DNA from: Acidimicrobiia bacterium
GTDB taxonomy: Bacteria > Actinomycetota > Acidimicrobiia > Spongiisociales > ZC4RG35
Assembly: GCA_012270885.1 (NCBI GenBank)
Contig: JAAXHN010000013.1
Location: 1,432 to 65,431 of the forward strand
Direction: 5' to 3'
DNA length: 64,000 nucleotides
Position 1 is the first letter of the stretch; each line of letters begins with the position of its first letter. The notes below the pieces were generated by a model. The model saw only the letters and a list, made by a program, of their open reading frames with translations, did no database searches and was not told the DNA's origin. The translations under genes were made by a program, and so were the position numbers. Positions 1 through 64,000 of this stretch are shown here, piece by piece.

Positions 1-294
1 CGATTGGTGCTCGTGGTCGTGGTGGCACTGTGCGTCGGGTTCGCCGTGTCGCTATCGGGCGGAATCGGATTCGTCGGTCTTGCGGCCCCTCACATCGCAC
101 GTCGGATCGTCGGACCGATCCACCGCCATCTGGTCCCGGCGTCGGCCGCCCTCGGCGCCATCATCCTCATCTGGGCCGATGTCGCGGCCCGCATGGCTCT
201 GCAACCCCGGGAACTACCGATCGGCGTAGTCACCGGGGTGCTCGGTGCGCCGGTCCTCGTCGCACTCGTCCGAAAGCTCCCCTACAACAACTGA
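1..294 (+). CDS. FecCD/BtuC-family iron-siderophore ABC permease, C-terminal fragment (gene starts upstream of window)
   Basis: Frame is open to the window edge. Hydrophobic TM segments and a tail of the form ...ELPIGVVTGVLGAPVLVALV are typical of FecCD permeases. A cognate binding protein and ATPase follow. Confidence 0.85.
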   Translation, partial: RLVLVVVVALCVGFAVSLSGGIGFVGLAAPHIARRIVGPIHRHLVPASAALGAIILIWADVAARMALQPRELPIGVVTGVLGAPVLVALVRKLPYNN

Positions 295-322
295 GCGCCA
301 CCGCGCTCGAGAAAGGAGAACT

Positions 323-1324
323 ATGAAACTGTTAGCATCGAGGCTGACGTCAGTCGCCTTGCTTGTCGTTTTGGGTCTATTGGCCGCGTCGTGTGGAGGC
401 AGCGACGACTCCTCCACCGCGCCTGTCTCGGCCGAGGACGCCGGATTCCCGCTGACCTTCACCAACTGCGGCAAAGAGTTCACCCTCGACTCCGCTCCCG
501 AGCGGGTGTTGATCATGGAGCCCGCTGCGCCTTCACTGCTATTTGCTGTCGGTGCTATGGATCGTGTGGTCGCCCGCATCGACGACTTTTCCGAGGAGTA
601 CTACAACCCCGACGAGATGGCCATCCTCGACACCGTTCCCGCTTTACAGGCCGAGTTCACCTCGACCGGCGGTGCCATGATCTCTATCGAAACGATCATC
701 GACTACGAGCCTGACATCGTCATCGGCTACGACACCGAGATTATCACCCACGACGCGCTCGCAGACGTCGGGATACAGCTCTACGTGATGCCTCCGTTCT
801 GCGACAACCCACCGGAGCCATCGTTCGAGAGCATCGTGGAAGAGGTCCGCCTCTACGGAAGACTCTTCGGCACGGAGGAGATAGCCAACGCCAGCGCCGC
901 CCAGATGGAGGCCGCTGTGACCGCGGCCGCCGATTCGCCGGTTGCAGAAGGCAAGACCGCTGTCGCGCTGGGTGTCGGCACCGGCGGCGGCCCCCTCTAC
1001 GCCTACTCCTCGCTCGGTATGGTCCACCCTTTGATGGAGGCCCTTGGCATGACCAATCCCTTCGCCGACTTCGGAGAGCGAGTGTTCGAGGTGTCCCTCG
1101 AAGAGATCATCGATCGCAACCCCGACATCCTGGTCCTGCTCTATTGGGAGGTCGACCTTCCCCCCGAGCAGGTTAGAGCGCTCGTCACCGATCTCCCGGG
1201 CGCGAGCAGCATAAAGGCGGTTGCCGAAGGCAAGGTCTACCCGCTCCAGTTCAACTTTGCCGAACCGCCATCACCGATCGTGGTGAGGGGACTGTCAGTT
1301 CTCGGCGACCAAATCGCTGAATGA
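323..1324 (+). CDS. Siderophore/cobalamin-type periplasmic binding lipoprotein (ABC substrate-binding protein)
   Basis: ATG at 323 gives MKLLASRLTSVALLVVLGLLAASCGG, a signal peptide plus lipobox Cys. Size and position between permease and ATPase fit. The longer ORF from 245 is an Arg/Ser-rich extension and was rejected. Confidence 0.85.
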   Translation: MKLLASRLTSVALLVVLGLLAASCGGSDDSSTAPVSAEDAGFPLTFTNCGKEFTLDSAPERVLIMEPAAPSLLFAVGAMDRVVARIDDFSEEYYNPDEMAILDTVPALQAEFTSTGGAMISIETIIDYEPDIVIGYDTEIITHDALADVGIQLYVMPPFCDNPPEPSFESIVEEVRLYGRLFGTEEIANASAAQMEAAVTAAADSPVAEGKTAVALGVGTGGGPLYAYSSLGMVHPLMEALGMTNPFADFGERVFEVSLEEIIDRNPDILVLLYWEVDLPPEQVRALVTDLPGASSIKAVAEGKVYPLQFNFAEPPSPIVVRGLSVLGDQIAE

Positions 1325-1331
1325 TAGACCC

Positions 1332-2096
1332 ATGATTTCGGCCACCGACATCGACCTGCGCCTCGGCGCAGTCGATGTCCTTTCCGGGGCGCAACTCTGT
1401 ACGCGCCCCGGAAAGGTGGTCGGCCTCATCGGGCCCAACGGCAGCGGCAAGTCGTCGCTCCTTCGTTGTCTGTATGGGATGCTTCGCCCGGACAGAGGCG
1501 CGGTACTCATCGGCGACGACCGGATCGAGTCGTTGACGCAACGCTTGATCGCCCGTGCGGTCGGAGTCGTGACCCAAGACGCCGCCGCCGACGGAATCGG
1601 GATCACGGTCGGCGAGTTCGTGCTGCTGGGTCGCCACGTTCATCGTGGCGACCATCAGGGTTTCACCAGCGACGACCACCGTATCACGCTCGAGGCATTG
1701 GAGTTGGTTAACATGGCGGGCTTCGCCGAGCGCAACCTCCAAGAGCTGTCAGGCGGGGAACGGCAACGGGTAATGATCGCCCGCTGCGTCGCACAGCGGA
1801 GCCCGGTGATGCTACTCGACGAGCCCACCAATCATCTCGATGTCCGCTACCAGCACGAGGTGCTCACCTTGGTTCGGAGCCTCGAGATGGACACGATCCT
1901 GGTGCTCCACGACCTCAACCTCGCCAGCCGCTACTGTCACCATCTAGTCCTCCTCGACCAAGGGAAGGTCGTGCACCAAGGTTTACCCGGAGACGTCCTG
2001 CGAAGCGATGTGCTCGAACCCGTCTACGGCATCGAGGTGCGACGACTGGCTGATGGGCGCCATTCCTACCTCGCGTTCGGTCCACCCGGACCGTGA
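1332..2096 (+). CDS. ABC transporter ATP-binding protein (FepC/FecE-like)
   Basis: Walker A GPNGSGKSS, signature LSGGERQR, Walker B MLLDEPTNHLD. Confidence 0.9.
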   Translation: MISATDIDLRLGAVDVLSGAQLCTRPGKVVGLIGPNGSGKSSLLRCLYGMLRPDRGAVLIGDDRIESLTQRLIARAVGVVTQDAAADGIGITVGEFVLLGRHVHRGDHQGFTSDDHRITLEALELVNMAGFAERNLQELSGGERQRVMIARCVAQRSPVMLLDEPTNHLDVRYQHEVLTLVRSLEMDTILVLHDLNLASRYCHHLVLLDQGKVVHQGLPGDVLRSDVLEPVYGIEVRRLADGRHSYLAFGPPGP

Positions 2097-2424
2097 TCGG
2101 CCGGTTGGTGACCGTGCCGCAAAGAGGTGATCCCCGCCCTCCGCAGGTTGCCGTCGAAGGTGGTTTTTTTGGCGGCCCCGGCAGCGCTCGATCAACTCTG
2201 GATCGACACCACCGACGTGGTGGGACCCTCCCATGCATCCGCCGCCCGAGCGATGCGTTCCTCGAATCCCCTCACTGTGGACTACTACCCGATCGCCAAC
2301 CATCCGACGGTGATGGTCGGCACCCAGATTGTGTAGAGGAACCGGACGCTGCGCCGGGATCCCTCGGCCAGCGCCTCCTCCAATGGCCCAGCGGGTGGAG
2401 GCGAGGAAGGCACGTGCACCCCAT

Positions 2425-4161
2425 ATGATGATCCACCGGCGCATCGTGGCGCTGACTGTCGGCGTGCGTCGGCTCTTGGCCCTCTCCATTGCGCTTGGCC
2501 TTGCCATCTCCGCCACCTGGGTTGCCCAAGGGGTGTTCATCGCGCTCGTCGTGCGACGAATCCTCGACGGCGGTGGCTGGGCTGCGATCGCCGGTTTCGT
2601 GGCCGCCGTCGCAGGCCTGACCTTGCTACGCGCGGCGTTACTCCTTGCCCGCGAAGTCCTGGCTAAGAAGGTCGCAGCGGTCGTCAAGACCAAACTGCGC
2701 CGCCGGTTGTTCGCTCAGTTGCTCCTGCTTGGACCCGGCTACCTGGAGCACACCGAAACGGGCAAGGTGCAATCGACCTTGGTCGATGGGGTCGAGGCCC
2801 TCGAGTCGTATGTTGGCTACTACCTGCCCCAGGCCGTGGTGTCGGTGGTCGTTCCCATAGGCATTGTCGGCGTTATCGTGGTTCTCGATCCGCTCATCGG
2901 CCTTGTCGTCCTGGCCTGTGCGCTGGCCGTGCCGCTCATCCCCCGGATCTGGGACCGCATCCTGGGAGAATACGGCCAGCGGCACTGGGCCGCGTATTCC
3001 TCGCTGGATGCCCAGTTCGTCGATTCCATGCAGGGCATGGTCACGCTGAAAGCGCTCAATGCGAGCGAACGGCGGGGGGAAGAGCTCCGCAGCTATAGCC
3101 ATGCTCTCTACCGCGCCACCATGGCACAGCTCTCGATCTCGATGATCCGCAACGGTCTGGTCGGGTTCGCGATGAGCGCCGGCGTGGCCCTGGCGGTCGG
3201 TATCGGAAGCTTCCAGGTGGCCGCCGGTGAGTTGGGCATCGCCGGTTTGCTCATCATCCTGTTCCTCTCCGCCGAGTGCTTTCGGCCGCTCGTCGAACTG
3301 GACGTCTACTGGCATGCCGGCTACATGGGCATCTCGGCTTCGACCGGCATCTTCGAGTTGCTCGACGCCGAACCGGGGGTACATGACGCGGCGGTCGAGC
3401 GGGCCGGCGACGCCGCGTCGCCCGGTGGGGGGATCGCCCTCCACAAAGTCACCTTTCGTTACTCGAGTGAGGCGCGCCCGGCTCTGGCGGATGTATCCCT
3501 GGAGATTGGGGAGGGCGAGACCGTGGCCATCGTTGGGCCCTCCGGCGCCGGCAAGACCACCATCGCATCGCTCCTTCTCCGGTTCTTCGATCCGCAGGAG
3601 GGCGGGCTGACATTCGGCGAATCCGACTTCCGCGACGTTCCCTTGGACGACCTGCGGCGTCACATCGGCTACGTCTCCCAGGACACGTACCTCTTCTATG
3701 GGACCATCGAGGACAATCTCCGGATCGGCCGGCCCGACGCCACGCCCGAAGAGATCAGGGACGCCGCCGAGAAGGCCAACATCCACGCCTTCATCCGGTC
3801 GCTTCCCGATGGCTACGGAACCATCGTCGGCGAGCGCGGCGCCAAGCTCTCGGGCGGCGAACGCCAGCGCATCGCCATCGCCCGCGCCCTCCTGAAGGAT
3901 GCGCCGGTGCTCATTCTCGATGAGGCCACCTCGAACCTCGACAGCGCCAACGAGGCGGCGATCCGACAGGCGCTCAGCCTCCTCACCCGGGGACGGACCA
4001 CCATCGTGATCGCCCATCGCCTCTCATCGGTCGTCCACGCCGACCGCATCGTGGTCCTCGACAACGGCCGGGTGGCGGAATCGGGCCGGCATGAGGATCT
4101 GGTGTCGCGCGATGGCCACTACTCGCAGTTGGTCCGCGCCCAGCGGGAGGGCGCCGCATGA
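2425..4161 (+). CDS. ABC transporter, fused transmembrane and ATP-binding protein (exporter-fold, CydD/IrtA/YbtP-like)
   Basis: N-terminal six-TM domain, then GPSGAGKTT, LSGGERQRIAIARA, LILDEATSNLD. Start chosen at ATGATG 2425 (MMIHRRIVALTV...). The ORF track start at 2329 is possible. Confidence 0.85.
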   Translation: MMIHRRIVALTVGVRRLLALSIALGLAISATWVAQGVFIALVVRRILDGGGWAAIAGFVAAVAGLTLLRAALLLAREVLAKKVAAVVKTKLRRRLFAQLLLLGPGYLEHTETGKVQSTLVDGVEALESYVGYYLPQAVVSVVVPIGIVGVIVVLDPLIGLVVLACALAVPLIPRIWDRILGEYGQRHWAAYSSLDAQFVDSMQGMVTLKALNASERRGEELRSYSHALYRATMAQLSISMIRNGLVGFAMSAGVALAVGIGSFQVAAGELGIAGLLIILFLSAECFRPLVELDVYWHAGYMGISASTGIFELLDAEPGVHDAAVERAGDAASPGGGIALHKVTFRYSSEARPALADVSLEIGEGETVAIVGPSGAGKTTIASLLLRFFDPQEGGLTFGESDFRDVPLDDLRRHIGYVSQDTYLFYGTIEDNLRIGRPDATPEEIRDAAEKANIHAFIRSLPDGYGTIVGERGAKLSGGERQRIAIARALLKDAPVLILDEATSNLDSANEAAIRQALSLLTRGRTTIVIAHRLSSVVHADRIVVLDNGRVAESGRHEDLVSRDGHYSQLVRAQREGAA

Positions 4162-5969
4162 GCGTGACGGCCGACCGAGCCAGTACGCCGGCGCTGAACG
4201 GCCGGAAGGGGACCCGGTTCTCGTCCGGGTTCTGGCAACTGCTCTGGATGATCCGCAGCTACTTCGGCCTGATGACCCTGTCGATGGTGACGGGCGTGTT
4301 GAACCACGGCGCCACGATTGCCGCCGCGGCGCTCGGCGCCTACATGGTCGGCCAGGTAGCCGGAGGGGCGACGGCCGCCGACCTTCGCGGCCCTGCGGCT
4401 GCGCTGGCGGCCGCCGTCATCCTTCGGGCCGTGATGGCCTGGGCGGAGATGTGGCTGTCGCACGACCTGGCCTACCGGATCCTCGCCGACCTTCGCGGCC
4501 ACCTGTATTCGGCTCTCGAGCGGCTCGCCCCCGGGTACCTCATCCAGCGGCGTTCCGGCGACGTGGCTTCCGCCGCCATGGCCGACATCGAAACCGTCGA
4601 GTGGTTCTACGCCCATACCGTCGGAACGTTCTTCGTGGCCGTGCTGGTGCCGTCCCTGGCATTCGTGACGCTGGGAGGGATGCACTGGACCCTGCCGCTC
4701 ACGCTTTTGCCGTTCGCGCTCCTGGTGGCCGGCGTGCCGTTCGTCCTGCGGCGCCGCGCGGCCCGGCAGGGCGAGGCGCTGAGAGCCGACCTCGGCAACC
4801 TGAACGCGGAGGTTGTGGATGGGGTCCAGGGCCTGCGGGAGCTGGTGTCCTTCGGGTACCAGCGGAGGTTCCTCGCCAACCTCGAGTCCCACAGCAACCG
4901 GCTGGTCCGCTCGCAACTGGCCCATGGGATGCGCTCCGGTGTCGAACAGGCTGCGGTGGCGGCATTCATGAGCGGCGGCATGCTGAGCGTCATCGCGGTC
5001 GCGGCGGTCCAGGTCTCCCGTGGAGAGCTGGATCCCACCCTCTATCCGGTGGCGGTCACGCTGGCTATCTTCGTGTTCGGCCCGATTCACGCCATCGCCT
5101 CGGTTGCCCAGAACCTCGGGATCGTCTTCGCCTCGGCCGACCGCGCCTTCCACCTGCTGCGCGAACCGGCGCCGGTGACGGACGCGCCGGGAGCAGCACC
5201 CCCGGATTCAGACCCCGAGCCCAGGGTCAGTTTCGCGGGAGTGACCTTTGGCTATCCCGGCGGAGGGGATCCCGCCCTCCGGGATGTCTCATTCGAGATT
5301 GCGCCCGGGGAGACCGTGGCGCTGGTGGGCCACTCCGGGGCAGGGAAGACCACCTGCGCCAGCCTGCTCATGCGATTCTGGGACGCCGACGCCGGGACCA
5401 TCGCCATCGGGGGCCACGACGTGCGCAAACTGCCCCAGCGCTATCTTCGAGAGATCATCGGCTGGGTGCCCCAGGACATCTACCTGTTCAATTCGAGCCT
5501 GCGGGAGAACATTCGCATGGCGCGCCCCGGCGCCACCGACACCGAGGTCGAGAATGCAGCACGGGCGGCCCAGGCGCATGAATTCATCATCGACATGCCC
5601 GGCGGATACGACACCGTCGCAGGCGAGCGCGGCGTCCAGATGTCCGGTGGCCAGCGCCAGCGCATCGCCATCGCCCGGACCCTGCTGAAGGACTCACCGG
5701 TATTCGTCCTCGACGAAGCAGTGTCGAGTCTCGACGCTCGCAACGAGCAGGAACTCAACCTGGCGCTCCATGCCGTCCGCGAGGGGAGGGCAACCCTCGT
5801 CATCGCTCACCGGCTGTCGACGATTCGCAGCGCCGACCGGATCGTGGTCCTCGAGGAAGGGCGAGTCGTGGAGCAGGGCACCCATGACGGCCTCCTGGCT
5901 CACGGCCACACCTACCCCTTACTGATCGCAGCACAGACCGAAGCGGCCCACCGGGTCCCTACCGAGTAG
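4158..5969 (+). CDS. ABC transporter, fused transmembrane and ATP-binding protein (partner of the previous gene, CydC/IrtB/YbtQ-like)
   Basis: ATGA overlap with the upstream gene at 4158-4161. GHSGAGKTT, MSGGQRQRIAIAR, FVLDEAVSSLD. Confidence 0.9.
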   Translation: MSVTADRASTPALNGRKGTRFSSGFWQLLWMIRSYFGLMTLSMVTGVLNHGATIAAAALGAYMVGQVAGGATAADLRGPAAALAAAVILRAVMAWAEMWLSHDLAYRILADLRGHLYSALERLAPGYLIQRRSGDVASAAMADIETVEWFYAHTVGTFFVAVLVPSLAFVTLGGMHWTLPLTLLPFALLVAGVPFVLRRRAARQGEALRADLGNLNAEVVDGVQGLRELVSFGYQRRFLANLESHSNRLVRSQLAHGMRSGVEQAAVAAFMSGGMLSVIAVAAVQVSRGELDPTLYPVAVTLAIFVFGPIHAIASVAQNLGIVFASADRAFHLLREPAPVTDAPGAAPPDSDPEPRVSFAGVTFGYPGGGDPALRDVSFEIAPGETVALVGHSGAGKTTCASLLMRFWDADAGTIAIGGHDVRKLPQRYLREIIGWVPQDIYLFNSSLRENIRMARPGATDTEVENAARAAQAHEFIIDMPGGYDTVAGERGVQMSGGQRQRIAIARTLLKDSPVFVLDEAVSSLDARNEQELNLALHAVREGRATLVIAHRLSTIRSADRIVVLEEGRVVEQGTHDGLLAHGHTYPLLIAAQTEAAHRVPTE

Positions 5970-6333
5970 GCACTGGGCGAGTCCGATAGGGCGTAGGGCG
6001 GGTCGCTAACGGCAGGCGGAGGCAAGGTCAAAGCCGTTCACCGCGAAGCCGAAAGTGGATTCTCTGTGCATTGCAAGGCGAATGTTCGCTGCACCCCTCC
6101 CCTTGCCGTGTGACAGCCTGGTTCCGAGAATGTGTTCAAAGGACACCCCGTTGCCAACCCCATATCCCGTTTGGTTAAACGGCGGCGGCAGTTGACTACC
6201 ACCCCCGACTGCCACTAGGACAGCTAGGAGGGACTTCGGGGAGGACGCCACAATTGAGATGAAACTGAACGGTTGTCAAAACTGAAACACTGCCTGCCCC
6301 CGATATCGCGCGGGAGACCCTACACTGGCCTTC

Positions 6334-6516
6334 ATGTCAACACGGGATAACCTCGTCAGGGTTGACGACGAAGATTGCGACCTGGCAGCACTGGATGCTC
6401 GCATGGGGGTCATAGATGACCCCACTGGCGACTATGAAGCAGGTCGTACCATCTTCCACCCCACCACCGACGACTTCCTGGAGTTCCTAGCCTCGCAACC
6501 CTACGAATCGGATTAA
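6334..6516 (+). CDS. Hypothetical small acidic protein (possible antitoxin partner)
   Basis: 60-aa Asp/Glu-rich ORF 23 nt upstream of the RelE/ParE-like ORF, in a lower-G+C patch. No recognisable motif. Confidence 0.3.
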   Translation: MSTRDNLVRVDDEDCDLAALDARMGVIDDPTGDYEAGRTIFHPTTDDFLEFLASQPYESD

Positions 6517-6539
6517 CCGTTCCACCGGGGGGAGGGGCC

Positions 6540-6842
6540 GTGCCAACATACCAGCAGACCGAGACCTTCATACGGGACTTCAGGAGACTTTCGAGAGAGG
6601 AACGAGAGGCGTTCCTCAAGGCATTGGCACGATTCGTTTTCGACATTGCAAGCATGGAGGCAGGGGAGAAGGACACATTCCGCCCGGGACTCCGGGTTAA
6701 AGGGGTGCACGGGCGGCGGAACCTATTTGAAATGAGCTGGGCGCACGATGGCCGAGCCACCTTCATGTGGGGAAACCCGGTATATGAAGGCAAGCGGCAT
6801 GTCATCTGGATCCGATGCGGCGACCACAACATTCTGCCTTAA
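6540..6842 (+). CDS. Putative RelE/ParE-superfamily toxin-like protein
   Basis: 100 aa. The pattern F..DFRRL...R..F..AL..FV ... LRVKGVHG..NLFEMSW..DGRATF ... HVIWIRCGDHNIL resembles RelE/ParE-fold toxins. Recognised by eye only. Confidence 0.4.
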   Translation: MPTYQQTETFIRDFRRLSREEREAFLKALARFVFDIASMEAGEKDTFRPGLRVKGVHGRRNLFEMSWAHDGRATFMWGNPVYEGKRHVIWIRCGDHNILP

Positions 6843-6898
6843 CTCCACGACCCTCCTTGGCTAACCCAATAATCCTCAGGAACCAGCTATAGCCGGCA

Positions 6899-9568
6899 GT
6901 GGGACGACACGCTGCGGGATATCCCTATAGTCCGATAGTGTTCCGCAGGCTGATTGTCGCGACCTTCCTGGTGTTCCTGGTCCCTGCCGTCGCGGCTGAT
7001 GCCCACCACACCCCCGGGTTCGACTTTCAAGGCTCGGGATGGGGCCATGGCGTCGGGATGGGCCAGTGGGGCGCCCGCGGACAGGCGCTTGAGGACCCCG
7101 CCAAGTCGGGGGAGGACATCGCCGCCCACTACTTCCCGGGCTCGGAACCGGCCTCCCTGGGGGACCTCTCCCTTCCCAACGATCTGTTAGAGACGCTGGA
7201 CAATCCGCTGTGGGTCAATCTGGCTTCCCAGGTCACCCTGCTGGAGTTCACCGCGGTGGGCGGCCAACTGGACCTGTGCCTGGCCGGCGACGGTGAGGGT
7301 CCCTGCCCGAAGCCCCAGCACCCCCGGTCGGGCGAGCGATGGGAGTTCCGCCGCATCGCCGCCGGCCGGTGCGGGTTCTTCCATGGGGGCGAGTTGCAGG
7401 GTACGGCTGGCGCCTGCCGAGCCTCCATCTCGTGGCCCGACGCCAGGGGGGTCCGGCTCCGCCACGGGGAGGACAGGACCAAGCTGTGCCTAGCCCGGGT
7501 CCGCGAAGAGTGCGAGTACCGGCACGGGGAGTTGAAGATGCGTGACGACCCGGTCGAGACCGGGTTCCACGTGGTCCTGGCGGTCGGGATCGAGGACTAC
7601 CTGAGGGGTGTCGCCGAACTTCCCGACGACTGGACCGAACCGGGGGTGAACCAAGCCCAGGCGGTCACCGCCCGCTCCTACGCCGCCTTCAAGTTCTTCC
7701 TGTGGGAAACCAGGGCCCGTCCCGCCAATCCCGACGAAGACCCTGGGATCAATGACGCCCGAAAGGACACCTGCTGGTGCCACCTCTACGACAGTTGGCG
7801 CGACATCAACTACATCGGCTGGACGAAGGAGGCCCGATCGGCCTCACAACCTTGGCTCGACGGGGTGGAGACCACCACAGACCGGGTGCTCACGTACTTC
7901 GGCGACGACTGGGAGAGGGTCACGAAGGGTGGGATCGTGCAGACGTTCTTCTCCGCCTCCTCGGGTGGGATCACCCGCAGCAACGTGTACGGGTTCCGCA
8001 CCGTGCGGGACGGCAACACGTCGGCCCGCCAGTGGCCCTACCTGACGCGGGTCGCCGATCCATGGGACATCGATCCGGCGGTGGGCAACCCGCACGCCTC
8101 CTGGGAGGAACGGGTGAGCGCGGCGGACATCGCAAGATGGCTGGGATGGGATGATGTCACGGAAGCGGCCCTGGTGACGAGAGCGTCAGTGTCCTCGCCC
8201 ACCCAGGTCCTGTTCCGGGGGGTCCGCAACGGCCAAGAAGTGTCGGTCACGATTTCCGGCGACGGGCTGCGGACCGCCCTGGGCCTCAAGTCCTCCAACA
8301 TCACCGCCATCGACGGCGTGGCCCCGGCCGATCCAGCCCCGGGCGACGGCGGCCCCGAGAAGCCCCCCGAGCCGGACGCCTTCGATGACGATGCCGGCGA
8401 CATCCACGAACCGTCCATCAACCGCCTGGCAGCGGTGGGCGTCCTGGACCGCACCGAGTGTGGTGAGCGGCAGATCTGTCCCGACGATCCTCTCCCGCGT
8501 TGGGTGATGGCGGTGTGGATGATCCGGATCCTCGACCAGGTTCCTGACGCACCCGATGCCCTTACGCGATTCGAGGATGTGGAACCCGACTCCTGGTGGA
8601 CGCCGTACGTGGAACGCCTGGCCGAGATAGGGGTGACCAAGGGCTGCAACACCGACCCGCTGCAATACTGCCCCGACCAGCCGGTCAGCCGAGCGCAGAT
8701 GGCCAGCTTCTTGGTCCGGGCCCTCAACCTCCCTCCCGCTCCCCCGGCGGGATTCACCGACACCGCGGGCAACACGCACCAGGCCGACATCGACGCCCTG
8801 GCGGCGGCACGCGTCACTAAGGGCTGTTCAACCGACCCGCTCGGCTACTGTCCGGAGCGGCCGGTTTCTCGAGGAGAGATGGCCACCTTCCTGACCCGAG
8901 CCCTCGAACTCGACTCGACCCCTGCCTTAGAGCCGGTCCGGTTCGATTTCTCATTGGAGCTCGACTCCGAGGGCTGGGTGGCCGGTTTTGCGGACCTCCC
9001 GGTGGACTACGACCCGTCGATCTACGAGCTGGACAGCGGGCACCGCGCCCTGCCCGAGGGTCTCCATGGCGCAGGCATTTACGTTCAGGGACACAACCGC
9101 AGCGCCGATCTGTTCATATACCTGAAGCGACGAGTGGACGGCCTGGTCCCGATGACCTCCTACGAGGTGGCGGTGAGGGTGGAACTTGCGACCAACGTTG
9201 CGGCGGGACTAATCGGGATCGGTGGTTCCCCCGGAGAGAGCGTGTTCGTGAAGGCGGGTGCCTCCACCATCGAGCCGGCAACCGTGATAGACGGCATCGA
9301 CCATTCCCGGATGAACATCGACAAGGGCAACCAGTCCCAGGGCGGGACACAGATGGTCGTGATCGGCGACTTGGCCCATCCCGACGTGGTAAACAACGAG
9401 TTTCGAATCAAGACCCTCGACAACTCAAGCTCGCCCGTGATCGTGGAGGCCGACCGCACAGGCAGCGCCTGGCTGCTAGTGGGCACCGACTCAGGCTTCG
9501 AGGGCCTCACCCGCCTGTACTATGACCGGATCTCCTACACCCTCACACCGGTTGCGCCACCAAGCTAA
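6899..9568 (+). CDS. SpoIID/LytB-domain protein with three SLH-like repeats and an uncharacterised C-terminal domain
   Basis: N-terminal TM/signal segment. GWGHGVGMGQWGA and FSASSGGIT motifs of SpoIID/LytB. Three ~55-aa repeats of the form F.D....H...I..LA..GVTKGC..DP..YCP...V.R..MA.FL.RAL (about 8390-8930). The ~230-aa C-terminal domain has no recognisable motif. Non-ATG start in the ORF track, so the exact start is uncertain. Confidence 0.8.
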   Translation: MGRHAAGYPYSPIVFRRLIVATFLVFLVPAVAADAHHTPGFDFQGSGWGHGVGMGQWGARGQALEDPAKSGEDIAAHYFPGSEPASLGDLSLPNDLLETLDNPLWVNLASQVTLLEFTAVGGQLDLCLAGDGEGPCPKPQHPRSGERWEFRRIAAGRCGFFHGGELQGTAGACRASISWPDARGVRLRHGEDRTKLCLARVREECEYRHGELKMRDDPVETGFHVVLAVGIEDYLRGVAELPDDWTEPGVNQAQAVTARSYAAFKFFLWETRARPANPDEDPGINDARKDTCWCHLYDSWRDINYIGWTKEARSASQPWLDGVETTTDRVLTYFGDDWERVTKGGIVQTFFSASSGGITRSNVYGFRTVRDGNTSARQWPYLTRVADPWDIDPAVGNPHASWEERVSAADIARWLGWDDVTEAALVTRASVSSPTQVLFRGVRNGQEVSVTISGDGLRTALGLKSSNITAIDGVAPADPAPGDGGPEKPPEPDAFDDDAGDIHEPSINRLAAVGVLDRTECGERQICPDDPLPRWVMAVWMIRILDQVPDAPDALTRFEDVEPDSWWTPYVERLAEIGVTKGCNTDPLQYCPDQPVSRAQMASFLVRALNLPPAPPAGFTDTAGNTHQADIDALAAARVTKGCSTDPLGYCPERPVSRGEMATFLTRALELDSTPALEPVRFDFSLELDSEGWVAGFADLPVDYDPSIYELDSGHRALPEGLHGAGIYVQGHNRSADLFIYLKRRVDGLVPMTSYEVAVRVELATNVAAGLIGIGGSPGESVFVKAGASTIEPATVIDGIDHSRMNIDKGNQSQGGTQMVVIGDLAHPDVVNNEFRIKTLDNSSSPVIVEADRTGSAWLLVGTDSGFEGLTRLYYDRISYTLTPVAPPS

Positions 9569-9783
9569 CCGCGCCAAAAACCCGAGAAAGACCAGAAGCC
9601 GAGCTGGACATCAGCCCGGAGAGTCACTAGTAGTGGTCACTCGGCGAGACCTCTCTAAGCCTGGATTCACCGATTGGTTTGGGGTTGGTGGGGTGTGAAA
9701 TGTGTTGGAGTGCCTCTCTGACCTGGGAAAATAGCTATTACGAAAAGACGGCTATTGCCCTGGCGGAGGAGGCACTTCTTGTG

Positions 9784-10898
9784 ATGAGGATACTGAACGG
9801 GATTGACCGGTTCAGGGTGGTGTTCGACGACGAGTCTCTGGTGGCCGCTGCGGGGTTGCTGGTGGCGGGAACGTTGATGAAGAGGTTGGGGTTGGAGGGC
9901 CTGTTGGACGAGACCGTACGGTTGGGAGACCGCCCGGGGGAGCCCGTCCGGGAAGGAAAGTCCTGTCTTTGGTGGCTTCGATGCTGACCGGGGGTTCTCA
10001 TATCGATCATGCCGACCGGCTGCGGGTCGGGTCCACTCAGCGGGTGTTGCCGTTTCGGGTGATGGCCCCTTCCACATTGGGAACGTTTCTGCGTTCGTTC
10101 ACGTGGGGTCATGTCCGCCAAATGGACAAGGCCTTGGAAGAGACGCTGAGGAGAGCCTGGTCCGCGGGTGGGGGTCCCCGAGAGGATGCGCCGGTGACCA
10201 TTGATGTGGACTCCACTGTTTGTGAAGTGGCGGGTAACACCAAAGCGGGCGCTCATTATGGGTACACGGGACAGTTGGGATATCACCCATTGTTGGCAGC
10301 CCGAGCAGATACCGGGGAGATCGTCCATTCCCGCCTCCGGGGCGGTTCCTCGCAAAAAAGGCATTACCCGTTTGTTGTGAAGACGGTGAACCGTGTCAGA
10401 CGGGCAGGAGCCCGGGGTCCGCTCACGGTACGAGCCGATGCGGGGTTTTGGTCCTATCGCCTGGTCGAGGACATGGAACGTCTCCGGGTCGGGTGGTCGA
10501 TCACCATAGGCCAACATTCGCAGGTCAAAGCAGCAATCGCCAACATTGAGGACACCGCGTGGCAACAGATCGACTATCCCGAAGGTGGAGTAGCCGAGGT
10601 CGCAGAAACCGCGATTGTTGCCTCCAAGAAATGGAAGCATCGTCGAATCCGGGTGGTGGTGCGCCGCACCCGTCTCACCGACCCCGAACATGCGCAGTTG
10701 TGGCCCGACTGGCGATACCACGCCTTCGCCACCAACAGTGAACTGTCCCCGGTAGAAGCAGACACCCACCACCGGGCCCACGCCCGAATGGAACTGGCCA
10801 TACGAGACATCAAACAAAACGCCGGCCTCTCCCACTGTCCCTCCGCACCGCACGCTCACGCAACTCGGTCGGATACCTACCAGAATTATTGGCCATGA
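9784..10898 (+). pseudogene. IS1380-family transposase, frameshifted near 9950 and 3'-truncated
   Basis: The N-terminal part (MRILNGIDRFRVVFDDESLVAAAGLL...) is in the 9679 frame. The body (SMLTGGSHIDHADRLR...APSTLGTFLRSFTWGHVRQMD...YGYTGQLGYHPLLA...VRADAGFW) is in the 9969 frame. Similarity ends at ...AGLSHCPS, without the usual C-terminal third. Confidence 0.7.
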
Positions 10899-10959
10899 GA
10901 CTCCATCCTCTCAAGATAGAAAGCCTCCACAAAAGCCGAGGGGATTCAGTTTTGTGGAG

Positions 10960-11834
10960 TTAGCTCACTTGGGTGAGGGGTGTGAGGGTTCGGTTGTCGT
11001 AGTGGGTGTTTTCGTGTTCGATGGGGGTGAGCATGTCGAGTGAGGTGTGGCGCCGGCGGCGGTTGTGGAAGATTTCTAGGTATTCGAAGATAGCGTTGGC
11101 GAGTTCGATGCGGGTCGTCCAGCGTTTTCGGTCTAGCAGTTCGACTTGCATACGTGCCCAGAACGCTTCTGTGAGGGCGTTATCGAAACAGTCCCCGACG
11201 GTCACCGATCGAGGGAACCAGTCCGGAGTCGTGGGCTCGTTGAGTGAACCCCCAGCAGGGTGCATCTGGGTGCCCTGGTCGGAATGTATCACAGTCCCCG
11301 GGTGGGGTTGGCGGTTCTCAAATTGTCATACCCAACGCGGAGGTCACCAAACTCGAGGTGGCCGTGTTGTCGATCGATGAGCCCACGACCCGGCGGCTGA
11401 ACACGTCCAAAACGACAGCACAGAATCACCCTGGCTTCCCGGGTGGGATGTTCCGTTATATCGGTCACCCACAACTGGTCCGGTTTGGAACGGGCGAAGT
11501 TGCGGTCTACCAAGTCGACAGGGGTGTCGACGGGACGGGGCCGTCTTCTGGGTCTTCGGCTACCGCTGAGACCAGCTATTCCGGCTCTTCTCATCAGCAT
11601 CGCCACCGCGTTGTGCCCAACTGTGATCTGATGACCCAACCGCAACTCGGCATGTACCCGCCGCGCTCCATAGGTACCGCGTGACTGGTGATGGATCTGA
11701 CAGATGATGTCGGTCAGCCAGGCGTGACGGATAGACCGGGCCGACGGCGGACGGGACCGCCAGGCATAGAACCCCGACTGTGACACACCCAGCACCCGGC
11801 AAGCCACCTGTACGGGCAGCCGCTCGGTTCTCAT
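10960..11834 (-). pseudogene. IS3-family transposase OrfB (integrase core), multiple frameshifts, OrfA missing
   Basis: N-terminal segment ...GTYGARRVHAELRLGHQITVGHNAVAMLMRRAG...DQLWVTDITEHPT, then loss of frame. C-terminal segment IHSDQGTQ...VGDCFDNALTEAFWARMQVELLDRKRWTTRIELANAIFEYLEIFHNRRRRHTSL is in another frame, with a further internal shift. There is no OrfA upstream (above 11834). Confidence 0.75.
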
Positions 11835-11896
11835 AACCGCGATCGCTTCGTAGCGCTGTCATAGAGTGCGGTCCTTTTCCTGAATGGCGCTAGTCG

Positions 11897-12607
11897 TTGC
11901 CCGAAGGACAATCGGGGTATCGCCAGATAAGGGTCTCCCAACGCGACGTTCAAAAAGCACATGAGCGCGCCGAGGCCAGCTTTCAAGACTCACAGAAGGC
12001 CTTCGAGGCGAAGGTGTCCGACGGCCTCAAAACCATGGCTGATAGTGCTCGTAGCTACTCAGAACAACTGGCAGAGCTGCTGGAAAACGTCCAAGAGCAA
12101 AAAACGGATGCGTCAGAGGCGATAGGCGACCTGCTCAACAAATTGCAGAAAGAGTACGGTTTCGTTGCTTCGCAAGTGCTCGGGGAAGCACATGGCAAGG
12201 CGGCTCCGGTTGAGCGATCGACTGCCGACGCCCACAAGAAACGAGCAAGGAATTACTCACTGTGGGCAGCTGTCGCGGCTGTGCTCGTCATTGCCCAAGA
12301 TCGAGTAGCGCAGGTCATGGGCTGGTGGACAAACGACTGGGACCAATGGTTTGACATCTTCAGGTCCCTCCCCGTCCTGGGGAGTCCCGTGGCTATCCTG
12401 ATCTTCCTAGCAGTCCGAGAAGGACAATCGGCAAAGACTCATTCTGCGCATCATGCCAGGTTGCAGAGCCTCGAACTGCAACTCAAGTCTTGGGAACCTT
12501 ACCTGAGCACCCTGAACGAGGAAACGCGGGTGCAAATGGAAAGGGAAGTCACTCCCAAGTTGTTCGTCGGGGATGTTGGAGCAACCCACCTACCTACGCA
12601 GGAGTAG
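11897..12607 (+). CDS. Hypothetical two-TM membrane protein with N-terminal coiled-coil region (5' end possibly truncated by the IS remnant)
   Basis: Lower-G+C ORF convergent with the DndE-like gene. Helical charged N-terminus and two hydrophobic segments (YSLWAAVAAVLVIAQ, LPVLGSPVAILIFLAV). Only a TTG start is available directly after an in-frame stop. Confidence 0.45.
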   Translation: MPEGQSGYRQIRVSQRDVQKAHERAEASFQDSQKAFEAKVSDGLKTMADSARSYSEQLAELLENVQEQKTDASEAIGDLLNKLQKEYGFVASQVLGEAHGKAAPVERSTADAHKKRARNYSLWAAVAAVLVIAQDRVAQVMGWWTNDWDQWFDIFRSLPVLGSPVAILIFLAVREGQSAKTHSAHHARLQSLELQLKSWEPYLSTLNEETRVQMEREVTPKLFVGDVGATHLPTQE

Positions 12608-12770
12608 AGCATTCCCCTCTCTTCCCACCAGATGCTGCACCACTCTTTTCTCTCGTTTTGGGGTGTTTGTCGGTAGCGCTCTCTCCGGCGTTCTTCTGGC
12701 AGATTTGGGGCTGTCGTGTTGCTTGACTGTGGACACCAAGAACTGTGGTGACGAAACTCATAAGCCGCAC

Positions 12771-13148
12771 TCAGTCAGGGAAACCCACTTCGGGGAGGAG
12801 GTCCGAAATGGAGCCGATTGCGCCCGAACGGAGCGCTTCGGCAATGGCAAGGAGTCCCTTGTTGGCAAGAGTTTCCACAGCGTAATAAGGCTCGTCTAGT
12901 TCACCATAAAGGGCTACAACCAACCCCTCGATTCTCCTGTCCGGGTCGAGAGTCCCTGTGTTAGCGGTGTAATTGTCCTTGCTGCCGGGTACGCCAAAGT
13001 TGTCAGGCCGATCGAGATCGAATCCATGGGTAACCGCGTAAGCGAACCCCAGTCTGACGAGGTCTGCTCTTTCGGGCATGTTGAAGCTGTCCATCTGCTT
13101 TGATGCCGCTGTACCAGCAGGTGTTAGAGCTACGGTTGTCTTGGGCAT
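12771..13148 (-). CDS. DndE-like small protein (last gene of the candidate system)
   Basis: 125 aa. Its start lies 1 nt after the stop of the DndD-like gene. The pattern ...ADLVRLGFAYAV...TGTLDPDRRIEGLVVALYG...VETLANKGLLAIAEAL...SISDLL resembles the DndE family (PF08870) as I recall it. Needs a profile search. Confidence 0.45.
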   Translation of the reverse strand: MPKTTVALTPAGTAASKQMDSFNMPERADLVRLGFAYAVTHGFDLDRPDNFGVPGSKDNYTANTGTLDPDRRIEGLVVALYGELDEPYYAVETLANKGLLAIAEALRSGAIGSISDLLPEVGFPD

Positions 13149-13149
13149 C

Positions 13150-15081
13150 TTAGGAGGATCCTATCTTGAGGATTTCGGTGTGACGGGCAGACCTACGGGT
13201 TAGTTGTCTTTCACATAGGAGACTTGACTGCAAAGTGCTGTGCGCTTCCAGGGTTTTGATCTCGCCTTCGTGGACAAATACAACCACCTGTGCGGCGACA
13301 GTTGGGAGTGCCCTAAGGGTGTTGAGCTTGTGTTTCGGATCGAGTCGAGCGAAGGCCATGTCCATGAATATCGGGGCTTGTACAGGAGCGCAGCGCTGGA
13401 GGGCAGCGATGAGCGAGAGAGCCACGATGTGCTCGTACCCTGCCGATCGATGCGGTTCGAGTTCTCCGTCCCGGTGGACTATTGATAAGCCGTAGTCCTC
13501 GTTGATCGAGAGTCGGACAAAGTCCGGATCGGATCGGATCGACAGGAAAACCTCTGTGGCTTCATGTTCGACGCGTTGTGTGAGCTCCTTGCGGTACCTG
13601 TCGATAGCGTCTGAGTAAAGGCGTTGAAGGCTTGTGAGAAGATGCTGCTTCCTAGTTGCCACCCTTCCCTCCTCGCCACTGCCCTGTGCGATAATAGCTG
13701 CTAGACGTTTTGCCTCTTCGGCGTATTCGTCTCGTTTCTCTACAGCTTCTTGGAGGGCCTCTCGGTTGATGCGTAACTGCACCTTGGTGTTAGCTAGTTT
13801 CTTTGGAAGGTCGGAAAGGACGGGCTCGTCAAGGCCTTCGACTTGCTCCTCCGCTTCGGCTAGGTCAGAAGCAAGGTCGTGGACCTTCATAGCCATATCT
13901 TGTAGAGTCCTGTTTCTTTCGTCCAAGCGCGCAACGGCAGCAGGATCCAAGACTCGCTCCAGTGACTGGATACGAGACCTAATCGCCTCCAGGGCAGCTC
14001 TTTGGTCGTGAGCGGACTGGACACCTTCGATTCCTGGATGGAGCGCGGGCTGAAGGCAACACGGGCACTCGCCCGTTTCGTCAAGCTCCTTTCGGAGTTG
14101 GATCAGTTGCTGCTCTCGATCAAAGACATGTTGCGCCAGTTCAAGCCCCTCACGTTCCGCCCTTAACTTGTCAAGCTTCGTTTCAAGTGTTGGCGTGAGG
14201 ACGGCGGTCCACGCCTGCGGTGCAATCTCCTTGAACCTCTCGCGTGCAGATTCGAGTTCTTTCTTGGCCTCCTTGTGAGCTCTGGCTATCTGACGACGAG
14301 CATCGAGCAAATCTCGTGCTGTCTGAGAGTCGGTCATGTGCTGCTCGATCTCACTTCTCTCATCCTCTAGCTTCTTGATGGCCATTTCAATTTTGCTGAT
14401 GTCCTCATTTCGTTTTTCCAAGACTTTTTCCAGCTGCGGAAACTGCTTGACAGCTGCCGCAGCCTGCGCATCCTTCGTTCTCAGTTTTGAGATGACTTTG
14501 GTGTGTTCATCCGTGAGTGTCCGGAGGTCTTTAATTGCATTCTTCAAGACTGGGACACCGAGTATCCGCTCTATCGCCTTTTTCAGTTCCTCCCCTGCGG
14601 TCGGGTCGTGCAATAGATCCTCATAGCGGTTTAGGGCTTCGGCATCGAAAAGAAAAAACTGCTGGATTTCTTCGGGGATCATCTGCTGTAAGGTTGCCTG
14701 CGCGTCCTCGAAACTGAGAGCATCCGACTCTCGTATGACATCTAGGCGCCGCTTGAGTGTGTCGCCTTCAAGGATTACGGAGCGGGTCAATGTGTAGCAG
14801 TCGTGTCGCCAGTTGACCCTCGCTGTGACCCTGGCCATGACTGGTGCCCCGTTAGCCTCGGCGACGGCTTCTCGGTTTACCAAAAGCCGATCATCGCGAA
14901 TCTGGCCGTACCGCTCGAAGAACTTGCCGGTGAAAAGCCATCGAACGGAGTTGAAGATGGTGGTCTTCCCATAATTGTTGTCGCCGTAGATCACTGCGAC
15001 TCCATCTCGGTCAGGTAACTCGAGGGCCTGATTGCCTTTGAACGGGCCGAAGTTGGAGTATCCGATCCGGTGGAGTCTCAC
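13150..15081 (-). CDS. DndD-like SMC/Rad50-type ATPase
   Basis: 643 aa with a GTG start in a GTGA overlap with the upstream 63-aa ORF. N-terminal MRLHRIGYSNFGPFKG...YGDNNYGKTT (Walker A, about 14959-14988). Long charged heptad-rich middle with ETGECPCCLQP (14049-14083). C-terminal RSAGYEHIVALSLIAAL (signature-like) and IFMDMAFARLDPKHK...QVVVFVHEGEI, matching the DndD-type D-loop/RLD..H tail. Confidence 0.65.
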   Translation of the reverse strand: MRLHRIGYSNFGPFKGNQALELPDRDGVAVIYGDNNYGKTTIFNSVRWLFTGKFFERYGQIRDDRLLVNREAVAEANGAPVMARVTARVNWRHDCYTLTRSVILEGDTLKRRLDVIRESDALSFEDAQATLQQMIPEEIQQFFLFDAEALNRYEDLLHDPTAGEELKKAIERILGVPVLKNAIKDLRTLTDEHTKVISKLRTKDAQAAAAVKQFPQLEKVLEKRNEDISKIEMAIKKLEDERSEIEQHMTDSQTARDLLDARRQIARAHKEAKKELESARERFKEIAPQAWTAVLTPTLETKLDKLRAEREGLELAQHVFDREQQLIQLRKELDETGECPCCLQPALHPGIEGVQSAHDQRAALEAIRSRIQSLERVLDPAAVARLDERNRTLQDMAMKVHDLASDLAEAEEQVEGLDEPVLSDLPKKLANTKVQLRINREALQEAVEKRDEYAEEAKRLAAIIAQGSGEEGRVATRKQHLLTSLQRLYSDAIDRYRKELTQRVEHEATEVFLSIRSDPDFVRLSINEDYGLSIVHRDGELEPHRSAGYEHIVALSLIAALQRCAPVQAPIFMDMAFARLDPKHKLNTLRALPTVAAQVVVFVHEGEIKTLEAHSTLQSSLLCERQLTRRSARHTEILKIGSS

Positions 15082-15269
15082 TCTGCACCAAATTCGGCAA
15101 GAAAGGCATCGATGGCCTGCCTGAGTCGGGCGAGGACTTCCGACCGTCGATTGAGATGGCGCCGTTCGATTGTCAAAATTTCCGCCACGAGAACAGCATC
15201 AAGTTCAGAGTATTGAGCTGCCCGGAGAGCTTCGACGGTGTCCTGTAACTGTTCGCGCACTATTCCCAC
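15078..15269 (-). CDS. Hypothetical 63-aa helical protein, translationally coupled to the DndD-like gene
   Basis: GTG start at 15269 directly abutting the inverted-repeat element. Its stop overlaps the downstream start (GTGA). No recognisable motif. Confidence 0.4.
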   Translation of the reverse strand: MGIVREQLQDTVEALRAAQYSELDAVLVAEILTIERRHLNRRSEVLARLRQAIDAFLAEFGAE

Positions 15270-15272
15270 ATG

Positions 15273-15433
15273 TTAGACCCGAGTTTGGCGGGTGGTTTGG
15301 TGTTTCCCCAGGTCGGGGGGCGTACGCGAAAGGAGTGTTTCCACTACGTTGGGGGTTGGACCCTGGAATTCCCCCGCTTTTGCGGACTGAATCCCCCCAC
15401 CAAACCACTTGACCCGCCAAACTCGGGTTAGAG
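15273..15433. repeat. About 160-bp element bounded by long imperfect inverted repeats (MITE-like or structured RNA) inside the candidate operon
   Basis: Left arm 15277-15302, acccgagtttggcgggt-ggtttggtg. Its reverse complement is at 15398-15428 (caccaaacc-acttg-acccgccaaactcgggt): 17 + 9 identical nt with a 5-nt insertion. The G-run/C-run-rich interior has several alternative pairings. Confidence 0.7.
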
Positions 15434-15472
15434 CATTGGTTGACTTGGCGTCCAGCCGGTTCAAGCGAAGGA

Positions 15473-17587
15473 CTAGTCATCGTCGGCCTCGAACCCTCCG
15501 GAGACGTCCGGGTGGGTGAGGTCACCGCCAGCGTCGGCAAACGCTTGGTAAAGTGCGCCTACGCTTGCATTGGTAAAGGCGCTTCTGGCGAATTCGGCCG
15601 CGCGAGCTAGTTCGCCCAGAATCATTGATCGGCCGCTGGGCTCCAAGGGGGGTTCAGGAACGACAATCGTATCGTAGATCTCAGCGTATGGCTTGTCTTC
15701 CGCCCTGCGTAGAACACGACCTCTTCTCTGGATGAACTCCCGTGGGTTGCGGGACGATGCGAGGATCAAAGCGTGGGTCGCTACGGGAATGTCGACACCT
15801 TCGTCGAGGCAACGGATAGAAACGACCACCCCGCCATTGATGGCGAAGTTGTCCAAGGTGGCCGAACGGTTGCCGGTCATGGCGGAGTGATACTCGGTAA
15901 CCGGAAGGTTTGCGTCAAGAAGTTCCGTAACGACCTCCCGGAGCTGGTCCTGATCCTCGCAGTAAACCAACCACCGCTGGCCTTCGCGGAAATGGTCGCT
16001 CACCACGGACCGAGCGAGGGGTATCTTTGCCGTCGCTTTCTTGATCACCCGCCCCCTTCGTATGAAGAGGCCTTTCACCAGCGGATGTTGCAGCACCTGG
16101 TCTTGCGGGTCATCAGCATCACCGTAACGCGCTATTAGACGTGAAATCCGTTTCGAAAGTTCGTTCCATTGTTTCTGTTCGTGATCAGAAAGACGTACGA
16201 CATAGGGTTCATAGGTGTACGGAGTGAGGATGGGAGGGTCGGTGTTTAGGGCGTCTTGCAACGTGAAGATGTCGATTATCCCATTGAAATACCCGATCAA
16301 CGCACTGGTGCCATCCGTATCTCCAGCTCGTTCCGGTGTTGCGCTAAGACCTAGGCGGGCGACCGCTGGTACGTCGAGAAGCTGTCGTGCCTGAGGCGCG
16401 CCGAGGCGGTGAACTTCGTCGGCGACGACAAACAAGCGACTAATCGTTCTCTTCAGGTGACCAAGGAACCTGGGAGAGGAAGCCGTCGTTATGGTGCTAA
16501 CAACAACTCGGTTTTCTTCCGTTTGTCTCAGCCAGGGTCCTAGCAAGTTGTTCCACTCCCTGTAGTCACCACCGCAGGGATGCACGCGAACACACAGGTC
16601 GCGCAGATGTTCACGGAGTTCGCCTGTCCATTGGTCGAGTAGGGCAACACTGGGGACAAGGACAACTGGACAGTGCCCGCGACGCAGTTCTCGTCGAATG
16701 GCCTCCATCGCCGTGAAGGTCTTCCCGGTAGCGGTGGCGTGTTTTATGAGACCGATCCGCCCGGCCGACTCCCAGGCTTCAATCGCCTTCTTCTGATGCG
16801 GCCGCAGGGTGAATCGTGCCAACGGCGCTGGTTGTTGGGATATACGCTTCTGAACTGCTAATTCTTCTGCTTTGATCTGCCAAGGATCACTTTCGGCAGC
16901 CACACGGCTGAACTCCTCTAAGGCGATGTTGGGAACCTCATGGACATCCACGCCCTGTGCCTCGCCCCGCCATAGCTTTTCAAACCTCTCCTTGTTTGAC
17001 GAAACGCGGTCGGTCTCTCGACCACCCGCCCAGGAAGTCCAAACGGTGATCGAGTCGACGTTTCCCCCGGGCGCGAAGCCGAGATACGTTTCATTGATGC
17101 CACCTCGGAACCCGATAGCATCATTGTTTGCGTCGAAGAACAACCCGGTCTTATCGTGAAACATCGCCTTTGATGATGACTCTGCATGTCGAGATCGCTG
17201 AGCGATGCGAATGTCAACTACACCGTCGACTATGAGGCCAGCAAGAGCCTTGGCTGGTTCAGAAAGGTAAGGGCTTTGCAAGAGACGTTTGTAATCCTCA
17301 AGGAGAACCTCAGCCAGTTCATTGCTCGTCAGAACCCGGTAGGCGTTTTCGATGGCTTGGGCGTCGGCGGCGCTAAGCGCAGGAGAGCAGATGATGCGGA
17401 TCTTGCCGCCGCGGGCAGCAAAGTTAACGATCTCAGCCCAAACGATGAGATACACTGCACTACTGAAATAGCCGCTGATTCGGTCATAGCGAATTGCGTC
17501 GCGCATACAAGGACGATAGAACTCAGCTGCCACGTCATGGTCGTCGGTGAAATACTCGGCGGCGGGTTCCCAGTCGCGGAAGGCCAT
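15473..17587 (-). CDS. PLD(HKD)-family nuclease domain fused to SF2 (DEAD/DEAH, ResIII-type) helicase
   Basis: 704 aa. A single HxK motif, AMFHDKTGLFFD...GGINET, lies at about residue 144 (near 17156). Helicase motifs HATATGKT (I), VVADEVHRLG (II), LGLSATPER (III), LDEGVDIP (V), QRRGRVLRR (VI). Confidence 0.85.
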   Translation of the reverse strand: MAFRDWEPAAEYFTDDHDVAAEFYRPCMRDAIRYDRISGYFSSAVYLIVWAEIVNFAARGGKIRIICSPALSAADAQAIENAYRVLTSNELAEVLLEDYKRLLQSPYLSEPAKALAGLIVDGVVDIRIAQRSRHAESSSKAMFHDKTGLFFDANNDAIGFRGGINETYLGFAPGGNVDSITVWTSWAGGRETDRVSSNKERFEKLWRGEAQGVDVHEVPNIALEEFSRVAAESDPWQIKAEELAVQKRISQQPAPLARFTLRPHQKKAIEAWESAGRIGLIKHATATGKTFTAMEAIRRELRRGHCPVVLVPSVALLDQWTGELREHLRDLCVRVHPCGGDYREWNNLLGPWLRQTEENRVVVSTITTASSPRFLGHLKRTISRLFVVADEVHRLGAPQARQLLDVPAVARLGLSATPERAGDTDGTSALIGYFNGIIDIFTLQDALNTDPPILTPYTYEPYVVRLSDHEQKQWNELSKRISRLIARYGDADDPQDQVLQHPLVKGLFIRRGRVIKKATAKIPLARSVVSDHFREGQRWLVYCEDQDQLREVVTELLDANLPVTEYHSAMTGNRSATLDNFAINGGVVVSIRCLDEGVDIPVATHALILASSRNPREFIQRRGRVLRRAEDKPYAEIYDTIVVPEPPLEPSGRSMILGELARAAEFARSAFTNASVGALYQAFADAGGDLTHPDVSGGFEADDD

Positions 17588-17588
17588 G

Positions 17589-18158
17589 TCAACGACCTCC
17601 CATGAGTGTCCTTTGAATGCCTAGCTTGAATCGTGTTTCGATGGCTTGTACCAGCGATGACCTGCGGCAGGTGACAATGCTCGCCGGTGTAGGGCCGAAA
17701 ATCGTCTTGCGGACGTACTTCGTGGACACCGAGACTCCGCTTACCACCGCCTCAGCTAGCGCCTCCACGGACACTCCCAGGTTGCGGGAATAAGAGATCC
17801 CCTCACGTACCATAAACAGCTCAGCATCCCACAGGATCCATGTTCGGAACTGTGCTGCGAACCCGCAGAACAAGACCAGCCTCCCAGGCTCACAGGGAAT
17901 GTGAATCCTAGCGCCACGGCGCCTGCCTGGCAACGTGATCTGAATCTTGTGTACCCCAATTTCCCGCTCGGTCGGAGCCGTAGCATGCCACAGGTAAGCC
18001 TGGATGCTGTGGCCTCCCGGTAGGGTTGCCAGAAGTGGTTTTTGACGGGGTTCGCTCTCCATAACAGAGGAGACGCCAAGGTCGTGACGAAACATAGCCT
18101 CAAGATCGGGTCGAGCGGATAAGCGCCCTCGCATCGCGTTACGGTGCCTTTCTCTCAA
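17589..18158 (-). CDS. Hypothetical protein (about 160-189 aa), directly upstream of and abutting the PLD-helicase gene
   Basis: The stop lies 1 nt from the helicase ATG. The ORF track start is TTG 18158; in-frame ATGs at 18134, 18095 and 18062 are alternatives. No motif recognised. The core reads ...GVHKIQITLPG...RIHIPCEPGRLVLFCGF...WILWDAELF... Confidence 0.5.
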   Translation of the reverse strand: MRERHRNAMRGRLSARPDLEAMFRHDLGVSSVMESEPRQKPLLATLPGGHSIQAYLWHATAPTEREIGVHKIQITLPGRRRGARIHIPCEPGRLVLFCGFAAQFRTWILWDAELFMVREGISYSRNLGVSVEALAEAVVSGVSVSTKYVRKTIFGPTPASIVTCRRSSLVQAIETRFKLGIQRTLMGGR

Positions 18159-18436
18159 GGATCATGGTTTGATGCGGATGTTGGCGCGCTTTGTCATGCT
18201 GAGAGGATGCTCGAAGTCGCCGAACTGGGTAAGCGTCGCTAACCCACGAATCGATTGTCGGAGCACTCACGGTCGGCTGTAGGTGCCTTGGGTGCGCCTG
18301 GTAGAGGCCTCGCAATGAGCTATCACGAGGCGATCCGGGCAGATTGAGAGATAGTTGCATCCGGTGTGGCCATTGGTCCTATTGCATCAAGCAGGTCTCA
18401 CGAAGAACAGTGATGTCCCCGTAGGGTTGTGAAGTG

Positions 18437-19318
18437 TCAGGGTAAAGGCTGGGCATCATAATTGCGGACAAAAAGCTCGCTACCCTTATCTCGACCTCCC
18501 CGGAAACCGTCCTGCTTTTTCAGTCCATTGCGTTGGTCGTCTGTACGATTGATCGTGTAGTTCCACTCCTGACCCTCTATCGAGGAGGCCCATCCGTACA
18601 GACTCCGAATGTCCGGGTGGTCGTCATAAGTGAGGAGAAACAGCAACCGGTTCCCATTGCGCTTTAGGCACTCTGCTAAGCGCTCATGATCGTCATGCTC
18701 AAAGACAGCATTGTAGAACTTTTCCTGGTCAGCTGCATAATAAGGGGGGTCAACAAACACGAAGCACCCATCGGGAAGCGCGTCAATGACCTCTTCAAAG
18801 TCGCAAGCGGACAGAACGACGCCTTGCAGCTTGTCTGACACGGTACGTAGATGTGGGGGCCAGTTCTCGGGTATCATCGAATACTTCCGCCCAAAACCCC
18901 AATAGCAGTTCTCCGGTCGCATGATCCCACTGTAAGACGTCCGGTTCAAATAGAACCATCGAAATGCTTTTTCCAAGTCGGTGCCGGGCGTGTAGTGATT
19001 CTTGTAGTACGTGTGGTTGGCTTTGGTGGCTTCCACTCCATCAAGAAGGCCAATCAGCCCTTCTACATCATCCCGGATCTGTTCTAAGGTGTTGATCACA
19101 CCGGTATCAAGGTCGTTCAGAATCGATGTTCCATCAGAAGTCGGCTTCGCAAAGAAGACACTGGCACCGCCAGCGAACGGTTCACAATAGTCATCATGGG
19201 GTGGTATCTCCCGCAGAATGAGACTGCGTGCATAGAACTTGCCGCCGGGATACCGGAAAGGGGAGTTGGACCTATTTGAACGCGGCAGTCCCACATTTGC
19301 TAAGGTCACTTCGTCCAC
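18437..19318 (-). CDS. Dam-family (D12 class, alpha) N6-adenine DNA methyltransferase
   Basis: FRYPGGK near the N-terminus, SAM motif EPFAGGASVF, catalytic DPPY at 18740-18751 (VFVDPPYY). Confidence 0.85.
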   Translation of the reverse strand: MDEVTLANVGLPRSNRSNSPFRYPGGKFYARSLILREIPPHDDYCEPFAGGASVFFAKPTSDGTSILNDLDTGVINTLEQIRDDVEGLIGLLDGVEATKANHTYYKNHYTPGTDLEKAFRWFYLNRTSYSGIMRPENCYWGFGRKYSMIPENWPPHLRTVSDKLQGVVLSACDFEEVIDALPDGCFVFVDPPYYAADQEKFYNAVFEHDDHERLAECLKRNGNRLLFLLTYDDHPDIRSLYGWASSIEGQEWNYTINRTDDQRNGLKKQDGFRGGRDKGSELFVRNYDAQPLP

Positions 19319-19925
19319 CCGGCACCATCGGCTTTCAGAAAACGGGACTGAAACCGTCCACCAATCGGCCGGAAAGCTAAAGCGGTCTCCTGAAATATGG
19401 CCATCGGGTCACGGGCGTTGGGTCCGAAAAAGTGAAGCTTCAGCATTTGCCCAAACAGCCCGTGCTTCCGCAATGCCTGACACCTAACGTAATGTGCCCA
19501 CTATTCTGCGGTATGACGCTCGTGGCTGACATGCTCTCCTAAGCACTTTCCGTCAACAATTACCCTAACGCTCAAGAGTGACAGAACGCTGACAATGTTA
19601 ACGATCGTCCCAGTTTGCCACCCTCTAGTTTTGCATTGACGCATCTCTTGTGGCATCGAAGACGCAGCCTTCACACAAGACGTTCGCGCCGAAGAGCGGG
19701 TAGAGCCCAATGAGAACCAGACGCCAGGAGCGGAATCGGCATGTCGGACCAGGGGTCGCGCGATCCGAAGCGCCGACTGCGATGCTCAGAGCGGCTTTGC
19801 CACCCCCTAAACAAGACCCCGGCCGGGCCATTCGTCGGCTGTTAACAGATACCCTGTCACGCTCGTCCGCAGCACCCACCCGGAGTGAAAACCATTGGTA
19901 TTCCTCGATCCTGGCGGTGGGTCGG

Positions 19926-19998
19926 TGGGGCCGGTGGGAATCGAACCCACGACCTCCGGGTTAAAAGCCCGTTGCTCTGCCAATTGAGCTACAGCCCC
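19926..19998 (-). tRNA. tRNA-Lys (anticodon UUU)
   Basis: Folded by hand on the reverse complement. Acceptor GGGGCUG/CGGCCCC, D-arm UAGCUCAAUUGGCAGAGC, anticodon loop CUUUUAA, T-arm GUGGG-UUCGAUU-CCCAC, discriminator A. CCA is not encoded (ACCG). Confidence 0.9.
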
Positions 19999-20102
19999 GC
20001 CCCACAGGATACGACGTGGAGCGGAGCTATTCCACTCGAATTGGCTTGAGTAGTTCAATCCCGCGTTGGGTCTCACGGCTAGGGTCGTAGAATTTCTCTG
20101 CG

Positions 20103-20558
20103 ATGTCCAAGCCCGGCGTCTCGCCCTTCTCACTGGCTGAGAAGGCCCGGTTGGTGCTAGTTCTCTTGGTGTTGGCGGGTTCGGTCTCGGCTGCATGCTG
20201 GGAGTCGGACGACGTTACGTGTCCGGAGGGGAGTGAGGCATTCGTTCGGTACGAACTGTTCATGGGACGGAGCGGCCCGGGAGGCGAGGTGGTAACCGAG
20301 CAGGCGTGGGACGCCTTTCTCGGGGACACCGTAACTCCCCGTTTTCCCGATGGCCTGACAATCCTCGACGCCCAGGGCCAGTGGCGGAACTCGGAGGGGG
20401 AGATTCTGAAAGAACGCTCCAAGGTGCTGGTGATCCTCGCTCCCCCCGGGGATGAGCTGAGAGGACTGATCGACGAAGTCTCCGACGAATACAAGCGGCG
20501 TTTCAACCAGGAGTCGGTGCTCGAGGTCGAAAGCGATGCCTGCGTCTCGTTCTCGTGA
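20103..20558 (+). CDS. DUF3574-family lipoprotein
   Basis: Signal/lipobox-like LVLAGSVSAAC. The core YELFMGRSGPGGEVVTEQAWDAFLGDTVTPRFPDGLTILDAQGQWRNSEGEILKERSKVL matches the DUF3574 pattern. Confidence 0.7.
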   Translation: MSKPGVSPFSLAEKARLVLVLLVLAGSVSAACWESDDVTCPEGSEAFVRYELFMGRSGPGGEVVTEQAWDAFLGDTVTPRFPDGLTILDAQGQWRNSEGEILKERSKVLVILAPPGDELRGLIDEVSDEYKRRFNQESVLEVESDACVSFS

Positions 20559-20695
20559 CACCGGCCGCCGCAGGCCTGAGACTGGCTTCCCGCTAACACG
20601 CCACCTCCCATGTGTCCGAGTTTCCCTTCTCTCCCGGCAGGGGTCTGATTAATATTCGGTTTCAGCCCTAGACAAACGATACGCGGTGATTCCGG

Positions 20696-21145
20696 ATGCC
20701 CATGAGATTTGTCAAGCGCCTCTTATTCGACCTTCTGGCCCTTCTCCACCACCCTTGGATTCTGGCGGTCCGTCCTCTACTGAAGACGCGGCGTTTCGGA
20801 GTCATCACCACAGCGTTCTTGGGATTCGCCGTGGTGGCGGGACTCCTGCACTCCCTGTTCGAAGGTACCCATCCTGCTGAAGGACTGTGGTGGGCCCTGG
20901 TGACCCTCACAACCGTGGGGTACGGCGATGTCGGCTCGGTAACAACTGGTGGCCGCATAACTGGCGCACTGCTAATGCTGACAGGCATCGGAGCTCTGGC
21001 TTTCATCACTGCCAACATCGCCGCCTTCTTCGTTGAGAGTGACTCCACAAAGGAACTCCAGAGCGAACTTGTTGCTATTAACGAACGACTCGACCGCATT
21101 GAGGAAGCCTTGGCCGACCGGGGGCCGTCTGGCACCAAGGACTAA
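20696..21145 (+). CDS. Two-TM potassium channel family protein (no RCK/TrkA domain)
   Basis: Selectivity filter TLTTVGYGD flanked by two TM helices, with a short helical C-terminus. Confidence 0.85.
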   Translation: MPMRFVKRLLFDLLALLHHPWILAVRPLLKTRRFGVITTAFLGFAVVAGLLHSLFEGTHPAEGLWWALVTLTTVGYGDVGSVTTGGRITGALLMLTGIGALAFITANIAAFFVESDSTKELQSELVAINERLDRIEEALADRGPSGTKD

Positions 21146-21153
21146 CCCAGGCG

Positions 21154-22302
21154 TTATACCTTGGTGAGAACCTCACGGGGATTGTCCACGAAGATCCGGT
21201 GGATCAACTCCTCGGGGAAGCCCTTGTAGCGCATCAGGTTCCTGACCGTCTCGGGGAGGTGGCGCCAGCCGTGGCCGCCGTAGCGTCTCAGCCAGTGCTT
21301 CAGGGCGATGTCGGAGGAGACCAGCACCCGGTCGGGGTATCCGGCGTCGGCCACGGTCTTCAGCCAGTTGAGACGGATCGCGTCGTTGGGCTGATCGACC
21401 GGTGATCGCTGGCGGAACGACCCTTCCCAGCCGAAGGTGTCGAACGCCAGGTAGACGCCGGTCTTGGCCAACTCGAGGAGCGGCCCGCTGTCGAAGACGT
21501 TGGTGCCCGCCGAGGTATTGAACCGGCTGTCGCAGTGGTCGATGACGGTGCGGCTCAGGTCCCCCCCTGCCTCGTCGACCACCCTGACTATGTCGAAGGG
21601 CGATGCCGGATTGAAGCCGGGGTGCACCGACAGCGCCACTCCGGTGGCCACCGCAGCCTTGGCCGAGGCGCGCAGTGACTTCTCCTCGTTGGGGTGCATG
21701 GGGTGGTCCATTCCCACCTCTCCGATGATTCCGGCCTTCACTCCCCCGGCCACCCCCACCTCGATGTCCTGAACCATCAACTCCACCAGTTGTTCCTCGG
21801 ACAGTTCGTCCATGTCGTCGGGGTGATAGTCGGCCAGGTACCAACCGGTGGCCATGACGACGTTCACCCCGGTGGCCCGGGAGATTTCCACCAGGCCGAG
21901 GGGGTCGCGGCCCATCCCCCGGGTGGTCTGATCTACGATGGTGGAGCCTCCCACCCGCCGGAACTGGTCGAACTCGTAGATGGCGTCGTCGATGGAGTCG
22001 AGTTTCTGGTCGCCGTAGTAGACCCAGTGCTTTTGGCGGTCGTTGAGGTTCTCCAGGGTGACCGGCTGTCCCCACTTGGCGCCCCAGGTGGCCGCCGTCC
22101 CGGGACCCTCCTGGCCCGGTTCCCAGCCCGCCTCGGCCCGGCGCATGATCGGCACGTACTTCTTGGCGCCGGTCTTGTACTGCGCGACGCCGGTGATGCC
22201 CTTGGTGAGGTCCAAGAGCACGTGCTCGTGGATGAGGGAGACACCTGCCTCCTCCGGAGCGATGGGTCCGAGGACCGTCTGGATGTATCCGCCCTCGGCC
22301 AT
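21154..22302 (-). CDS. Phosphotriesterase-family (amidohydrolase) protein
   Basis: MAEGGYIQTVLGPI...GVSLIHEHVLLD (HxH metal motif). PTE-like length. The start at 22302 shares 1 nt with the upstream stop (TGATG). The longer track ORF (to 22401) was rejected. Confidence 0.75.
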   Translation of the reverse strand: MAEGGYIQTVLGPIAPEEAGVSLIHEHVLLDLTKGITGVAQYKTGAKKYVPIMRRAEAGWEPGQEGPGTAATWGAKWGQPVTLENLNDRQKHWVYYGDQKLDSIDDAIYEFDQFRRVGGSTIVDQTTRGMGRDPLGLVEISRATGVNVVMATGWYLADYHPDDMDELSEEQLVELMVQDIEVGVAGGVKAGIIGEVGMDHPMHPNEEKSLRASAKAAVATGVALSVHPGFNPASPFDIVRVVDEAGGDLSRTVIDHCDSRFNTSAGTNVFDSGPLLELAKTGVYLAFDTFGWEGSFRQRSPVDQPNDAIRLNWLKTVADAGYPDRVLVSSDIALKHWLRRYGGHGWRHLPETVRNLMRYKGFPEELIHRIFVDNPREVLTKV

Positions 22303-23246
22303 CAGAGCACCGCCACCGGGGTGACCAGCGATCCGGTGCCCTTGGGGAGGTTGAGCGGGCCCACCGTCAGCAAGAAGGTGTCCTGGCCGGTATCGGCGCA
22401 TGCCGCCCCTAGGGCCTCGAGGTCCATGTTGTGAATGAGCGGCAGCCCGTAGAACACCTCCGCCAATACGTGAACCGGGCTGCGGCAGTAGGCCTCGTGG
22501 CGATGCGGGAAGGTGTCGCCCGGCGAGTCGGTGGCCACCAGGCTGACGTCGCGGGAGGCCAGCACGTCGATACAGTCGGTGTCGAGGCCGGCCCAGGTCC
22601 CGTGGTGCCAGGTACCGTGCTCGCTGAGTTCGGTGGCCGCCAGGCCGACCCTGATGGTCCCGCCGATCCGGATCACTACCGCATCGCCAGGCTCTATCCG
22701 GTCCAGGGCGTACTCGAACTCTTCGGGCATCACCGAGTCACCGGGTTCCAGGGCGTCGACACCGCGGCGGCGGGCGATGTCGATGAACACCGCACGGGTC
22801 GCTACGGCCGCCATGGGGGTGATGTCCATCTCGGGGTTTTTCACCCCCTCGGACATGGTCACGACGTCGGGGAAGTAGTAGCCGTTGAAAGTCCAGCCCC
22901 GGTAACCCATGTGAGCCAGCGCGTCGATATGGGTGTGGGTCATCCCGTGGATCCGGGTGGAGAGACGGTCGGAGGAGGACTGGGTGAGGTCGCCCTCCTC
23001 GTATCCCCCCTCGTCGGCCTTGATGATCTCGTGCACCACGAACGGGTCCGTGTAACGCTGATGGGTCTCCTTCAGATCGAGCGGTCGGGAGAGGGGGAAG
23101 GTCTTACCGCTCCGAACCGCAGCGGCGCCCCGGAGGGCCGCTTCGGAATCGAGCAGGTTGAGAGTGCCCAGGTCGTTGGGCCAGCGGTTCCAGTTGCCGG
23201 AGTGTCCGGGCCACTGGTCGGAGGGCCATTCCTTCATGACGTCCAT
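22302..23246 (-). CDS. Putative cyclase / kynurenine-formamidase-like family protein
   Basis: GMTHTHIDALAH resembles the HxGTHxDxPxH motif of PF04199 cyclases. Confidence 0.65.
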   Translation of the reverse strand: MDVMKEWPSDQWPGHSGNWNRWPNDLGTLNLLDSEAALRGAAAVRSGKTFPLSRPLDLKETHQRYTDPFVVHEIIKADEGGYEEGDLTQSSSDRLSTRIHGMTHTHIDALAHMGYRGWTFNGYYFPDVVTMSEGVKNPEMDITPMAAVATRAVFIDIARRRGVDALEPGDSVMPEEFEYALDRIEPGDAVVIRIGGTIRVGLAATELSEHGTWHHGTWAGLDTDCIDVLASRDVSLVATDSPGDTFPHRHEAYCRSPVHVLAEVFYGLPLIHNMDLEALGAACADTGQDTFLLTVGPLNLPKGTGSLVTPVAVL

Positions 23247-23262
23247 TGGGTTTCATCACCTC

Positions 23263-23910
23263 CTAGGGGGCAGCGGTGAGGGGCTCTCCCTCGAAAGACT
23301 CTTTCCGGGCGAAGCTCTCCACGGGGTTGCGGGAGAGCCGGGTGGCTCTCCACTCCGGATAGCCGACGGTCATGACGGCCGCCAAGCCGTAGCCGTGGGG
23401 GACCGACATCGTATCCGCCCACTCCGCTTCGGCGGGGATCGCCAGGGCGGTGATTCGGGATCCCACCCCCCGGGCCGACAGGGCGAGTTGCAGATTCTGT
23501 ACAAACGGATATATGGATCCACCTCCCACGAAGCTCACCCGGTCCAGGTTGCGATCGGTGAGGGCGAATGATCCCAGTTCCGCCCACACGAACAGATGGA
23601 CCGGCGCCTGGTGCATGTTGGCGTGGTAGTCGGTCCCCTCCTGCAGCTTTCGGGCCTGGTCGGCGGTTATCTCCTCGGGAGAGGGGTACCACTTGGCGGT
23701 GTAGGCCCGCCACTCCCGGGAACTGATCTCGCTGACCTGCCTTCGGAGGTCGAGATCCCTAACCACCACCACCCGCCACGGCTGACGGTTGCCGCCGCTC
23801 GGAGCGAACCGGGCGTCGTCCAGGGCGGCGTAGATCACCTCGTCGGGAACGTCTCGGGGCAAATAGAACCGCACTCCCGACATGGTGCGCATCACTTCTG
23901 ACAAATCCAT
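23263..23910 (-). CDS. Nitroreductase family protein
   Basis: RFAPSGGNRQPWRVVVV motif. Start taken at MDLSEVMRTMSGVRFY; the track start at 23970 is possible. Confidence 0.75.
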   Translation of the reverse strand: MDLSEVMRTMSGVRFYLPRDVPDEVIYAALDDARFAPSGGNRQPWRVVVVRDLDLRRQVSEISSREWRAYTAKWYPSPEEITADQARKLQEGTDYHANMHQAPVHLFVWAELGSFALTDRNLDRVSFVGGGSIYPFVQNLQLALSARGVGSRITALAIPAEAEWADTMSVPHGYGLAAVMTVGYPEWRATRLSRNPVESFARKESFEGEPLTAAP

Positions 23911-23994
23911 CTTGCTTTTCCCGGATAGGCTGGCCCGGTTTGACACTAAGAGACTATCACTAACCACCACGGCGCCCGGCGTGGGCTGTCCTGC

Positions 23995-24783
23995 TCAGGA
24001 GGCAGTCGCTCCGGCTGGTATCACCATGGGAGCGCCAGTCACCGGGTCGGGCATCACCATGGCTTCTATGCCGAATACCGCGGCCACCATCTCGGCGGTG
24101 ATCACCTCATCGGGCGTCCCCGCCGAGACCACACGACCGTCCCGCATCGCCACCAGGTGATGCGCGTAGCGGCACGCCAGATTCAGGTCATGGAGGACTA
24201 TGACGATGGTGCGCTTCCACTCCCGATTCAGCCCGGACACCATGTCCAGCACCTCTATCTGGTGGGCGATGTCCAAGAAGGTGGTGGGTTCATCCAAGAG
24301 CAGCAACTCGGTCTGCTGGGCGAGGATCATGGCGATCCACACCCGCTGACGCTGACCGCCCGAGAGTTCATCCACCATCCGGTTGGCGAGGTGGGCGATA
24401 CCTGTGGCGGCCATGGCCTCCCCGACGGCGGTCTCATCTCGATCCGACCACTGCCGAAAAAGGCTCTGATAGGGTGTGCGACCCCGGGACACCAGATCGA
24501 CCACCCGGATCCCGCCGGGAGCCACCGGGCTCTGGGGCAAGAGCCCCAAGCAGCGCGCCACCTCCCGTGTGGGGAATTCTTGAATGCTCTCTCCGTCCAA
24601 CAACACCGTTCCCCTCTGGGGCCGGAGTATCCGGGCCATGGCCCGGAGCAAGGTCGACTTCCCGCATGCGTTCGGCCCGACGATGGCGGTGATCCGTCCA
24701 TCCGGAACCGTGAGGCTGAGGTCTTCCACCACCACCCGTTGGTCATAGGACAGGTCCACCCCTCTGGCTTCCAGCCTGCTCAC
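23995..24783 (-). CDS. Iron-siderophore ABC transporter ATP-binding protein
   Basis: GPNACGKST, LSGGQRQRVWIA, LLLDEPTTFLD. GTG start at 24783 is preceded by AAAGGAG at about 8-nt spacing. The track ATG at 24837 would overlap the permease. Confidence 0.9.
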   Translation of the reverse strand: MSRLEARGVDLSYDQRVVVEDLSLTVPDGRITAIVGPNACGKSTLLRAMARILRPQRGTVLLDGESIQEFPTREVARCLGLLPQSPVAPGGIRVVDLVSRGRTPYQSLFRQWSDRDETAVGEAMAATGIAHLANRMVDELSGGQRQRVWIAMILAQQTELLLLDEPTTFLDIAHQIEVLDMVSGLNREWKRTIVIVLHDLNLACRYAHHLVAMRDGRVVSAGTPDEVITAEMVAAVFGIEAMVMPDPVTGAPMVIPAGATAS

Positions 24784-24826
24784 CTTCCATCTCCTTTCGA
24801 TGGCGAGTACCGGTCCGGTCGGCCGT

Positions 24827-25902
24827 TCACAGGTCACCGACGCGGGTCTGGCGCACCAACAACCACAGTAGGTACGGGGCGCCCAGCATTGCGGTGAACA
24901 CTCCCACCGGCAATTCGACTGGAGCCAGCAACCGGCGACCGGCCAGATCTGCGGCCACCACCAGGAGGGCCCCCACCAGGGCTGCGGGAACGAGCCCCGC
25001 TCCGGAGGTACGGACCAGACGGCGGGCGATAGGTCCTGCCATGAGCGCCACGAACGAGATCGGCCCGGCGCCGGCCACTGCCAGGGCGGCCAGGGCCACC
25101 CCTATCGACACCAGGGCGAGCTTCAGCCGATTGACCGAGATTCCCAAGGCCACGGCCACGTCGTCGCCCAGGGAAAGGACATTCAGGCGATCCTCCAGGG
25201 CGACAGTCAGGGGCCCCAGCACCGCCAGGGACAGTGCGACGATGGCCACGTTCTCCCAGGTGCGACCGCTCAGGGATCCGGTTAGCCACACCGCCACCCG
25301 GGCCAGTTCCGTGACCTCGGAGCGGATGACCAGGTACTCCACCCCCGCCCGGACCAGGAATCCCATCCCGATCCCGATCAGCACCAACCGGTAGATCCTG
25401 ACCCCCCGCTTCCAGGCCAGCGGTACACGGCCGCCGCGGTCGCCATCCCTCCGATCACCGCTCCCAGGGCCATCCTCAGCGTGGATCCGGGCCAGAGCGC
25501 AAGGGTGAAAACGGCCCCGAGCGCCGCTCCTGGAGTGAATCCGATCACATCGGGAGAAGCGAGCGGATTGCGGGCCAGCGATTGGAAGATCGCCCCCGAA
25601 ATCCCGAGCGATGCGCCCACCAGCACGCCGGTTATCACCCGGGGGAGGCGCAATGTTCCGATGATGAAGTCGGCGTCCTGGCCGCCGTCACCCCGGAGAT
25701 ACCTGGTGACTTCGTCGAGGGGGATGGGGAAGTCACCCACACTGACCGACCAGAGGGAGACGAAGACCGTAGCTGATCCCAAAAGGACGCAAACCGTGAC
25801 TCCCCTCCCCGAGAGCCACATCCGTCTGCCACGGCGGCGGACCCGCGGCGGGGAACCGGAACCGGCGGAGACCGAGGGCTTCCTGGATACTCTCCTCGTC
25901 AC
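24827..25902 (-). pseudogene. FecCD-family permease interrupted by a frameshift (near 25390-25440)
   Basis: The N-terminal half (25378..25902) and C-terminal half (24827..25387) of one FecCD permease lie in different frames. The reading ...AAAVYR / LAWKRGVRIYRLVLIGIGMG... is restored by a 1-nt change near 25420. Confidence 0.7.
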
Positions 25903-27014
25903 AGTTGCGCCATCCGGACCCGCCGGACCACCGCCACGAACACCGCTCCCCCGATGGCGGCCGTTGTTATACCCACCTGCACCTCTGCGGGGCGGGCGAT
26001 GACCCGGCCGATCGTGTCACACACCAGCAGCAACGTGGGCCCCAGCAGGGCGCAGGCCGGGATAAGCCACCGCTGGTCGGCGCCCGACATCACCCGGGCG
26101 GCATGGGGCACCACCAATCCCACGAATCCGATCGGCCCGCAGGCGGCCACTGCCGCCCCACACAGCAAGGTCACCGCCACCACCGACACCAGACGCACCG
26201 TCCGGAGTCCGATGCCCAGGGACCGCGCCACCTCCTCCCCCAGCGCTAGGGCGTTCAATGAGCGGGACAGGCCGAGGGCAAGCAGCATCCCCACGGCCAG
26301 GAAGGGGAGGATCTGGAAGGCCACTTCGCCGTCCAGGCCCGACAGCGACCCCACCGCCCAGAACCTGAAGCGATCCAGCACCGCCTGGTCCAGCAGCGTG
26401 ACCGAGGCGGTGAGCGACCCCAACAGGGCCGCCAGCGCCACACCCGCCAGGACCAACCTCACCGGGTTGCCGCCGCCCCTCCCCATCGAGCCCAGGGCCA
26501 GGACCAGTCCGGTGGCCACGCCCGCCCCTCCGAACGCAAACCAGACCAGGCCCAACAGGCTTTCCAGTCCCAGGGCCCAGATGGCCAGCACCACTGCAAA
26601 GGAGGCCCCGGCGTTCACCCCCAGAAGACCCGGATCGGCGAGGGGATTGCGGGTCACACCCTGCATCAGCGCTCCCGCCACCGCCAGGGCGGCGCCTACT
26701 CCCACCCCTACCACCGTGCGCCACAGCCGCAGTTCCCTGACTATCAGATGGTCGGTGGCCGAGGGATCGAAGGACCAGAAGGCGTCCAGCACCGTGGAGA
26801 CCGGGATGGGTTTTGCCCCGGTGGCCAGCGAAGCCACAACGGCTACCCCGAGTGCGGCGGCCGTGATCGCCAAGCCCATCACCTGCCTGCTCCTTGGCTC
26901 CGCCCTGACTTCAACCATCGAGGGGTCCCCACCTGGGACGGCATTCCTCATCGACTTTTCCATCCGGTGGGGAAGACGCCCAGCCCCTGTCCGACGGGCG
27001 CCTTCCCACCACAT
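25899..27014 (-). CDS. FecCD-family iron-siderophore ABC permease
   Basis: Polytopic, FecCD-like throughout. GTGA overlap with the downstream permease at 25899-25902. The true start is probably internal (for example MVEVRAEP..., 26918). Confidence 0.85.
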   Translation of the reverse strand: MWWEGARRTGAGRLPHRMEKSMRNAVPGGDPSMVEVRAEPRSRQVMGLAITAAALGVAVVASLATGAKPIPVSTVLDAFWSFDPSATDHLIVRELRLWRTVVGVGVGAALAVAGALMQGVTRNPLADPGLLGVNAGASFAVVLAIWALGLESLLGLVWFAFGGAGVATGLVLALGSMGRGGGNPVRLVLAGVALAALLGSLTASVTLLDQAVLDRFRFWAVGSLSGLDGEVAFQILPFLAVGMLLALGLSRSLNALALGEEVARSLGIGLRTVRLVSVVAVTLLCGAAVAACGPIGFVGLVVPHAARVMSGADQRWLIPACALLGPTLLLVCDTIGRVIARPAEVQVGITTAAIGGAVFVAVVRRVRMAQL

Positions 27015-27065
27015 TGCTTCTCAGGACTTCAGCCCCGGCCGCGGGTGCCCGAGCCGGAGCTCTGG

Positions 27066-28617
27066 TTACCCACAGGGCGTCCGGGCCTGGGCCAGGAATC
27101 CACAGTAGGTGTCACGGCTGACCACCCAGGTGCCGTCGACCAGGTCTATCACACCCTGCAGGTCCGTGTAGGCGGGCGAGCCACCGAAGAGCACGTCATA
27201 GGTGATGGTGGCGACGTCGCCTTCGATCACGGCCTGGGTGGGTCGAAGGCTGAATCCGCCCATCGTCTCACCCCCGGCCCGGTAGTTCTCGTTGCTTTCC
27301 TCCAGGTTCTGGGAGTCCTCGATGTGAGGAGCCTTGAGAGCCCATTCGGCATTGGAGTCGAACACGATCGCCCAGGCGCTCATCGCCGCCGCCTGCTCGG
27401 GATATACCTTGGCCATGATGAGGGGAGTCAACTCCTCCAGCAGGTAGTCGATACTCAGAATGGTGGTGAAGCTGAGAGCGCCGTAGATCGGATCGGAAGT
27501 GTCCAGCCACAGAATGCGCCCTTCCGCCATGACTTCCAGGGCTGTCCAGAGGGGATCGTCCTCGAAGACCGCTTGCTGGTCTGGAGAAGCTCGCATGATG
27601 AGAACATCCACATCCAGCAATTCGATCCGTTCGCCGCTGAGTTCGTACGAGTCGAGGTCCCCCACCACCGCGGCGATCTCGTCGGGGTAAGTCAACCCCA
27701 GGTCCTGGAGCAGTCTCATGGGAGGAGTGTTGGCGCCCACCACCCAGTAGGTCCCGTCCCCGGTGGGATTGGCCCAGGCGAAAGTTGCGCCTCCGAAGCC
27801 CCCATGGCGATCCCTGGTCGCCTCCACCGCGCTGGTGGTCTCGGCCACCAGCGCCTCGGCCTCTTCGGCCAGGCCCATGGCGGTCCCGATCAGCACGGTC
27901 TGGTCCTGCCAGGAAACACCGAAGGCGGGAAACTCGGCGGGTTCGGGGAGGGTGGGTGCTATGGCCGACAACAGCGCGTACTCCTCTTCGGTAATACCGG
28001 CGTGGGTGGCGATCATCAAGTCGGGAGAGAGCGAAGCCAAGAGCTCATAGTTGAGGTCGCCATAGGCCATGGTGAGCACTTCCGGAGTCCCCTCGCCCAG
28101 TTCATCCAGGCCCCAGGGCCACACCGCGTGGGGATGTCCACCGAACCACTCCCGGATCGCCACTGGAATTACTCCCAAGGCCAGCACCGGATCCTGCTCG
28201 CTGAATCCCACGGTGATCACCCGTTCCGGCGGCGACTCGACAACGGTCTCGCCGTATTTTGTGCTCGATGGTCACGGGAAAGAGACCGCCGGAGGCCGGC
28301 ATGTCGTCCTCCGTGGTGACGGGTTCCTCCGCAACCGTGGTAGTGGTAACAGCTTCGGCAGAGGTGGTGGTCGGCGCGGCGCTGGTAGTGGTTGGGGTTT
28401 CGGCCACGGTGGTGGTCGGCGCGGCGCTGGTAGCGGGCGCTGACGTGGTAGCCACCAAAGCTGCGGTGGTTCCAGCCGGCTCGGGATCGCCACCACAGGC
28501 GGTTCCAACCAATAGAAGAACCAACCCGACGGCCAACCGGACTCCGAATGCGGATCGCACACCGGCCAACCGGTTGGGTGAGAACCTCGATTCCCTGTTT
28601 CTGACAGGCTTCATCAA
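27066..28617 (-). pseudogene. Siderophore-type substrate-binding lipoprotein interrupted by a +1 frameshift in an A4/T4 run (28257-28260)
   Basis: A signal peptide with lipobox (LLLVGTACGG) and a Thr/Ala/Pro linker lie in the 28102..28617 frame. The body continues ...FPVTIEHK|YGETVVESPPERVITVGFSEQDPVLALG in the 27066..28220 frame. The sequence cacaaaatacggc would be in frame with one A fewer. Confidence 0.7.
28363..28433. repeat. 45-bp tandem duplication (26 nt identical) inside the Thr/Ala/Pro linker of the binding protein
   Basis: ggtggtggtcggcgcggcgctggtag occurs at 28363 and again at 28408. It encodes the repeated TSAAPTTT linker. Confidence 0.8.
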
Positions 28618-28618
28618 C

Positions 28619-29851
28619 TCATTCCTTTCCTGTTTCGCTGACAGTCTTCAAATCATTGGCGAGCTGGATGAGCAAGTCCGCAACGCGGGGACCGTTCCCC
28701 AGCAGAAGTTGGGCGTCATAGGTCAAGACCCGCCCCTCCCGTCCGGCAGGGGTCCCCGCCAGACCCGGGATCTCCAACAGCCCGTCAAGGCCACCGACCG
28801 ACTCCAATCCCAGTTCGGTGGTGATTAGGACATCCGGAGCAGCAGACACGATGGCCTCGGCGGAGATCGGGGTGGGATCCACCACGCCGATCTCCCCGGA
28901 GACATCCACGCCCCCCGCCGCCTCGATCAGCCAGCGGGTGGGAGAGGACTCTCCGAACACCAACTGGGCGGCGCCGCCGCGCACATAGACCATCAGGACC
29001 CTCGGGCAATCTTCACCGCACTCCCCCTCCACCGTTGCTCCGGCTGTGGCGTTCTCAACTTCTGCGGCCAGCGCCTCTCCCCTGCTCGGGATTCCTAGTG
29101 CCGCGGCCACCGCCCGTATCTTCACTCCCGGACCCTGCGAGGTGGGTTGATTGGGAATGATGATCAGTGGAAACCCCAGACGCTGCAGCTCGTCCATGGT
29201 TTCGGGAGGTCCTGCAAGGGCGGTGGCCAGCAGCACGGTTGGATTGAAAGCGGCGATGGGTTCGGTGGAGAGCGCCCCCTGGTAGCCGATCTGAGGCAGA
29301 GAATCCGCCTCGGGCGGGTATGTCGCAGACAGGTCGGTGGCCACCACCCGGTCTCCCAGACCCAGGGCGAAGACCACCTCCGCTATGTCCCCGTCCAGCG
29401 GGATGATGCGTTCGATGGACTCGACCGTTATTGACGCCGCGGTCTCGTCCACCACGGTCACGGGTAGGTGGGGTTCTTCGACGGTGCCTTGAGGCTCGGC
29501 TTCGGCGACGCCGCTCTCCTCCGCCCCCGTGTCCGGAGCCGCAAGCGCTACGGTGGTATCCGGTGCTGCCTCCGAGTTTCCAGCGGAGACAGACCTAGTC
29601 GTGGTAGAAGCCGACTCCTCGTTGTGGCGTTCTGTGTCCGCACCAGTGGATCCTCTTGCTTCCTCCGAAGCAGTCTCCTCGACGGGTCGGCCTGCGTCCT
29701 GATCCCCACCCGTCGACCCACATGACGCCACCACCAAACCAAGGGAAAGCAAGACAAGCAAACAAAGCTTCCCCTTCGGCGCTCTCTTGAAGGCTTCTCC
29801 ACCCTCCCTGCTTTTACCGCGAGCAACCCTGCCGCTAATATGACAAATCAC
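28619..29851 (-). CDS. Substrate-binding lipoprotein (HmuT/heme- or siderophore-binding type)
   Basis: Lipobox LSLGLVVASCGS, a Glu/Ser/Thr-rich linker, then a periplasmic-binding-protein body (...IIPLDGDIAEVVFALGLGDRVVATD...). Start is uncertain: in-frame GTG at 29851, while the track ATG at 29920 overlaps the divergent gene. Confidence 0.7.
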   Translation of the reverse strand: MICHISGRVARGKSREGGEAFKRAPKGKLCLLVLLSLGLVVASCGSTGGDQDAGRPVEETASEEARGSTGADTERHNEESASTTTRSVSAGNSEAAPDTTVALAAPDTGAEESGVAEAEPQGTVEEPHLPVTVVDETAASITVESIERIIPLDGDIAEVVFALGLGDRVVATDLSATYPPEADSLPQIGYQGALSTEPIAAFNPTVLLATALAGPPETMDELQRLGFPLIIIPNQPTSQGPGVKIRAVAAALGIPSRGEALAAEVENATAGATVEGECGEDCPRVLMVYVRGGAAQLVFGESSPTRWLIEAAGGVDVSGEIGVVDPTPISAEAIVSAAPDVLITTELGLESVGGLDGLLEIPGLAGTPAGREGRVLTYDAQLLLGNGPRVADLLIQLANDLKTVSETGKE

Positions 29852-29905
29852 GATATGTCTAATATAATAAACACAACCACTGTTTGTTAAATGAAAGGAG
29901 TGGAA
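29800..29905. promoter_or_regulatory. AT-rich divergent promoter/operator region between two iron-uptake loci
   Basis: The sharpest local AT-rich patch in the window. Direct repeat ctaatat at 29835 and 29859 (24-bp spacing) and atatg(a/t)c repeats. SD AAAGGAG at 29894-29900 for the plus-strand gene. Confidence 0.45.
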
Positions 29906-30922
29906 GTGTTCAAACAACATCCGCTCAAGCGGGCCGTCAGCATGGTGGCGGTGCTGGTGTTGGGCTTAGGGCTCTTGGCCGGCGCCTGCGGGGAAGGAGA
30001 TGAGCCATTGCTGATTTATTCGGGCCGGGGCGAGGAACTGGTCGGTCCGTTGATCGACGAGTTCCGCGAGTCGAGCGGCTTGGAAGTCGAGGTCAGGTAT
30101 GCGGGCAGCACCGAACTGGCCGCAAACCTTCTCGAAGAAGGTTCCGGCACCGAGGCGGACGTGTTCCTCGCCCAGGATCCTGCGTCGCTGGGACTTGCTG
30201 CGCCGCTGATGGCAACCCTTCCCTCAGACGTCATCGATGCGGTGCCCTCTCGGTTCCGTGACCGGGGCCATCGCTGGGTGGGGGTCTCGGGACGGATCAG
30301 GACCGTCATCTATGACCGGGACCAGGTCCAGGTGAGCGACCTGCCCGCCAGCATCGATGACCTGCTGAACCCTCTTTGGACCGGCATGATCGGCCTGGCC
30401 CCCACCAACGGCTCCTTCCTGGCGTTCGTGGCGGCGATGATCCTCGACCGCGGCGAGGCCGCAACGTTGGAGTGGCTGAAGGAACTGGCAGCCTTGGATC
30501 CCTTGGACTATCCCAAGAACTCCCCGATCGTGGCGGCGGCCGACGCCGGTGAGGTCGGGCTCGGGCTCGTGAACCACTACTACCTGCTGCGCCTGCAGGC
30601 CGAAGGAGGCGGTAGGAGAGCCGCCAATCACTTCCTGTCTGCCGGCGACCCGGGAAGCCTGGTCATGCCATCGGGCGTTGGGGTGCTCTCGGGCTCCGAG
30701 CAATCCGAGGATGCTCACAGCTTCATCGAATTCCTGTTATCGGAAGCCGCACAGCGATACTTTGCCGAACAGACCTACGAGTACCCCTTGGCGGCCGGAG
30801 TCAGGCCGGCGGCAAGCCTTCCGCCGATCGACTCCATACCGACGCCGCGTATAGACCTCTCCGACCTGCACACGGCGTTGGAGCGGGCTACCGACTTGGT
30901 CGCCGAGGCGGGACTCTTGTAG
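29891..30922 (+). CDS. Fe(3+) ABC transporter substrate-binding protein (FbpA/AfuA-like)
   Basis: Signal/lipobox LLAGACGE. LLIYSGRGEELVGPLIDEFRESSGLEVEVRY is typical of the iron(III)-binding family. An in-frame GTG at 29906 after the SD is the likelier start. Confidence 0.8.
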   Translation: MKGVEVFKQHPLKRAVSMVAVLVLGLGLLAGACGEGDEPLLIYSGRGEELVGPLIDEFRESSGLEVEVRYAGSTELAANLLEEGSGTEADVFLAQDPASLGLAAPLMATLPSDVIDAVPSRFRDRGHRWVGVSGRIRTVIYDRDQVQVSDLPASIDDLLNPLWTGMIGLAPTNGSFLAFVAAMILDRGEAATLEWLKELAALDPLDYPKNSPIVAAADAGEVGLGLVNHYYLLRLQAEGGGRRAANHFLSAGDPGSLVMPSGVGVLSGSEQSEDAHSFIEFLLSEAAQRYFAEQTYEYPLAAGVRPAASLPPIDSIPTPRIDLSDLHTALERATDLVAEAGLL

Positions 30923-30934
30923 TTTTCCACCGAG

Positions 30935-32521
30935 ATGATGGGGGTAGCGCACCCGGTTCCGCGCCTTAGGGCGCTACCTCCCAACACTTGGTGGTGGGTG
31001 CTGGCCGGGGTGGTGATGCTACCTGCCGCCGCCCCTCTCGGGGCACTTGCCTACGGGCTGGTGAGCGGTGTGGTCACCACCGTGCCCATCGCGCGACTAC
31101 TGGAGCTTGCGGCCAACACCGGGGCGCTGGGCGCCGCCGTCACATCGACCTCCTTATTCATCGGCGGCGCCAGCGCCTGGCTCGTATCCCGCACCAACCT
31201 TCCCGGCAAGAAACTGGCAACGGTCCTGATCCTCACCCCCTTCGCCGTCCCTTCCTTCGTGGGGGCCCTGGCTCTCCTAGGGGCCACCGGCGCCGACGGG
31301 ATACTTTCCGCCGCTTGGGTTTGGATGGGTGGAGACATCATTCACTACCCGTCGGGGTTCTGGGCGGCGTGGCTGGTGCTGACTCTGATCTCGGTGCCTC
31401 TGGTGCATCTCGCAGTCGCTCCTGCGGTCCGCTCTCTCAATCCCACGCTGGAAGAGGCTGCTCGCGGACTGGGCGCCGGACGGCTGAAAGTCTTCTGGAC
31501 GGTTACCCTTCCCCAACTCCGGCCATCGCTGACCGCCGGAGCATTATTGGTGGGCTTGTACACGCTCTCTGATTTCGGGGCGGTCTCCCTACTCCGCTAC
31601 GACACCTTCACTCGCGCCATCTACCTGGAATATGCGGGCCGGGTCGATCGGCGACCGGCCCTGGGACTGGCGGCGGTGCTGGCCGCGGTGGCGGTGCTGC
31701 TGGTGTGGCTGGAGAGGAGCACCCGCACCCGGGGAGTGTGGTTCACCGCCAGGCCGCGCCGCACCTCCCCGCCCGTGCGGTTGGGTCTGGGTGGAAAGAT
31801 CCTCGGGTGGGGATTCCTCGGAACCCTGGTGACGGTCTCCCTGTTGGTCCCCGTGGCTGTACTGATCGCCTGGGTGATGCGGGGCCTGATCTCGGGGGTC
31901 CTAGTCAACCAACCGTGGGCCGAGTTGGGACGGTCGATGTGGGTTGCCCTGCTCACCGCCCTGGTGGCCGCGGTTGTCGTTGCACCGGTTGCTATGGTGA
32001 CCGCCCGCTTTCGGAACCGTTGGGCAGGCCTCCTGGAGGGTGGGGCGTGGGCACTGTACGGTGTCCCCCACATCGCGGTGGGAATGGCGATGATCGTGTT
32101 CACCCTGTGGTTGGCGCGGCCCTTCTACCAGACCCTGATGCTCCTGGTAGGAGTGTACGTGGTGATGTTCCTGCCGCAGATACTGGGACCCAGCCGGGAT
32201 TCTCTGGGACGGGTGTCTCCCTCCATGGAAGAGGCATCCCGCAGCCTTGGAAAATCACCGTTTCAAACCTTCATGGGCATCACCCTCCCCCTGATGGCCC
32301 CGGGCCTCCTGTCGGGGGCGGCATTGGTGTTCCTTACCACTCTCAGAGAACTCCCCGCCACGTTGTTGCTCCGTCCGGCAGGTTTCGAGACCCTGGCCAT
32401 AAGGGTTTGGAGCGCAACCGGGGAAGGGTTTTACACTCAGGGTGCACTGGCCGGGCTGCTGTTGTTGTTGATAGCGGCTCTTCCCCTGGCCATCGTGACC
32501 CGACATGAACTCATCCGCTGA
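30935..32521 (+). CDS. Fe(3+) ABC transporter permease (duplicated-domain, FbpB-like)
   Basis: 528-aa polytopic protein with two permease repeats (EEAARGLGAGRLKVFWTVTLP and EEASRSLGKSPFQTFMGITLP EAA-loops). Confidence 0.85.
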   Translation: MMGVAHPVPRLRALPPNTWWWVLAGVVMLPAAAPLGALAYGLVSGVVTTVPIARLLELAANTGALGAAVTSTSLFIGGASAWLVSRTNLPGKKLATVLILTPFAVPSFVGALALLGATGADGILSAAWVWMGGDIIHYPSGFWAAWLVLTLISVPLVHLAVAPAVRSLNPTLEEAARGLGAGRLKVFWTVTLPQLRPSLTAGALLVGLYTLSDFGAVSLLRYDTFTRAIYLEYAGRVDRRPALGLAAVLAAVAVLLVWLERSTRTRGVWFTARPRRTSPPVRLGLGGKILGWGFLGTLVTVSLLVPVAVLIAWVMRGLISGVLVNQPWAELGRSMWVALLTALVAAVVVAPVAMVTARFRNRWAGLLEGGAWALYGVPHIAVGMAMIVFTLWLARPFYQTLMLLVGVYVVMFLPQILGPSRDSLGRVSPSMEEASRSLGKSPFQTFMGITLPLMAPGLLSGAALVFLTTLRELPATLLLRPAGFETLAIRVWSATGEGFYTQGALAGLLLLLIAALPLAIVTRHELIR

Positions 32522-33608
32522 CCACCGCCCCCTCGCAGCTCATGCCCTCTGCAAGAGCTTTGACGCCACTGTGGCCCTGGATGACTTCAACCTGGAGGTG
32601 GAGAGCGGGTCCCTTCTAACCGTGCTGGGGCCGTCGGGAGTGGGAAAGACCACAGCCTTGCGGATCCTGGCCGGCTTCGAAATGCCGGATTCGGGCACGG
32701 TGAGGGTCAACGGTCAAACCGTGAATGGTCCCGGTATCTTCGTTCCGCCCGAACGCCGCCAGGTGGGGATGGTCTTCCAGGACTACGCCTTGTTCCCGCA
32801 TCTCAACGTCGCTCGGAACGTAGCCTACGGGCTCGACGCCCACCATCGTGACCACCGGGTATCGCGGGTGCTGGAGATGGTGGGACTGGCCGGTTTCGAA
32901 AAGCGAATGCCGCACGAACTGTCCGCCGGCCAGCAGCAGCGGGTGGCCCTAGCCAGAGCCTTGGCGCCCGGGCCCCAGGTGATTCTGGCCGACGAGCCCT
33001 TCTCCAACCTGGATGCCGCCCTTCGCAAAAGACTCCGGGCCGAGGTGCGCTCCATCCTCCGGGAGGCGCGGACCACCACCATCATGGTGACCCACGATCA
33101 GGAAGAAGCCTTGGCGGTGAGCGACCAGTTGGCCCTGATGAACGAGGGTCGGGTGGTACAGACCGGCCCTCCCGACCACGTGTACCGGTACCCGGCCACC
33201 TCCTGGGTGGCGGAGTTCCTGGGCGACGCCGACTTCTTCGACGCCCACGCCAAGGGAGGGCGGATCACTACCCCGTTCGGCACTTTTCCCACCACCCGCT
33301 CGGGCAAGGTGAAGGTGATGGTGCGCCCCGAGTCGGTCACGGTCTTTCCCCATGCGCAGGGAGTAGCCGTGGTCGTCCACCGGGAGTTCTTTGGACACGA
33401 CCAATTGCTGTCGGTCAAGCTGCCGGGAAAGATCACCCTTCGGGCCCGTTGCTGGCCCCAACCCCAGCTGGCGCCGGGCGACCGGGTAGCCGTGTCGGTG
33501 GACGGCATCCACATCTTCGACGAACCCCGAACCGCCCCTACCCCACCGGAGAGTCCGGCCCCCGGGGCTCCCATCCCCCAGCGAGTGGTAATCCCCCCGC
33601 TAGGGTGA
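32505..33608 (+). CDS. Fe(3+)/polyamine-type ABC transporter ATP-binding protein (FbpC-like)
   Basis: GPSGVGKTT, LSAGQQQRVALARA, ILADEPFSNLD, plus a C-terminal TOBE-like domain. It overlaps the permease by 17 nt. Confidence 0.9.
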   Translation: MNSSADHRPLAAHALCKSFDATVALDDFNLEVESGSLLTVLGPSGVGKTTALRILAGFEMPDSGTVRVNGQTVNGPGIFVPPERRQVGMVFQDYALFPHLNVARNVAYGLDAHHRDHRVSRVLEMVGLAGFEKRMPHELSAGQQQRVALARALAPGPQVILADEPFSNLDAALRKRLRAEVRSILREARTTTIMVTHDQEEALAVSDQLALMNEGRVVQTGPPDHVYRYPATSWVAEFLGDADFFDAHAKGGRITTPFGTFPTTRSGKVKVMVRPESVTVFPHAQGVAVVVHREFFGHDQLLSVKLPGKITLRARCWPQPQLAPGDRVAVSVDGIHIFDEPRTAPTPPESPAPGAPIPQRVVIPPLG

Positions 33609-33743
33609 CTCCTGTGTCAAGACCGAGGAATCTGACATTCAGTTCGGGTTAAGGGTAAGCAGCGTGACAGATCCTTGTTTTTGGACTGATGCTTAGGTCT
33701 CGGTCTTTCTTCGGTTCCGACATGGAGCAAACTTTCGCCGGCA

Positions 33744-34322
33744 TTGTCGATGGTTTTGCCAATGCGGTTGCCGAGTCTTCTAGAGACAGTAGGGGCCGTT
33801 TACGGGATCGTGGTGCCCCCGGAGCGACTCTTCGCTTATGCCTATGGCATACTGGCTCAGCCAGCATACACGGAGCGATTCTGGGAAGAACTCGAGCACC
33901 CTCCACCACGGCTGCCAATCACTAGGGTCGACGGTCTCTTCCAGCGTGTCGCCGATCACGGTGCGCGGTTACTGAATTTACACACCTACGGTGAGCGATT
34001 TGCCGGTCCTGAGGACGACGGCTCGGCACCACAGGGAGAGGCACGCTGTGTTAAGGCCGTACCGCTCGACAAGTACCCGTTCGACTTCTCTTACGAACCG
34101 GGCAGTCACACCCTGCGAGTCGGCGATGGGGAGTTCTCACCGGTAAAACCCTGCGTCTGGAGCTTCTCCGTTTCTGGCTTACAGATCGTGAAGTCCTGGC
34201 TTGATTACCGCAAGCTAAAGCGGTCAGGACGAAAGTCGTCGCCCCTTGATGAAATCAGACCGGAGCGTTGGGATTTCACCGAAGAGCTACTTGAGTTGCT
34301 TGGGTTATCGAGGAGACGGTAA
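33744..34322 (+). pseudogene. C-terminal fragment of a type ISP restriction/modification-type N6-adenine methyltransferase
   Basis: ...LFAYAYGILAQPAYTERFWEELEHPPPRLPIT...LLNLHTYGE...VWSFSVSGLQIVKSWLDYRKLKRSGRKSSPLDEI... matches the C-terminal domain of type ISP / BREX PglX-like enzymes. The upstream >800 aa are absent. Confidence 0.6.
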
Positions 34323-34558
34323 AGTTGCAGTCCGACGGCGCCGCATTGCTCCCTGAAGTGTGCTCTTCGGCTCTGTTCTCCACTAGCGAGTTACCCTATC
34401 CATCGAACGAGGAACGCCAACCCCCTCACAACGTACCGACAGGTAGCCAGTCCTCGTTCCTTTCCTCCACACAGGATTGATCAGGAAACAGTTAACGTAG
34501 AGAAGCGGGACTGCGGATAGGGTTCATCCGCTCTTTGGGTGACCCCAGCCGTAGTAGG

Positions 34559-35893
34559 TCAGCTTCCCAGATTCCGATGCAGTGTCTCTGCGACCGGGAA
34601 GAATCGATATTGCTTGCCCCCGTCGTGTAGCTCCAAGAACCCCCGTTTCTCGAGATCCAGTAGATCGGTCCGCGCCGTCTGGTAGGCGACTCGATGACTG
34701 GCCCGGTGGGCCTGGATGGTGTAGACCGCATCAAGATTCCTGATGGCGTGACTCAGAAGCGCCAACTGGCGACTATTGAGGTCGGGTTCCCTACGCAAGG
34801 CCCTTTCTATTAGGCGCACTTCCGCCACCTTTTCTTCCAGGGTCTCGAAGAGGTCCTCTATCGCCCGGCACAGCACGTCTAGCTGGTGTAGGAGGAAATA
34901 GGTGAAGTCCCCGTCGTCAGTCTCGCTGTAGAGAAAGGCCCTCTGGTATTGGACGGGAGCCTGGTAGAGCAAGCGAGATATCGATAGGAACTCCGCCAGC
35001 CAATATCCGTGTTGCCATAGAGAACGATAGAACAGGGCTCGCGCCGTTCTCCCATTGCCGTCCACAAAGGGATGGATATAAGCCAGTTGAAAGTGAAGGG
35101 CGATTGCCCTCACCACCGGATGCACGAATCCCCTGTCCTCAACCGCGTTGGCGAAGTCCACCAACTCCTGCATCCGGGCGGGCAATTCGTCAGCAGGAGG
35201 AGGACGGTGATAGATGTCGTTGGGATCGGGACCACTTACATAGACCCTCTTCTCACCGCTTTGCTGGAGCCGACCGACATCCTCCGGCCGATCCAAGGTC
35301 CCATCGGCCAGCATTCGATGGATGTCAAGCACCATATCCACCGTTAGTGGCGTCTCTGCGTGTCTGCGGAGATTCTGCATGGTGCGATAGTTGTTGACAA
35401 CCATGCGTTCGTCAATGGTTCGAGGAGATCTCTCTGAACGGAGCAGTTCCTTTGCATCGCGGCGGGTTGTGGCGGCTCCCTCGAGCAAGCTGGAGTTGAT
35501 GGCCTCCTCGATCAGTCCGGCCACGATGTATCGATCCCGGGTTGCCGAACTGGTCACGACCTCCGGCATCTGGATACGACCTGCCGCCTGCTGGTCGATC
35601 CGATGCAGCATCGAAAGCGCTTCATCAGTCAGGACGTAGCTGAATAGCTGCCCCCCGGTATCGGCGAACGGCAACATCCTGCGTGCCTGCGAACGAGCCA
35701 TCTTGACGCCGAACCACCACTCCTCTGACGAAAAGCCGCCAGGAGGTGTACGGCGACGAAGCTCCTCCCAGTGGTAGTAGCGGCCATTTACAGAAGGCCG
35801 AGAGTGGTCACTGAACAGGATTGCCGCAGCTTGATCTCCACTGAGTGTTTGGAGAATCTCCTCGACGGCCGGACCTTTGGCTGGAATCCTCAT
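34559..35893 (-). CDS. Fic family protein (putative AMPylase) with intramolecular inhibitory motif
   Basis: Canonical HPFVDGNGRTAR. An N-terminal SSLLEG fits the (S/T)xxxE(G/N) inhibitory helix. The C-terminal region looks like a winged helix. Confidence 0.85.
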   Translation of the reverse strand: MRIPAKGPAVEEILQTLSGDQAAAILFSDHSRPSVNGRYYHWEELRRRTPPGGFSSEEWWFGVKMARSQARRMLPFADTGGQLFSYVLTDEALSMLHRIDQQAAGRIQMPEVVTSSATRDRYIVAGLIEEAINSSLLEGAATTRRDAKELLRSERSPRTIDERMVVNNYRTMQNLRRHAETPLTVDMVLDIHRMLADGTLDRPEDVGRLQQSGEKRVYVSGPDPNDIYHRPPPADELPARMQELVDFANAVEDRGFVHPVVRAIALHFQLAYIHPFVDGNGRTARALFYRSLWQHGYWLAEFLSISRLLYQAPVQYQRAFLYSETDDGDFTYFLLHQLDVLCRAIEDLFETLEEKVAEVRLIERALRREPDLNSRQLALLSHAIRNLDAVYTIQAHRASHRVAYQTARTDLLDLEKRGFLELHDGGKQYRFFPVAETLHRNLGS

Positions 35894-35914
35894 GACAGAG
35901 CAGTATACCTACTA

Positions 35915-35940
35915 AAATAGTAGATACTAGTAGATATTGT
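35915..35940. promoter_or_regulatory. Direct 10-bp-period repeat TAGTAGATA(C/T) upstream of fic (candidate operator/promoter)
   Basis: tagtagata at 35918-35926 and 35928-35936, about 25-45 nt upstream of the fic start, in an AT-rich spacer. Confidence 0.3.
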
Positions 35941-36108
35941 AGAAGTGGCGTCGATCTGATCTCCCCTGGCCCGGCCTGGCCCTTTGTCATCCGATCCCCA
36001 TCTCCAAGGGCATCTACTAATTCTGTATTACATGTATGTATGTTAGTAATAGGATTGACACATTCTCAGAGGGGGAGATCCCTTGGACCTGGGCCCGCCC
36101 CAAGGCTC

Positions 36109-36507
36109 TTACTCGGTGGCGTTGATCCGGTTGATGGGGCCCGGCCAGTCGAGAATGAGCCGATCGGCGGTCATCAGCCGATGTCCTTCCAGGGCGGTGG
36201 CCACGATCAGGCGGTCCGCCGGGTCGCCGTGCAACTCGGGAAGAAGTCCGGCGCGAGCCGCTATCGCGCCATCCACGGGGACCTCGATCAGTCCCTCGTC
36301 GAGGAGGTCGCGCCGCCAGGCTCCCAGGTCGATCCGCAAGTCCAGACCACCCTTCCGGAGCCGCATGCTGACTTCCCAGAAGGAGATCCCCGACACCGCC
36401 GCGCTTCCTTCCTCCACCGCACCGTCCAACAGACGGCGTGACTTCGGGCCCAGCCGGCGGTCTCCCCTCTCCTGCCACACCAGGACATGGGTGTCGAGGA
36501 GTATCAA
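36109..36507 (-). CDS. vapC: PIN-domain toxin VapC
   Basis: The TTG start overlaps the antitoxin stop (TTGA). ILLDTHVLVW...(D)...ADRLIVATAL shows the PIN acidic residues. The N-terminal 26 aa of the track ORF were rejected. Confidence 0.8.
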   Translation of the reverse strand: MILLDTHVLVWQERGDRRLGPKSRRLLDGAVEEGSAAVSGISFWEVSMRLRKGGLDLRIDLGAWRRDLLDEGLIEVPVDGAIAARAGLLPELHGDPADRLIVATALEGHRLMTADRLILDWPGPINRINATE

Positions 36508-36782
36508 AACAGGTCCTCTCCGTGACTGGGAGAATCTTCGAACCACGCAGCAGGCATGGGAGAGACGATGTCCCCGTTGATGCAAATGTTCTCCCGGTTG
36601 CGGCCGAAAGTCATCCTCGGCTTGTCCTGGTAAGGAACCAGACGCGATACAGGGCGGCCGTGCTTGGTGATGACCAGCCCCTCACCGCTTGCCGCCACCT
36701 CGTCCATGAGCTTCAGGCACTTGGCCTTGAACTCCGAAGCCTTGATCTTCCGCGGTCTGACGATCTTCTCCCCAGCAGGCAT
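36504..36782 (-). CDS. Phd/YefM-type antitoxin
   Basis: IKASEFKAKCLKLMDEVAASGEGLVITKHGRPVSRLVP is typical of Phd/YefM. It is coupled to the PIN gene. Confidence 0.8.
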   Translation of the reverse strand: MPAGEKIVRPRKIKASEFKAKCLKLMDEVAASGEGLVITKHGRPVSRLVPYQDKPRMTFGRNRENICINGDIVSPMPAAWFEDSPSHGEDLF

Positions 36783-36794
36783 GACTCTCTCCTA

Positions 36795-36860
36795 TCGTTT
36801 ATGACCACTATCGTGCTTTGATATGACTATAGTCACTATCTACAGCAATAGTGACCATAT
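36795..36860. promoter_or_regulatory. Palindrome cluster upstream of the Phd/VapC operon (candidate autoregulatory operator)
   Basis: Perfect palindrome gactatagtc (36825-36834), flanked by tatgaccactat and atagtgaccata, which are imperfect inverted copies. Confidence 0.4.
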
Positions 36861-36907
36861 TTTCCCCGGGCCCATCACCAAACTGAAGGAGTCCGGTCCA
36901 TGATTCG

Positions 36908-37318
36908 CTAAGGGACCACTTTGAAGCGACCGCCGTTGAGGGGGCGCAGCACGTTGAAGTGCCTTTTGTCCAGAGTGAGTATGGTGCGGGTGCGGTAACG
37001 CTCGGCGAGCACCACCAGGGAGGCGTCGGTTATGCCGACGCCCAAGTCGAGATAGCGTTCCACCACCTCGGTGGCGGCCACAAGGTCATCGGCATCCATG
37101 GTGGCGAGGTGATAGGCCCCACCCGTCAATTCCCGTAGTATCTCCAACTCCCACTGCACGCCCAGTCGAGTCGCCACCAGGTAATCGATCTCGGCGACCA
37201 CGAACGGAGACACCACCATGACCGGGTCCTTGGCCTCAATCCAAGTAGCGATTGCTTCATGATCGGGATCCGATTCGTTGAAATAGGGGATCAGGCCGCT
37301 GGTGTCAGCGATGATCAC
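36908..37318 (-). CDS. vapC: PIN-domain toxin VapC
   Basis: MIIADTSGLI...SPFVVAEIDYL...DASLVVLAE...TLDKRHF. 4-nt overlap with the antitoxin. Confidence 0.85.
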   Translation of the reverse strand: MIIADTSGLIPYFNESDPDHEAIATWIEAKDPVMVVSPFVVAEIDYLVATRLGVQWELEILRELTGGAYHLATMDADDLVAATEVVERYLDLGVGITDASLVVLAERYRTRTILTLDKRHFNVLRPLNGGRFKVVP

Positions 37319-37533
37319 CTCTCGCCGAATCCCTTCATGTACTCATCGATGTTTCTTCCCCATAGTTCGTCGCTCGAAAGAATTCCGGGCCGGGGCTTGG
37401 GACGGGCCACCGCCTCCTCGAGGGCCTGACGAATCACCTCGGCTTCAGAGCAAGAGCGTAGAAGTGCTACGCGCGCCACGTCGCGCTTCAATGACTCCGG
37501 GAGGTAGATCGTGGTCTTGATCATGCCATACAT
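37315..37533 (-). CDS. vapB: Ribbon-helix-helix (CopG-type) antitoxin VapB
   Basis: MYGMIKTTIYLPESLKRDVARVALLRSCSEAEVIRQALEE is an RHH pattern. The track ORF start at 37758 was rejected as an Arg-rich extension overlapping the divergent gene. Confidence 0.75.
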   Translation of the reverse strand: MYGMIKTTIYLPESLKRDVARVALLRSCSEAEVIRQALEEAVARPKPRPGILSSDELWGRNIDEYMKGFGER

Positions 37534-37735
37534 AGTACCACCCGTCGCAGGGCCGAACCGGTCGCTATTGGGGCTGGAAGTCGTCTTGGTCTTACCCATC
37601 CGCCAATTCTGCAATGAAACGGGTACGTCTCGGCGCCTGCCGGGCCGGAGATCTTCGCACCTTTCGGTTCTTTTGCCCAGTCCGGCCTGATGAGCCCGTA
37701 GCCAGATCCTCCGGTCGGCAACTAGCCTGAGGCGG

Positions 37736-39127
37736 ATGGACGCCGCCGAATTCCGCAAGCACGGCTACCAGATGATTGACTGGCTGGCCGACTACTGGGA
37801 GGGGATCGAGAGCTGGCCCATCCTCCCCGATGTCGAACCCGGAGACATCCGGTCGCGGATGCCGGCTCGGGCCCCAGAGCAACCCGAGCCGTTTGCTGAC
37901 ATCATGGCGGACCTCGACAGGATCGTGATGCCGGGTATCACCCACTGGCAGTCGCCCGGGTGGTTCGCCTTCTTCCCGGCCAACTCGTCGCCTCCGGCGG
38001 TCCTGGGCGAGTTGGCCGCCGCCGGACTGGGCGTGCAGGGGATGCTCTGGGCCACGAGTCCGGCCTGCACCGAGGTCGAGTCACAGGTTATGGACTGGCT
38101 GGTGGACCTGATGGGCCTGCCCCAGGACTGGAAGACCACCGGCCCCGGAGGCGGAGTGATCCAGGGGACGGCCTCGGAGGCCACTCACCTGGCGGTGGTC
38201 ATCGCTCGCCATGCCAAGTCCCGTCAAGTCGCAGCCGACGAGATGGTTGCCTACACCTCCGTCCAAGCGCACTCCTCGGTGGAGAAGGGAGCACGGGTGG
38301 CGGGAATCGGACACCTCCGGCTGGTGGAGACCGACGAGACACAGGCCATGTCCCCCGCGGCTCTCTCGTACGCCGTGGCCGCCGACCGGGCGGGCGGGCT
38401 GACCCCGGCGTTCGTGGCAAGCACCGTGGGCACCACGGGAACCACCGCGGTCGACCCCGTGCGCGCCATCGGCGAGATCGCCCAGACAGAAGGCATGTGG
38501 CACCACGTGGACGCCGCATTTTCGGGAACCGCCATGATCTGTCCCGAGTTCCGGCATCACCAGGACGGCCTGGAGCTGGTGGACAGCTACGTCTTCAACC
38601 CCCACAAGTGGATGTTCACCAACTTCGACTGCTCGGCCACCTACTTCGCGGACCGCCGTCCGATGATCGACGCCCTGAGCATCACTCCCCCCTATCTTCG
38701 CAACCAGGCCACCGAGTCCGGGGAGGTGATCGACTACCGCGACTGGCAGGTGCCGCTGGGGAGGCGCTTTCGCGCCCTGAAGCTATGGTTCGTGCTCCGC
38801 TCATACGGCGCCGAGGGGATCAGGGCGAAGGTCCGTGAGGATGTTCGCCTGGCGCATTGGCTGACCGAACAGGTCGAGGCTCATCCGAGTCTCGAGATGG
38901 TGGCGCTGACCACCTTCTCCCTGGTCTCGTTCCGCCACTCCGAGAGCGACGACGAGACGTCCCGGCTGGCGGAGGGGATCAACTCCTCCGGCTGGGCCTA
39001 CGTCACCGTCTCGGTGTTGGAGGACCGGCCCTTCATCAGGGTCTCGATCGGACAGACCAACACCACCGCCCGCCACGTCCATCGGCTCTGGGAACTGATC
39101 GACCGGCTATCGCAGGAGCATGCATGA
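37736..39127 (+). CDS. Pyridoxal-dependent (group II, aromatic-L-amino-acid/DDC-type) decarboxylase
   Basis: MDAAEFRKHGYQMIDWLADYW... N-terminus, the HWQSPGWFAFFP motif, and the PLP-lysine motif NPHKW. Confidence 0.85.
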   Translation: MDAAEFRKHGYQMIDWLADYWEGIESWPILPDVEPGDIRSRMPARAPEQPEPFADIMADLDRIVMPGITHWQSPGWFAFFPANSSPPAVLGELAAAGLGVQGMLWATSPACTEVESQVMDWLVDLMGLPQDWKTTGPGGGVIQGTASEATHLAVVIARHAKSRQVAADEMVAYTSVQAHSSVEKGARVAGIGHLRLVETDETQAMSPAALSYAVAADRAGGLTPAFVASTVGTTGTTAVDPVRAIGEIAQTEGMWHHVDAAFSGTAMICPEFRHHQDGLELVDSYVFNPHKWMFTNFDCSATYFADRRPMIDALSITPPYLRNQATESGEVIDYRDWQVPLGRRFRALKLWFVLRSYGAEGIRAKVREDVRLAHWLTEQVEAHPSLEMVALTTFSLVSFRHSESDDETSRLAEGINSSGWAYVTVSVLEDRPFIRVSIGQTNTTARHVHRLWELIDRLSQEHA

Positions 39128-39783
39128 CCAACGCGACCGACACCAGCTTCAAGGTGGTGATGATCAACCCCAACAGCACCGACTACATCACCCGACAACT
39201 CTCCCAGGCCGCTTCGGAGACGCTCGGATCCGGACTGGAAGTGGAAGTGATCACCAGTCACGGGGGACCCCCGGCGATCTCCTCCGACCAGGACGTGGTG
39301 GACGCGGTCGACCCGATGCTCCGAACACTGAGACAGCACCCGGCGGACGCCTACGTGGTGGGCTGCTTCTCCGATCCCGGGCTGGCCCAGGCTCGACAGG
39401 AGTTCGACGCGCCGGTGTTCGGGATCGCAGAGTCCTCGATCCGGGTTGCCCAGAGCATTTCTCCATCAATCGGGATAGTCGCCGGGATGGAAGGGGCCAT
39501 CTCCCGCCACACCGTCTATTGGGGGAAGCTGGGAGCCCTGGACGACATAGTTGGAGAGATCGCCTGCGGTCGGGGGGTGCTGGACCTGGAGAGCGAGGAC
39601 GCCTACCAGGACGTGCTGGCCGCCGGCGCCCGGTTGCAGGAAGGCGGCGCAGAGGTGCTGGTGCTGGGTTGCGCGGGAATGACCAAGATGGCGGACCGGC
39701 TCTCGGCAGACCTCGGACTCCCCGTGGTCGAACCCTGCCGCGCTGCCCTCCAGAGAGCCGCCGATGCCCTGTCGAGCGACTGA
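39124..39783 (+). CDS. Asp/Glu/hydantoin racemase family protein
   Basis: ATGA overlap with the decarboxylase stop. VVMINPNST..., GGPPAISS, VLVLGCAGM...LGLPVVEP are typical of PF01177 members. Confidence 0.7.
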   Translation: MTNATDTSFKVVMINPNSTDYITRQLSQAASETLGSGLEVEVITSHGGPPAISSDQDVVDAVDPMLRTLRQHPADAYVVGCFSDPGLAQARQEFDAPVFGIAESSIRVAQSISPSIGIVAGMEGAISRHTVYWGKLGALDDIVGEIACGRGVLDLESEDAYQDVLAAGARLQEGGAEVLVLGCAGMTKMADRLSADLGLPVVEPCRAALQRAADALSSD

Positions 39784-39797
39784 ACCCCTAAAAGCAC

Positions 39798-40259
39798 ATG
39801 AACCCGATCTCTCACCCTCACCCCACCCGCATCAAGGCGGTCACCGTGGACGCCACCGACCCCAACCGCCTGGCCGAGTTCTGGGCATTCGCGCTCGGGT
39901 ATGTTCTACAGCCCCCGCCCAAGGGTTTCGAGACCTGGGAGACCTTCGCCGACGCCTTGAACCTGTCGACCGAGGAACGGGAACGATACTCAGCGGTCGT
40001 CGATCCTCACGGGATCGGCCCTCGGATCCTGTTCCAGATAGTGCCGGAAGGGAAGATCGTGAAGAACCGGTGGCACCTGGACATAGACGTGGTGGACCCA
40101 TCCCTGCCCGCAGAGGAGCAGGACCGCGACCGGGAAGCAAAGATCGCGGCCCTGGTGGAGAGAGGCGCCACCGAGATAGAGCGCTTCGACGAGCCGGTGG
40201 GGAGGTGGGTGTTGATGACCGATCCCGAGGACAACGAATTCTGCGTCCTGGGCGCCTGA
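39798..40259 (+). CDS. VOC/glyoxalase-like domain protein
   Basis: IKAVTVDATDPNRLAEFWAFALGY...RWHLDIDV...WVLMTDPEDNEFCV fits the glyoxalase-like fold pattern. Confidence 0.7.
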   Translation: MNPISHPHPTRIKAVTVDATDPNRLAEFWAFALGYVLQPPPKGFETWETFADALNLSTEERERYSAVVDPHGIGPRILFQIVPEGKIVKNRWHLDIDVVDPSLPAEEQDRDREAKIAALVERGATEIERFDEPVGRWVLMTDPEDNEFCVLGA

Positions 40260-40348
40260 ACAAACGAGACAAACCACCCCGGGCGCCTGACTCGGCTCGG
40301 ATCCCGGTTGACCCGGCGGCAGACTCCCTAACCGCTATCGTGCCCGAA

Positions 40349-41956
40349 ATGACGCTGGCTTCCGCCCAGACCGAGCGCAACCGGACCGCAGCAATTTACA
40401 CGCTGGTCTCCGTGGTGGGCATCTCGGTGCTGCCGCTTGTCATGGTGATGGTGGGAGCGCCCGACAGCCCGCTGCTGTTCGGCGCTTTTCTATCGGTCGG
40501 CACATCCGCGGGGTCGCTGGCTTTCCTGGCGGGCAGGTACCGCGCGCAACTGCGGGACCGGGACGTCCGAGCCCTCATCAGGAAGAACCTGGCGAGTCGG
40601 CCGATTCTCTTCGTCCTGGTGGGCACGTTCGAGTTCACCTTCTTCGCCTGGAGCACCAGGTTCGTGGACCCTTCCGTGGCCACGATCCTTTGGGGAAGCT
40701 GGCCGATCATATTCGTCTTCCTTCTCCGCCGGATCTTCAGCGGCAAAAGGGCGCGGCCCAGCCGCTACAAGAAGATCACCCCGTCGCTAGTCCTGCTCAT
40801 GGTCCTCAGCCTGGTCGGCCTGGCATTTGTCGTCCTGGCACAGGCAAGCAAGCAAACCGGGTTCGACTGGACATCGGACTCCTCCTGGGTCGGGTTCGTC
40901 TTTGCCGTGATCAGCGGGGTGCTGATCACGCTCAACATCTTCTCCTTCTCCTGGGCAGCGGACCTGGCCGCCAAGGCCGGAACGCTGAACATGGCCGGGG
41001 GGTCGCGGAGCATGGAGTTGTTCTTCATGACGGTGGTGGTGTGTGTCTCCAATGCTTTCACCGCGCCGATCAAGGCGGGGTTCAGCCTGGCCGCGTCCGA
41101 GCCGATCCGGGTGGACGTGATACTGGGAGCCCTGATCATGGGGGGCACGCTGAGGGTGGGGAGTTCGCTGCTGTGGCGTCACGCCAACCAGATCACCCAT
41201 GCTCTCGGGATCAACGCCATCGGATACGGGGAGCCACTGTTCGGCGTTCTGTGGCTGGCCCTGTTTTGGGAGGTCGACATCTCCAGGGTCGACTACCTGG
41301 TGCTCGGGACCTGCGCCATCATCGCCTCCAACATCCTCATCAACTCGGAAGTCGAGATCAGCCGGGGATTCAAGTCGGCGATACTGGCGATGTGGGCGAC
41401 CGGCGCCATCGTCTATCTGAGAGACGATGGCCCGCTGTGGGGAAGTGGGAGGTTCTTCGGTGTCCTGGCTCTGCTGGGCGGCGCTTTCGCCCTGCTCCAG
41501 GCTCTCCGTTCCACAACCGCCTCTCCTCCCACTGCGGGAAGACACGCCATGGCTCGGCCATCATCTTCGGAGACGAAACCGAATGGCGCCAGGACCCCAC
41601 TGATCGCAGACAGCCTCAACCTTGCCCGGACGTTCACCATGGGCCTGTACGGTTCGGTGGCGATCGGATTGACGATCATCGTCCGACCCGCGGTGACCGG
41701 ATGGATGGGACTAGCGGTCGAGATGTTCGCCGTTTCCTTTTGCACCGCCATCGCCGCCTCCGCCTTTCACGTCTCCCGATGGCCTGGGGTGGTTGGCAGA
41801 CCTCCCGAACAGGCCGTGGGGAGTGAACCTCCGGCAGAGGCGTACGCCGGTTGGGAGCAGCGAGAACGCCGGATTTCGGACTGGACCAACGCCGCGGTGG
41901 CGACCGGGACCTATCTCGCCTTCCTGTATCTACTGTGGGACAAATGGCTCAATTGA
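40349..41956 (+). CDS. Polytopic membrane protein (EamA/DMT-like N-terminal part with extra C-terminal TM segments)
   Basis: The ATG at 40349 starts the hydrophobic protein (at least 12 predicted TM stretches by eye). The upstream 195 aa of the 730-aa track ORF overlap the VOC gene in another frame and were rejected. Confidence 0.6.
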   Translation: MTLASAQTERNRTAAIYTLVSVVGISVLPLVMVMVGAPDSPLLFGAFLSVGTSAGSLAFLAGRYRAQLRDRDVRALIRKNLASRPILFVLVGTFEFTFFAWSTRFVDPSVATILWGSWPIIFVFLLRRIFSGKRARPSRYKKITPSLVLLMVLSLVGLAFVVLAQASKQTGFDWTSDSSWVGFVFAVISGVLITLNIFSFSWAADLAAKAGTLNMAGGSRSMELFFMTVVVCVSNAFTAPIKAGFSLAASEPIRVDVILGALIMGGTLRVGSSLLWRHANQITHALGINAIGYGEPLFGVLWLALFWEVDISRVDYLVLGTCAIIASNILINSEVEISRGFKSAILAMWATGAIVYLRDDGPLWGSGRFFGVLALLGGAFALLQALRSTTASPPTAGRHAMARPSSSETKPNGARTPLIADSLNLARTFTMGLYGSVAIGLTIIVRPAVTGWMGLAVEMFAVSFCTAIAASAFHVSRWPGVVGRPPEQAVGSEPPAEAYAGWEQRERRISDWTNAAVATGTYLAFLYLLWDKWLN

Positions 41957-42042
41957 GCCCTTGAGAGCCTGCCCCGAATCGATGCTCCATCCTCGATCGT
42001 TCTCTTATCATTGCCGGAAGTCAACAAGGGGGAATAAAGGGG

Positions 42043-43008
42043 ATGACCGTGGAATATGAGGATCGTCTGGATGAACAGAGCAAAGCTGCCTTGGAGACGA
42101 TGCCCGAAGAGGCGCTGGACCTCTCCGACATCCCGCGGCTTCGCAACATCCTTGACGTCCTGGTAGACGCCAAGTTCGCCGACGCACCGGAGGTGCCGGG
42201 GGTGGATGTGAAGAACCACTGGGCACCGGGCGCACCGGGAGACCCCGACGTGATGGTGCGGGTCTACACGCCGTCAGATCTCGACGCGCCGGTACCCGGC
42301 TTCTACTGGATCCACGGAGGGGGAATGGTGATCGGATACGCCTCCATGGAAGACCCGGCCTCCAAGGCCACGGCTGTCGAGATGGCCTGCGTGGTAGCGT
42401 CGGTGGAATACCGGCTGGCGCCTGAACATCCCCATCCGGCGCCGATCGAGGACTGCTACGCCGGGCTGAAGTGGTTCACCGAAAACGCCGAGAGCCTGGG
42501 AGTTGATCGAGAGAGGATCGCCATCGGCGGCGGCTCTGCGGGTGGCGGACTGGCGGCCGCCCTAGCTCTCCTGGCGAGAGACCGGGGAGAGATCGACATC
42601 ATCTCCCAGCAACTCATCTACCCCATGCTGGACCACCGGAGCATCACTCCCGCCAGCCATTACGTCCAGCATCCCAAGGTGTGGAACCGCAAATGCAACA
42701 TCGCCGGTTGGACCGCTCTGCTGGGAGAATCGAAGGACACCGACGACGTTTCCCCCTACGCCTCCCCGGCCCTCGCCGAGGACCTGTCGGGCCTGCCTCC
42801 CGCTTTCATCATCGTGGGGGAATTGGACCTGTTCGTGGACGAGGACGTCGATTACGCCATGCGCCTCATCCAGGCGGGGGTATCAACCGAGCTGCATGTC
42901 TTTCCCGGGGCTTTCCACGGCAGCGAACTGATGATGCCGACGGCCGAAACCAGCCGTCGCTGGAAGGCGGTGCAGGCAGATGGGTTACGTCGAGCTCTTT
43001 ACGGATAG
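42043..43008 (+). CDS. Alpha/beta hydrolase (hormone-sensitive-lipase-type esterase)
   Basis: Oxyanion HGGG (WIHGGGMV) and nucleophile elbow GGSAGG. Confidence 0.85.
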   Translation: MTVEYEDRLDEQSKAALETMPEEALDLSDIPRLRNILDVLVDAKFADAPEVPGVDVKNHWAPGAPGDPDVMVRVYTPSDLDAPVPGFYWIHGGGMVIGYASMEDPASKATAVEMACVVASVEYRLAPEHPHPAPIEDCYAGLKWFTENAESLGVDRERIAIGGGSAGGGLAAALALLARDRGEIDIISQQLIYPMLDHRSITPASHYVQHPKVWNRKCNIAGWTALLGESKDTDDVSPYASPALAEDLSGLPPAFIIVGELDLFVDEDVDYAMRLIQAGVSTELHVFPGAFHGSELMMPTAETSRRWKAVQADGLRRALYG

Positions 43009-43236
43009 CCTTTCGGGAGATTCAAGCAGGTCCCCGGTGCGCTGCGATTGATGCGAACTCCCTGCTCCGGGGAAGAGTGGCTGAAGGCCCTCCCCTCATG
43101 AATCCCCCCGGCGGTCCGGGAATGTGACCATGGACTGGGACCCACCGCCTTGACGACCGGAGCAGAGCGGTATTGAACATGATCTCACCAGCATGGGTAG
43201 TCAAACAGTCCTGGGGGTCACCCCCGGCAGGCTCGG

Positions 43237-43608
43237 CTACCCTCCGGCTTGGATGAGGACACGCCCGCCATCCTCCACCTCGATGAAAAGGCGGTGCCGG
43301 TCCAGCAACTGCATGCCAACCAGAGGAACCCCGTCGGACATGTAGGCATGGACATGGCGGGGATGGCCGTCCCACAGAACAGTTGTCGGATAGACGCCGA
43401 GCATCGCCGCACTGCCGTCGGCCAGAATCGTTGAGACCCTCGCCGAACGGAGTAGCCCCAGGCCAACCACCGATTCCGACGGCAGGGTCAGGAACCCGTT
43501 GAAGCCGGTATCGACGACAGCCTCGATCTCCACGCTCTGCCCTGAGGGGCCTCGGACAGTTAGGGATATGACCGGTTCGTAGGCGGCGTTCACAACGCCC
43601 CGTATCAC
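43237..43608 (-). CDS. Retropepsin-like (clan AA) aspartic protease
   Basis: 123 aa with the single catalytic motif VVDTGFNG. Single-lobe size implies a homodimer. Confidence 0.7.
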   Translation of the reverse strand: MIRGVVNAAYEPVISLTVRGPSGQSVEIEAVVDTGFNGFLTLPSESVVGLGLLRSARVSTILADGSAAMLGVYPTTVLWDGHPRHVHAYMSDGVPLVGMQLLDRHRLFIEVEDGGRVLIQAGG

Positions 43609-43928
43609 TCCGCCCTCAGTAGAGACCCGCCCGCAAAGCTGTACACAGCCCGGAAACCGACCCGCTCACACAAGACGTTGACAGCGTCCGGGCTCTGCTC
43701 CCGCAAACGGTCTACCGCCACGACCGAATCGCGGCCCATTGCCCAATTGCCGGTGTCCAGATCGATGGCGACCACTTCTCCGAAGTGGTCCGCCTCCACC
43801 TGCGGACGGATGTCCCGTTGGTAGATCTCCTTGCCCAGGCGGGCAGTCTCCTCCATCGACATGGTTGGAAGCCCCTGGTCCGCCTCCTCTTGTTCCGGCG
43901 ATGCCATCTCCACATCCCCCATCGTCAA
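43605..43928 (-). CDS. Hypothetical protein coupled to the aspartic protease
   Basis: 4-nt overlap with the downstream protease gene. 107 aa with an acidic N-terminus and no motif recognised. Confidence 0.55.
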   Translation of the reverse strand: MTMGDVEMASPEQEEADQGLPTMSMEETARLGKEIYQRDIRPQVEADHFGEVVAIDLDTGNWAMGRDSVVAVDRLREQSPDAVNVLCERVGFRAVYSFAGGSLLRAE

Positions 43929-44039
43929 TCCCTCCTTCTAAAGGCGTCTTCGACATGGCTCATAATACCTGGCTCCCGGACTTTGAGACTGTCGGAGGGC
44001 GCCGCACAGCCTTGAAGCGGTGTTAGTTCCCCTCTCCGG

Positions 44040-45521
44040 TCAGGGGACCAGCGCGGCGGCTGCGTCGCCGAAGAAGGTGGCTAGCCCCGGGAAGACTCCC
44101 ACCACCAGCACCACCACCAGCGCCAGGCCCATGGCGAGGGAAAGAGGCCCGGTGGGGCCGGTCTCGGTGTCCTCGGGGATTTCGTCGGGCGCCGGATCGA
44201 ACCAGGCGCTCTTCACCACCCGGGCGTAGTAGTAGAAGGCCACCACCGCGTTGACCGCCGCGATCACCGCCAGCCACACGCCCGCCGGTCCGGTGGAGAT
44301 GAGCACCGCCCGGAACATCACGAACTTGGCGAACCACCCGGCCAGGGGAGGCAATCCGGCCAGGGAGAGGAAGAACACCGCCAGCATCACCCCCTGGCGG
44401 GGCGAGTAGGAGCCCAGACCCCTCCAGTCGGCGATCTCGTAGCTCCCGATGCGCCGACCGCCGGCGATCACCACCGCGAAGGCGCCCAGGTTCATCACCG
44501 CGTATATGACCAGGTAGATGACGGTGGCGCCCAGGCCCTCGGACAGGCCGTCGGGGGCGATGGCGCCTCCGGCGAAGGGAACCAGCATGAACCCGGCCTG
44601 GGCCACCGATGAGTAGGCCAGCAGCCGGATCAGATGGGACTGGCGCAGAGCAGACAGGTTGGCCACTGTCATGGAGACCGCCGCCATCATCCACAGCGCC
44701 GGGCCCCAGAAGTCGGTCACCGCCGGGAGCGCCAGGTAGATCACCGCCAGCATGGCCACGAACCCGGCCAGTTTGGAGGAGACCGAGAGGTAGGCGGTCA
44801 CCGGCGGAGGGGACCCCTGGTAGGTATCTGGCGCCCAGAAGTGGAAGGGGACCGCCGAGACCTTGAAGCCGAAGCCCACCAGGATCAGGAGCACCGCCAG
44901 GCCCAGCACCGGTTCGGAGGCGATGCCGGCCGAGGAGATCGCCTCTCGGATGCCCTCGAAGGAGAGTTCCCCGGTGAGACCGAACAGCAGCGACATCCCG
45001 TAGAGCATCAGGCCGGTGGAGAGCACCCCGATGATGAAGAACTTGAGGGAGGCCTCGTTGGAGCGAAGGTCGCCCTTGCGCCACCCGGCCAGGAGGAACA
45101 GCGGGCCGGTGGTCAACTCCAGGGCGACGAACAGCACCACCAGGTCCCGCGCCGAGGTGAGGACCATCGACCCGAGCAGGGAGGAGAGAAGGAGGAGGTA
45201 GTACTCGCCCTGGTAGTAGCGGTCGGACTCGATGTAGGAGACCGAGATCAGGAGCACCAGGTAGCCCGCAACCAGGAACACCCCCTTGAGCACCAGCGCG
45301 AAGTCGTCGACGACGTAGGAGCCGTCGAACATCGAGTAGGAGTCGCCGGAGACCGCCATAAGGATCACCGGCACCATGGCGAGGGTGGTGCCCACCACGG
45401 CCAGCGCCGCCACGTAATATTTCCGCTCCCGGGGCAGGAACAGATCGACTGCCAGCACCACGAGGAGTGCTGTGGCCACCACCACCTCGGGCGCGATGGC
45501 CAGCCAGTCGATCCGCGGCAC
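44040..45521 (-). CDS. nuoN: NADH-quinone oxidoreductase subunit N
   Basis: 493-aa antiporter-like polytopic protein, last gene of the nuo cluster. Confidence 0.9.
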   Translation of the reverse strand: MPRIDWLAIAPEVVVATALLVVLAVDLFLPRERKYYVAALAVVGTTLAMVPVILMAVSGDSYSMFDGSYVVDDFALVLKGVFLVAGYLVLLISVSYIESDRYYQGEYYLLLLSSLLGSMVLTSARDLVVLFVALELTTGPLFLLAGWRKGDLRSNEASLKFFIIGVLSTGLMLYGMSLLFGLTGELSFEGIREAISSAGIASEPVLGLAVLLILVGFGFKVSAVPFHFWAPDTYQGSPPPVTAYLSVSSKLAGFVAMLAVIYLALPAVTDFWGPALWMMAAVSMTVANLSALRQSHLIRLLAYSSVAQAGFMLVPFAGGAIAPDGLSEGLGATVIYLVIYAVMNLGAFAVVIAGGRRIGSYEIADWRGLGSYSPRQGVMLAVFFLSLAGLPPLAGWFAKFVMFRAVLISTGPAGVWLAVIAAVNAVVAFYYYARVVKSAWFDPAPDEIPEDTETGPTGPLSLAMGLALVVVLVVGVFPGLATFFGDAAAALVP

Positions 45522-45524
45522 TGC

Positions 45525-47108
45525 CTAGCCTCCGACGGCCCGGAACGCCGTCTCCACCAGGCCCACCACCGCGTCGGTGGTCGCCCCCAGCACCAGCTTG
45601 GGATAGACCCCCACCGCCACGATCAGCACTATCAGCGGCGCCCAGGCGGCCATCTCGTAGCGATCCACGTCGTGGAATTCCTTCCCCGCCCACTCTGACG
45701 ACGGCTCGCCCAGGTTGACCTTCTGCAGCATCCAGAGCATGTAGCCGGCGGTGAGCACCGTGCCGATGGCGCCAATCACCATGGCGGTGCGGAAGAAGGA
45801 GGTGGAGAGGCCCGGCAGAGGCTGGTAGGAGCCCAGAAGCGCCATGAACTCGCCCCAGAATCCGGCCAGGCCGGGCAGGCCCAGGCTGGCCATGGCGGTG
45901 AACCCGAGGATCCCGCCCATGACGGGCATTAGCTTGAGGTTGCCGCCGAGGCGCGACATCTCCCGGGTGTGGTAGCGATGGTGGATCGAGCCGGCCAAAA
46001 AGAACAGGAGTCCGGTGATGAGGCCGTGGGCCACCATCCCGATGATGGCCGCGTTGATCCCCACCTCGGTGAGGGTGGCGATACCCAGCATCACGAATCC
46101 CATGTGCCCCACCGACGAGAAAGCTATCAACCGTTTGACGTCGGTCTGGGCCAGGCACGCCAGAGACCCGTAGATGATCCCGATCACCGCCAGCACCGCG
46201 ATGGCCGGCGCCCAGTCCCGGGCGGTCTCGGGGAGGATGGGGATGGCGATCCGGATGAAGGCGTAGGAGCCGAGCTTCAGAAGGATTGCGGCCAGGAGCA
46301 CCGATCCGACGGTGGGCGCCGCGGTGTGGGCGTCGGGGAGCCAGGTGTGGAAGGGCCACATCGGCACTTTCACCGCGAAGCCGAGGAACATCGCCCCGAA
46401 CACCAGCCAGGCGAAGGTGCCCTGAAAGAGGTGCCCGCGTGCGATCAGTTCGGGAATGTCAAAGGTGGACTGCTGGTCTCCCGACCCCGACTTGAAGTAG
46501 AGAGCCAGGAAGCCCAGCAGCATGAAGGCCGAACCGAACAGGGTGAAGATGAAGAACTTGATCGCCGCGTAGAGGCGGGTCTCCACCTCTTTTCGGAACC
46601 CGGGGATCTTCCGCATGGTGCGGTCTCCCCAGATGCCGATCATGAAGTACATGGGGAGTAGCACCAACTCGAAGAAGATGAAGAACAGCACCAGGTCCAG
46701 GGCCACGAAGGTCCCGTTCATCCCGGTGGCGAGGATCATCATCAGGACCAGGAAGGCCCGGGGGTTGCGGGGCTCGTCCCAATGCTGCCAGGAGTAGATC
46801 ACGCACAGCACCACCACCAGGGCCGACAGCACCAGGAGCGGCAGGCTGATCCCGTCCACTCCGATGTGGTAGTTGGCGCCGATCGCGCTGATCCAGGGAA
46901 GGTCGACCTCGAACTGGAATCCACCGGCCGCCCCGAAGTCGAAACGGGCGGCGACCACCACCGCCAGGACCAGGGTCGCCACGCTCACCAGGAGCGTCCA
47001 CTGCTTAACCGCTTCTTCCCGCTCCTTGGGGATGGCCAGGGCCACCAGCGCTCCCACCAGTGGGAGAAAGACAATCAGGCTCAGAGCCCAGCTTTCCAAC
47101 AAATCCAT
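45525..47108 (-). CDS. nuoM: NADH-quinone oxidoreductase subunit M
   Basis: 527-aa antiporter-like subunit. Position between L and N. Confidence 0.9.
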   Translation of the reverse strand: MDLLESWALSLIVFLPLVGALVALAIPKEREEAVKQWTLLVSVATLVLAVVVAARFDFGAAGGFQFEVDLPWISAIGANYHIGVDGISLPLLVLSALVVVLCVIYSWQHWDEPRNPRAFLVLMMILATGMNGTFVALDLVLFFIFFELVLLPMYFMIGIWGDRTMRKIPGFRKEVETRLYAAIKFFIFTLFGSAFMLLGFLALYFKSGSGDQQSTFDIPELIARGHLFQGTFAWLVFGAMFLGFAVKVPMWPFHTWLPDAHTAAPTVGSVLLAAILLKLGSYAFIRIAIPILPETARDWAPAIAVLAVIGIIYGSLACLAQTDVKRLIAFSSVGHMGFVMLGIATLTEVGINAAIIGMVAHGLITGLLFFLAGSIHHRYHTREMSRLGGNLKLMPVMGGILGFTAMASLGLPGLAGFWGEFMALLGSYQPLPGLSTSFFRTAMVIGAIGTVLTAGYMLWMLQKVNLGEPSSEWAGKEFHDVDRYEMAAWAPLIVLIVAVGVYPKLVLGATTDAVVGLVETAFRAVGG

Positions 47109-47131
47109 TTATCAGTCTCCCATTCGGTATC

Positions 47132-49174
47132 TCATAGGACGAAAAGGACCACGACCACCAGCAGCAGCAGACCCGCCACCAGCAGGCCAGCATACTGCTG
47201 AACCCGGCCGCTCTGAATCCGGCGAATCAGGCCCCCCATTCCCGAGGTGCCCCACGACAGTCCATGCACCGCCCCGTCGATGCCGAGTTGGTCGACCCCG
47301 CCGTACACCAGACCGGCCAGCTTCTGACACAGCGCCCCCACTCCGTTCACCACCCCGTCGATCACGTAGTCGTTCACCCAGTTCACCGCCCGGGCGGCCG
47401 GCTCGCGGATCACCCACACCAGCCCCAGGGCGGCATGATCGAGGTAGTACTTCTGGCGCAGGAGCGGGTAGAGCGCCGGTATCTCCACCCGGTCCCGGTC
47501 GGGACGGTCGGCGGCGGACGGCCCGAATGCGACCCACCCCATCCACAGACCAGCCACGGCCGCGGCCAGGCCCGCCGCGGCCAGCCCCAGATCGATGGCC
47601 TCGGCGTGGTGGTCGCCCATCGGCACGCTCCGCACCGAGAGCCAGGAGGTGAAGCTTCCGATCCACGGCAGCTTCAGGCCGGGGATGTTCACCACCCCGG
47701 CCAGGACGGCGGGGACCGCCAGCGCCCAGAGGGGACGGGTCATGATGGGGGGCGACTCGTGAGGCTCGCCATGCCCCCGGTACTCACCGAAGAAGGTGAG
47801 AGCCACCGCCCTCGCCATGTAGAAGGCGGTCACGAAGGCGCCCGCCACCGCGATCCACATCACCAGCGTGTATCCCTCATAGCCGAGGGTGGCCAGGATC
47901 TCGTCCTTCGACCAGAACCCCGACAGGGGGAAGACCCCGGCCAGCGCCAGGGCGCCGATCACGAAGGTCCGGTAGGTGTCGGGCATGTGGCGGCGCAGGC
48001 CGCCCATGTCGGACATGTTGTTGGAGTGCACGGCGTGGATCACCGAGCCCGCTCCCAGGAACAGGAGCGCCTTGAAGAATGCGTGGGTGAAGAGGTGGAA
48101 CAGCCCGGCGGTGTACCCACCGGCCGCCACCGCGGTCATCATGTAGCCCAGTTGGCTGACCGTGGAATAGGCCAGAACCCGCTTGATGTCGTCGGACACC
48201 AGGGCCAGAAGCCCCATCCCGAACAGCGTGATGGTCCCCGCCGCGATCATCCACGGCCGGGCGGCGGTGGCCAGCTCCTGGTACAGGGGGAAGGTGCGGG
48301 CCATCAGGTAGATGCCGGCGGTCACCATGGTGGCGGCGTGCATCAGGGCCGAGACCGGTGTGGGGCCGGCCATGGCGTCGGGGAGCCAGATGTGGAGGGG
48401 GAACTGGGCGCTCTTTCCCATCGCACCGAAAAAGAGCAGGAGACCGGCGGTAACCGCCACCGGTCCCAGAGCGGCGCTGTGCTCCGCGGCGGCCGCGGCC
48501 AGGTCCCAGAAGTGGAAGGATCCGAGCACGATCCCGATGATGATCACCCCGATCACCAGGCCCACGTCGGCCACCTTGTTGGTGTAGAAGGCCTTCATAG
48601 CCGCCGACGAGTTCTCCTTCAACTCCCAGTTGTGGCCGATCAGGAGGTACGATGCCAGGCCCACGCCCTCCCATCCGATGATGAGCTGCACCAGGTTGGG
48701 GCTCCCCACCAGCACCAGCATCGACCCGGCGAACAGCGACAGGGCGGCGAAGAAGAAGGTGACCCGGACCTCCTCTTTCATGTATCCGTGGGCGTAGACG
48801 AACACCGCCAGGCCCACCGCCGCCACCACCCAGTACATCATGATGGAGAGGCCGTCCACGATCCATCCCAACTCGAAGACCAGCCCGCCGCCCACCGATG
48901 CGATCTCGAGGCTCCGTTCGTACAGGACCCCCTTCTCGCCCATGTTCAGCACCAGCAGGACCGACGACCAGACGAAGTTGAAGGCCATTACACCGATCGC
49001 CACCTCCGCCCCCTGGTATCTCATCCGCTTCCCGAACATGACGATCACCACGAAGGCCAGCATGGGCCCGATCAGCATCAGGCCGGCCCACTCCGAGAAG
49101 ATCCCGCCGGTGGTCGCCGCCACGGCGGCGCCTTCGGCGGCCAGATAGAGGTCTGTGCTCACACCCATGGTCAC
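47132..49174 (-). CDS. nuoL: NADH-quinone oxidoreductase subunit L
   Basis: 680-aa antiporter-like subunit with a long C-terminal extension. ATGA overlap with nuoK. Confidence 0.9.
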
Positions 49175-49476
49175 CAGCGCATCAGGTTCAACTCGTCCAC
49201 GTTGGCCGAGCGCCGGTTACGGAATATCAGGAGGATGATGGCCAGGCCGATCCCCACCTCGGCGGCGGCGATGGTGATGATGAACACCGCCAGTATCTGC
49301 CCCAGCGCCTCGGCCGTCTGCCAGAAGGCCTCCAGGGCCACCAGGTTGATGTTCACCGCGGCCAGCATCAGTTCCACGGACAGCAGCACCATCACCGCGT
49401 TGCGGCGCACCAAGAGTCCGTATATCCCCATGCAGAACAGCAGCGCCGCCAGGATCAGGAACTGGTTGAGAATCAC
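49171..49476 (-). CDS. nuoK: NADH-quinone oxidoreductase subunit K
   Basis: GTG start at 49476 gives a 101-aa, three-TM protein ([27 protein letters not shown]...). The longer track ORF was rejected. Confidence 0.85.
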
Positions 49477-50027
49477 GGGGACTCCCGCTCCTTCTCCTCG
49501 GCGGGACTGAGATCTCGGCGGGCGATGGTTATCCCTCCCACCAGGGCGGCCAGCAGCACGAAACCCACCACCTCGAAGGGGAAGACGAACCGGCCCAGAA
49601 GCCCCTCTGCGAGCACCGAGGTGGGCGTGCCGGCGGTGATCCTGTCCAGGGTGGTGTCCCCCCACTGGGAGAGGAGGCCCCACAACAGCAGGGCGAACAG
49701 CGCCGCGGAGACCAGCACGGCAGGCAAGCGGCGCTGGTGATCGACCTCCGCCTCGTCGCGACCGGTGGGGGCGCGGGTGATCATGATCCCGAACAGGAAC
49801 AGCACGATCACAGCCCCTATGTAGACCAGGACCAGCACCCAGGCCAGGAACTCGGCGGCCAGCAGCAAAAAGATGGCGGCGGTTCCGGCCAGGGCGGCCA
49901 CCAGGAACAGGGCGGCGTGAACCACGTTCGGGGAGGTGACCACCCTGAAGCCCGAGACCGTCGTGGCCAACGCCACCGCCAGGAAAACCCAGTTGAGCGG
50001 CTCGGCTACCCAGTCCTCGAACCCCAT
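49473..50027 (-). CDS. nuoJ: NADH-quinone oxidoreductase subunit J
   Basis: 184-aa hydrophobic protein. GTGA overlap with nuoK. Position. Confidence 0.85.
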
Positions 50028-50492
50028 CTACCGCTCCAGGGCCGGGGCAGGGGGCACCGTGTCCAGCCAGTCGAAGAGGCGGTCCTGGTCATGGAGCATC
50101 GCCCCCATCTCGGTCTCGGAGTACTCGTAGTCGGGGCTCCAGAACAGGGCGTCGAAGGGACAGACCTCCACGCAGATCCCGCAGTACATGCACAGGGCGT
50201 AATCGATGTCGAAGCGATCCAGGGTGGCCCTCACCCGGGGACGCCCTCCGGGGCGCGACGGGGGGCGCTCCTCCTTGTGACCCTCTATGTAGATGCACCA
50301 GTCGGGGCATTGGCGGGCGCACAGCATGCAAACCGTGCAGGCCTCGGGCTCGAGCGCGATCACTCCCCGCGCCCTGGGGACGGGGGTCTCCTTCACCTTG
50401 GGGTAATTGACGGTGACCGGGCGGGTGAAGAGAGTGCGGAGGGTCACCTTCATGCCCTTGAGCAGCCCGACACCCGGTATGGAGAGCTTCAT
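50028..50492 (-). CDS. nuoI: NADH-quinone oxidoreductase subunit I (2x[4Fe-4S])
   Basis: [12 protein letters not shown] and [12 protein letters not shown] ferredoxin motifs. Confidence 0.9.
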
Positions 50493-51497
50493 CTAGATCA
50501 CCACCTTCAGGATGCCTGTGACAATGATGTTGGCCAGAGAGATTGGGACCAGCCACTTCCAGGCCAGCGTTTGAAGCTGGTCTTCGCGGAAGCGGGGGAA
50601 GGTCCAACGAAGCCAGATGCTGACAAATATGAAGAGGGCGATCTTTCCCAAAAGCACCAGGGGCCCCACGAACTGGAGTATGGAATCGGGGACTCCGGGC
50701 ACCCAGTAGCCGCCCAGGAACAGGGTGGCCGCAATCGCCGAGAGCGTGAACATGTTGGCGAACTCGGCCAGGAAGAAGAACAGGAACCTAAAGCCCGAGT
50801 ATTCGGTCAGGTACCCCATGACGAGTTCCGACTCGGCGATGGGCATGTCGAAGGGGATCCGGGACAACTCGGCCAGGCTGGCGATGAAGAACACCGCCAG
50901 CCCCACGGCCTGCACGATCACAAAGGGCATCCCCAACCCCCATCCGGCCTCGGAGAACCACGAGATCTGCGCCTGGACTATCCCGTCGAGGCTCATGGTG
51001 CCCGCCAGGATCACCACTCCCACCACCGCCAACACCAGCGGCAACTCGTAGGCGATCAACTGCCCGGCGGCTCTCAATCCCCCCATCAGGGAGTACTTGT
51101 TACCCGACGACCACCCGGCCATCAGCACTCCGATGGTCCCGACCGACGAGATGGCCAGGGCGTAGAAGATGCCCAGGTCGAGGTTCTGGGGAGTCAGGCC
51201 CGGTCCGAAGGGAATCACCACGAACAGCCCGACCGTGCCCACCATCACCAGCACCGGGGCCATCTTGAACACCGGGCGGTCGGCATTCTCGGGAACCAGG
51301 TCCTCTTTCTGGAAGAACTTCACTCCGTCGGCGATGAGCTGTGCCCACCCGAACCGGCCGCCCGCGAAGTAAGGCCCTATCCGGCTCTGCATGTGGGCCG
51401 AGATCTTCATCTCCGCATAGCCGATCGCCATGCCCATCACCGGGATGATGGTGGCCACCACCAGCAGCCAGATCGCCAACGCCAGCCAGGGACTCAT
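50493..51497 (-). CDS. nuoH: NADH-quinone oxidoreductase subunit H
   Basis: Start taken at MSPWLALAIWLL... (51497). Typical ...MQSRIGPYFAGGRFGWAQLIADGVKFFQKED motif. Confidence 0.9.
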   Translation of the reverse strand: MSPWLALAIWLLVVATIIPVMGMAIGYAEMKISAHMQSRIGPYFAGGRFGWAQLIADGVKFFQKEDLVPENADRPVFKMAPVLVMVGTVGLFVVIPFGPGLTPQNLDLGIFYALAISSVGTIGVLMAGWSSGNKYSLMGGLRAAGQLIAYELPLVLAVVGVVILAGTMSLDGIVQAQISWFSEAGWGLGMPFVIVQAVGLAVFFIASLAELSRIPFDMPIAESELVMGYLTEYSGFRFLFFFLAEFANMFTLSAIAATLFLGGYWVPGVPDSILQFVGPLVLLGKIALFIFVSIWLRWTFPRFREDQLQTLAWKWLVPISLANIIVTGILKVVI

Positions 51498-51841
51498 GAA
51501 AGCCGACCCCTCCCCGGGTCCACCAGGGCCGCAGTCCCGTGAAGTTGGGAAACATTTCCGGCAGTTGGGGAGAAAACCCACCGGCCGGGGTTGATGGTGT
51601 CACCGCCCCGATCCATACTGACCGGAGTCACAAATACCTCCCGGGCCGAGCAGACGTCCCCGGTCCGCACAAAGGTCATACCCCGAATTCGGCAGCCGGC
51701 ACCCCACCCGGCGTCGGCCGCCCGCGTTCGAACCTCGGAAAGGCGGTGGCGGGGGAGGGCCCAAGGGCTGGGAGAGGCGGGGCGAATTTCGCGAGATAGG
51801 AGGTGGAGAATCGCGGAGCGGGGGGTCCTGTAGGGCATCAT
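51494..51841 (-). CDS. Hypothetical 115-aa ORF occupying the nuoD-nuoH gap (where nuoEFG normally sit)
   Basis: Its ATG overlaps the nuoD stop (GATGATG) and its TGA overlaps the nuoH ATG (ATGA). Third-position G+C counted by hand over 64 codons is about three quarters. The product is Arg/Pro-rich with no motif recognised. Confidence 0.35.
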   Translation of the reverse strand: MMPYRTPRSAILHLLSREIRPASPSPWALPRHRLSEVRTRAADAGWGAGCRIRGMTFVRTGDVCSAREVFVTPVSMDRGGDTINPGRWVFSPTAGNVSQLHGTAALVDPGRGRLS

Positions 51842-53028
51842 CGGTCGACATCTCCCAGTACGAAGTCGAGCGACCCCAGGATGGCGATTATGTCGGGAAC
51901 CAGCGTCCCCTCCAGCACCCAGGGCAGGATGGAGATGTTGGAAAACGATGCGGAGCGGATCTTGAGCCGGTAGGGACCCAGGCCCCCGTCGGAGACCACG
52001 TAGTACCCCATCTCCCCCTTCGGGTTCTCGGCTCGCACGTAGATCTCACCGGCCGGCACCTTGATGATGCGAGGCACCTTGGCCTGCAGCGGCCCCGAGG
52101 GAATGGTGTCGACGGCCTGGCGGATGATGGAAGCCGACTGGCGGATCTCCTCGAGGCGGATCCACCAGCGGTCCCAGCAGTCGCCGTTCTCTCCGGTGGG
52201 AATCTCGAAATCGAACAGGTGATAAGGCAGGTAGTTCGAGACCTTGCGCAGGTCGAACGGCACCCCCGAGGCGCGGAGGATGGGGCCGGACACCCCATAT
52301 GAGATGGCCACCTCCGGCGGGATGACCCCGATCTCCTTGGTACGCGCCAGGACGATCTCGTTGCCCGCCACCAGGTCCTCCAGTTGGTCGGCCGTCGACA
52401 ACACCCGGTCCATGGCGTCCCGGGTCTCCGACAGGAAACCGGCAGGCAGGTCCTGGATGGTCTTGCGAGTCACCGGTCCCGCTCCCACCGCCGGTTTCAC
52501 CCCGCCGATCCGGTTGAAATTGGGATGGAATCGCCCGCCGGTGACCGACTCGATCAGATCGAGCACCCGTTCCCGGTCCCGCAGGGCGAAGAACAGCGGG
52601 GTGGCCGCCCCCAACTCCAGGGGGTAGGAGGCCTGGAAGATCAGGTGTGAGGAGATGCGGGCCATCTCGGTGAGGATCAGGCGGATGAACTGGGCCCGAT
52701 CGGGGGGCTCCACTCCCATCAGCCGCTCGGCCGCCACCATGAAGGGAATCTCGTTGGCATACCCCGACACCCAGTCGATCCGGTTGATCAGGGCGGTGAT
52801 CTGGGGATAGTTCCGCACCTCCGCCAGCTTCTCGTACCCCCGGTGCATGTAGCCGATCACGGGCTGCACGTCGAAGGCCCTCTCCCCGTCAACCTTCGCC
52901 ACCAGGCGCAGCACCCCATGCGTCGAGGGATGCTGGGGACCGATGTTGAGAGTCATGTCGGGAGTCTCGAGTTCCACCGAGACCGCCGCTCCCGAGAGGT
53001 GGCGGACCATGTCGGGCGCCATGGTCAT
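51838..53028 (-). CDS. nuoD: NADH-quinone oxidoreductase subunit D
   Basis: 396 aa. ...LNIGPQHPSTHGVLRL... and C-terminal ...LGSLDFVLGDVDR are NuoD hallmarks. Confidence 0.92.
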   Translation of the reverse strand: MTMAPDMVRHLSGAAVSVELETPDMTLNIGPQHPSTHGVLRLVAKVDGERAFDVQPVIGYMHRGYEKLAEVRNYPQITALINRIDWVSGYANEIPFMVAAERLMGVEPPDRAQFIRLILTEMARISSHLIFQASYPLELGAATPLFFALRDRERVLDLIESVTGGRFHPNFNRIGGVKPAVGAGPVTRKTIQDLPAGFLSETRDAMDRVLSTADQLEDLVAGNEIVLARTKEIGVIPPEVAISYGVSGPILRASGVPFDLRKVSNYLPYHLFDFEIPTGENGDCWDRWWIRLEEIRQSASIIRQAVDTIPSGPLQAKVPRIIKVPAGEIYVRAENPKGEMGYYVVSDGGLGPYRLKIRSASFSNISILPWVLEGTLVPDIIAILGSLDFVLGDVDR

Positions 53029-53029
53029 C

Positions 53030-53590
53030 TCAGCCGCCTCCCGTGACTTCTGGCATGTCCTCGACGTCCACCTCTCCCGGCCATGGCTTCACTTCCCGGC
53101 TCAACAGAGGGAAGGACTTGAGCAGGGGATTCCCCACGAATCCGTTGGGAAGGTAGAGGTTCTCGGGCCGGGGATGGCCCAGGAAGGTGATGCCGAACAT
53201 CTCCCGGCACTCCCGCTCGTGCCAGTCGGCCCCCGGGTAGACGCCTATCAGGCTGTCGACGGTGGGATCGCTCGCCCCCAGGTCGGTGGAGAACACCACC
53301 AACTCCCCGGCGGTAACGTCCGAGACCGCGCACAGAAGCTCGAATCGTTCGGTCACCTCTTCCGACAGAGCGTCGCCGACCTGCGGATCGTTCGCCCAGT
53401 GCACAGCCGAGAGCCAGGAGAAGAATGAAAGTCCCAGGTCGTCCCGGGCGATCCGCAGCGCTTCGGCCCAACGGTCGGCCGCCACCCCCACCTTGTCGGT
53501 CTCCAGGGCCTCCAGCACCACCCCACCCACCGCCTTGGCGGCCCGGCCCGCCAGGGAGTTGTCCTCCCCGGAACCCTCGGCCTCTGCCAT
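53030..53590 (-). CDS. nuoC: NADH-quinone oxidoreductase subunit C
   Basis: Start at MAEAEGSG... (53590). ...YPGADWHERECREMFGITFLGHP motif. Confidence 0.85.
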   Translation of the reverse strand: MAEAEGSGEDNSLAGRAAKAVGGVVLEALETDKVGVAADRWAEALRIARDDLGLSFFSWLSAVHWANDPQVGDALSEEVTERFELLCAVSDVTAGELVVFSTDLGASDPTVDSLIGVYPGADWHERECREMFGITFLGHPRPENLYLPNGFVGNPLLKSFPLLSREVKPWPGEVDVEDMPEVTGGG

Positions 53591-53597
53591 CTCCACC

Positions 53598-54098
53598 TCA
53601 GACGGGCTGGCGGTCACGCTGGTTCCACTTCTCTTTGATGTCCTCGTTCTTGATCTTTTCCTGCAGGAGAACGATCCCGTCCATGAGCGCCTCGGGCCGG
53701 GGAGGGCACCCGGGCACGTACACATCCACGGGGATGATCTGATCGACTCCCTTGGTGACCGAGTAGGAATCCCAGTAGGGACCGCCGCAGTTGGAGCACG
53801 ATCCCATCGAGATCACGTACTTGGGCTCGGGCATCTGTTCGTAGAGTCGCTTCACCGCCGGCGCCATCTTGTCGGTGACGGTCCCCGCCACCACCATTAG
53901 ATCGGCCTGCCGGGGTGAGGCGGGAAGCGGGATGATGCCAAAGCGCATGAAGTCGTAGCGGGGACCCGAGGCCGCCATCATCTCTATGGCGCAGCAGGCC
54001 AACCCGAACTGGAACATCCACAGCGAGTACCGCCGTGACCAGTTGAGCAGCCAGCTAACCGGCTTGATGGGAACCCCGAACCGCTGAATCACTCCCAC
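53598..54098 (-). CDS. nuoB: NADH-quinone oxidoreductase subunit B
   Basis: GTG start at 54098 overlapping the nuoA end. Cluster N2 ligands in [28 protein letters not shown]. Confidence 0.9.
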
Positions 54099-54454
54099 CG
54101 CAGGACTCCCTTTTTTATGGCATAGAAAAGGCCCTCCACCAGGGTGAGCATGAAGATGATGATCGCCACCAGGCCGAACACCCCAAGCTCTTCGGCCAGG
54201 ATCGCCCAAGGGAAGATGAAGGCCGCCTCCACATCAAAGATCACGAACAGGAGGCCGAACACGTAGTAGCGCACGTATGTCTGGCTCCACCCCTCCCCCA
54301 CCGGGTCGACCCCGCACTCGTAGGTGAGTTTCTTGGTAGGGGTCGGCTTGTGGGGCCTCAGGATGGAGGCAACGCCCAGCATGACCAGCACCAACACCAC
54401 CCCCAGCAGGGCAAAGGCAGCCACGAACAGATAGTTCTCGAAATAAGAGGTCAT
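54089..54454 (-). CDS. nuoA: NADH-quinone oxidoreductase subunit A
   Basis: 121-aa three-TM protein with YECG motif (LTYECGVDP). First gene of the cluster. Confidence 0.9.
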
Positions 54455-54644
54455 GCGCGAAAACTTGAAGCAGGCACCCGTTTGTCAGTATAGAAAACCC
54501 AAATACCCCCCAAAGACCATCCCCGACGCACCCCCGCGCCTTCGCGAGACGGGCGGCGGCACACCGACCCCCTCCCTCAACAGCGGAACGACTCCGGGGG
54601 ATCGGCGCCCTGGAAGAAACGGAAATCCTCTAGGATTGCCAACC

Positions 54645-56159
54645 ATGAGCAAGCCCAACATCGTCCTGATCATGGCGGACCAGTTGGCGCCCCACTTCCT
54701 GCCCAGTTACGGCCACCGGGTGGTGGTTGCGCCCCACATCTCCCGCATGGCCGACGAGGGCTTCACCTTCGACTGGGCTTACACGAACTCTCCTCTGTGC
54801 GGACCGTCGCGGTACGTGATGATGACCTCCTGCCTACCGGCCCGGATCGGCGCCTGGGACAACGCCGCCGAGTGGTCGGTCGAGATCCCCACCTTTGCTC
54901 ACTACCTGGCCGACCGGGGCTATCTGACTTGCCTGTCGGGCAAGATGCACTTCGTCGGCCCGGACCAGCTGCACGGTTTCGAAGAGCGGCTTACCACCGA
55001 TACCTATCCAGCCGACTTCGTCTGGCATCCCCGTTGGGACCAGCCGTATAAGAAACAGGACTGGTTCCACACCATGAAGGTGGTGATCGAAGCCGGGAGC
55101 ACCCTGGCGGCGGTGAACATCGACTACGACGACGAGGTGACCTTCCGAGCCCAGCGATGGATCTACGACCGGGCGCGGTCCAGCGAACGCCCCTTCATGC
55201 TCACCATCTCCTTCATCCAACCACACGATCCCTATCTGGCCCGACCGGAGACCTGGAACCTGTACGAAGACGACGACATCGACATGCCGGTCACCACCTA
55301 CGAGCAGGCACCCAAAGACCCTCACAGCGACCGGCTCCGGTGGTCGATCGGGGCTTCCGACATCGTCCTCTCCGAGCAGCAGATCCGGGCCGCCCGCCGC
55401 GCCTACTACGCCTCGGTCTCGGACTTCGACCGGCGGGTGGGTTTGGTGCGACAGGCGCTGGAGGAGACCGGCATGGCCGACAACACCATCGTCATCATCA
55501 CCTCCGACCACGGTGACATGCTCGGCGAGCGTGGAATGTGGTTCAAGATGAGCTTTTTGGAACGGTCGGTACGGGTACCGCTGATCTTCTGGTGCCCCGA
55601 CCGTCTCAAGCCCCGCAGGGTGCCCGAGGCGGTCTCGCTGGTTGATCTGGGACCCACCTTGGTGGGGCTGGCCACCGACGGGGCGCACATCGACTATCCC
55701 ACCCAACTTGACGGGAGGTCCCTCCTCCCCCATCTCCACGGCGAACGGGGACACGACGAGGTGATCGGCGAGTACTACGCGGAAGGCGCCCTCAAACCGA
55801 TGTTCATGGTGCAGAGGGAGGGCGCCAAGTACGTGGTGTCCGAGGGCGACCCCGATCAGGTTTTCCATGTGAAGGCCGATCCGGAGGAACTCTCGAACCT
55901 GGCCGGGACACATGCCACACTGGCCGAGGTGAAACAGGAGATCTCGAAGCGGTGGGACAGCGCCCAGCTCACCGATCAGGTGCTGGAGAGCCAGCGCCGC
56001 AGGGCCTTGGTGAGCCGGGTGATGCGAACCCAGGGGATCAACTGGGACTTCACTCCCAGATTCGGCGGCGAAGACCTCTACATACGCAGCCACCTGCCGA
56101 TCGGGGTCCTGGAAGAACAATCCCGCTTCCCTCGCTACACGCCCCCGAACTCCCGCTGA
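54645..56159 (+). CDS. betC: Choline-sulfatase
   Basis: [14 protein letters not shown]..., PLCGPSR (formylglycine site), [27 protein letters not shown] is characteristic of BetC. The track ORF start at 54453 was rejected. Confidence 0.8.
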
Positions 56160-56178
56160 TCCCTTTCCGCTTCCGGCG

Positions 56179-57813
56179 ATGGACGGCCACGACTTCCTGA
56201 TAATCGGGGGAGGATCCGCCGGTTGCGCCCTTGCCAACCGGCTCAGCGCCGACCCCTCCAACCGGGTGCTGGTGCTCGAGGCGGGACGTCCCGACTACCG
56301 CTGGGACGTGTTCATCCACATGCCGGCGGCGTTGACCTACCCGATCGGATCGAGGTTCTATGACTGGAAGTACGAATCGGAGCCCGAACCCCACATGGGG
56401 GGTCGGAGGGTCTATCACGCCCGGGGTAAGGTGCTGGGCGGATCGAGTTCCATCAACGGGATGATCTTCCAGCGGGGCAACCCCATGGACTATGAGAAGT
56501 GGGCAGCCGAACCGGGGATGGAAGACTGGGACTACCCCCACTGCCTTCCCTACTTCAAGCGCCTGGAGACCACTCTGGCCGGCGCCGATGAGTACCGGGG
56601 AGGCGACGGCCCGCTGATCCTCGAACGGGGACCAGCCGTTAACCCCCTGTTCGGGGCCTTCTTCAAGGCTGGAGAACAGGCGGGAATTCCCACCACCACC
56701 GATGTGAACGGCTACCGGCAGGAGGGTTTCGCCCCCTTCGACGCCAACCGCCACCGGGGACGGCGCCTGAGCGCCTCCCGCGCCTACCTGCATCCGGTCA
56801 TGGACCGTCCCAACCTGTCGCTCGTCACCCGGGCGCACATCACTCGGATTCTCTTCGAGGGGAACAGGGCGGTGGGAGTCGAGTACCGCAAGGGCCGCCG
56901 CCTCCGGCGGGCCGAAGCTGGCGAGTTGATCCTGTGCGGGGGCGCCATCAACTCGCCGCAGACGCTGATGCTCTCGGGCATCGGGCCGGCCAGCCACCTC
57001 GAGTCCTTCGGCATAGACGTGGTGGCGGACCTCCCCGGGGTCGGACAGAACCTCCAGGACCACCTGGAGGTCTACATCCAGCACGCCTCCAAGCAACCGG
57101 TGTCCCTCCAGCCCTATCTGGCCAGGTGGCGGATGCCCTGGATCGGGCTCCAGTGGCTGTTCCGCACCGGCCCGGCCACCAGCAACCACTTCGAGGGCGG
57201 CGCCTTCGTACGCAGCAACGACCGGGTGGGCTATCCGAACCTGATGCTCCATTTCCTGCCCGTTGCGATCCGCTACGACGGGTCGGTTCCCGCCCGGGGA
57301 CACGGCTACCAGGTGCATGTCGGCCCGATGTTCTCCGACGTGCGGGGCGCCATCACCCTCCGCTCGGCCGATCCGTTCGACAAACCGGCGCTGCGCTTCA
57401 ATTACCTCTCCACGCCCAACGACCGCCGCGAGTGGGTGGAGGCGGTCCGGACCGTACGCCACATCCTCAGCCAGCCGGCGTTCGAGCCCTTCGACGCCGG
57501 GGAACTCTCCCCGGGGCCGGAGGTGCAGACCGACCGGGAGGTCCTCGACTGGGTGCGGAGGGACGCCGAGACCGCCCTCCATCCCTCCTGCACGGCCAGG
57601 ATGGGGAACGACGAGATGGCGGTGGTGTCGCCCGACACCTTCCGGGTGCACGGCGTCCACGGCCTGCGGGTGGTGGACGCCTCGGTGATGCCCACCATCA
57701 CCAACGGGAACATCTACGCACCGGTGATGATGATAGCCGAGAGAGCCGCAGACGTCATCCTGGGCAACACCCCCCTCGCGCCCGAAGAAGTGGCCTGGTA
57801 CCGCCACGAGTAG
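56179..57813 (+). CDS. betA: Choline dehydrogenase (GMC oxidoreductase)
   Basis: [18 protein letters not shown] (FAD fold), [20 protein letters not shown]-terminal ...HPSCTARMG... Adjacent to betC. Confidence 0.85.
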
Positions 57814-57864
57814 GCCAAGGGGGTCATGGAGAATGGCGCCATCTGAAGGGAACTCCCTCTTGTT

Positions 57865-57888
57865 TCGCGCTTTCCGAAAAAGCGGCGA
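57865..57888 (+). terminator. Stem-loop downstream of betA (possible terminator without U-tract)
   Basis: tcgcgcttt-ccgaa-aaagcg(g)cga: 9 bp with one bulge, 50 nt after the betA stop. No T-run follows. Confidence 0.3.
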
Positions 57889-57931
57889 TACGGGCACGCC
57901 CGATTTGTCTCACCTGTGATACACTGGGTGC

Positions 57932-58168
57932 GTGGCTGAAGTGACCATCAGGGACCTCCGCAACAAGGGCGGGGTAATCATCGACCGGGTACTGGCGGGT
58001 GAACACCTAACCGTGACGCGATCCGGGCGTCCCGTTGCAGCACTCCGCCCACTGCCCCGCAGGGGACCTGATCCGGCGACCTTGCTGGACCGCTGGCGCC
58101 ACCTGCCTCATCTTGACCCAACCGCCCTCCGACAGGACATCGATCGAACCATTGACCCGTCTCTGTGA
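57932..58168 (+). CDS. Phd/YefM-type antitoxin
   Basis: VTIRDLRNKGGVIIDRVLAGEHLTVTRSGRPVAALRPL. GTG start. GTGA overlap with the PIN gene. Confidence 0.8.
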   Translation: MAEVTIRDLRNKGGVIIDRVLAGEHLTVTRSGRPVAALRPLPRRGPDPATLLDRWRHLPHLDPTALRQDIDRTIDPSL

Positions 58169-58596
58169 CCTCCACCGGCTCCGGCGTGGGGGTACTCGAC
58201 ACCAGCACGGTGATCCTGCTGCCGCTGATATCCGACCCTGCCTCTCTCCCCGCGGCACCCACCATCACCGCCATCACCCTCGCGGAACTCTCGGTGGGTC
58301 CGCTGGTCGCATCGACCCACACCGAGCGAGTTCGGCGCCAGGCTCACCTCCAACAGGCAGAGTCCGACTTCGATGTTCTGCCCTTCGACGAGGGAGCGGC
58401 CAGAGCGTTCGGTCGGGTCGCCTCCGACCTTCGCAGGGCCGGTCGGAAGCCCTCCGCCCGCGCCTATGACGCCCTGATCGCCGCCGTTGCCATCTCCAGA
58501 GGCCTTCCCCTATACACCACGAATCCGGAAGGCTACGCGGCCATCGGCGGACTGGATCTGATCCCGGTGCCCCACCCGGATCATGCAGAACTCTGA
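58165..58596 (+). CDS. vapC: PIN-domain toxin VapC
   Basis: VGVLDTSTVILL...ITLAELSVGP...YDALIAAVAISRGLPLYTTNPEGY. Confidence 0.85.
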   Translation: MTSTGSGVGVLDTSTVILLPLISDPASLPAAPTITAITLAELSVGPLVASTHTERVRRQAHLQQAESDFDVLPFDEGAARAFGRVASDLRRAGRKPSARAYDALIAAVAISRGLPLYTTNPEGYAAIGGLDLIPVPHPDHAEL

Positions 58597-58697
58597 CCTC
58601 CTGACACCGCGGACCTGTGCGGGCTCGGGAATCAGGCCACAAGCACGGCGCCCTAGAAAGCAGCCATCACCTTGAAGTCGGGGCTAGCTTGACTGCA

Positions 58698-59795
58698 ATG
58701 GAGCGGATGGGCCCCGCTTACGCGGGCAACAACCTGGTCAACCTGGTGGCGGAGTTGGAGCGCCGCCTCACCGGGCATTCTCCCACCAGGGGACTCCGTC
58801 CCGACCTCGCGGCGATGATCCCGGCTGCCCGCAACTACCTGCTGGTGGTCTTCGACGGGTTGGGCGCCGGCCAACTGCCCCATGCCAATGCCTCCGCTAT
58901 GGCGGAGCCCCGCCGGGCGATCCTGGAGGCGCCCTTCCCTACCACCACCACCGTGGGCCTGTCCTCGATCTGCACCGGGCTCACTCCCCGCCAGCACGGG
59001 GTTATCGGGTACCGGCAGTGGTTGCCCGACCTCCAGAAGGTGGTGAGCCTGCTGCGGTGGACGGATCTCTCGGGACAGCCCGTCCGGTATGACACCGCTT
59101 CTTTCCTACCCGCTCCCAACCTGTGGGAAAGGCTCTCGTCCCGCCAGGCTCGGGGAGTGGTCGTCCAGCCGGGCGCCTTCTTCGACACGCTTCTCACCAG
59201 GATGCTGTACCGCGGAGCGGAGATGCGGGGCTACTTCTCGGCGTCGGAGGTCGACCCGGCCTATCTCTTCACCCGCTCAAAGCGGACCCTGGCGATGGTG
59301 TATTACCACGCGGTGGACGTTGCGGCGCACGAAGCTGGGCAGCATTCGGAGTCCTACCGTCTGGCAATGGCGGGCGCCGACCAGCTCTGGGCGCGGCTGG
59401 CTGGCCGGCTTCCCTCCGACACGGTGATGGTGGGCACTTCCGACCATGGCCATTGTGACATCCCCGAGGAGGGAAAGTTCATCCTGGAGAAGACCGACAC
59501 CGAGGGTCTGCGCTGGTGGGGTGACAGCCGGGCACTCATGCTCAGCGGCCCATCCGAGCGGATCGGCGCCCTGGCGGAGAAGACCGGCAGCAGGATGATC
59601 GCCGCCCACGTGGTGCGGACCTGGCTGGGCCGAGGACGACCCCATCCCGACCTCGAGGCCCGCATGCCGGACGCCCTGTTGCTTGCCCGGGACAACACCG
59701 GGATCTTCCCCAAAGGCATGGACACCCGAAAGACCGGCCACCACGGCAGCCTGACACCGGCCGAATCCCAAATCCCCTTGCTGGTCCACCACTAG
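58698..59795 (+). CDS. Alkaline-phosphatase-superfamily protein (nucleotide pyrophosphatase/PglZ-like)
   Basis: LLVVFDGLGAGQL, PTTTTVGLSSICTGLTPRQHGV (Thr nucleophile region), GTSDHGH, GHHGSLTPAESQIPLLV. Start taken at MERMGPAY. Confidence 0.7.
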   Translation: MERMGPAYAGNNLVNLVAELERRLTGHSPTRGLRPDLAAMIPAARNYLLVVFDGLGAGQLPHANASAMAEPRRAILEAPFPTTTTVGLSSICTGLTPRQHGVIGYRQWLPDLQKVVSLLRWTDLSGQPVRYDTASFLPAPNLWERLSSRQARGVVVQPGAFFDTLLTRMLYRGAEMRGYFSASEVDPAYLFTRSKRTLAMVYYHAVDVAAHEAGQHSESYRLAMAGADQLWARLAGRLPSDTVMVGTSDHGHCDIPEEGKFILEKTDTEGLRWWGDSRALMLSGPSERIGALAEKTGSRMIAAHVVRTWLGRGRPHPDLEARMPDALLLARDNTGIFPKGMDTRKTGHHGSLTPAESQIPLLVHH

Positions 59796-60100
59796 GGACC
59801 GCTCATCACGCAACGGCGCCCGATCGGCTAACCGGTAGAATTCCTTGGCGAATCCCAGATCGCACTAACCACGCCGGCGAGGGGGTGGAGGGCTGGATCA
59901 CCCCGCCGTCGCAAGTGGGGCTGGTGCCCATCGAGCGTTACAAGGGTTCCAAAGGCACCTCCGAGGCACTTTGGAAGATCGCGGCTTGCCTCTGTGCGGA
60001 CAGCAACTCTCGATGTGAAGCGCTAGACGTCGCCCAGCAACCGATGGACTCCGACCTGCGGTGGCTATGAGCCGTCACAGGAGGTTGATACATTTCTGAG

Positions 60101-63031
60101 ATGACTTTTCCGGGACCTGATCTGCTGGGTAGAGGGGTGGTGGTAAGCGAGGGAAACCGGTCGCCTCTCGAAACCGCCCGGCGGGTGGTTGTCAACAGAT
60201 CGGCACTGGCCAGCCCGCAGGTGCTGGAAGAAACCGTGGAGCGCCTGCACACCCTTTGGGTGGAACGGCGGCCGGTGACGGTGGAACTGGGAGTGGAAGC
60301 TTCCGAATTGCGGCGGCCGGTGGTGGAGGAGCGGGAGCCGTGGATGCTCGGGCCCGGCTACGTTCCTCTGCTTGAGAGGCTCCACTTCCTGGTGTGGGCC
60401 AACAACTGGGACGTGCGTGGGGGCGATCCCATCTGGTGGTGGGGCAGGAAGGCCGCTCGGCTGGGAGCGCGGATCGGCGGGCAGGCCGACGTGGTCACAC
60501 GGCAGGGAGTGCATGCCTGGGTGGACGGAGGCCCCCGTTCGCCCCTGGACATCCCGGTCATCCATGCCCAGACCGTCGAAGGTGGACGGCTCACCCTCCA
60601 GCCTCCCGCCACCGTGTCCAATGCCGACCTGGCCTCGGATCAACGGGTGGCGGTGGAGCACCACACCGGCCCGGTCAGGGTGATCGCACCCGCCGGATCG
60701 GGAAAGACCCGCACCCTCGGGGCCCGCCTTCTTCACCTGGTCGATGATCGACGGATCGAACCGCAGTTCGTGACGGCGGTGGCCTACAACAACCGGGCCG
60801 CTCGGGAGATGCGAGAACGCCTGCAGCGGGAGGATCTCCACATCCGCACCATCCACTCGCTCGGGTGGGCGATCATCCGTGACCTGCGGCCCGACGCCAC
60901 CTTGCTGACAGAACGGGAAGTACGGAGAAGGCTGGGATCCATGGTCCCCAAGCGGCCCCGCCCCAACACCGACGTCACTGGGCCCTACCTGGAAGGTCTG
61001 GCCGAGATCATGATCGCGCTGCGGGACCCGGGCGAGGTCGAGGAGAGCCGAGGCGACGCCGAGGGTCTGGCCGGGATCTTCCCCAGATACCGAGCCCTGC
61101 TTGCCCGGAGAAACGAGGTCGACTACAACGAGCAGATCTACGGAGCCATCGAGCTGCTGCTGGCCGAACCGGAACTCCGGAAGCGCTGGCAGGGCCGTTG
61201 CCGACACCTCCTTGTCGACGAGTTCCAGGACCTGACGCCCGCCTATCTCTTGCTGCTGCGACTGGTCGCCTCTCCGGAGATGAGCGTGTTCGGGGTGGGC
61301 GACGACGACCAGACCATCTACGGGTACGCCGGCGCCGACCCGAGGTTTCTCATCGACTTCGACAAGTACTTTCCCGGCGCGGGCGCCAGCGCTCTGACGG
61401 TCAACTACCGCTGCCCGTCGGAGGTCGTCACCGCCGCGTCGCGGCTGCTCTCCCACAACCGCATCAGGGTCCCCAAGATCATCGAAGCATCCGGAGATCC
61501 CGCCGAGGGGGGCTTTCGGATAATCACCCCCGACCGGCGGCGGATGCCGGTGGAGCCGGCGGGCATTGTCAGAGAGTGGATGGAGGATGGCACGTCGCCA
61601 GAGGACATCGCAGTCCTGGCCAGGGTCAACTCGGCCCTGCTCCCGATGCTGGCGGCGCTCGAGAAGGCCGGGGTTCCCTTCCGCTCGCAACTCGACGCCG
61701 CTCTCCTGGAGCGGACCACCATGCGAGCCGCACTGGCATGGATACGGCTGGCTCTGAACCCCGAGTCCATGAGCCGCCCGGATCTCATGGAGGCCGTGCG
61801 GCGACCCGCCCGGCGGATCAACCGGCTGGCTTCCGAGTTGATCCCGGCGGGCACCACTTCGATCCGGGAACTCGCCGCCCTCGGGCACGGACTCGACGAA
61901 CGAAAGGCAGCCACCTGGCGCAGGTTCGTCGAAGCCATAGAGGACGGCGCGCATGTGGCCGTCCAGGGCCGATCCGCGCCATTCCTGGACTATCTCTCGA
62001 GCGATGTCGGTCTGGGCAGGGTCGCCCACTCCCTGGACTCCAAGCGAGGCAGGGCCGATCGGTCCACCCACACCGACGACCTGGTGGCCCTGCGTCGCAC
62101 CGCCGCCCTGTACGAGGACCTACCGACCTTCGAGACCGAACTGCGACGCCTGCTGGACCGGGGACCGTCTCCGCCGATGGGAGTGACGGCGACCTCCGTC
62201 CACCGGGTGAAGGGGCTGGAGTGGGACCGGGTGATCGTGTTCGGGGTCGACCGGGGCCTGGTGCCCCATCTGCTGACAGAGGATGTGGAAGAGGAGCGAC
62301 GAGTTCTGCATGTGGCCATCACCAGGTGCCGCCGGGAGGTGGTGGTGGTGGCCGAGCAGGGAAGGGAGTCGCCCTTTCTCCCGGAACTGACCAAGATGTA
62401 CCGACCGGGAGCGCCGAAGGCGCCGGAACCCGAGACCCGACATGATGAACCGAAGTCCCTCGACCCGAGACCTGCCGGAGTCGACGAGCCATACGACACC
62501 GACCTCTACCAAGCTTTGCGGGAATGGCGTCTGGGAGTGGCCCGAGAAAGGGGCGTCGCCGCTTTCGTGGTCTTCGCCAACCGGACCCTGGAGGAGATCG
62601 CCCGAAGCCAACCCCACTCGGAATCAGAACTCCTGGCGATACGGGGCGTCGGTCCCCGCAAACTCGCCGAATACGGACGTGACGTCATCGCCCTCGTGGC
62701 CTCCGTCGGGACCGACCGAACAGACTCGGCGGCTGATCCTCCGATCGGACCACCGCAGCAGGAAGCCCCAACCACGCCCGATCCACCCCGGCCCGGTTCC
62801 TCGGAGGATTCCACCCTCTTCGATTCGCTTCGGGAGTGGCGTCTCGCAATGGCCCGTCGGGACCAGGTGCCCGTTTACGTCATCTCGAATAACGAAACGC
62901 TGGAAGAGATCTCCCGTCTCCGACCGAGGACCGAGGCCGAACTTCTGGGGGTCCGCGGCATCGGCCCTGAAAGGCTCGCCAGGTATGGACGGGACATCCT
63001 GGAGCTGGTCAGGTCCAACCCGCCGGGCTGA
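60101..63031 (+). CDS. UvrD/Rep-family SF1 helicase with about 190-aa unknown N-terminal domain and two C-terminal HRDC domains
   Basis: APAGSGKTRTL, LLVDEFQDLTP, VNYRCPSEV, VHRVKGLEWDRVIVFG, VAITRCRREVVVV. There are two copies of L...LREWRL..AR...VP.YV...N.TLEEI....P..E.ELL.IRGIGP.KL..YG..I. Confidence 0.85.
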   Translation: MTFPGPDLLGRGVVVSEGNRSPLETARRVVVNRSALASPQVLEETVERLHTLWVERRPVTVELGVEASELRRPVVEEREPWMLGPGYVPLLERLHFLVWANNWDVRGGDPIWWWGRKAARLGARIGGQADVVTRQGVHAWVDGGPRSPLDIPVIHAQTVEGGRLTLQPPATVSNADLASDQRVAVEHHTGPVRVIAPAGSGKTRTLGARLLHLVDDRRIEPQFVTAVAYNNRAAREMRERLQREDLHIRTIHSLGWAIIRDLRPDATLLTEREVRRRLGSMVPKRPRPNTDVTGPYLEGLAEIMIALRDPGEVEESRGDAEGLAGIFPRYRALLARRNEVDYNEQIYGAIELLLAEPELRKRWQGRCRHLLVDEFQDLTPAYLLLLRLVASPEMSVFGVGDDDQTIYGYAGADPRFLIDFDKYFPGAGASALTVNYRCPSEVVTAASRLLSHNRIRVPKIIEASGDPAEGGFRIITPDRRRMPVEPAGIVREWMEDGTSPEDIAVLARVNSALLPMLAALEKAGVPFRSQLDAALLERTTMRAALAWIRLALNPESMSRPDLMEAVRRPARRINRLASELIPAGTTSIRELAALGHGLDERKAATWRRFVEAIEDGAHVAVQGRSAPFLDYLSSDVGLGRVAHSLDSKRGRADRSTHTDDLVALRRTAALYEDLPTFETELRRLLDRGPSPPMGVTATSVHRVKGLEWDRVIVFGVDRGLVPHLLTEDVEEERRVLHVAITRCRREVVVVAEQGRESPFLPELTKMYRPGAPKAPEPETRHDEPKSLDPRPAGVDEPYDTDLYQALREWRLGVARERGVAAFVVFANRTLEEIARSQPHSESELLAIRGVGPRKLAEYGRDVIALVASVGTDRTDSAADPPIGPPQQEAPTTPDPPRPGSSEDSTLFDSLREWRLAMARRDQVPVYVISNNETLEEISRLRPRTEAELLGVRGIGPERLARYGRDILELVRSNPPG

Positions 63032-63138
63032 GGGCCGGTCCCCCTGACGGGGAGACTCCCGCCGCTTGCTCGACATCCGGGGACCGGACGGACAATGTCA
63101 TCCACCGACACTCCTAGCCTTATCTGGTCGAGACCCGT

Positions 63139-63567
63139 TTGAAAGGAGCCGCAATGCGCGACTACAACGCCTGGAACAAGGAAGTTATCGAGGAATTCCG
63201 GGCCAACGGAGGATGGGCCGGCGGGCACCTGGAAGGAATGCCTCTGCTGATTCTGTTCAACTACGGCGCCAAGACCGGCGCCCTGCGGATCAACCCGCTC
63301 GCCTACCAGAAGGTCGAGGGGGGCTACGCCATCTTCGGTTCCAAGGGCGGCTCTCCCACCAATCCCTCCTGGTACCACAACCTGATGGCCAACCCCGAGG
63401 TCGAGATCGAGCTTGGCACCGAGTCCTTCAAGGTCCGGGCCCGGTTGACGGAAGGTGAGGAACGGGAGCGCATCTGGACCCGGCAGAAGCTCGACTTTCC
63501 GCAGTTCGCCGACTACGAGAAGAAGACTTCCCGCCAGATCCCGGTATTGGTTCTCGAACCCATCTAA
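63139..63567 (+). CDS. Deazaflavin (F420)-dependent nitroreductase family protein (DDN/DUF385)
   Basis: WNKEVIEEFRANGG...LLILFNYGAKTGALRINPLAY...GSKGGSPTNPSWYHNLMANPEVEIE...RIW is the typical DDN-family pattern. Confidence 0.8.
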   Translation: MKGAAMRDYNAWNKEVIEEFRANGGWAGGHLEGMPLLILFNYGAKTGALRINPLAYQKVEGGYAIFGSKGGSPTNPSWYHNLMANPEVEIELGTESFKVRARLTEGEERERIWTRQKLDFPQFADYEKKTSRQIPVLVLEPI

Positions 63568-63817
63568 ACGTGCTGTCGCGGTGTGGGGGCGACACCTGTC
63601 GCAGGTTTCGCCACGGGCTGTGAAAAAGCTGCGGTGGGGAGGTTGATCCCTGTCCCACCGCCATTCCATAACTGATACCAGCTAAACACCGAGACCGTCC
63701 GCACAGGCACCGGTCGGACGCGTCGAGGGATCAAAGCGATCTAATCAACAAGTCCTGTCCCAGGCTGGGCAGAGCCTGTTCGGCCCTGGAGTGGTGAGGG
63801 CTCCCGAAAATAGGGGC

Positions 63818-63876
63818 CGCGAATTTCGCGACTTTCCCGTCGTGATCACTTGGGCCTTTTGCCTATAGTTCGCGAA
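63818..63876. promoter_or_regulatory. Two short palindromes immediately upstream of the last gene (candidate operator)
   Basis: cgcgaa-t-ttcgcg at 63818-63830 and ttcgcgaa at 63869-63876, the latter abutting the ATG at 63877. Confidence 0.3.
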
Positions 63877-64000
63877 ATGGAGCAAACACCTTTACGCCAG
63901 CCATTACCTCAACTCGATCTCGCCCTCACCCCTACCCCGCTGCACAGATTCCCCCGATTGAGAGAGACATGGGGCGGCCCCCATGTGTGGGTGAAGCGCG
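63877..64000 (+). CDS. ACC deaminase / D-cysteine desulfhydrase family PLP enzyme, N-terminal fragment (runs off window)
   Basis: MEQTPLRQPLPQLDLALTPTPLHRFPRLRETWGGPHVWVKR matches the TPTPL..L.RL...LG...WIKRDD N-terminus of this family. Confidence 0.6.
   Translation, partial: MEQTPLRQPLPQLDLALTPTPLHRFPRLRETWGGPHVWVKR

Follow-up and report, generated by a model that had tools for sequence, protein, structure and literature searches.

Gene Content and Setting of the Locus

Six intact open reading frames (ORFs), all on the minus strand, occupy positions 12771-19318 of the 64-kb window, i.e., the whole stretch of DNA that was analyzed. Their checked coordinates are exactly those of a first-pass annotation made from the sequence alone, and the tight junctions described there are present as well: 1 nt separates the MTaX1 and PbeA genes, pbeB and pbeC overlap by 4 nt (GTGA), and another 1-nt gap lies between pbeC and pbeD. 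The block had also been described as lower in G+C, which agrees with its G+C content of 0.53-0.58, compared to 0.64-0.69 in the flanks, and with its GC3 of 0.58-0.62, compared to 0.77-0.92 in host genes. The insertion sequence (IS) wreckage and the tRNA gene that were named as its flanks were both recovered. The IS debris consists of a truncated DDE_Tnp_1_4 ORF (9969-10898) and a split IS3-like HTH_21/rve pair (10960-11834), and a tRNA-Lys(ttt) gene is located at 19924-19998 on the minus strand. An att-like repeat of this tRNA gene was looked for and none was seen; no integrase was found either.

The Dam-Like Methylase and MTaX1

The gene at 18437-19318 (minus strand) encodes a Dam-family (D12 class) DNA adenine-N6 methyltransferase of 293 aa, as judged from Pfam MethyltransfD12, TIGR00571 and its motifs. 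The protein matches MethyltransfD12 with 92.8 bits over profile positions 1-241 of 253 and TIGR00571 (dam) with 106.9 bits, slightly below the cut-off of 114.85. Its relatives in the PDB, identified by sequence, are all adenine-specific (7m6b, DpnM, E. coli Dam, and T4 Dam). It contains the EPFAGG and DPPY motifs, the latter being shared by its two closest relatives, and the presence of DPPY in a non-permuted Dam/D12 enzyme predicts adenine-N6 methylation. We propose that this enzyme is the self-marking component. It is separated from MTaX1 by approximately 340 bp and has a conserved leader of its own (19319-19604, minus strand), as a blastn match to L006, the closest related locus (80% identity), extends to window position 19604. 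This leader is probably a promoter or regulatory region; only weak pseudo-ORF similarity was found in it, and its reading as a gene is not convincing.

MTaX1 (methylase-associated X1; Pfam PF20296) is encoded at 17589-18095 on the minus strand. The reading frame stays open as far as 18158 (17589-18158, 189 aa), but the true start is most likely M22, giving a protein of 168 aa, the length of the database gene call P0157. MTaX1 scores 29.7 bits against PF20296 (cut-off 25). Its AF2 model (pLDDT 88.7) has a mixed beta/alpha fold, for which no confident match was obtained in the PDB, the top match being the PD-(D/E)xK enzyme I-Ssp6803I (probability 0.5-0.75, TM 0.38-0.45).

The PbeABCD Core

PbeA (15473-17587, minus strand, 704 aa) combines an N-terminal HKD (PLD-family) nuclease domain with an SF2 (ResIII/Helicase_C) translocase. 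The PADLOC PbeA profile PDLC02707 matches residues 3-672 (E 1.2e-190), Pfam detects ResIII, Helicase_C and, weakly, PLDc_2, and TIGR04095 (dnd_restrict_1) gives 308 bits, under its cut-off of 600. The helicase part additionally matches the LlaGI/LlaBIII, EcoAI and XPB families weakly. Invariant among 17 homologues (42-83% identity) are H144-D-K146, N165-E166, GKT 288-290, DExH 390-393, SAT 415-417 and QRRGR 620-624.

PbeB (15078-15269, minus strand, 63 aa) is the system's small protein ('SP'), assigned by its position, its size and the 4-nt overlap with pbeC. Homologues of 59-65 aa are found at this position in every close locus, and Pfam Sp-DndD matches below threshold (E 0.048). The gap of 203 bp between pbeA and pbeB is not the original spacer: it contains a MITE-like insertion of 152 bp (15277-15428, no strand) with perfect 17-nt terminal inverted repeats, and the alignment shows no such insertion in L005 or L006. 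The element is present in a single copy within the window, and its RNA fold has an energy of -84.2 kcal/mol (z -6.5). Located between pbeA and pbeB, it could lower the expression of pbeBCD.

PbeC (13150-15081, minus strand, 643 aa) is a coiled-coil ABC ATPase with a cysteine hook, matched by the PADLOC PbeC profile PDLC02747 over residues 2-608 (E 3e-135), whereas it reaches only 130.5 bits against TIGR03185 (DndD; cut-off 245.85). Both cysteines of its C-P-x-C motif, C339 and C342, are invariant in 73 of 73 homologues. Conservation in these homologues extends to Walker A, D574, the RLD loop (R579-L-D581) and H584. The motifs quoted in the first-pass annotation for PbeA, PbeC and the methylase (DPPY) are accordingly present and conserved.

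PbeD (12771-13148, minus strand, 125 aa) is a DndE-like protein with two ribbon-helix-helix (RHH) repeats. Neither PF08870 nor DndE chains match it by sequence, and PF08870 matches none of PbeD and 79 relatives. Its AF2 model (pLDDT 89) consists of two beta-alpha-alpha units, and the 16 best PDB matches in Foldseek are all DndE (4lrv, 5wtu, 7x4e; probability 0.99-1.00, TM 0.64-0.73). Structure thus supports the DndE-like reading given in the first-pass annotation. As a weak lead, the DndE-like PbeD seems to track the methylase type.

Distribution and Selection

A PbeA relative is encoded in 420 species genomes. In approximately 77 of the best 80 loci, an MTaX1 relative lies directly upstream of PbeA and PbeC and PbeD lie downstream, so that the order MTaX1-PbeA-(B)-C-D recurs in other genomes. 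DNA methylases predominate among the neighbors of these 80 loci: N6_N4_Mtase matches 71 of the 112 proteins upstream and 21 of the 142 that lie downstream or on the opposite strand. The 25 most frequent families of each neighbor list include no phosphorothioation family (e.g., PAPS_reduct, desulfurase).

The closest clade comprises 13 loci with an either/or choice of methylase. Six of them (the window, L005, L006, L089, L092, and L093) carry a D12 methylase on their upstream side and lack an N6_N4 enzyme, and seven (L003, L085-L088, L090, and L091) have a convergent N6_N4 methylase of 329-334 aa downstream and no D12 enzyme. None of the 13 has two intact methylases or lacks one, and L005 still carries a 33-aa vestige of the methylase it has lost. 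The flanks vary from locus to locus, which indicates transfer of the cassette as a whole. Purifying selection acts on each of the six genes (dN/dS 0.05-0.24), with values of 0.07-0.10 for the methylase (against L005 and L006) and 0.19-0.24 for PbeB. As dS is similar among the genes, including the methylase and the pbe genes, this selection implies that the methylase is co-inherited.

Relation to Described Systems

The block is a member of the described PbeABCD or CxC-ABC/DndE anti-virus system, with a Dam-like methylase replacing DNA sulfur modification. Profile and PADLOC searches name the core as PbeA and PbeC, and Pfam identifies MTaX1 and MethyltransfD12. The pbeABCD genes were named by Xiong et al. 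(2019; PMC6459918), and that paper counts 155 of 320 'solitary' pbeAC pairs as adjoining methyltransferase genes. According to Rakesh et al. (2024; PMC10853773), PbeABCD is the CxC ABC ATPase-DndE system of Krishnan et al. (2020), some neighborhoods of which contain methylases and MTaX1 instead of phosphorothioation genes. The first-pass annotation had presented the locus as an unnamed, undescribed system. In view of the full-length PADLOC matches to PbeA and PbeC and the descriptions in both papers, the gene set is already named and the claim of novelty fails. The functional half of that interpretation holds: profiles and structure support a DndD/DndE-type pair coupled to adenine methylation and a PLD(HKD)-SF2 helicase-nuclease, and, as it had stated, sulfur-insertion genes are missing, since Pfam scans of 37 ORFs of the window found no PAPS_reduct, cysteine desulfurase or DndB.

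As Rakesh et al. [quoted passage not shown] In the subfamily of the window, the conserved cysteines take the form C-P-x-C. The sole departure from the published variants is the methylase class: cytosine-5 and circularly permuted cytosine-N4 methylases in those papers, a non-permuted Dam/D12 enzyme with DPPY here. No experiments on any methylase-coupled Pbe system were found in the literature searched. The DndCDEA-PbeABCD system of Haloterrigena jeotgali A29, as presented in the available portion of PMC6459918, shares the pbeA-B-C-D order, a small PbeD and a PbeB of similar size (66 aa, compared to 63 aa here), and the PADLOC Pbe profiles match the proteins of the window at full length. However, that system adjoins dndCDEA and is phosphorothioate-dependent, whereas the window has a methylase and MTaX1 (a gene not mentioned in that portion) and has no dnd genes close by. 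The approximately 10^4-fold protection reported for the Haloterrigena system requires all four pbe genes, and modified virus escapes it.

Compared to canonical DndABCDE, the PbeD model can be superposed on crystal structures of DndE, but PbeC stays at 130 bits against a DndD equivalog cut-off of 246, PbeD lacks a PF08870 match, and DndA, DndB and DndC are absent from the window. With Type I, Type III, Type ISP and PLD-helicase (CglI/NgoAVII type) restriction, the block shares a nuclease joined to an SF2 translocase and a methylase guard. It differs from them in having no HsdS/HsdM or Mod subunit; its nuclease is HKD and not PD-(D/E)xK, and recognition is presumably performed by the ABC ATPase-RHH pair.

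Proposed Working and Alternatives

The Dam-like D12 enzyme would mark host DNA by adenine methylation at its own motif, standing in for the DndCDEA phosphorothioation of the characterized archaeal system. PbeC may dimerize via its cysteine hook and, together with the two-RHH PbeD, form an ATP-driven unit for DNA scanning and site recognition, in parallel to DndD-DndE. On meeting unmarked DNA, this unit would engage PbeA, whose SF2 motor is expected to translocate and whose single HKD domain would have to pair with a second copy to build an active site; DNA would then be cut or its replication blocked. MTaX1, which appears to be translationally coupled to pbeA, probably helps to distinguish modified from unmodified DNA or connects the methylase to the restriction complex, and PbeB is probably a regulator. 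The analysis shows what each part is, that the catalytic residues and the five-gene core are conserved, that the cassette is strictly paired with one methylase or the other, and that selection is purifying; the order of these events and the role of MTaX1 are what we infer from the parts. The same applies to cutting as opposed to mere blocking, because in the only tested Pbe system, according to PMC6459918, viral DNA showed no visible cutting.

We consider it likely that the block was acquired horizontally, is intact, and represents a PbeABCD/CxC-ABC-ATPase-DndE defense cassette of the methylase-plus-MTaX1 form that works in this way. The methylase could instead be an orphan with no tie to the cassette, or be left over from a separate Type II system, and merely lie beside a 'solitary' MTaX1-PbeABCD core that reads no modification, e.g., an abortive-infection device freed when a phage factor removes PbeB. 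The spacing of approximately 340 bp and the separate conserved leader fit such an arrangement, as do the plasmid-borne enzyme most closely related to the methylase (57% identity), which lies on a small Acinetobacter plasmid without pbe genes, and the suicide mode by self-DNA cleavage, with the small protein as negative regulator, that Rakesh et al. (PMC10853773) offer as one alternative. This explanation is nevertheless unlikely, given that D12 and N6_N4 enzymes are strictly mutually exclusive in the 13 close loci, none of which is without a methylase, that the methylase equals the pbe genes in dS under strong purifying selection and travels with the cassette into differing flanks, and that no endonuclease gene accompanies it at the locus.

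Decay into a non-functional relic within an IS-ridden island might be suspected from the IS fragments at 9969-11834, the MITE-like insertion within the operon and the lack of both an integrase and an att repeat. The six frames, however, are full-length with sizes matching their homologs, the catalytic residues are intact, dN/dS is low throughout and the insertion is intergenic, which makes decay very unlikely. It is hardly credible that we are dealing with a classical PbeABCD that depends on phosphorothioate, with dndCDEA elsewhere in the genome and an irrelevant methylase. The only experimentally tested Pbe system does depend on phosphorothioation, according to PMC6459918, and the absence of dnd genes refers to one 64-kb window and not to the genome. 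Against this stand the 37 scanned ORFs without a dnd modification gene, the absence of PAPS_reduct and desulfurase from the 25 commonest neighbor families of the 80 related loci, and the PbeA subfamily of the window, which is nearly always preceded by MTaX1, with methylases alongside.

Identity and Published Relatives

The six genes at 12771–19318 of the window constitute a PbeABCD system, alternatively named CxC ABC ATPase-DndE, in its methylase/MTaX1 form, and belong to a known family rather than to a new system. Its unusual trait is a methylase of the Dam type. The first-pass annotation had regarded the set as undescribed. This claim fails, as two of the proteins match PbeA and PbeC of PADLOC over their full length and the literature already names the set, an outcome that the annotation itself had foreseen as fatal to its claim. 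Its functional intuition, that a DndD/DndE-type pair is coupled to adenine methylation and a PLD (phospholipase D-family) helicase, was a good one in view of the identities of the parts.

The pbeABCD genes were named by Xiong et al. (2019; PMC6459918). In that study, a haloarchaeal dndCDEA-pbeABCD system lowers virus plating approximately 10^4-fold, all four pbe genes matter, phosphorothioate-modified virus escapes and the viral DNA is not visibly degraded. Of 553 pbeAC pairs, 320 lack dnd genes, and 155 of these 320 lie at most 10 kb from methyltransferase genes, a proximity from which a pairing of pbeAC with methylation was suggested; the supplements, as far as available, do not state the methylase classes (PMC6459918). 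The same system was described in 2020 by the laboratory of Rakesh et al. as "CxC ABC ATPase-DndE," with PbeA as a nuclease-SF2 helicase carrying the HKD motif of PLD-family nucleases, PbeB as a small protein, PbeC as the CxC ATPase and PbeD as the cognate DndE (PMC10853773). In some neighborhoods, cytosine-5 and/or permuted cytosine-N4 methylases replace the phosphorothioation genes, often together with MTaX1 (methylase-associated X1; PMC10853773). A 2025 review takes the same view and terms the restriction event "obscure." The literature searched yielded no experiment on methylase-coupled Pbe; the one version tested there is archaeal and phosphorothioate-linked (PMC6459918). The descriptions of Xiong et al. 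(2019) and Rakesh et al. (2024) thus make the gene set a named and described system.

Compared with the Haloterrigena-type PbeABCD, as presented by Xiong et al. (2019), the PbeA-B-C-D core is the same, but there it adjoins dndCDEA and here a D12 (Dam-like adenine) methylase and MTaX1; no adjacent dndCDEA occurs within the window. The methylase form of the CxC ABC ATPase-DndE system (Krishnan, 2020; Rakesh et al., 2024) has the CxC motif, the DndE of two RHH units and MTaX1 in common with the cassette and differs in methylase class, since neither a cytosine-5 nor a permuted cytosine-N4 methylase is linked here and a D12/Dam enzyme of another class is present. The cassette also differs from canonical DndABCDE: PbeC scores under the DndD cut-off, PbeD lacks PF08870, and DndC and DndA were not found here.

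Layout, Composition and Borders

All six reading frames lie on the minus strand, exactly where the first-pass annotation had placed them: the D12 methylase (18437–19318, 293 aa), MTaX1 (17589–18158, 189 aa), PbeA (15473–17587, 704 aa), PbeB (15078–15269, 63 aa), PbeC (13150–15081, 643 aa) and PbeD (12771–13148, 125 aa). The tight junctions were also read correctly, with a 1-nt gap between MTaX1 and pbeA, a 4-nt overlap of pbeB with pbeC, and pbeD beginning 1 nt past pbeC. The block is compositionally foreign to the window flanks, with a G+C content of 0.53–0.58 against 0.64–0.69, and a third-position G+C of 0.58–0.62 against 0.77–0.92 in the surrounding housekeeping genes. Pfam and tRNA calls, together with these G+C values, bear out the low-G+C block, the insertion sequence wreckage and the tRNA-Lys of the annotation: a truncated DDE transposase ORF and a split IS3-type HTH_21/rve pair occupy 9969–11834, and tRNA-Lys(ttt), the sole Rfam match, lies at 19924–19998. 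A search for a tRNA-derived att repeat yielded none, and no integrase was found either, so the island is not delimitable by att sites. DNA homology of the relatives to the window ends at 12789 and approximately 19604. Scans for consensus promoters and terminators gave background levels.

The DNA upstream of the methylase (19319–19604) is 80% conserved with the related locus L006, and a weak pseudo-peptide, YVRCQAL, is common to it, L005 and L006. A seventh gene at this place was rejected on account of the low similarity and of a break in the reading frame within the window; a regulatory leader is the more likely interpretation. The spacer between pbeA and pbeB holds a 152-bp element (15277–15428) with perfect 17-nt terminal inverted repeats (ACCCGAGTTTGGCGGGT) and CTA on either side. 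It is absent in L005 and L006, has no other copy in the window, and as RNA has a folding energy of -84 kcal/mol (z -6.5). The element resembles a MITE and may exert a polar effect on pbeBCD.

The Pbe Proteins and MTaX1

The 704-aa protein corresponds to PADLOC PbeA (E 1.2e-190, residues 3–672). Its Pfam domains are ResIII, Helicase_C and, weakly, PLDc_2, i.e., the PLD/HKD nuclease joined to a ResIII/DEAD helicase that characterizes PbeA, and the NCBIfam domain "DNA phosphorothioation system restriction enzyme" matches its helicase part under the equivalog cut-off. The single HKD motif H144-D-K146 with N165-E166, as well as the Walker A GKT, DExH, SAT and QRRGR motifs, are invariant in 17 homologs of 42–83% identity. 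The slot between pbeA and pbeC, where PbeABCD systems carry a protein of approximately 60–66 aa, holds an ORF of 59–65 aa in every close locus; the 63-aa ORF of the window has a sub-threshold match to Pfam "Sp-DndD," a small protein of Dnd-type systems.

The 643-aa protein corresponds to PADLOC PbeC (E 3e-135, residues 2–608) and matches Pfam AAA_23, as expected of the SMC-like ABC ATPase of approximately 640 aa in PbeABCD. LmuB, by which the protein would point to Lamassu, ranks only 25th (E 6e-26), and for none of the cassette proteins does PADLOC-DB 2.0.0 (2023), which may lack MADS, list an Hma or Drm model. With TIGR03185, the DndD equivalog model, the score is 130.5 bits against a cut-off of 245.85, so that PbeC is related to DndD but distinct from it. 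Among 73 homologs, Walker A, the Walker B aspartate, the R-L-D loop and the H-loop histidine are conserved. C339 and C342 (C-P-x-C), in the middle of both the coiled coil and the protein, are invariant in 73/73 and by sequence would represent the paired cysteines of the CxC ABC ATPases.

As in other PbeABCD systems, a small protein directly follows pbeC. For this 125-aa PbeD, Pfam, NCBIfam, PADLOC and PDB sequences gave no sequence match, and phmmer and two profile searches all failed to link it to DndE among PDB sequences. A profile of the family recovered 86 clusters among 1.84 billion representatives, and 0/80 scanned members match the Pfam DndE model (PF08870). An AlphaFold2 model (30 homologs, pLDDT 89) predicts two beta-alpha-alpha units, in keeping with a cognate DndE homolog of two RHH repeats, and the top 16 PDB entries retrieved with it by Foldseek are without exception crystal structures of DndE (probability 0.99–1.00, TM 0.64–0.73). 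The DndE-like call of the annotation is thereby upheld at the level of structure. With no match in sequence, the relation to DndE is one of predicted structure, which agrees with the high divergence published for DndE partners of the CxC ABC ATPase clade (PMC10853773).

The 189-aa ORF matches Pfam MTaX1 (PF20296) at 29.7 bits against a gathering cut-off of 25; in the public gene call, the identical protein begins at M22 and has 168 aa. As in the CxC ABC ATPase-DndE system, in which an MTaX1 gene lies nearby, a relative stands immediately upstream of PbeA in approximately 77 of the best 80 of 420 PbeA loci. A fold search of the MTaX1 model against the PDB gave no confident match, and the hint of a restriction-endonuclease-like fold was too weak and was set aside. 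In other loci, MTaX1 also takes longer forms, and extra copies adjoin methylase genes. Forms of 312–370 aa with an N-terminal extension occur in L003 (4579–5679), L087 (4887–5999) and L091 (141–1079), one of them with a weak DUF8426 match. ORFs of approximately 326–345 aa directly follow pbeD in many Acidimicrobiales and alphaproteobacterial versions (L031, L035, L053, L061, L063, L066, L068, L069, L072, L075, L076); these are probably second MTaX1 copies, and 12 downstream proteins across the set match MTaX1.

Distribution and Search for Sulfur-Modification Genes

A scan of one genome per species, with an alignment as query, found a PbeA relative in 420 species genomes; the PbeA sequence alone gave no matches in the same scan. 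The two nearest relatives (78% and 83% identity) come from sponge-associated or marine Acidimicrobiia-type MAGs. Among the best 80 of these 420 loci, PbeC and PbeD follow PbeA in nearly all those of sufficient length. The statement of the annotation that sulfur-insertion genes are missing stands within the window, where none of 37 Pfam-scanned ORFs is DndC, DndA or DndB. Likewise, no phosphorothioation family is found among the 25 commonest families of either the upstream or the downstream/opposite-strand neighbors of the 80 loci. A dependence of the cassette on phosphorothioation by dnd genes elsewhere in the genome, against which these two surveys speak, is accordingly given hardly any probability.

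Methylase Pairing and Proposed Exchange

Pfam assigns the 293-aa protein, which has a DPPY motif, to the Dam-family D12 methyltransferases (92.8 bits), and every sequence relative of known structure is adenine-specific. Such full-length Dam-like enzymes are rare among the best 80 loci, in which N6_N4_Mtase, the other methylase class (N6_N4), accounts for 71/112 upstream same-strand genes, mostly with SPPY or SPPF and often in tandem pairs. Downstream or on the opposite strand, 21 of 142 neighbors are N6_N4_Mtase and 12 are extra MTaX1. Seven of nine upstream MethyltransfD12 hits were not counted as Dam-like, being giant alphaproteobacterial HTH and double-methylase proteins that touch the D12 profile only by the AdoMet-binding motif. 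Single upstream proteins of 1247–1293 aa are present in the alphaproteobacterial L032, L049, L059, L068, L069, L072 and L076; that of L068, the sole one scanned, has an HTH and two methylase modules (two DPPF motifs).

In the closest clade, comprising 13 loci with PbeA 67–83% identical to that of the window, the two classes are strictly separated. The window, L005, L006, L089, L092 and L093 have an upstream, co-directional D12 methylase and no N6_N4 enzyme, and L003, L085–L088, L090 and L091 have a convergent N6_N4 methylase of 329–334 aa overlapping the pbeD end and no D12 enzyme. None of the 13 loci has two intact methylases and none has neither. Following pbeD, L005 retains 33 aa of the C-terminus of an N6_N4 methylase (14669–14767, minus strand; 73% identical, E 2.5e-9). 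On sequence grounds this remnant is taken as the footprint of a methylase replacement, and it suggests that the D12 arrangement descends from the N6_N4 one.

The flanking genes differ in every locus of this clade and, together with the ends of DNA homology, this indicates that the cassette moves as one piece. Comparison of the window with L005 or L006 gives a dN/dS of 0.05–0.24 for all six genes, i.e., purifying selection, and dS is similar between the methylase and the pbe genes. The either/or pattern, the differing flanks and these substitution rates argue that the linked methylase is obligatory, that the Dam-like enzyme is its cognate form here and that the cassette is functional. The methylase might still be an unrelated neighbor of a pbe core that acts without reading its mark, as its separate leader and the published suicide model would allow; the either/or pattern and the co-inheritance with the pbe genes make this improbable. 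That the cassette is a dead relic, as the insertion sequence debris and the 152-bp insertion within the operon might suggest, is very improbable given the intact reading frames and the low dN/dS.

Neighbor-joining trees were constructed for PbeA, PbeB, PbeC, MTaX1 and PbeD of the 13 loci. In the first four, the N6_N4-linked L090 is sister to the D12-linked L005, and the PbeD tree splits cleanly into D12 and N6_N4. Identities between L005 and L090 are 0.89 for PbeA, 0.89 for PbeB, 0.84 for PbeC, 0.86 for MTaX1 and 0.82 for PbeD, and PbeD of L005 is 0.86 identical to that of the window. Columns 13, 65, 100 and 120 of PbeD discriminate the classes; position 65 (G versus A/S) adjoins the predicted second RHH strand. 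The notion that PbeD, the DndE-like protein, goes with the type of methylase rather than with the tree of the remaining proteins is a lead and not a result, drawn from a small sample of 13 loci and rather doubtful at present. With so few loci, and with pbeD directly adjoining the convergent methylase, the pattern might instead reflect recombination of a block of pbeD and methylase; the DNA identity profile has only a modest dip over pbeD. The combined proposition, that within one narrow clade MTaX1-PbeABC (70–89% identical) exchanged its methylase, D12 or N6_N4 in a strict either/or manner, with PbeD following, is similarly tentative. The split is in line with a published proposal in which the site is determined by the DndE partner. 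If true, PbeD would be the interchangeable part that sets specificity or matches the modification in a restriction machine that is itself modification-agnostic, and the natural D12/N6_N4 pairs would offer a direct swap comparison.

Proposed Mode of Action

The following order of events, including the cutting step, may be proposed on the model of ATP-dependent restriction enzymes and of the phosphorothioate-linked system that has been tested. The Dam-like enzyme would mark host DNA, and a PbeC dimer, joined at its cysteine hook, would scan DNA together with PbeD and recognize sites. Unmarked DNA would trigger PbeA, which would translocate on DNA and assemble an active site from its single HKD domain and that of another copy, with the DNA being cut or replication blocked. 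Nuc and the BfiI-type PLD nucleases are established examples of such pairing of single HKD domains. PbeB may have a regulatory role. MTaX1, translationally coupled to pbeA, plausibly helps to discriminate modified DNA, a role that has been suggested in literature (PMC10853773).

Methylase-coupled Pbe is widespread, and the mode of action of the archaeal phosphorothioate-linked version is disputed. The cassette extends a described family by one member and by a variant in methylase class. Compact and intact, with a simple Dam-type methylase among its six genes, it lends itself to cloning. Together with relatives that combine the other methylase with a near-identical core, it could help to identify the component that reads the modification and to show if DNA is cleaved.

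Other Features of the Window

Convergent with pbeD lies a 236-aa ORF (11897–12607, plus strand) whose N-terminal half reads by eye as coiled coil and whose C-terminal half reads as hydrophobic. ZorA (NCBIfam, E 2.8e-5) and PADLOC PDC-M40C match it weakly and in part, and it was rejected as a component because it is absent beside the cassette in other loci. Further away, a 192-aa ORF (33744–34322, plus strand) matches only the last 160 positions of a Type ISP restriction-enzyme C-terminal specificity domain (E 1e-35) and is, by this partial match, probably a gene fragment. Beside it are a Fic-domain protein and ORFs that by eye resemble PIN-toxin/antitoxin genes; this neighborhood, which takes in 34559–35893 and 36109–37758 (both minus strand), may be a second small defense or addiction patch in the window.
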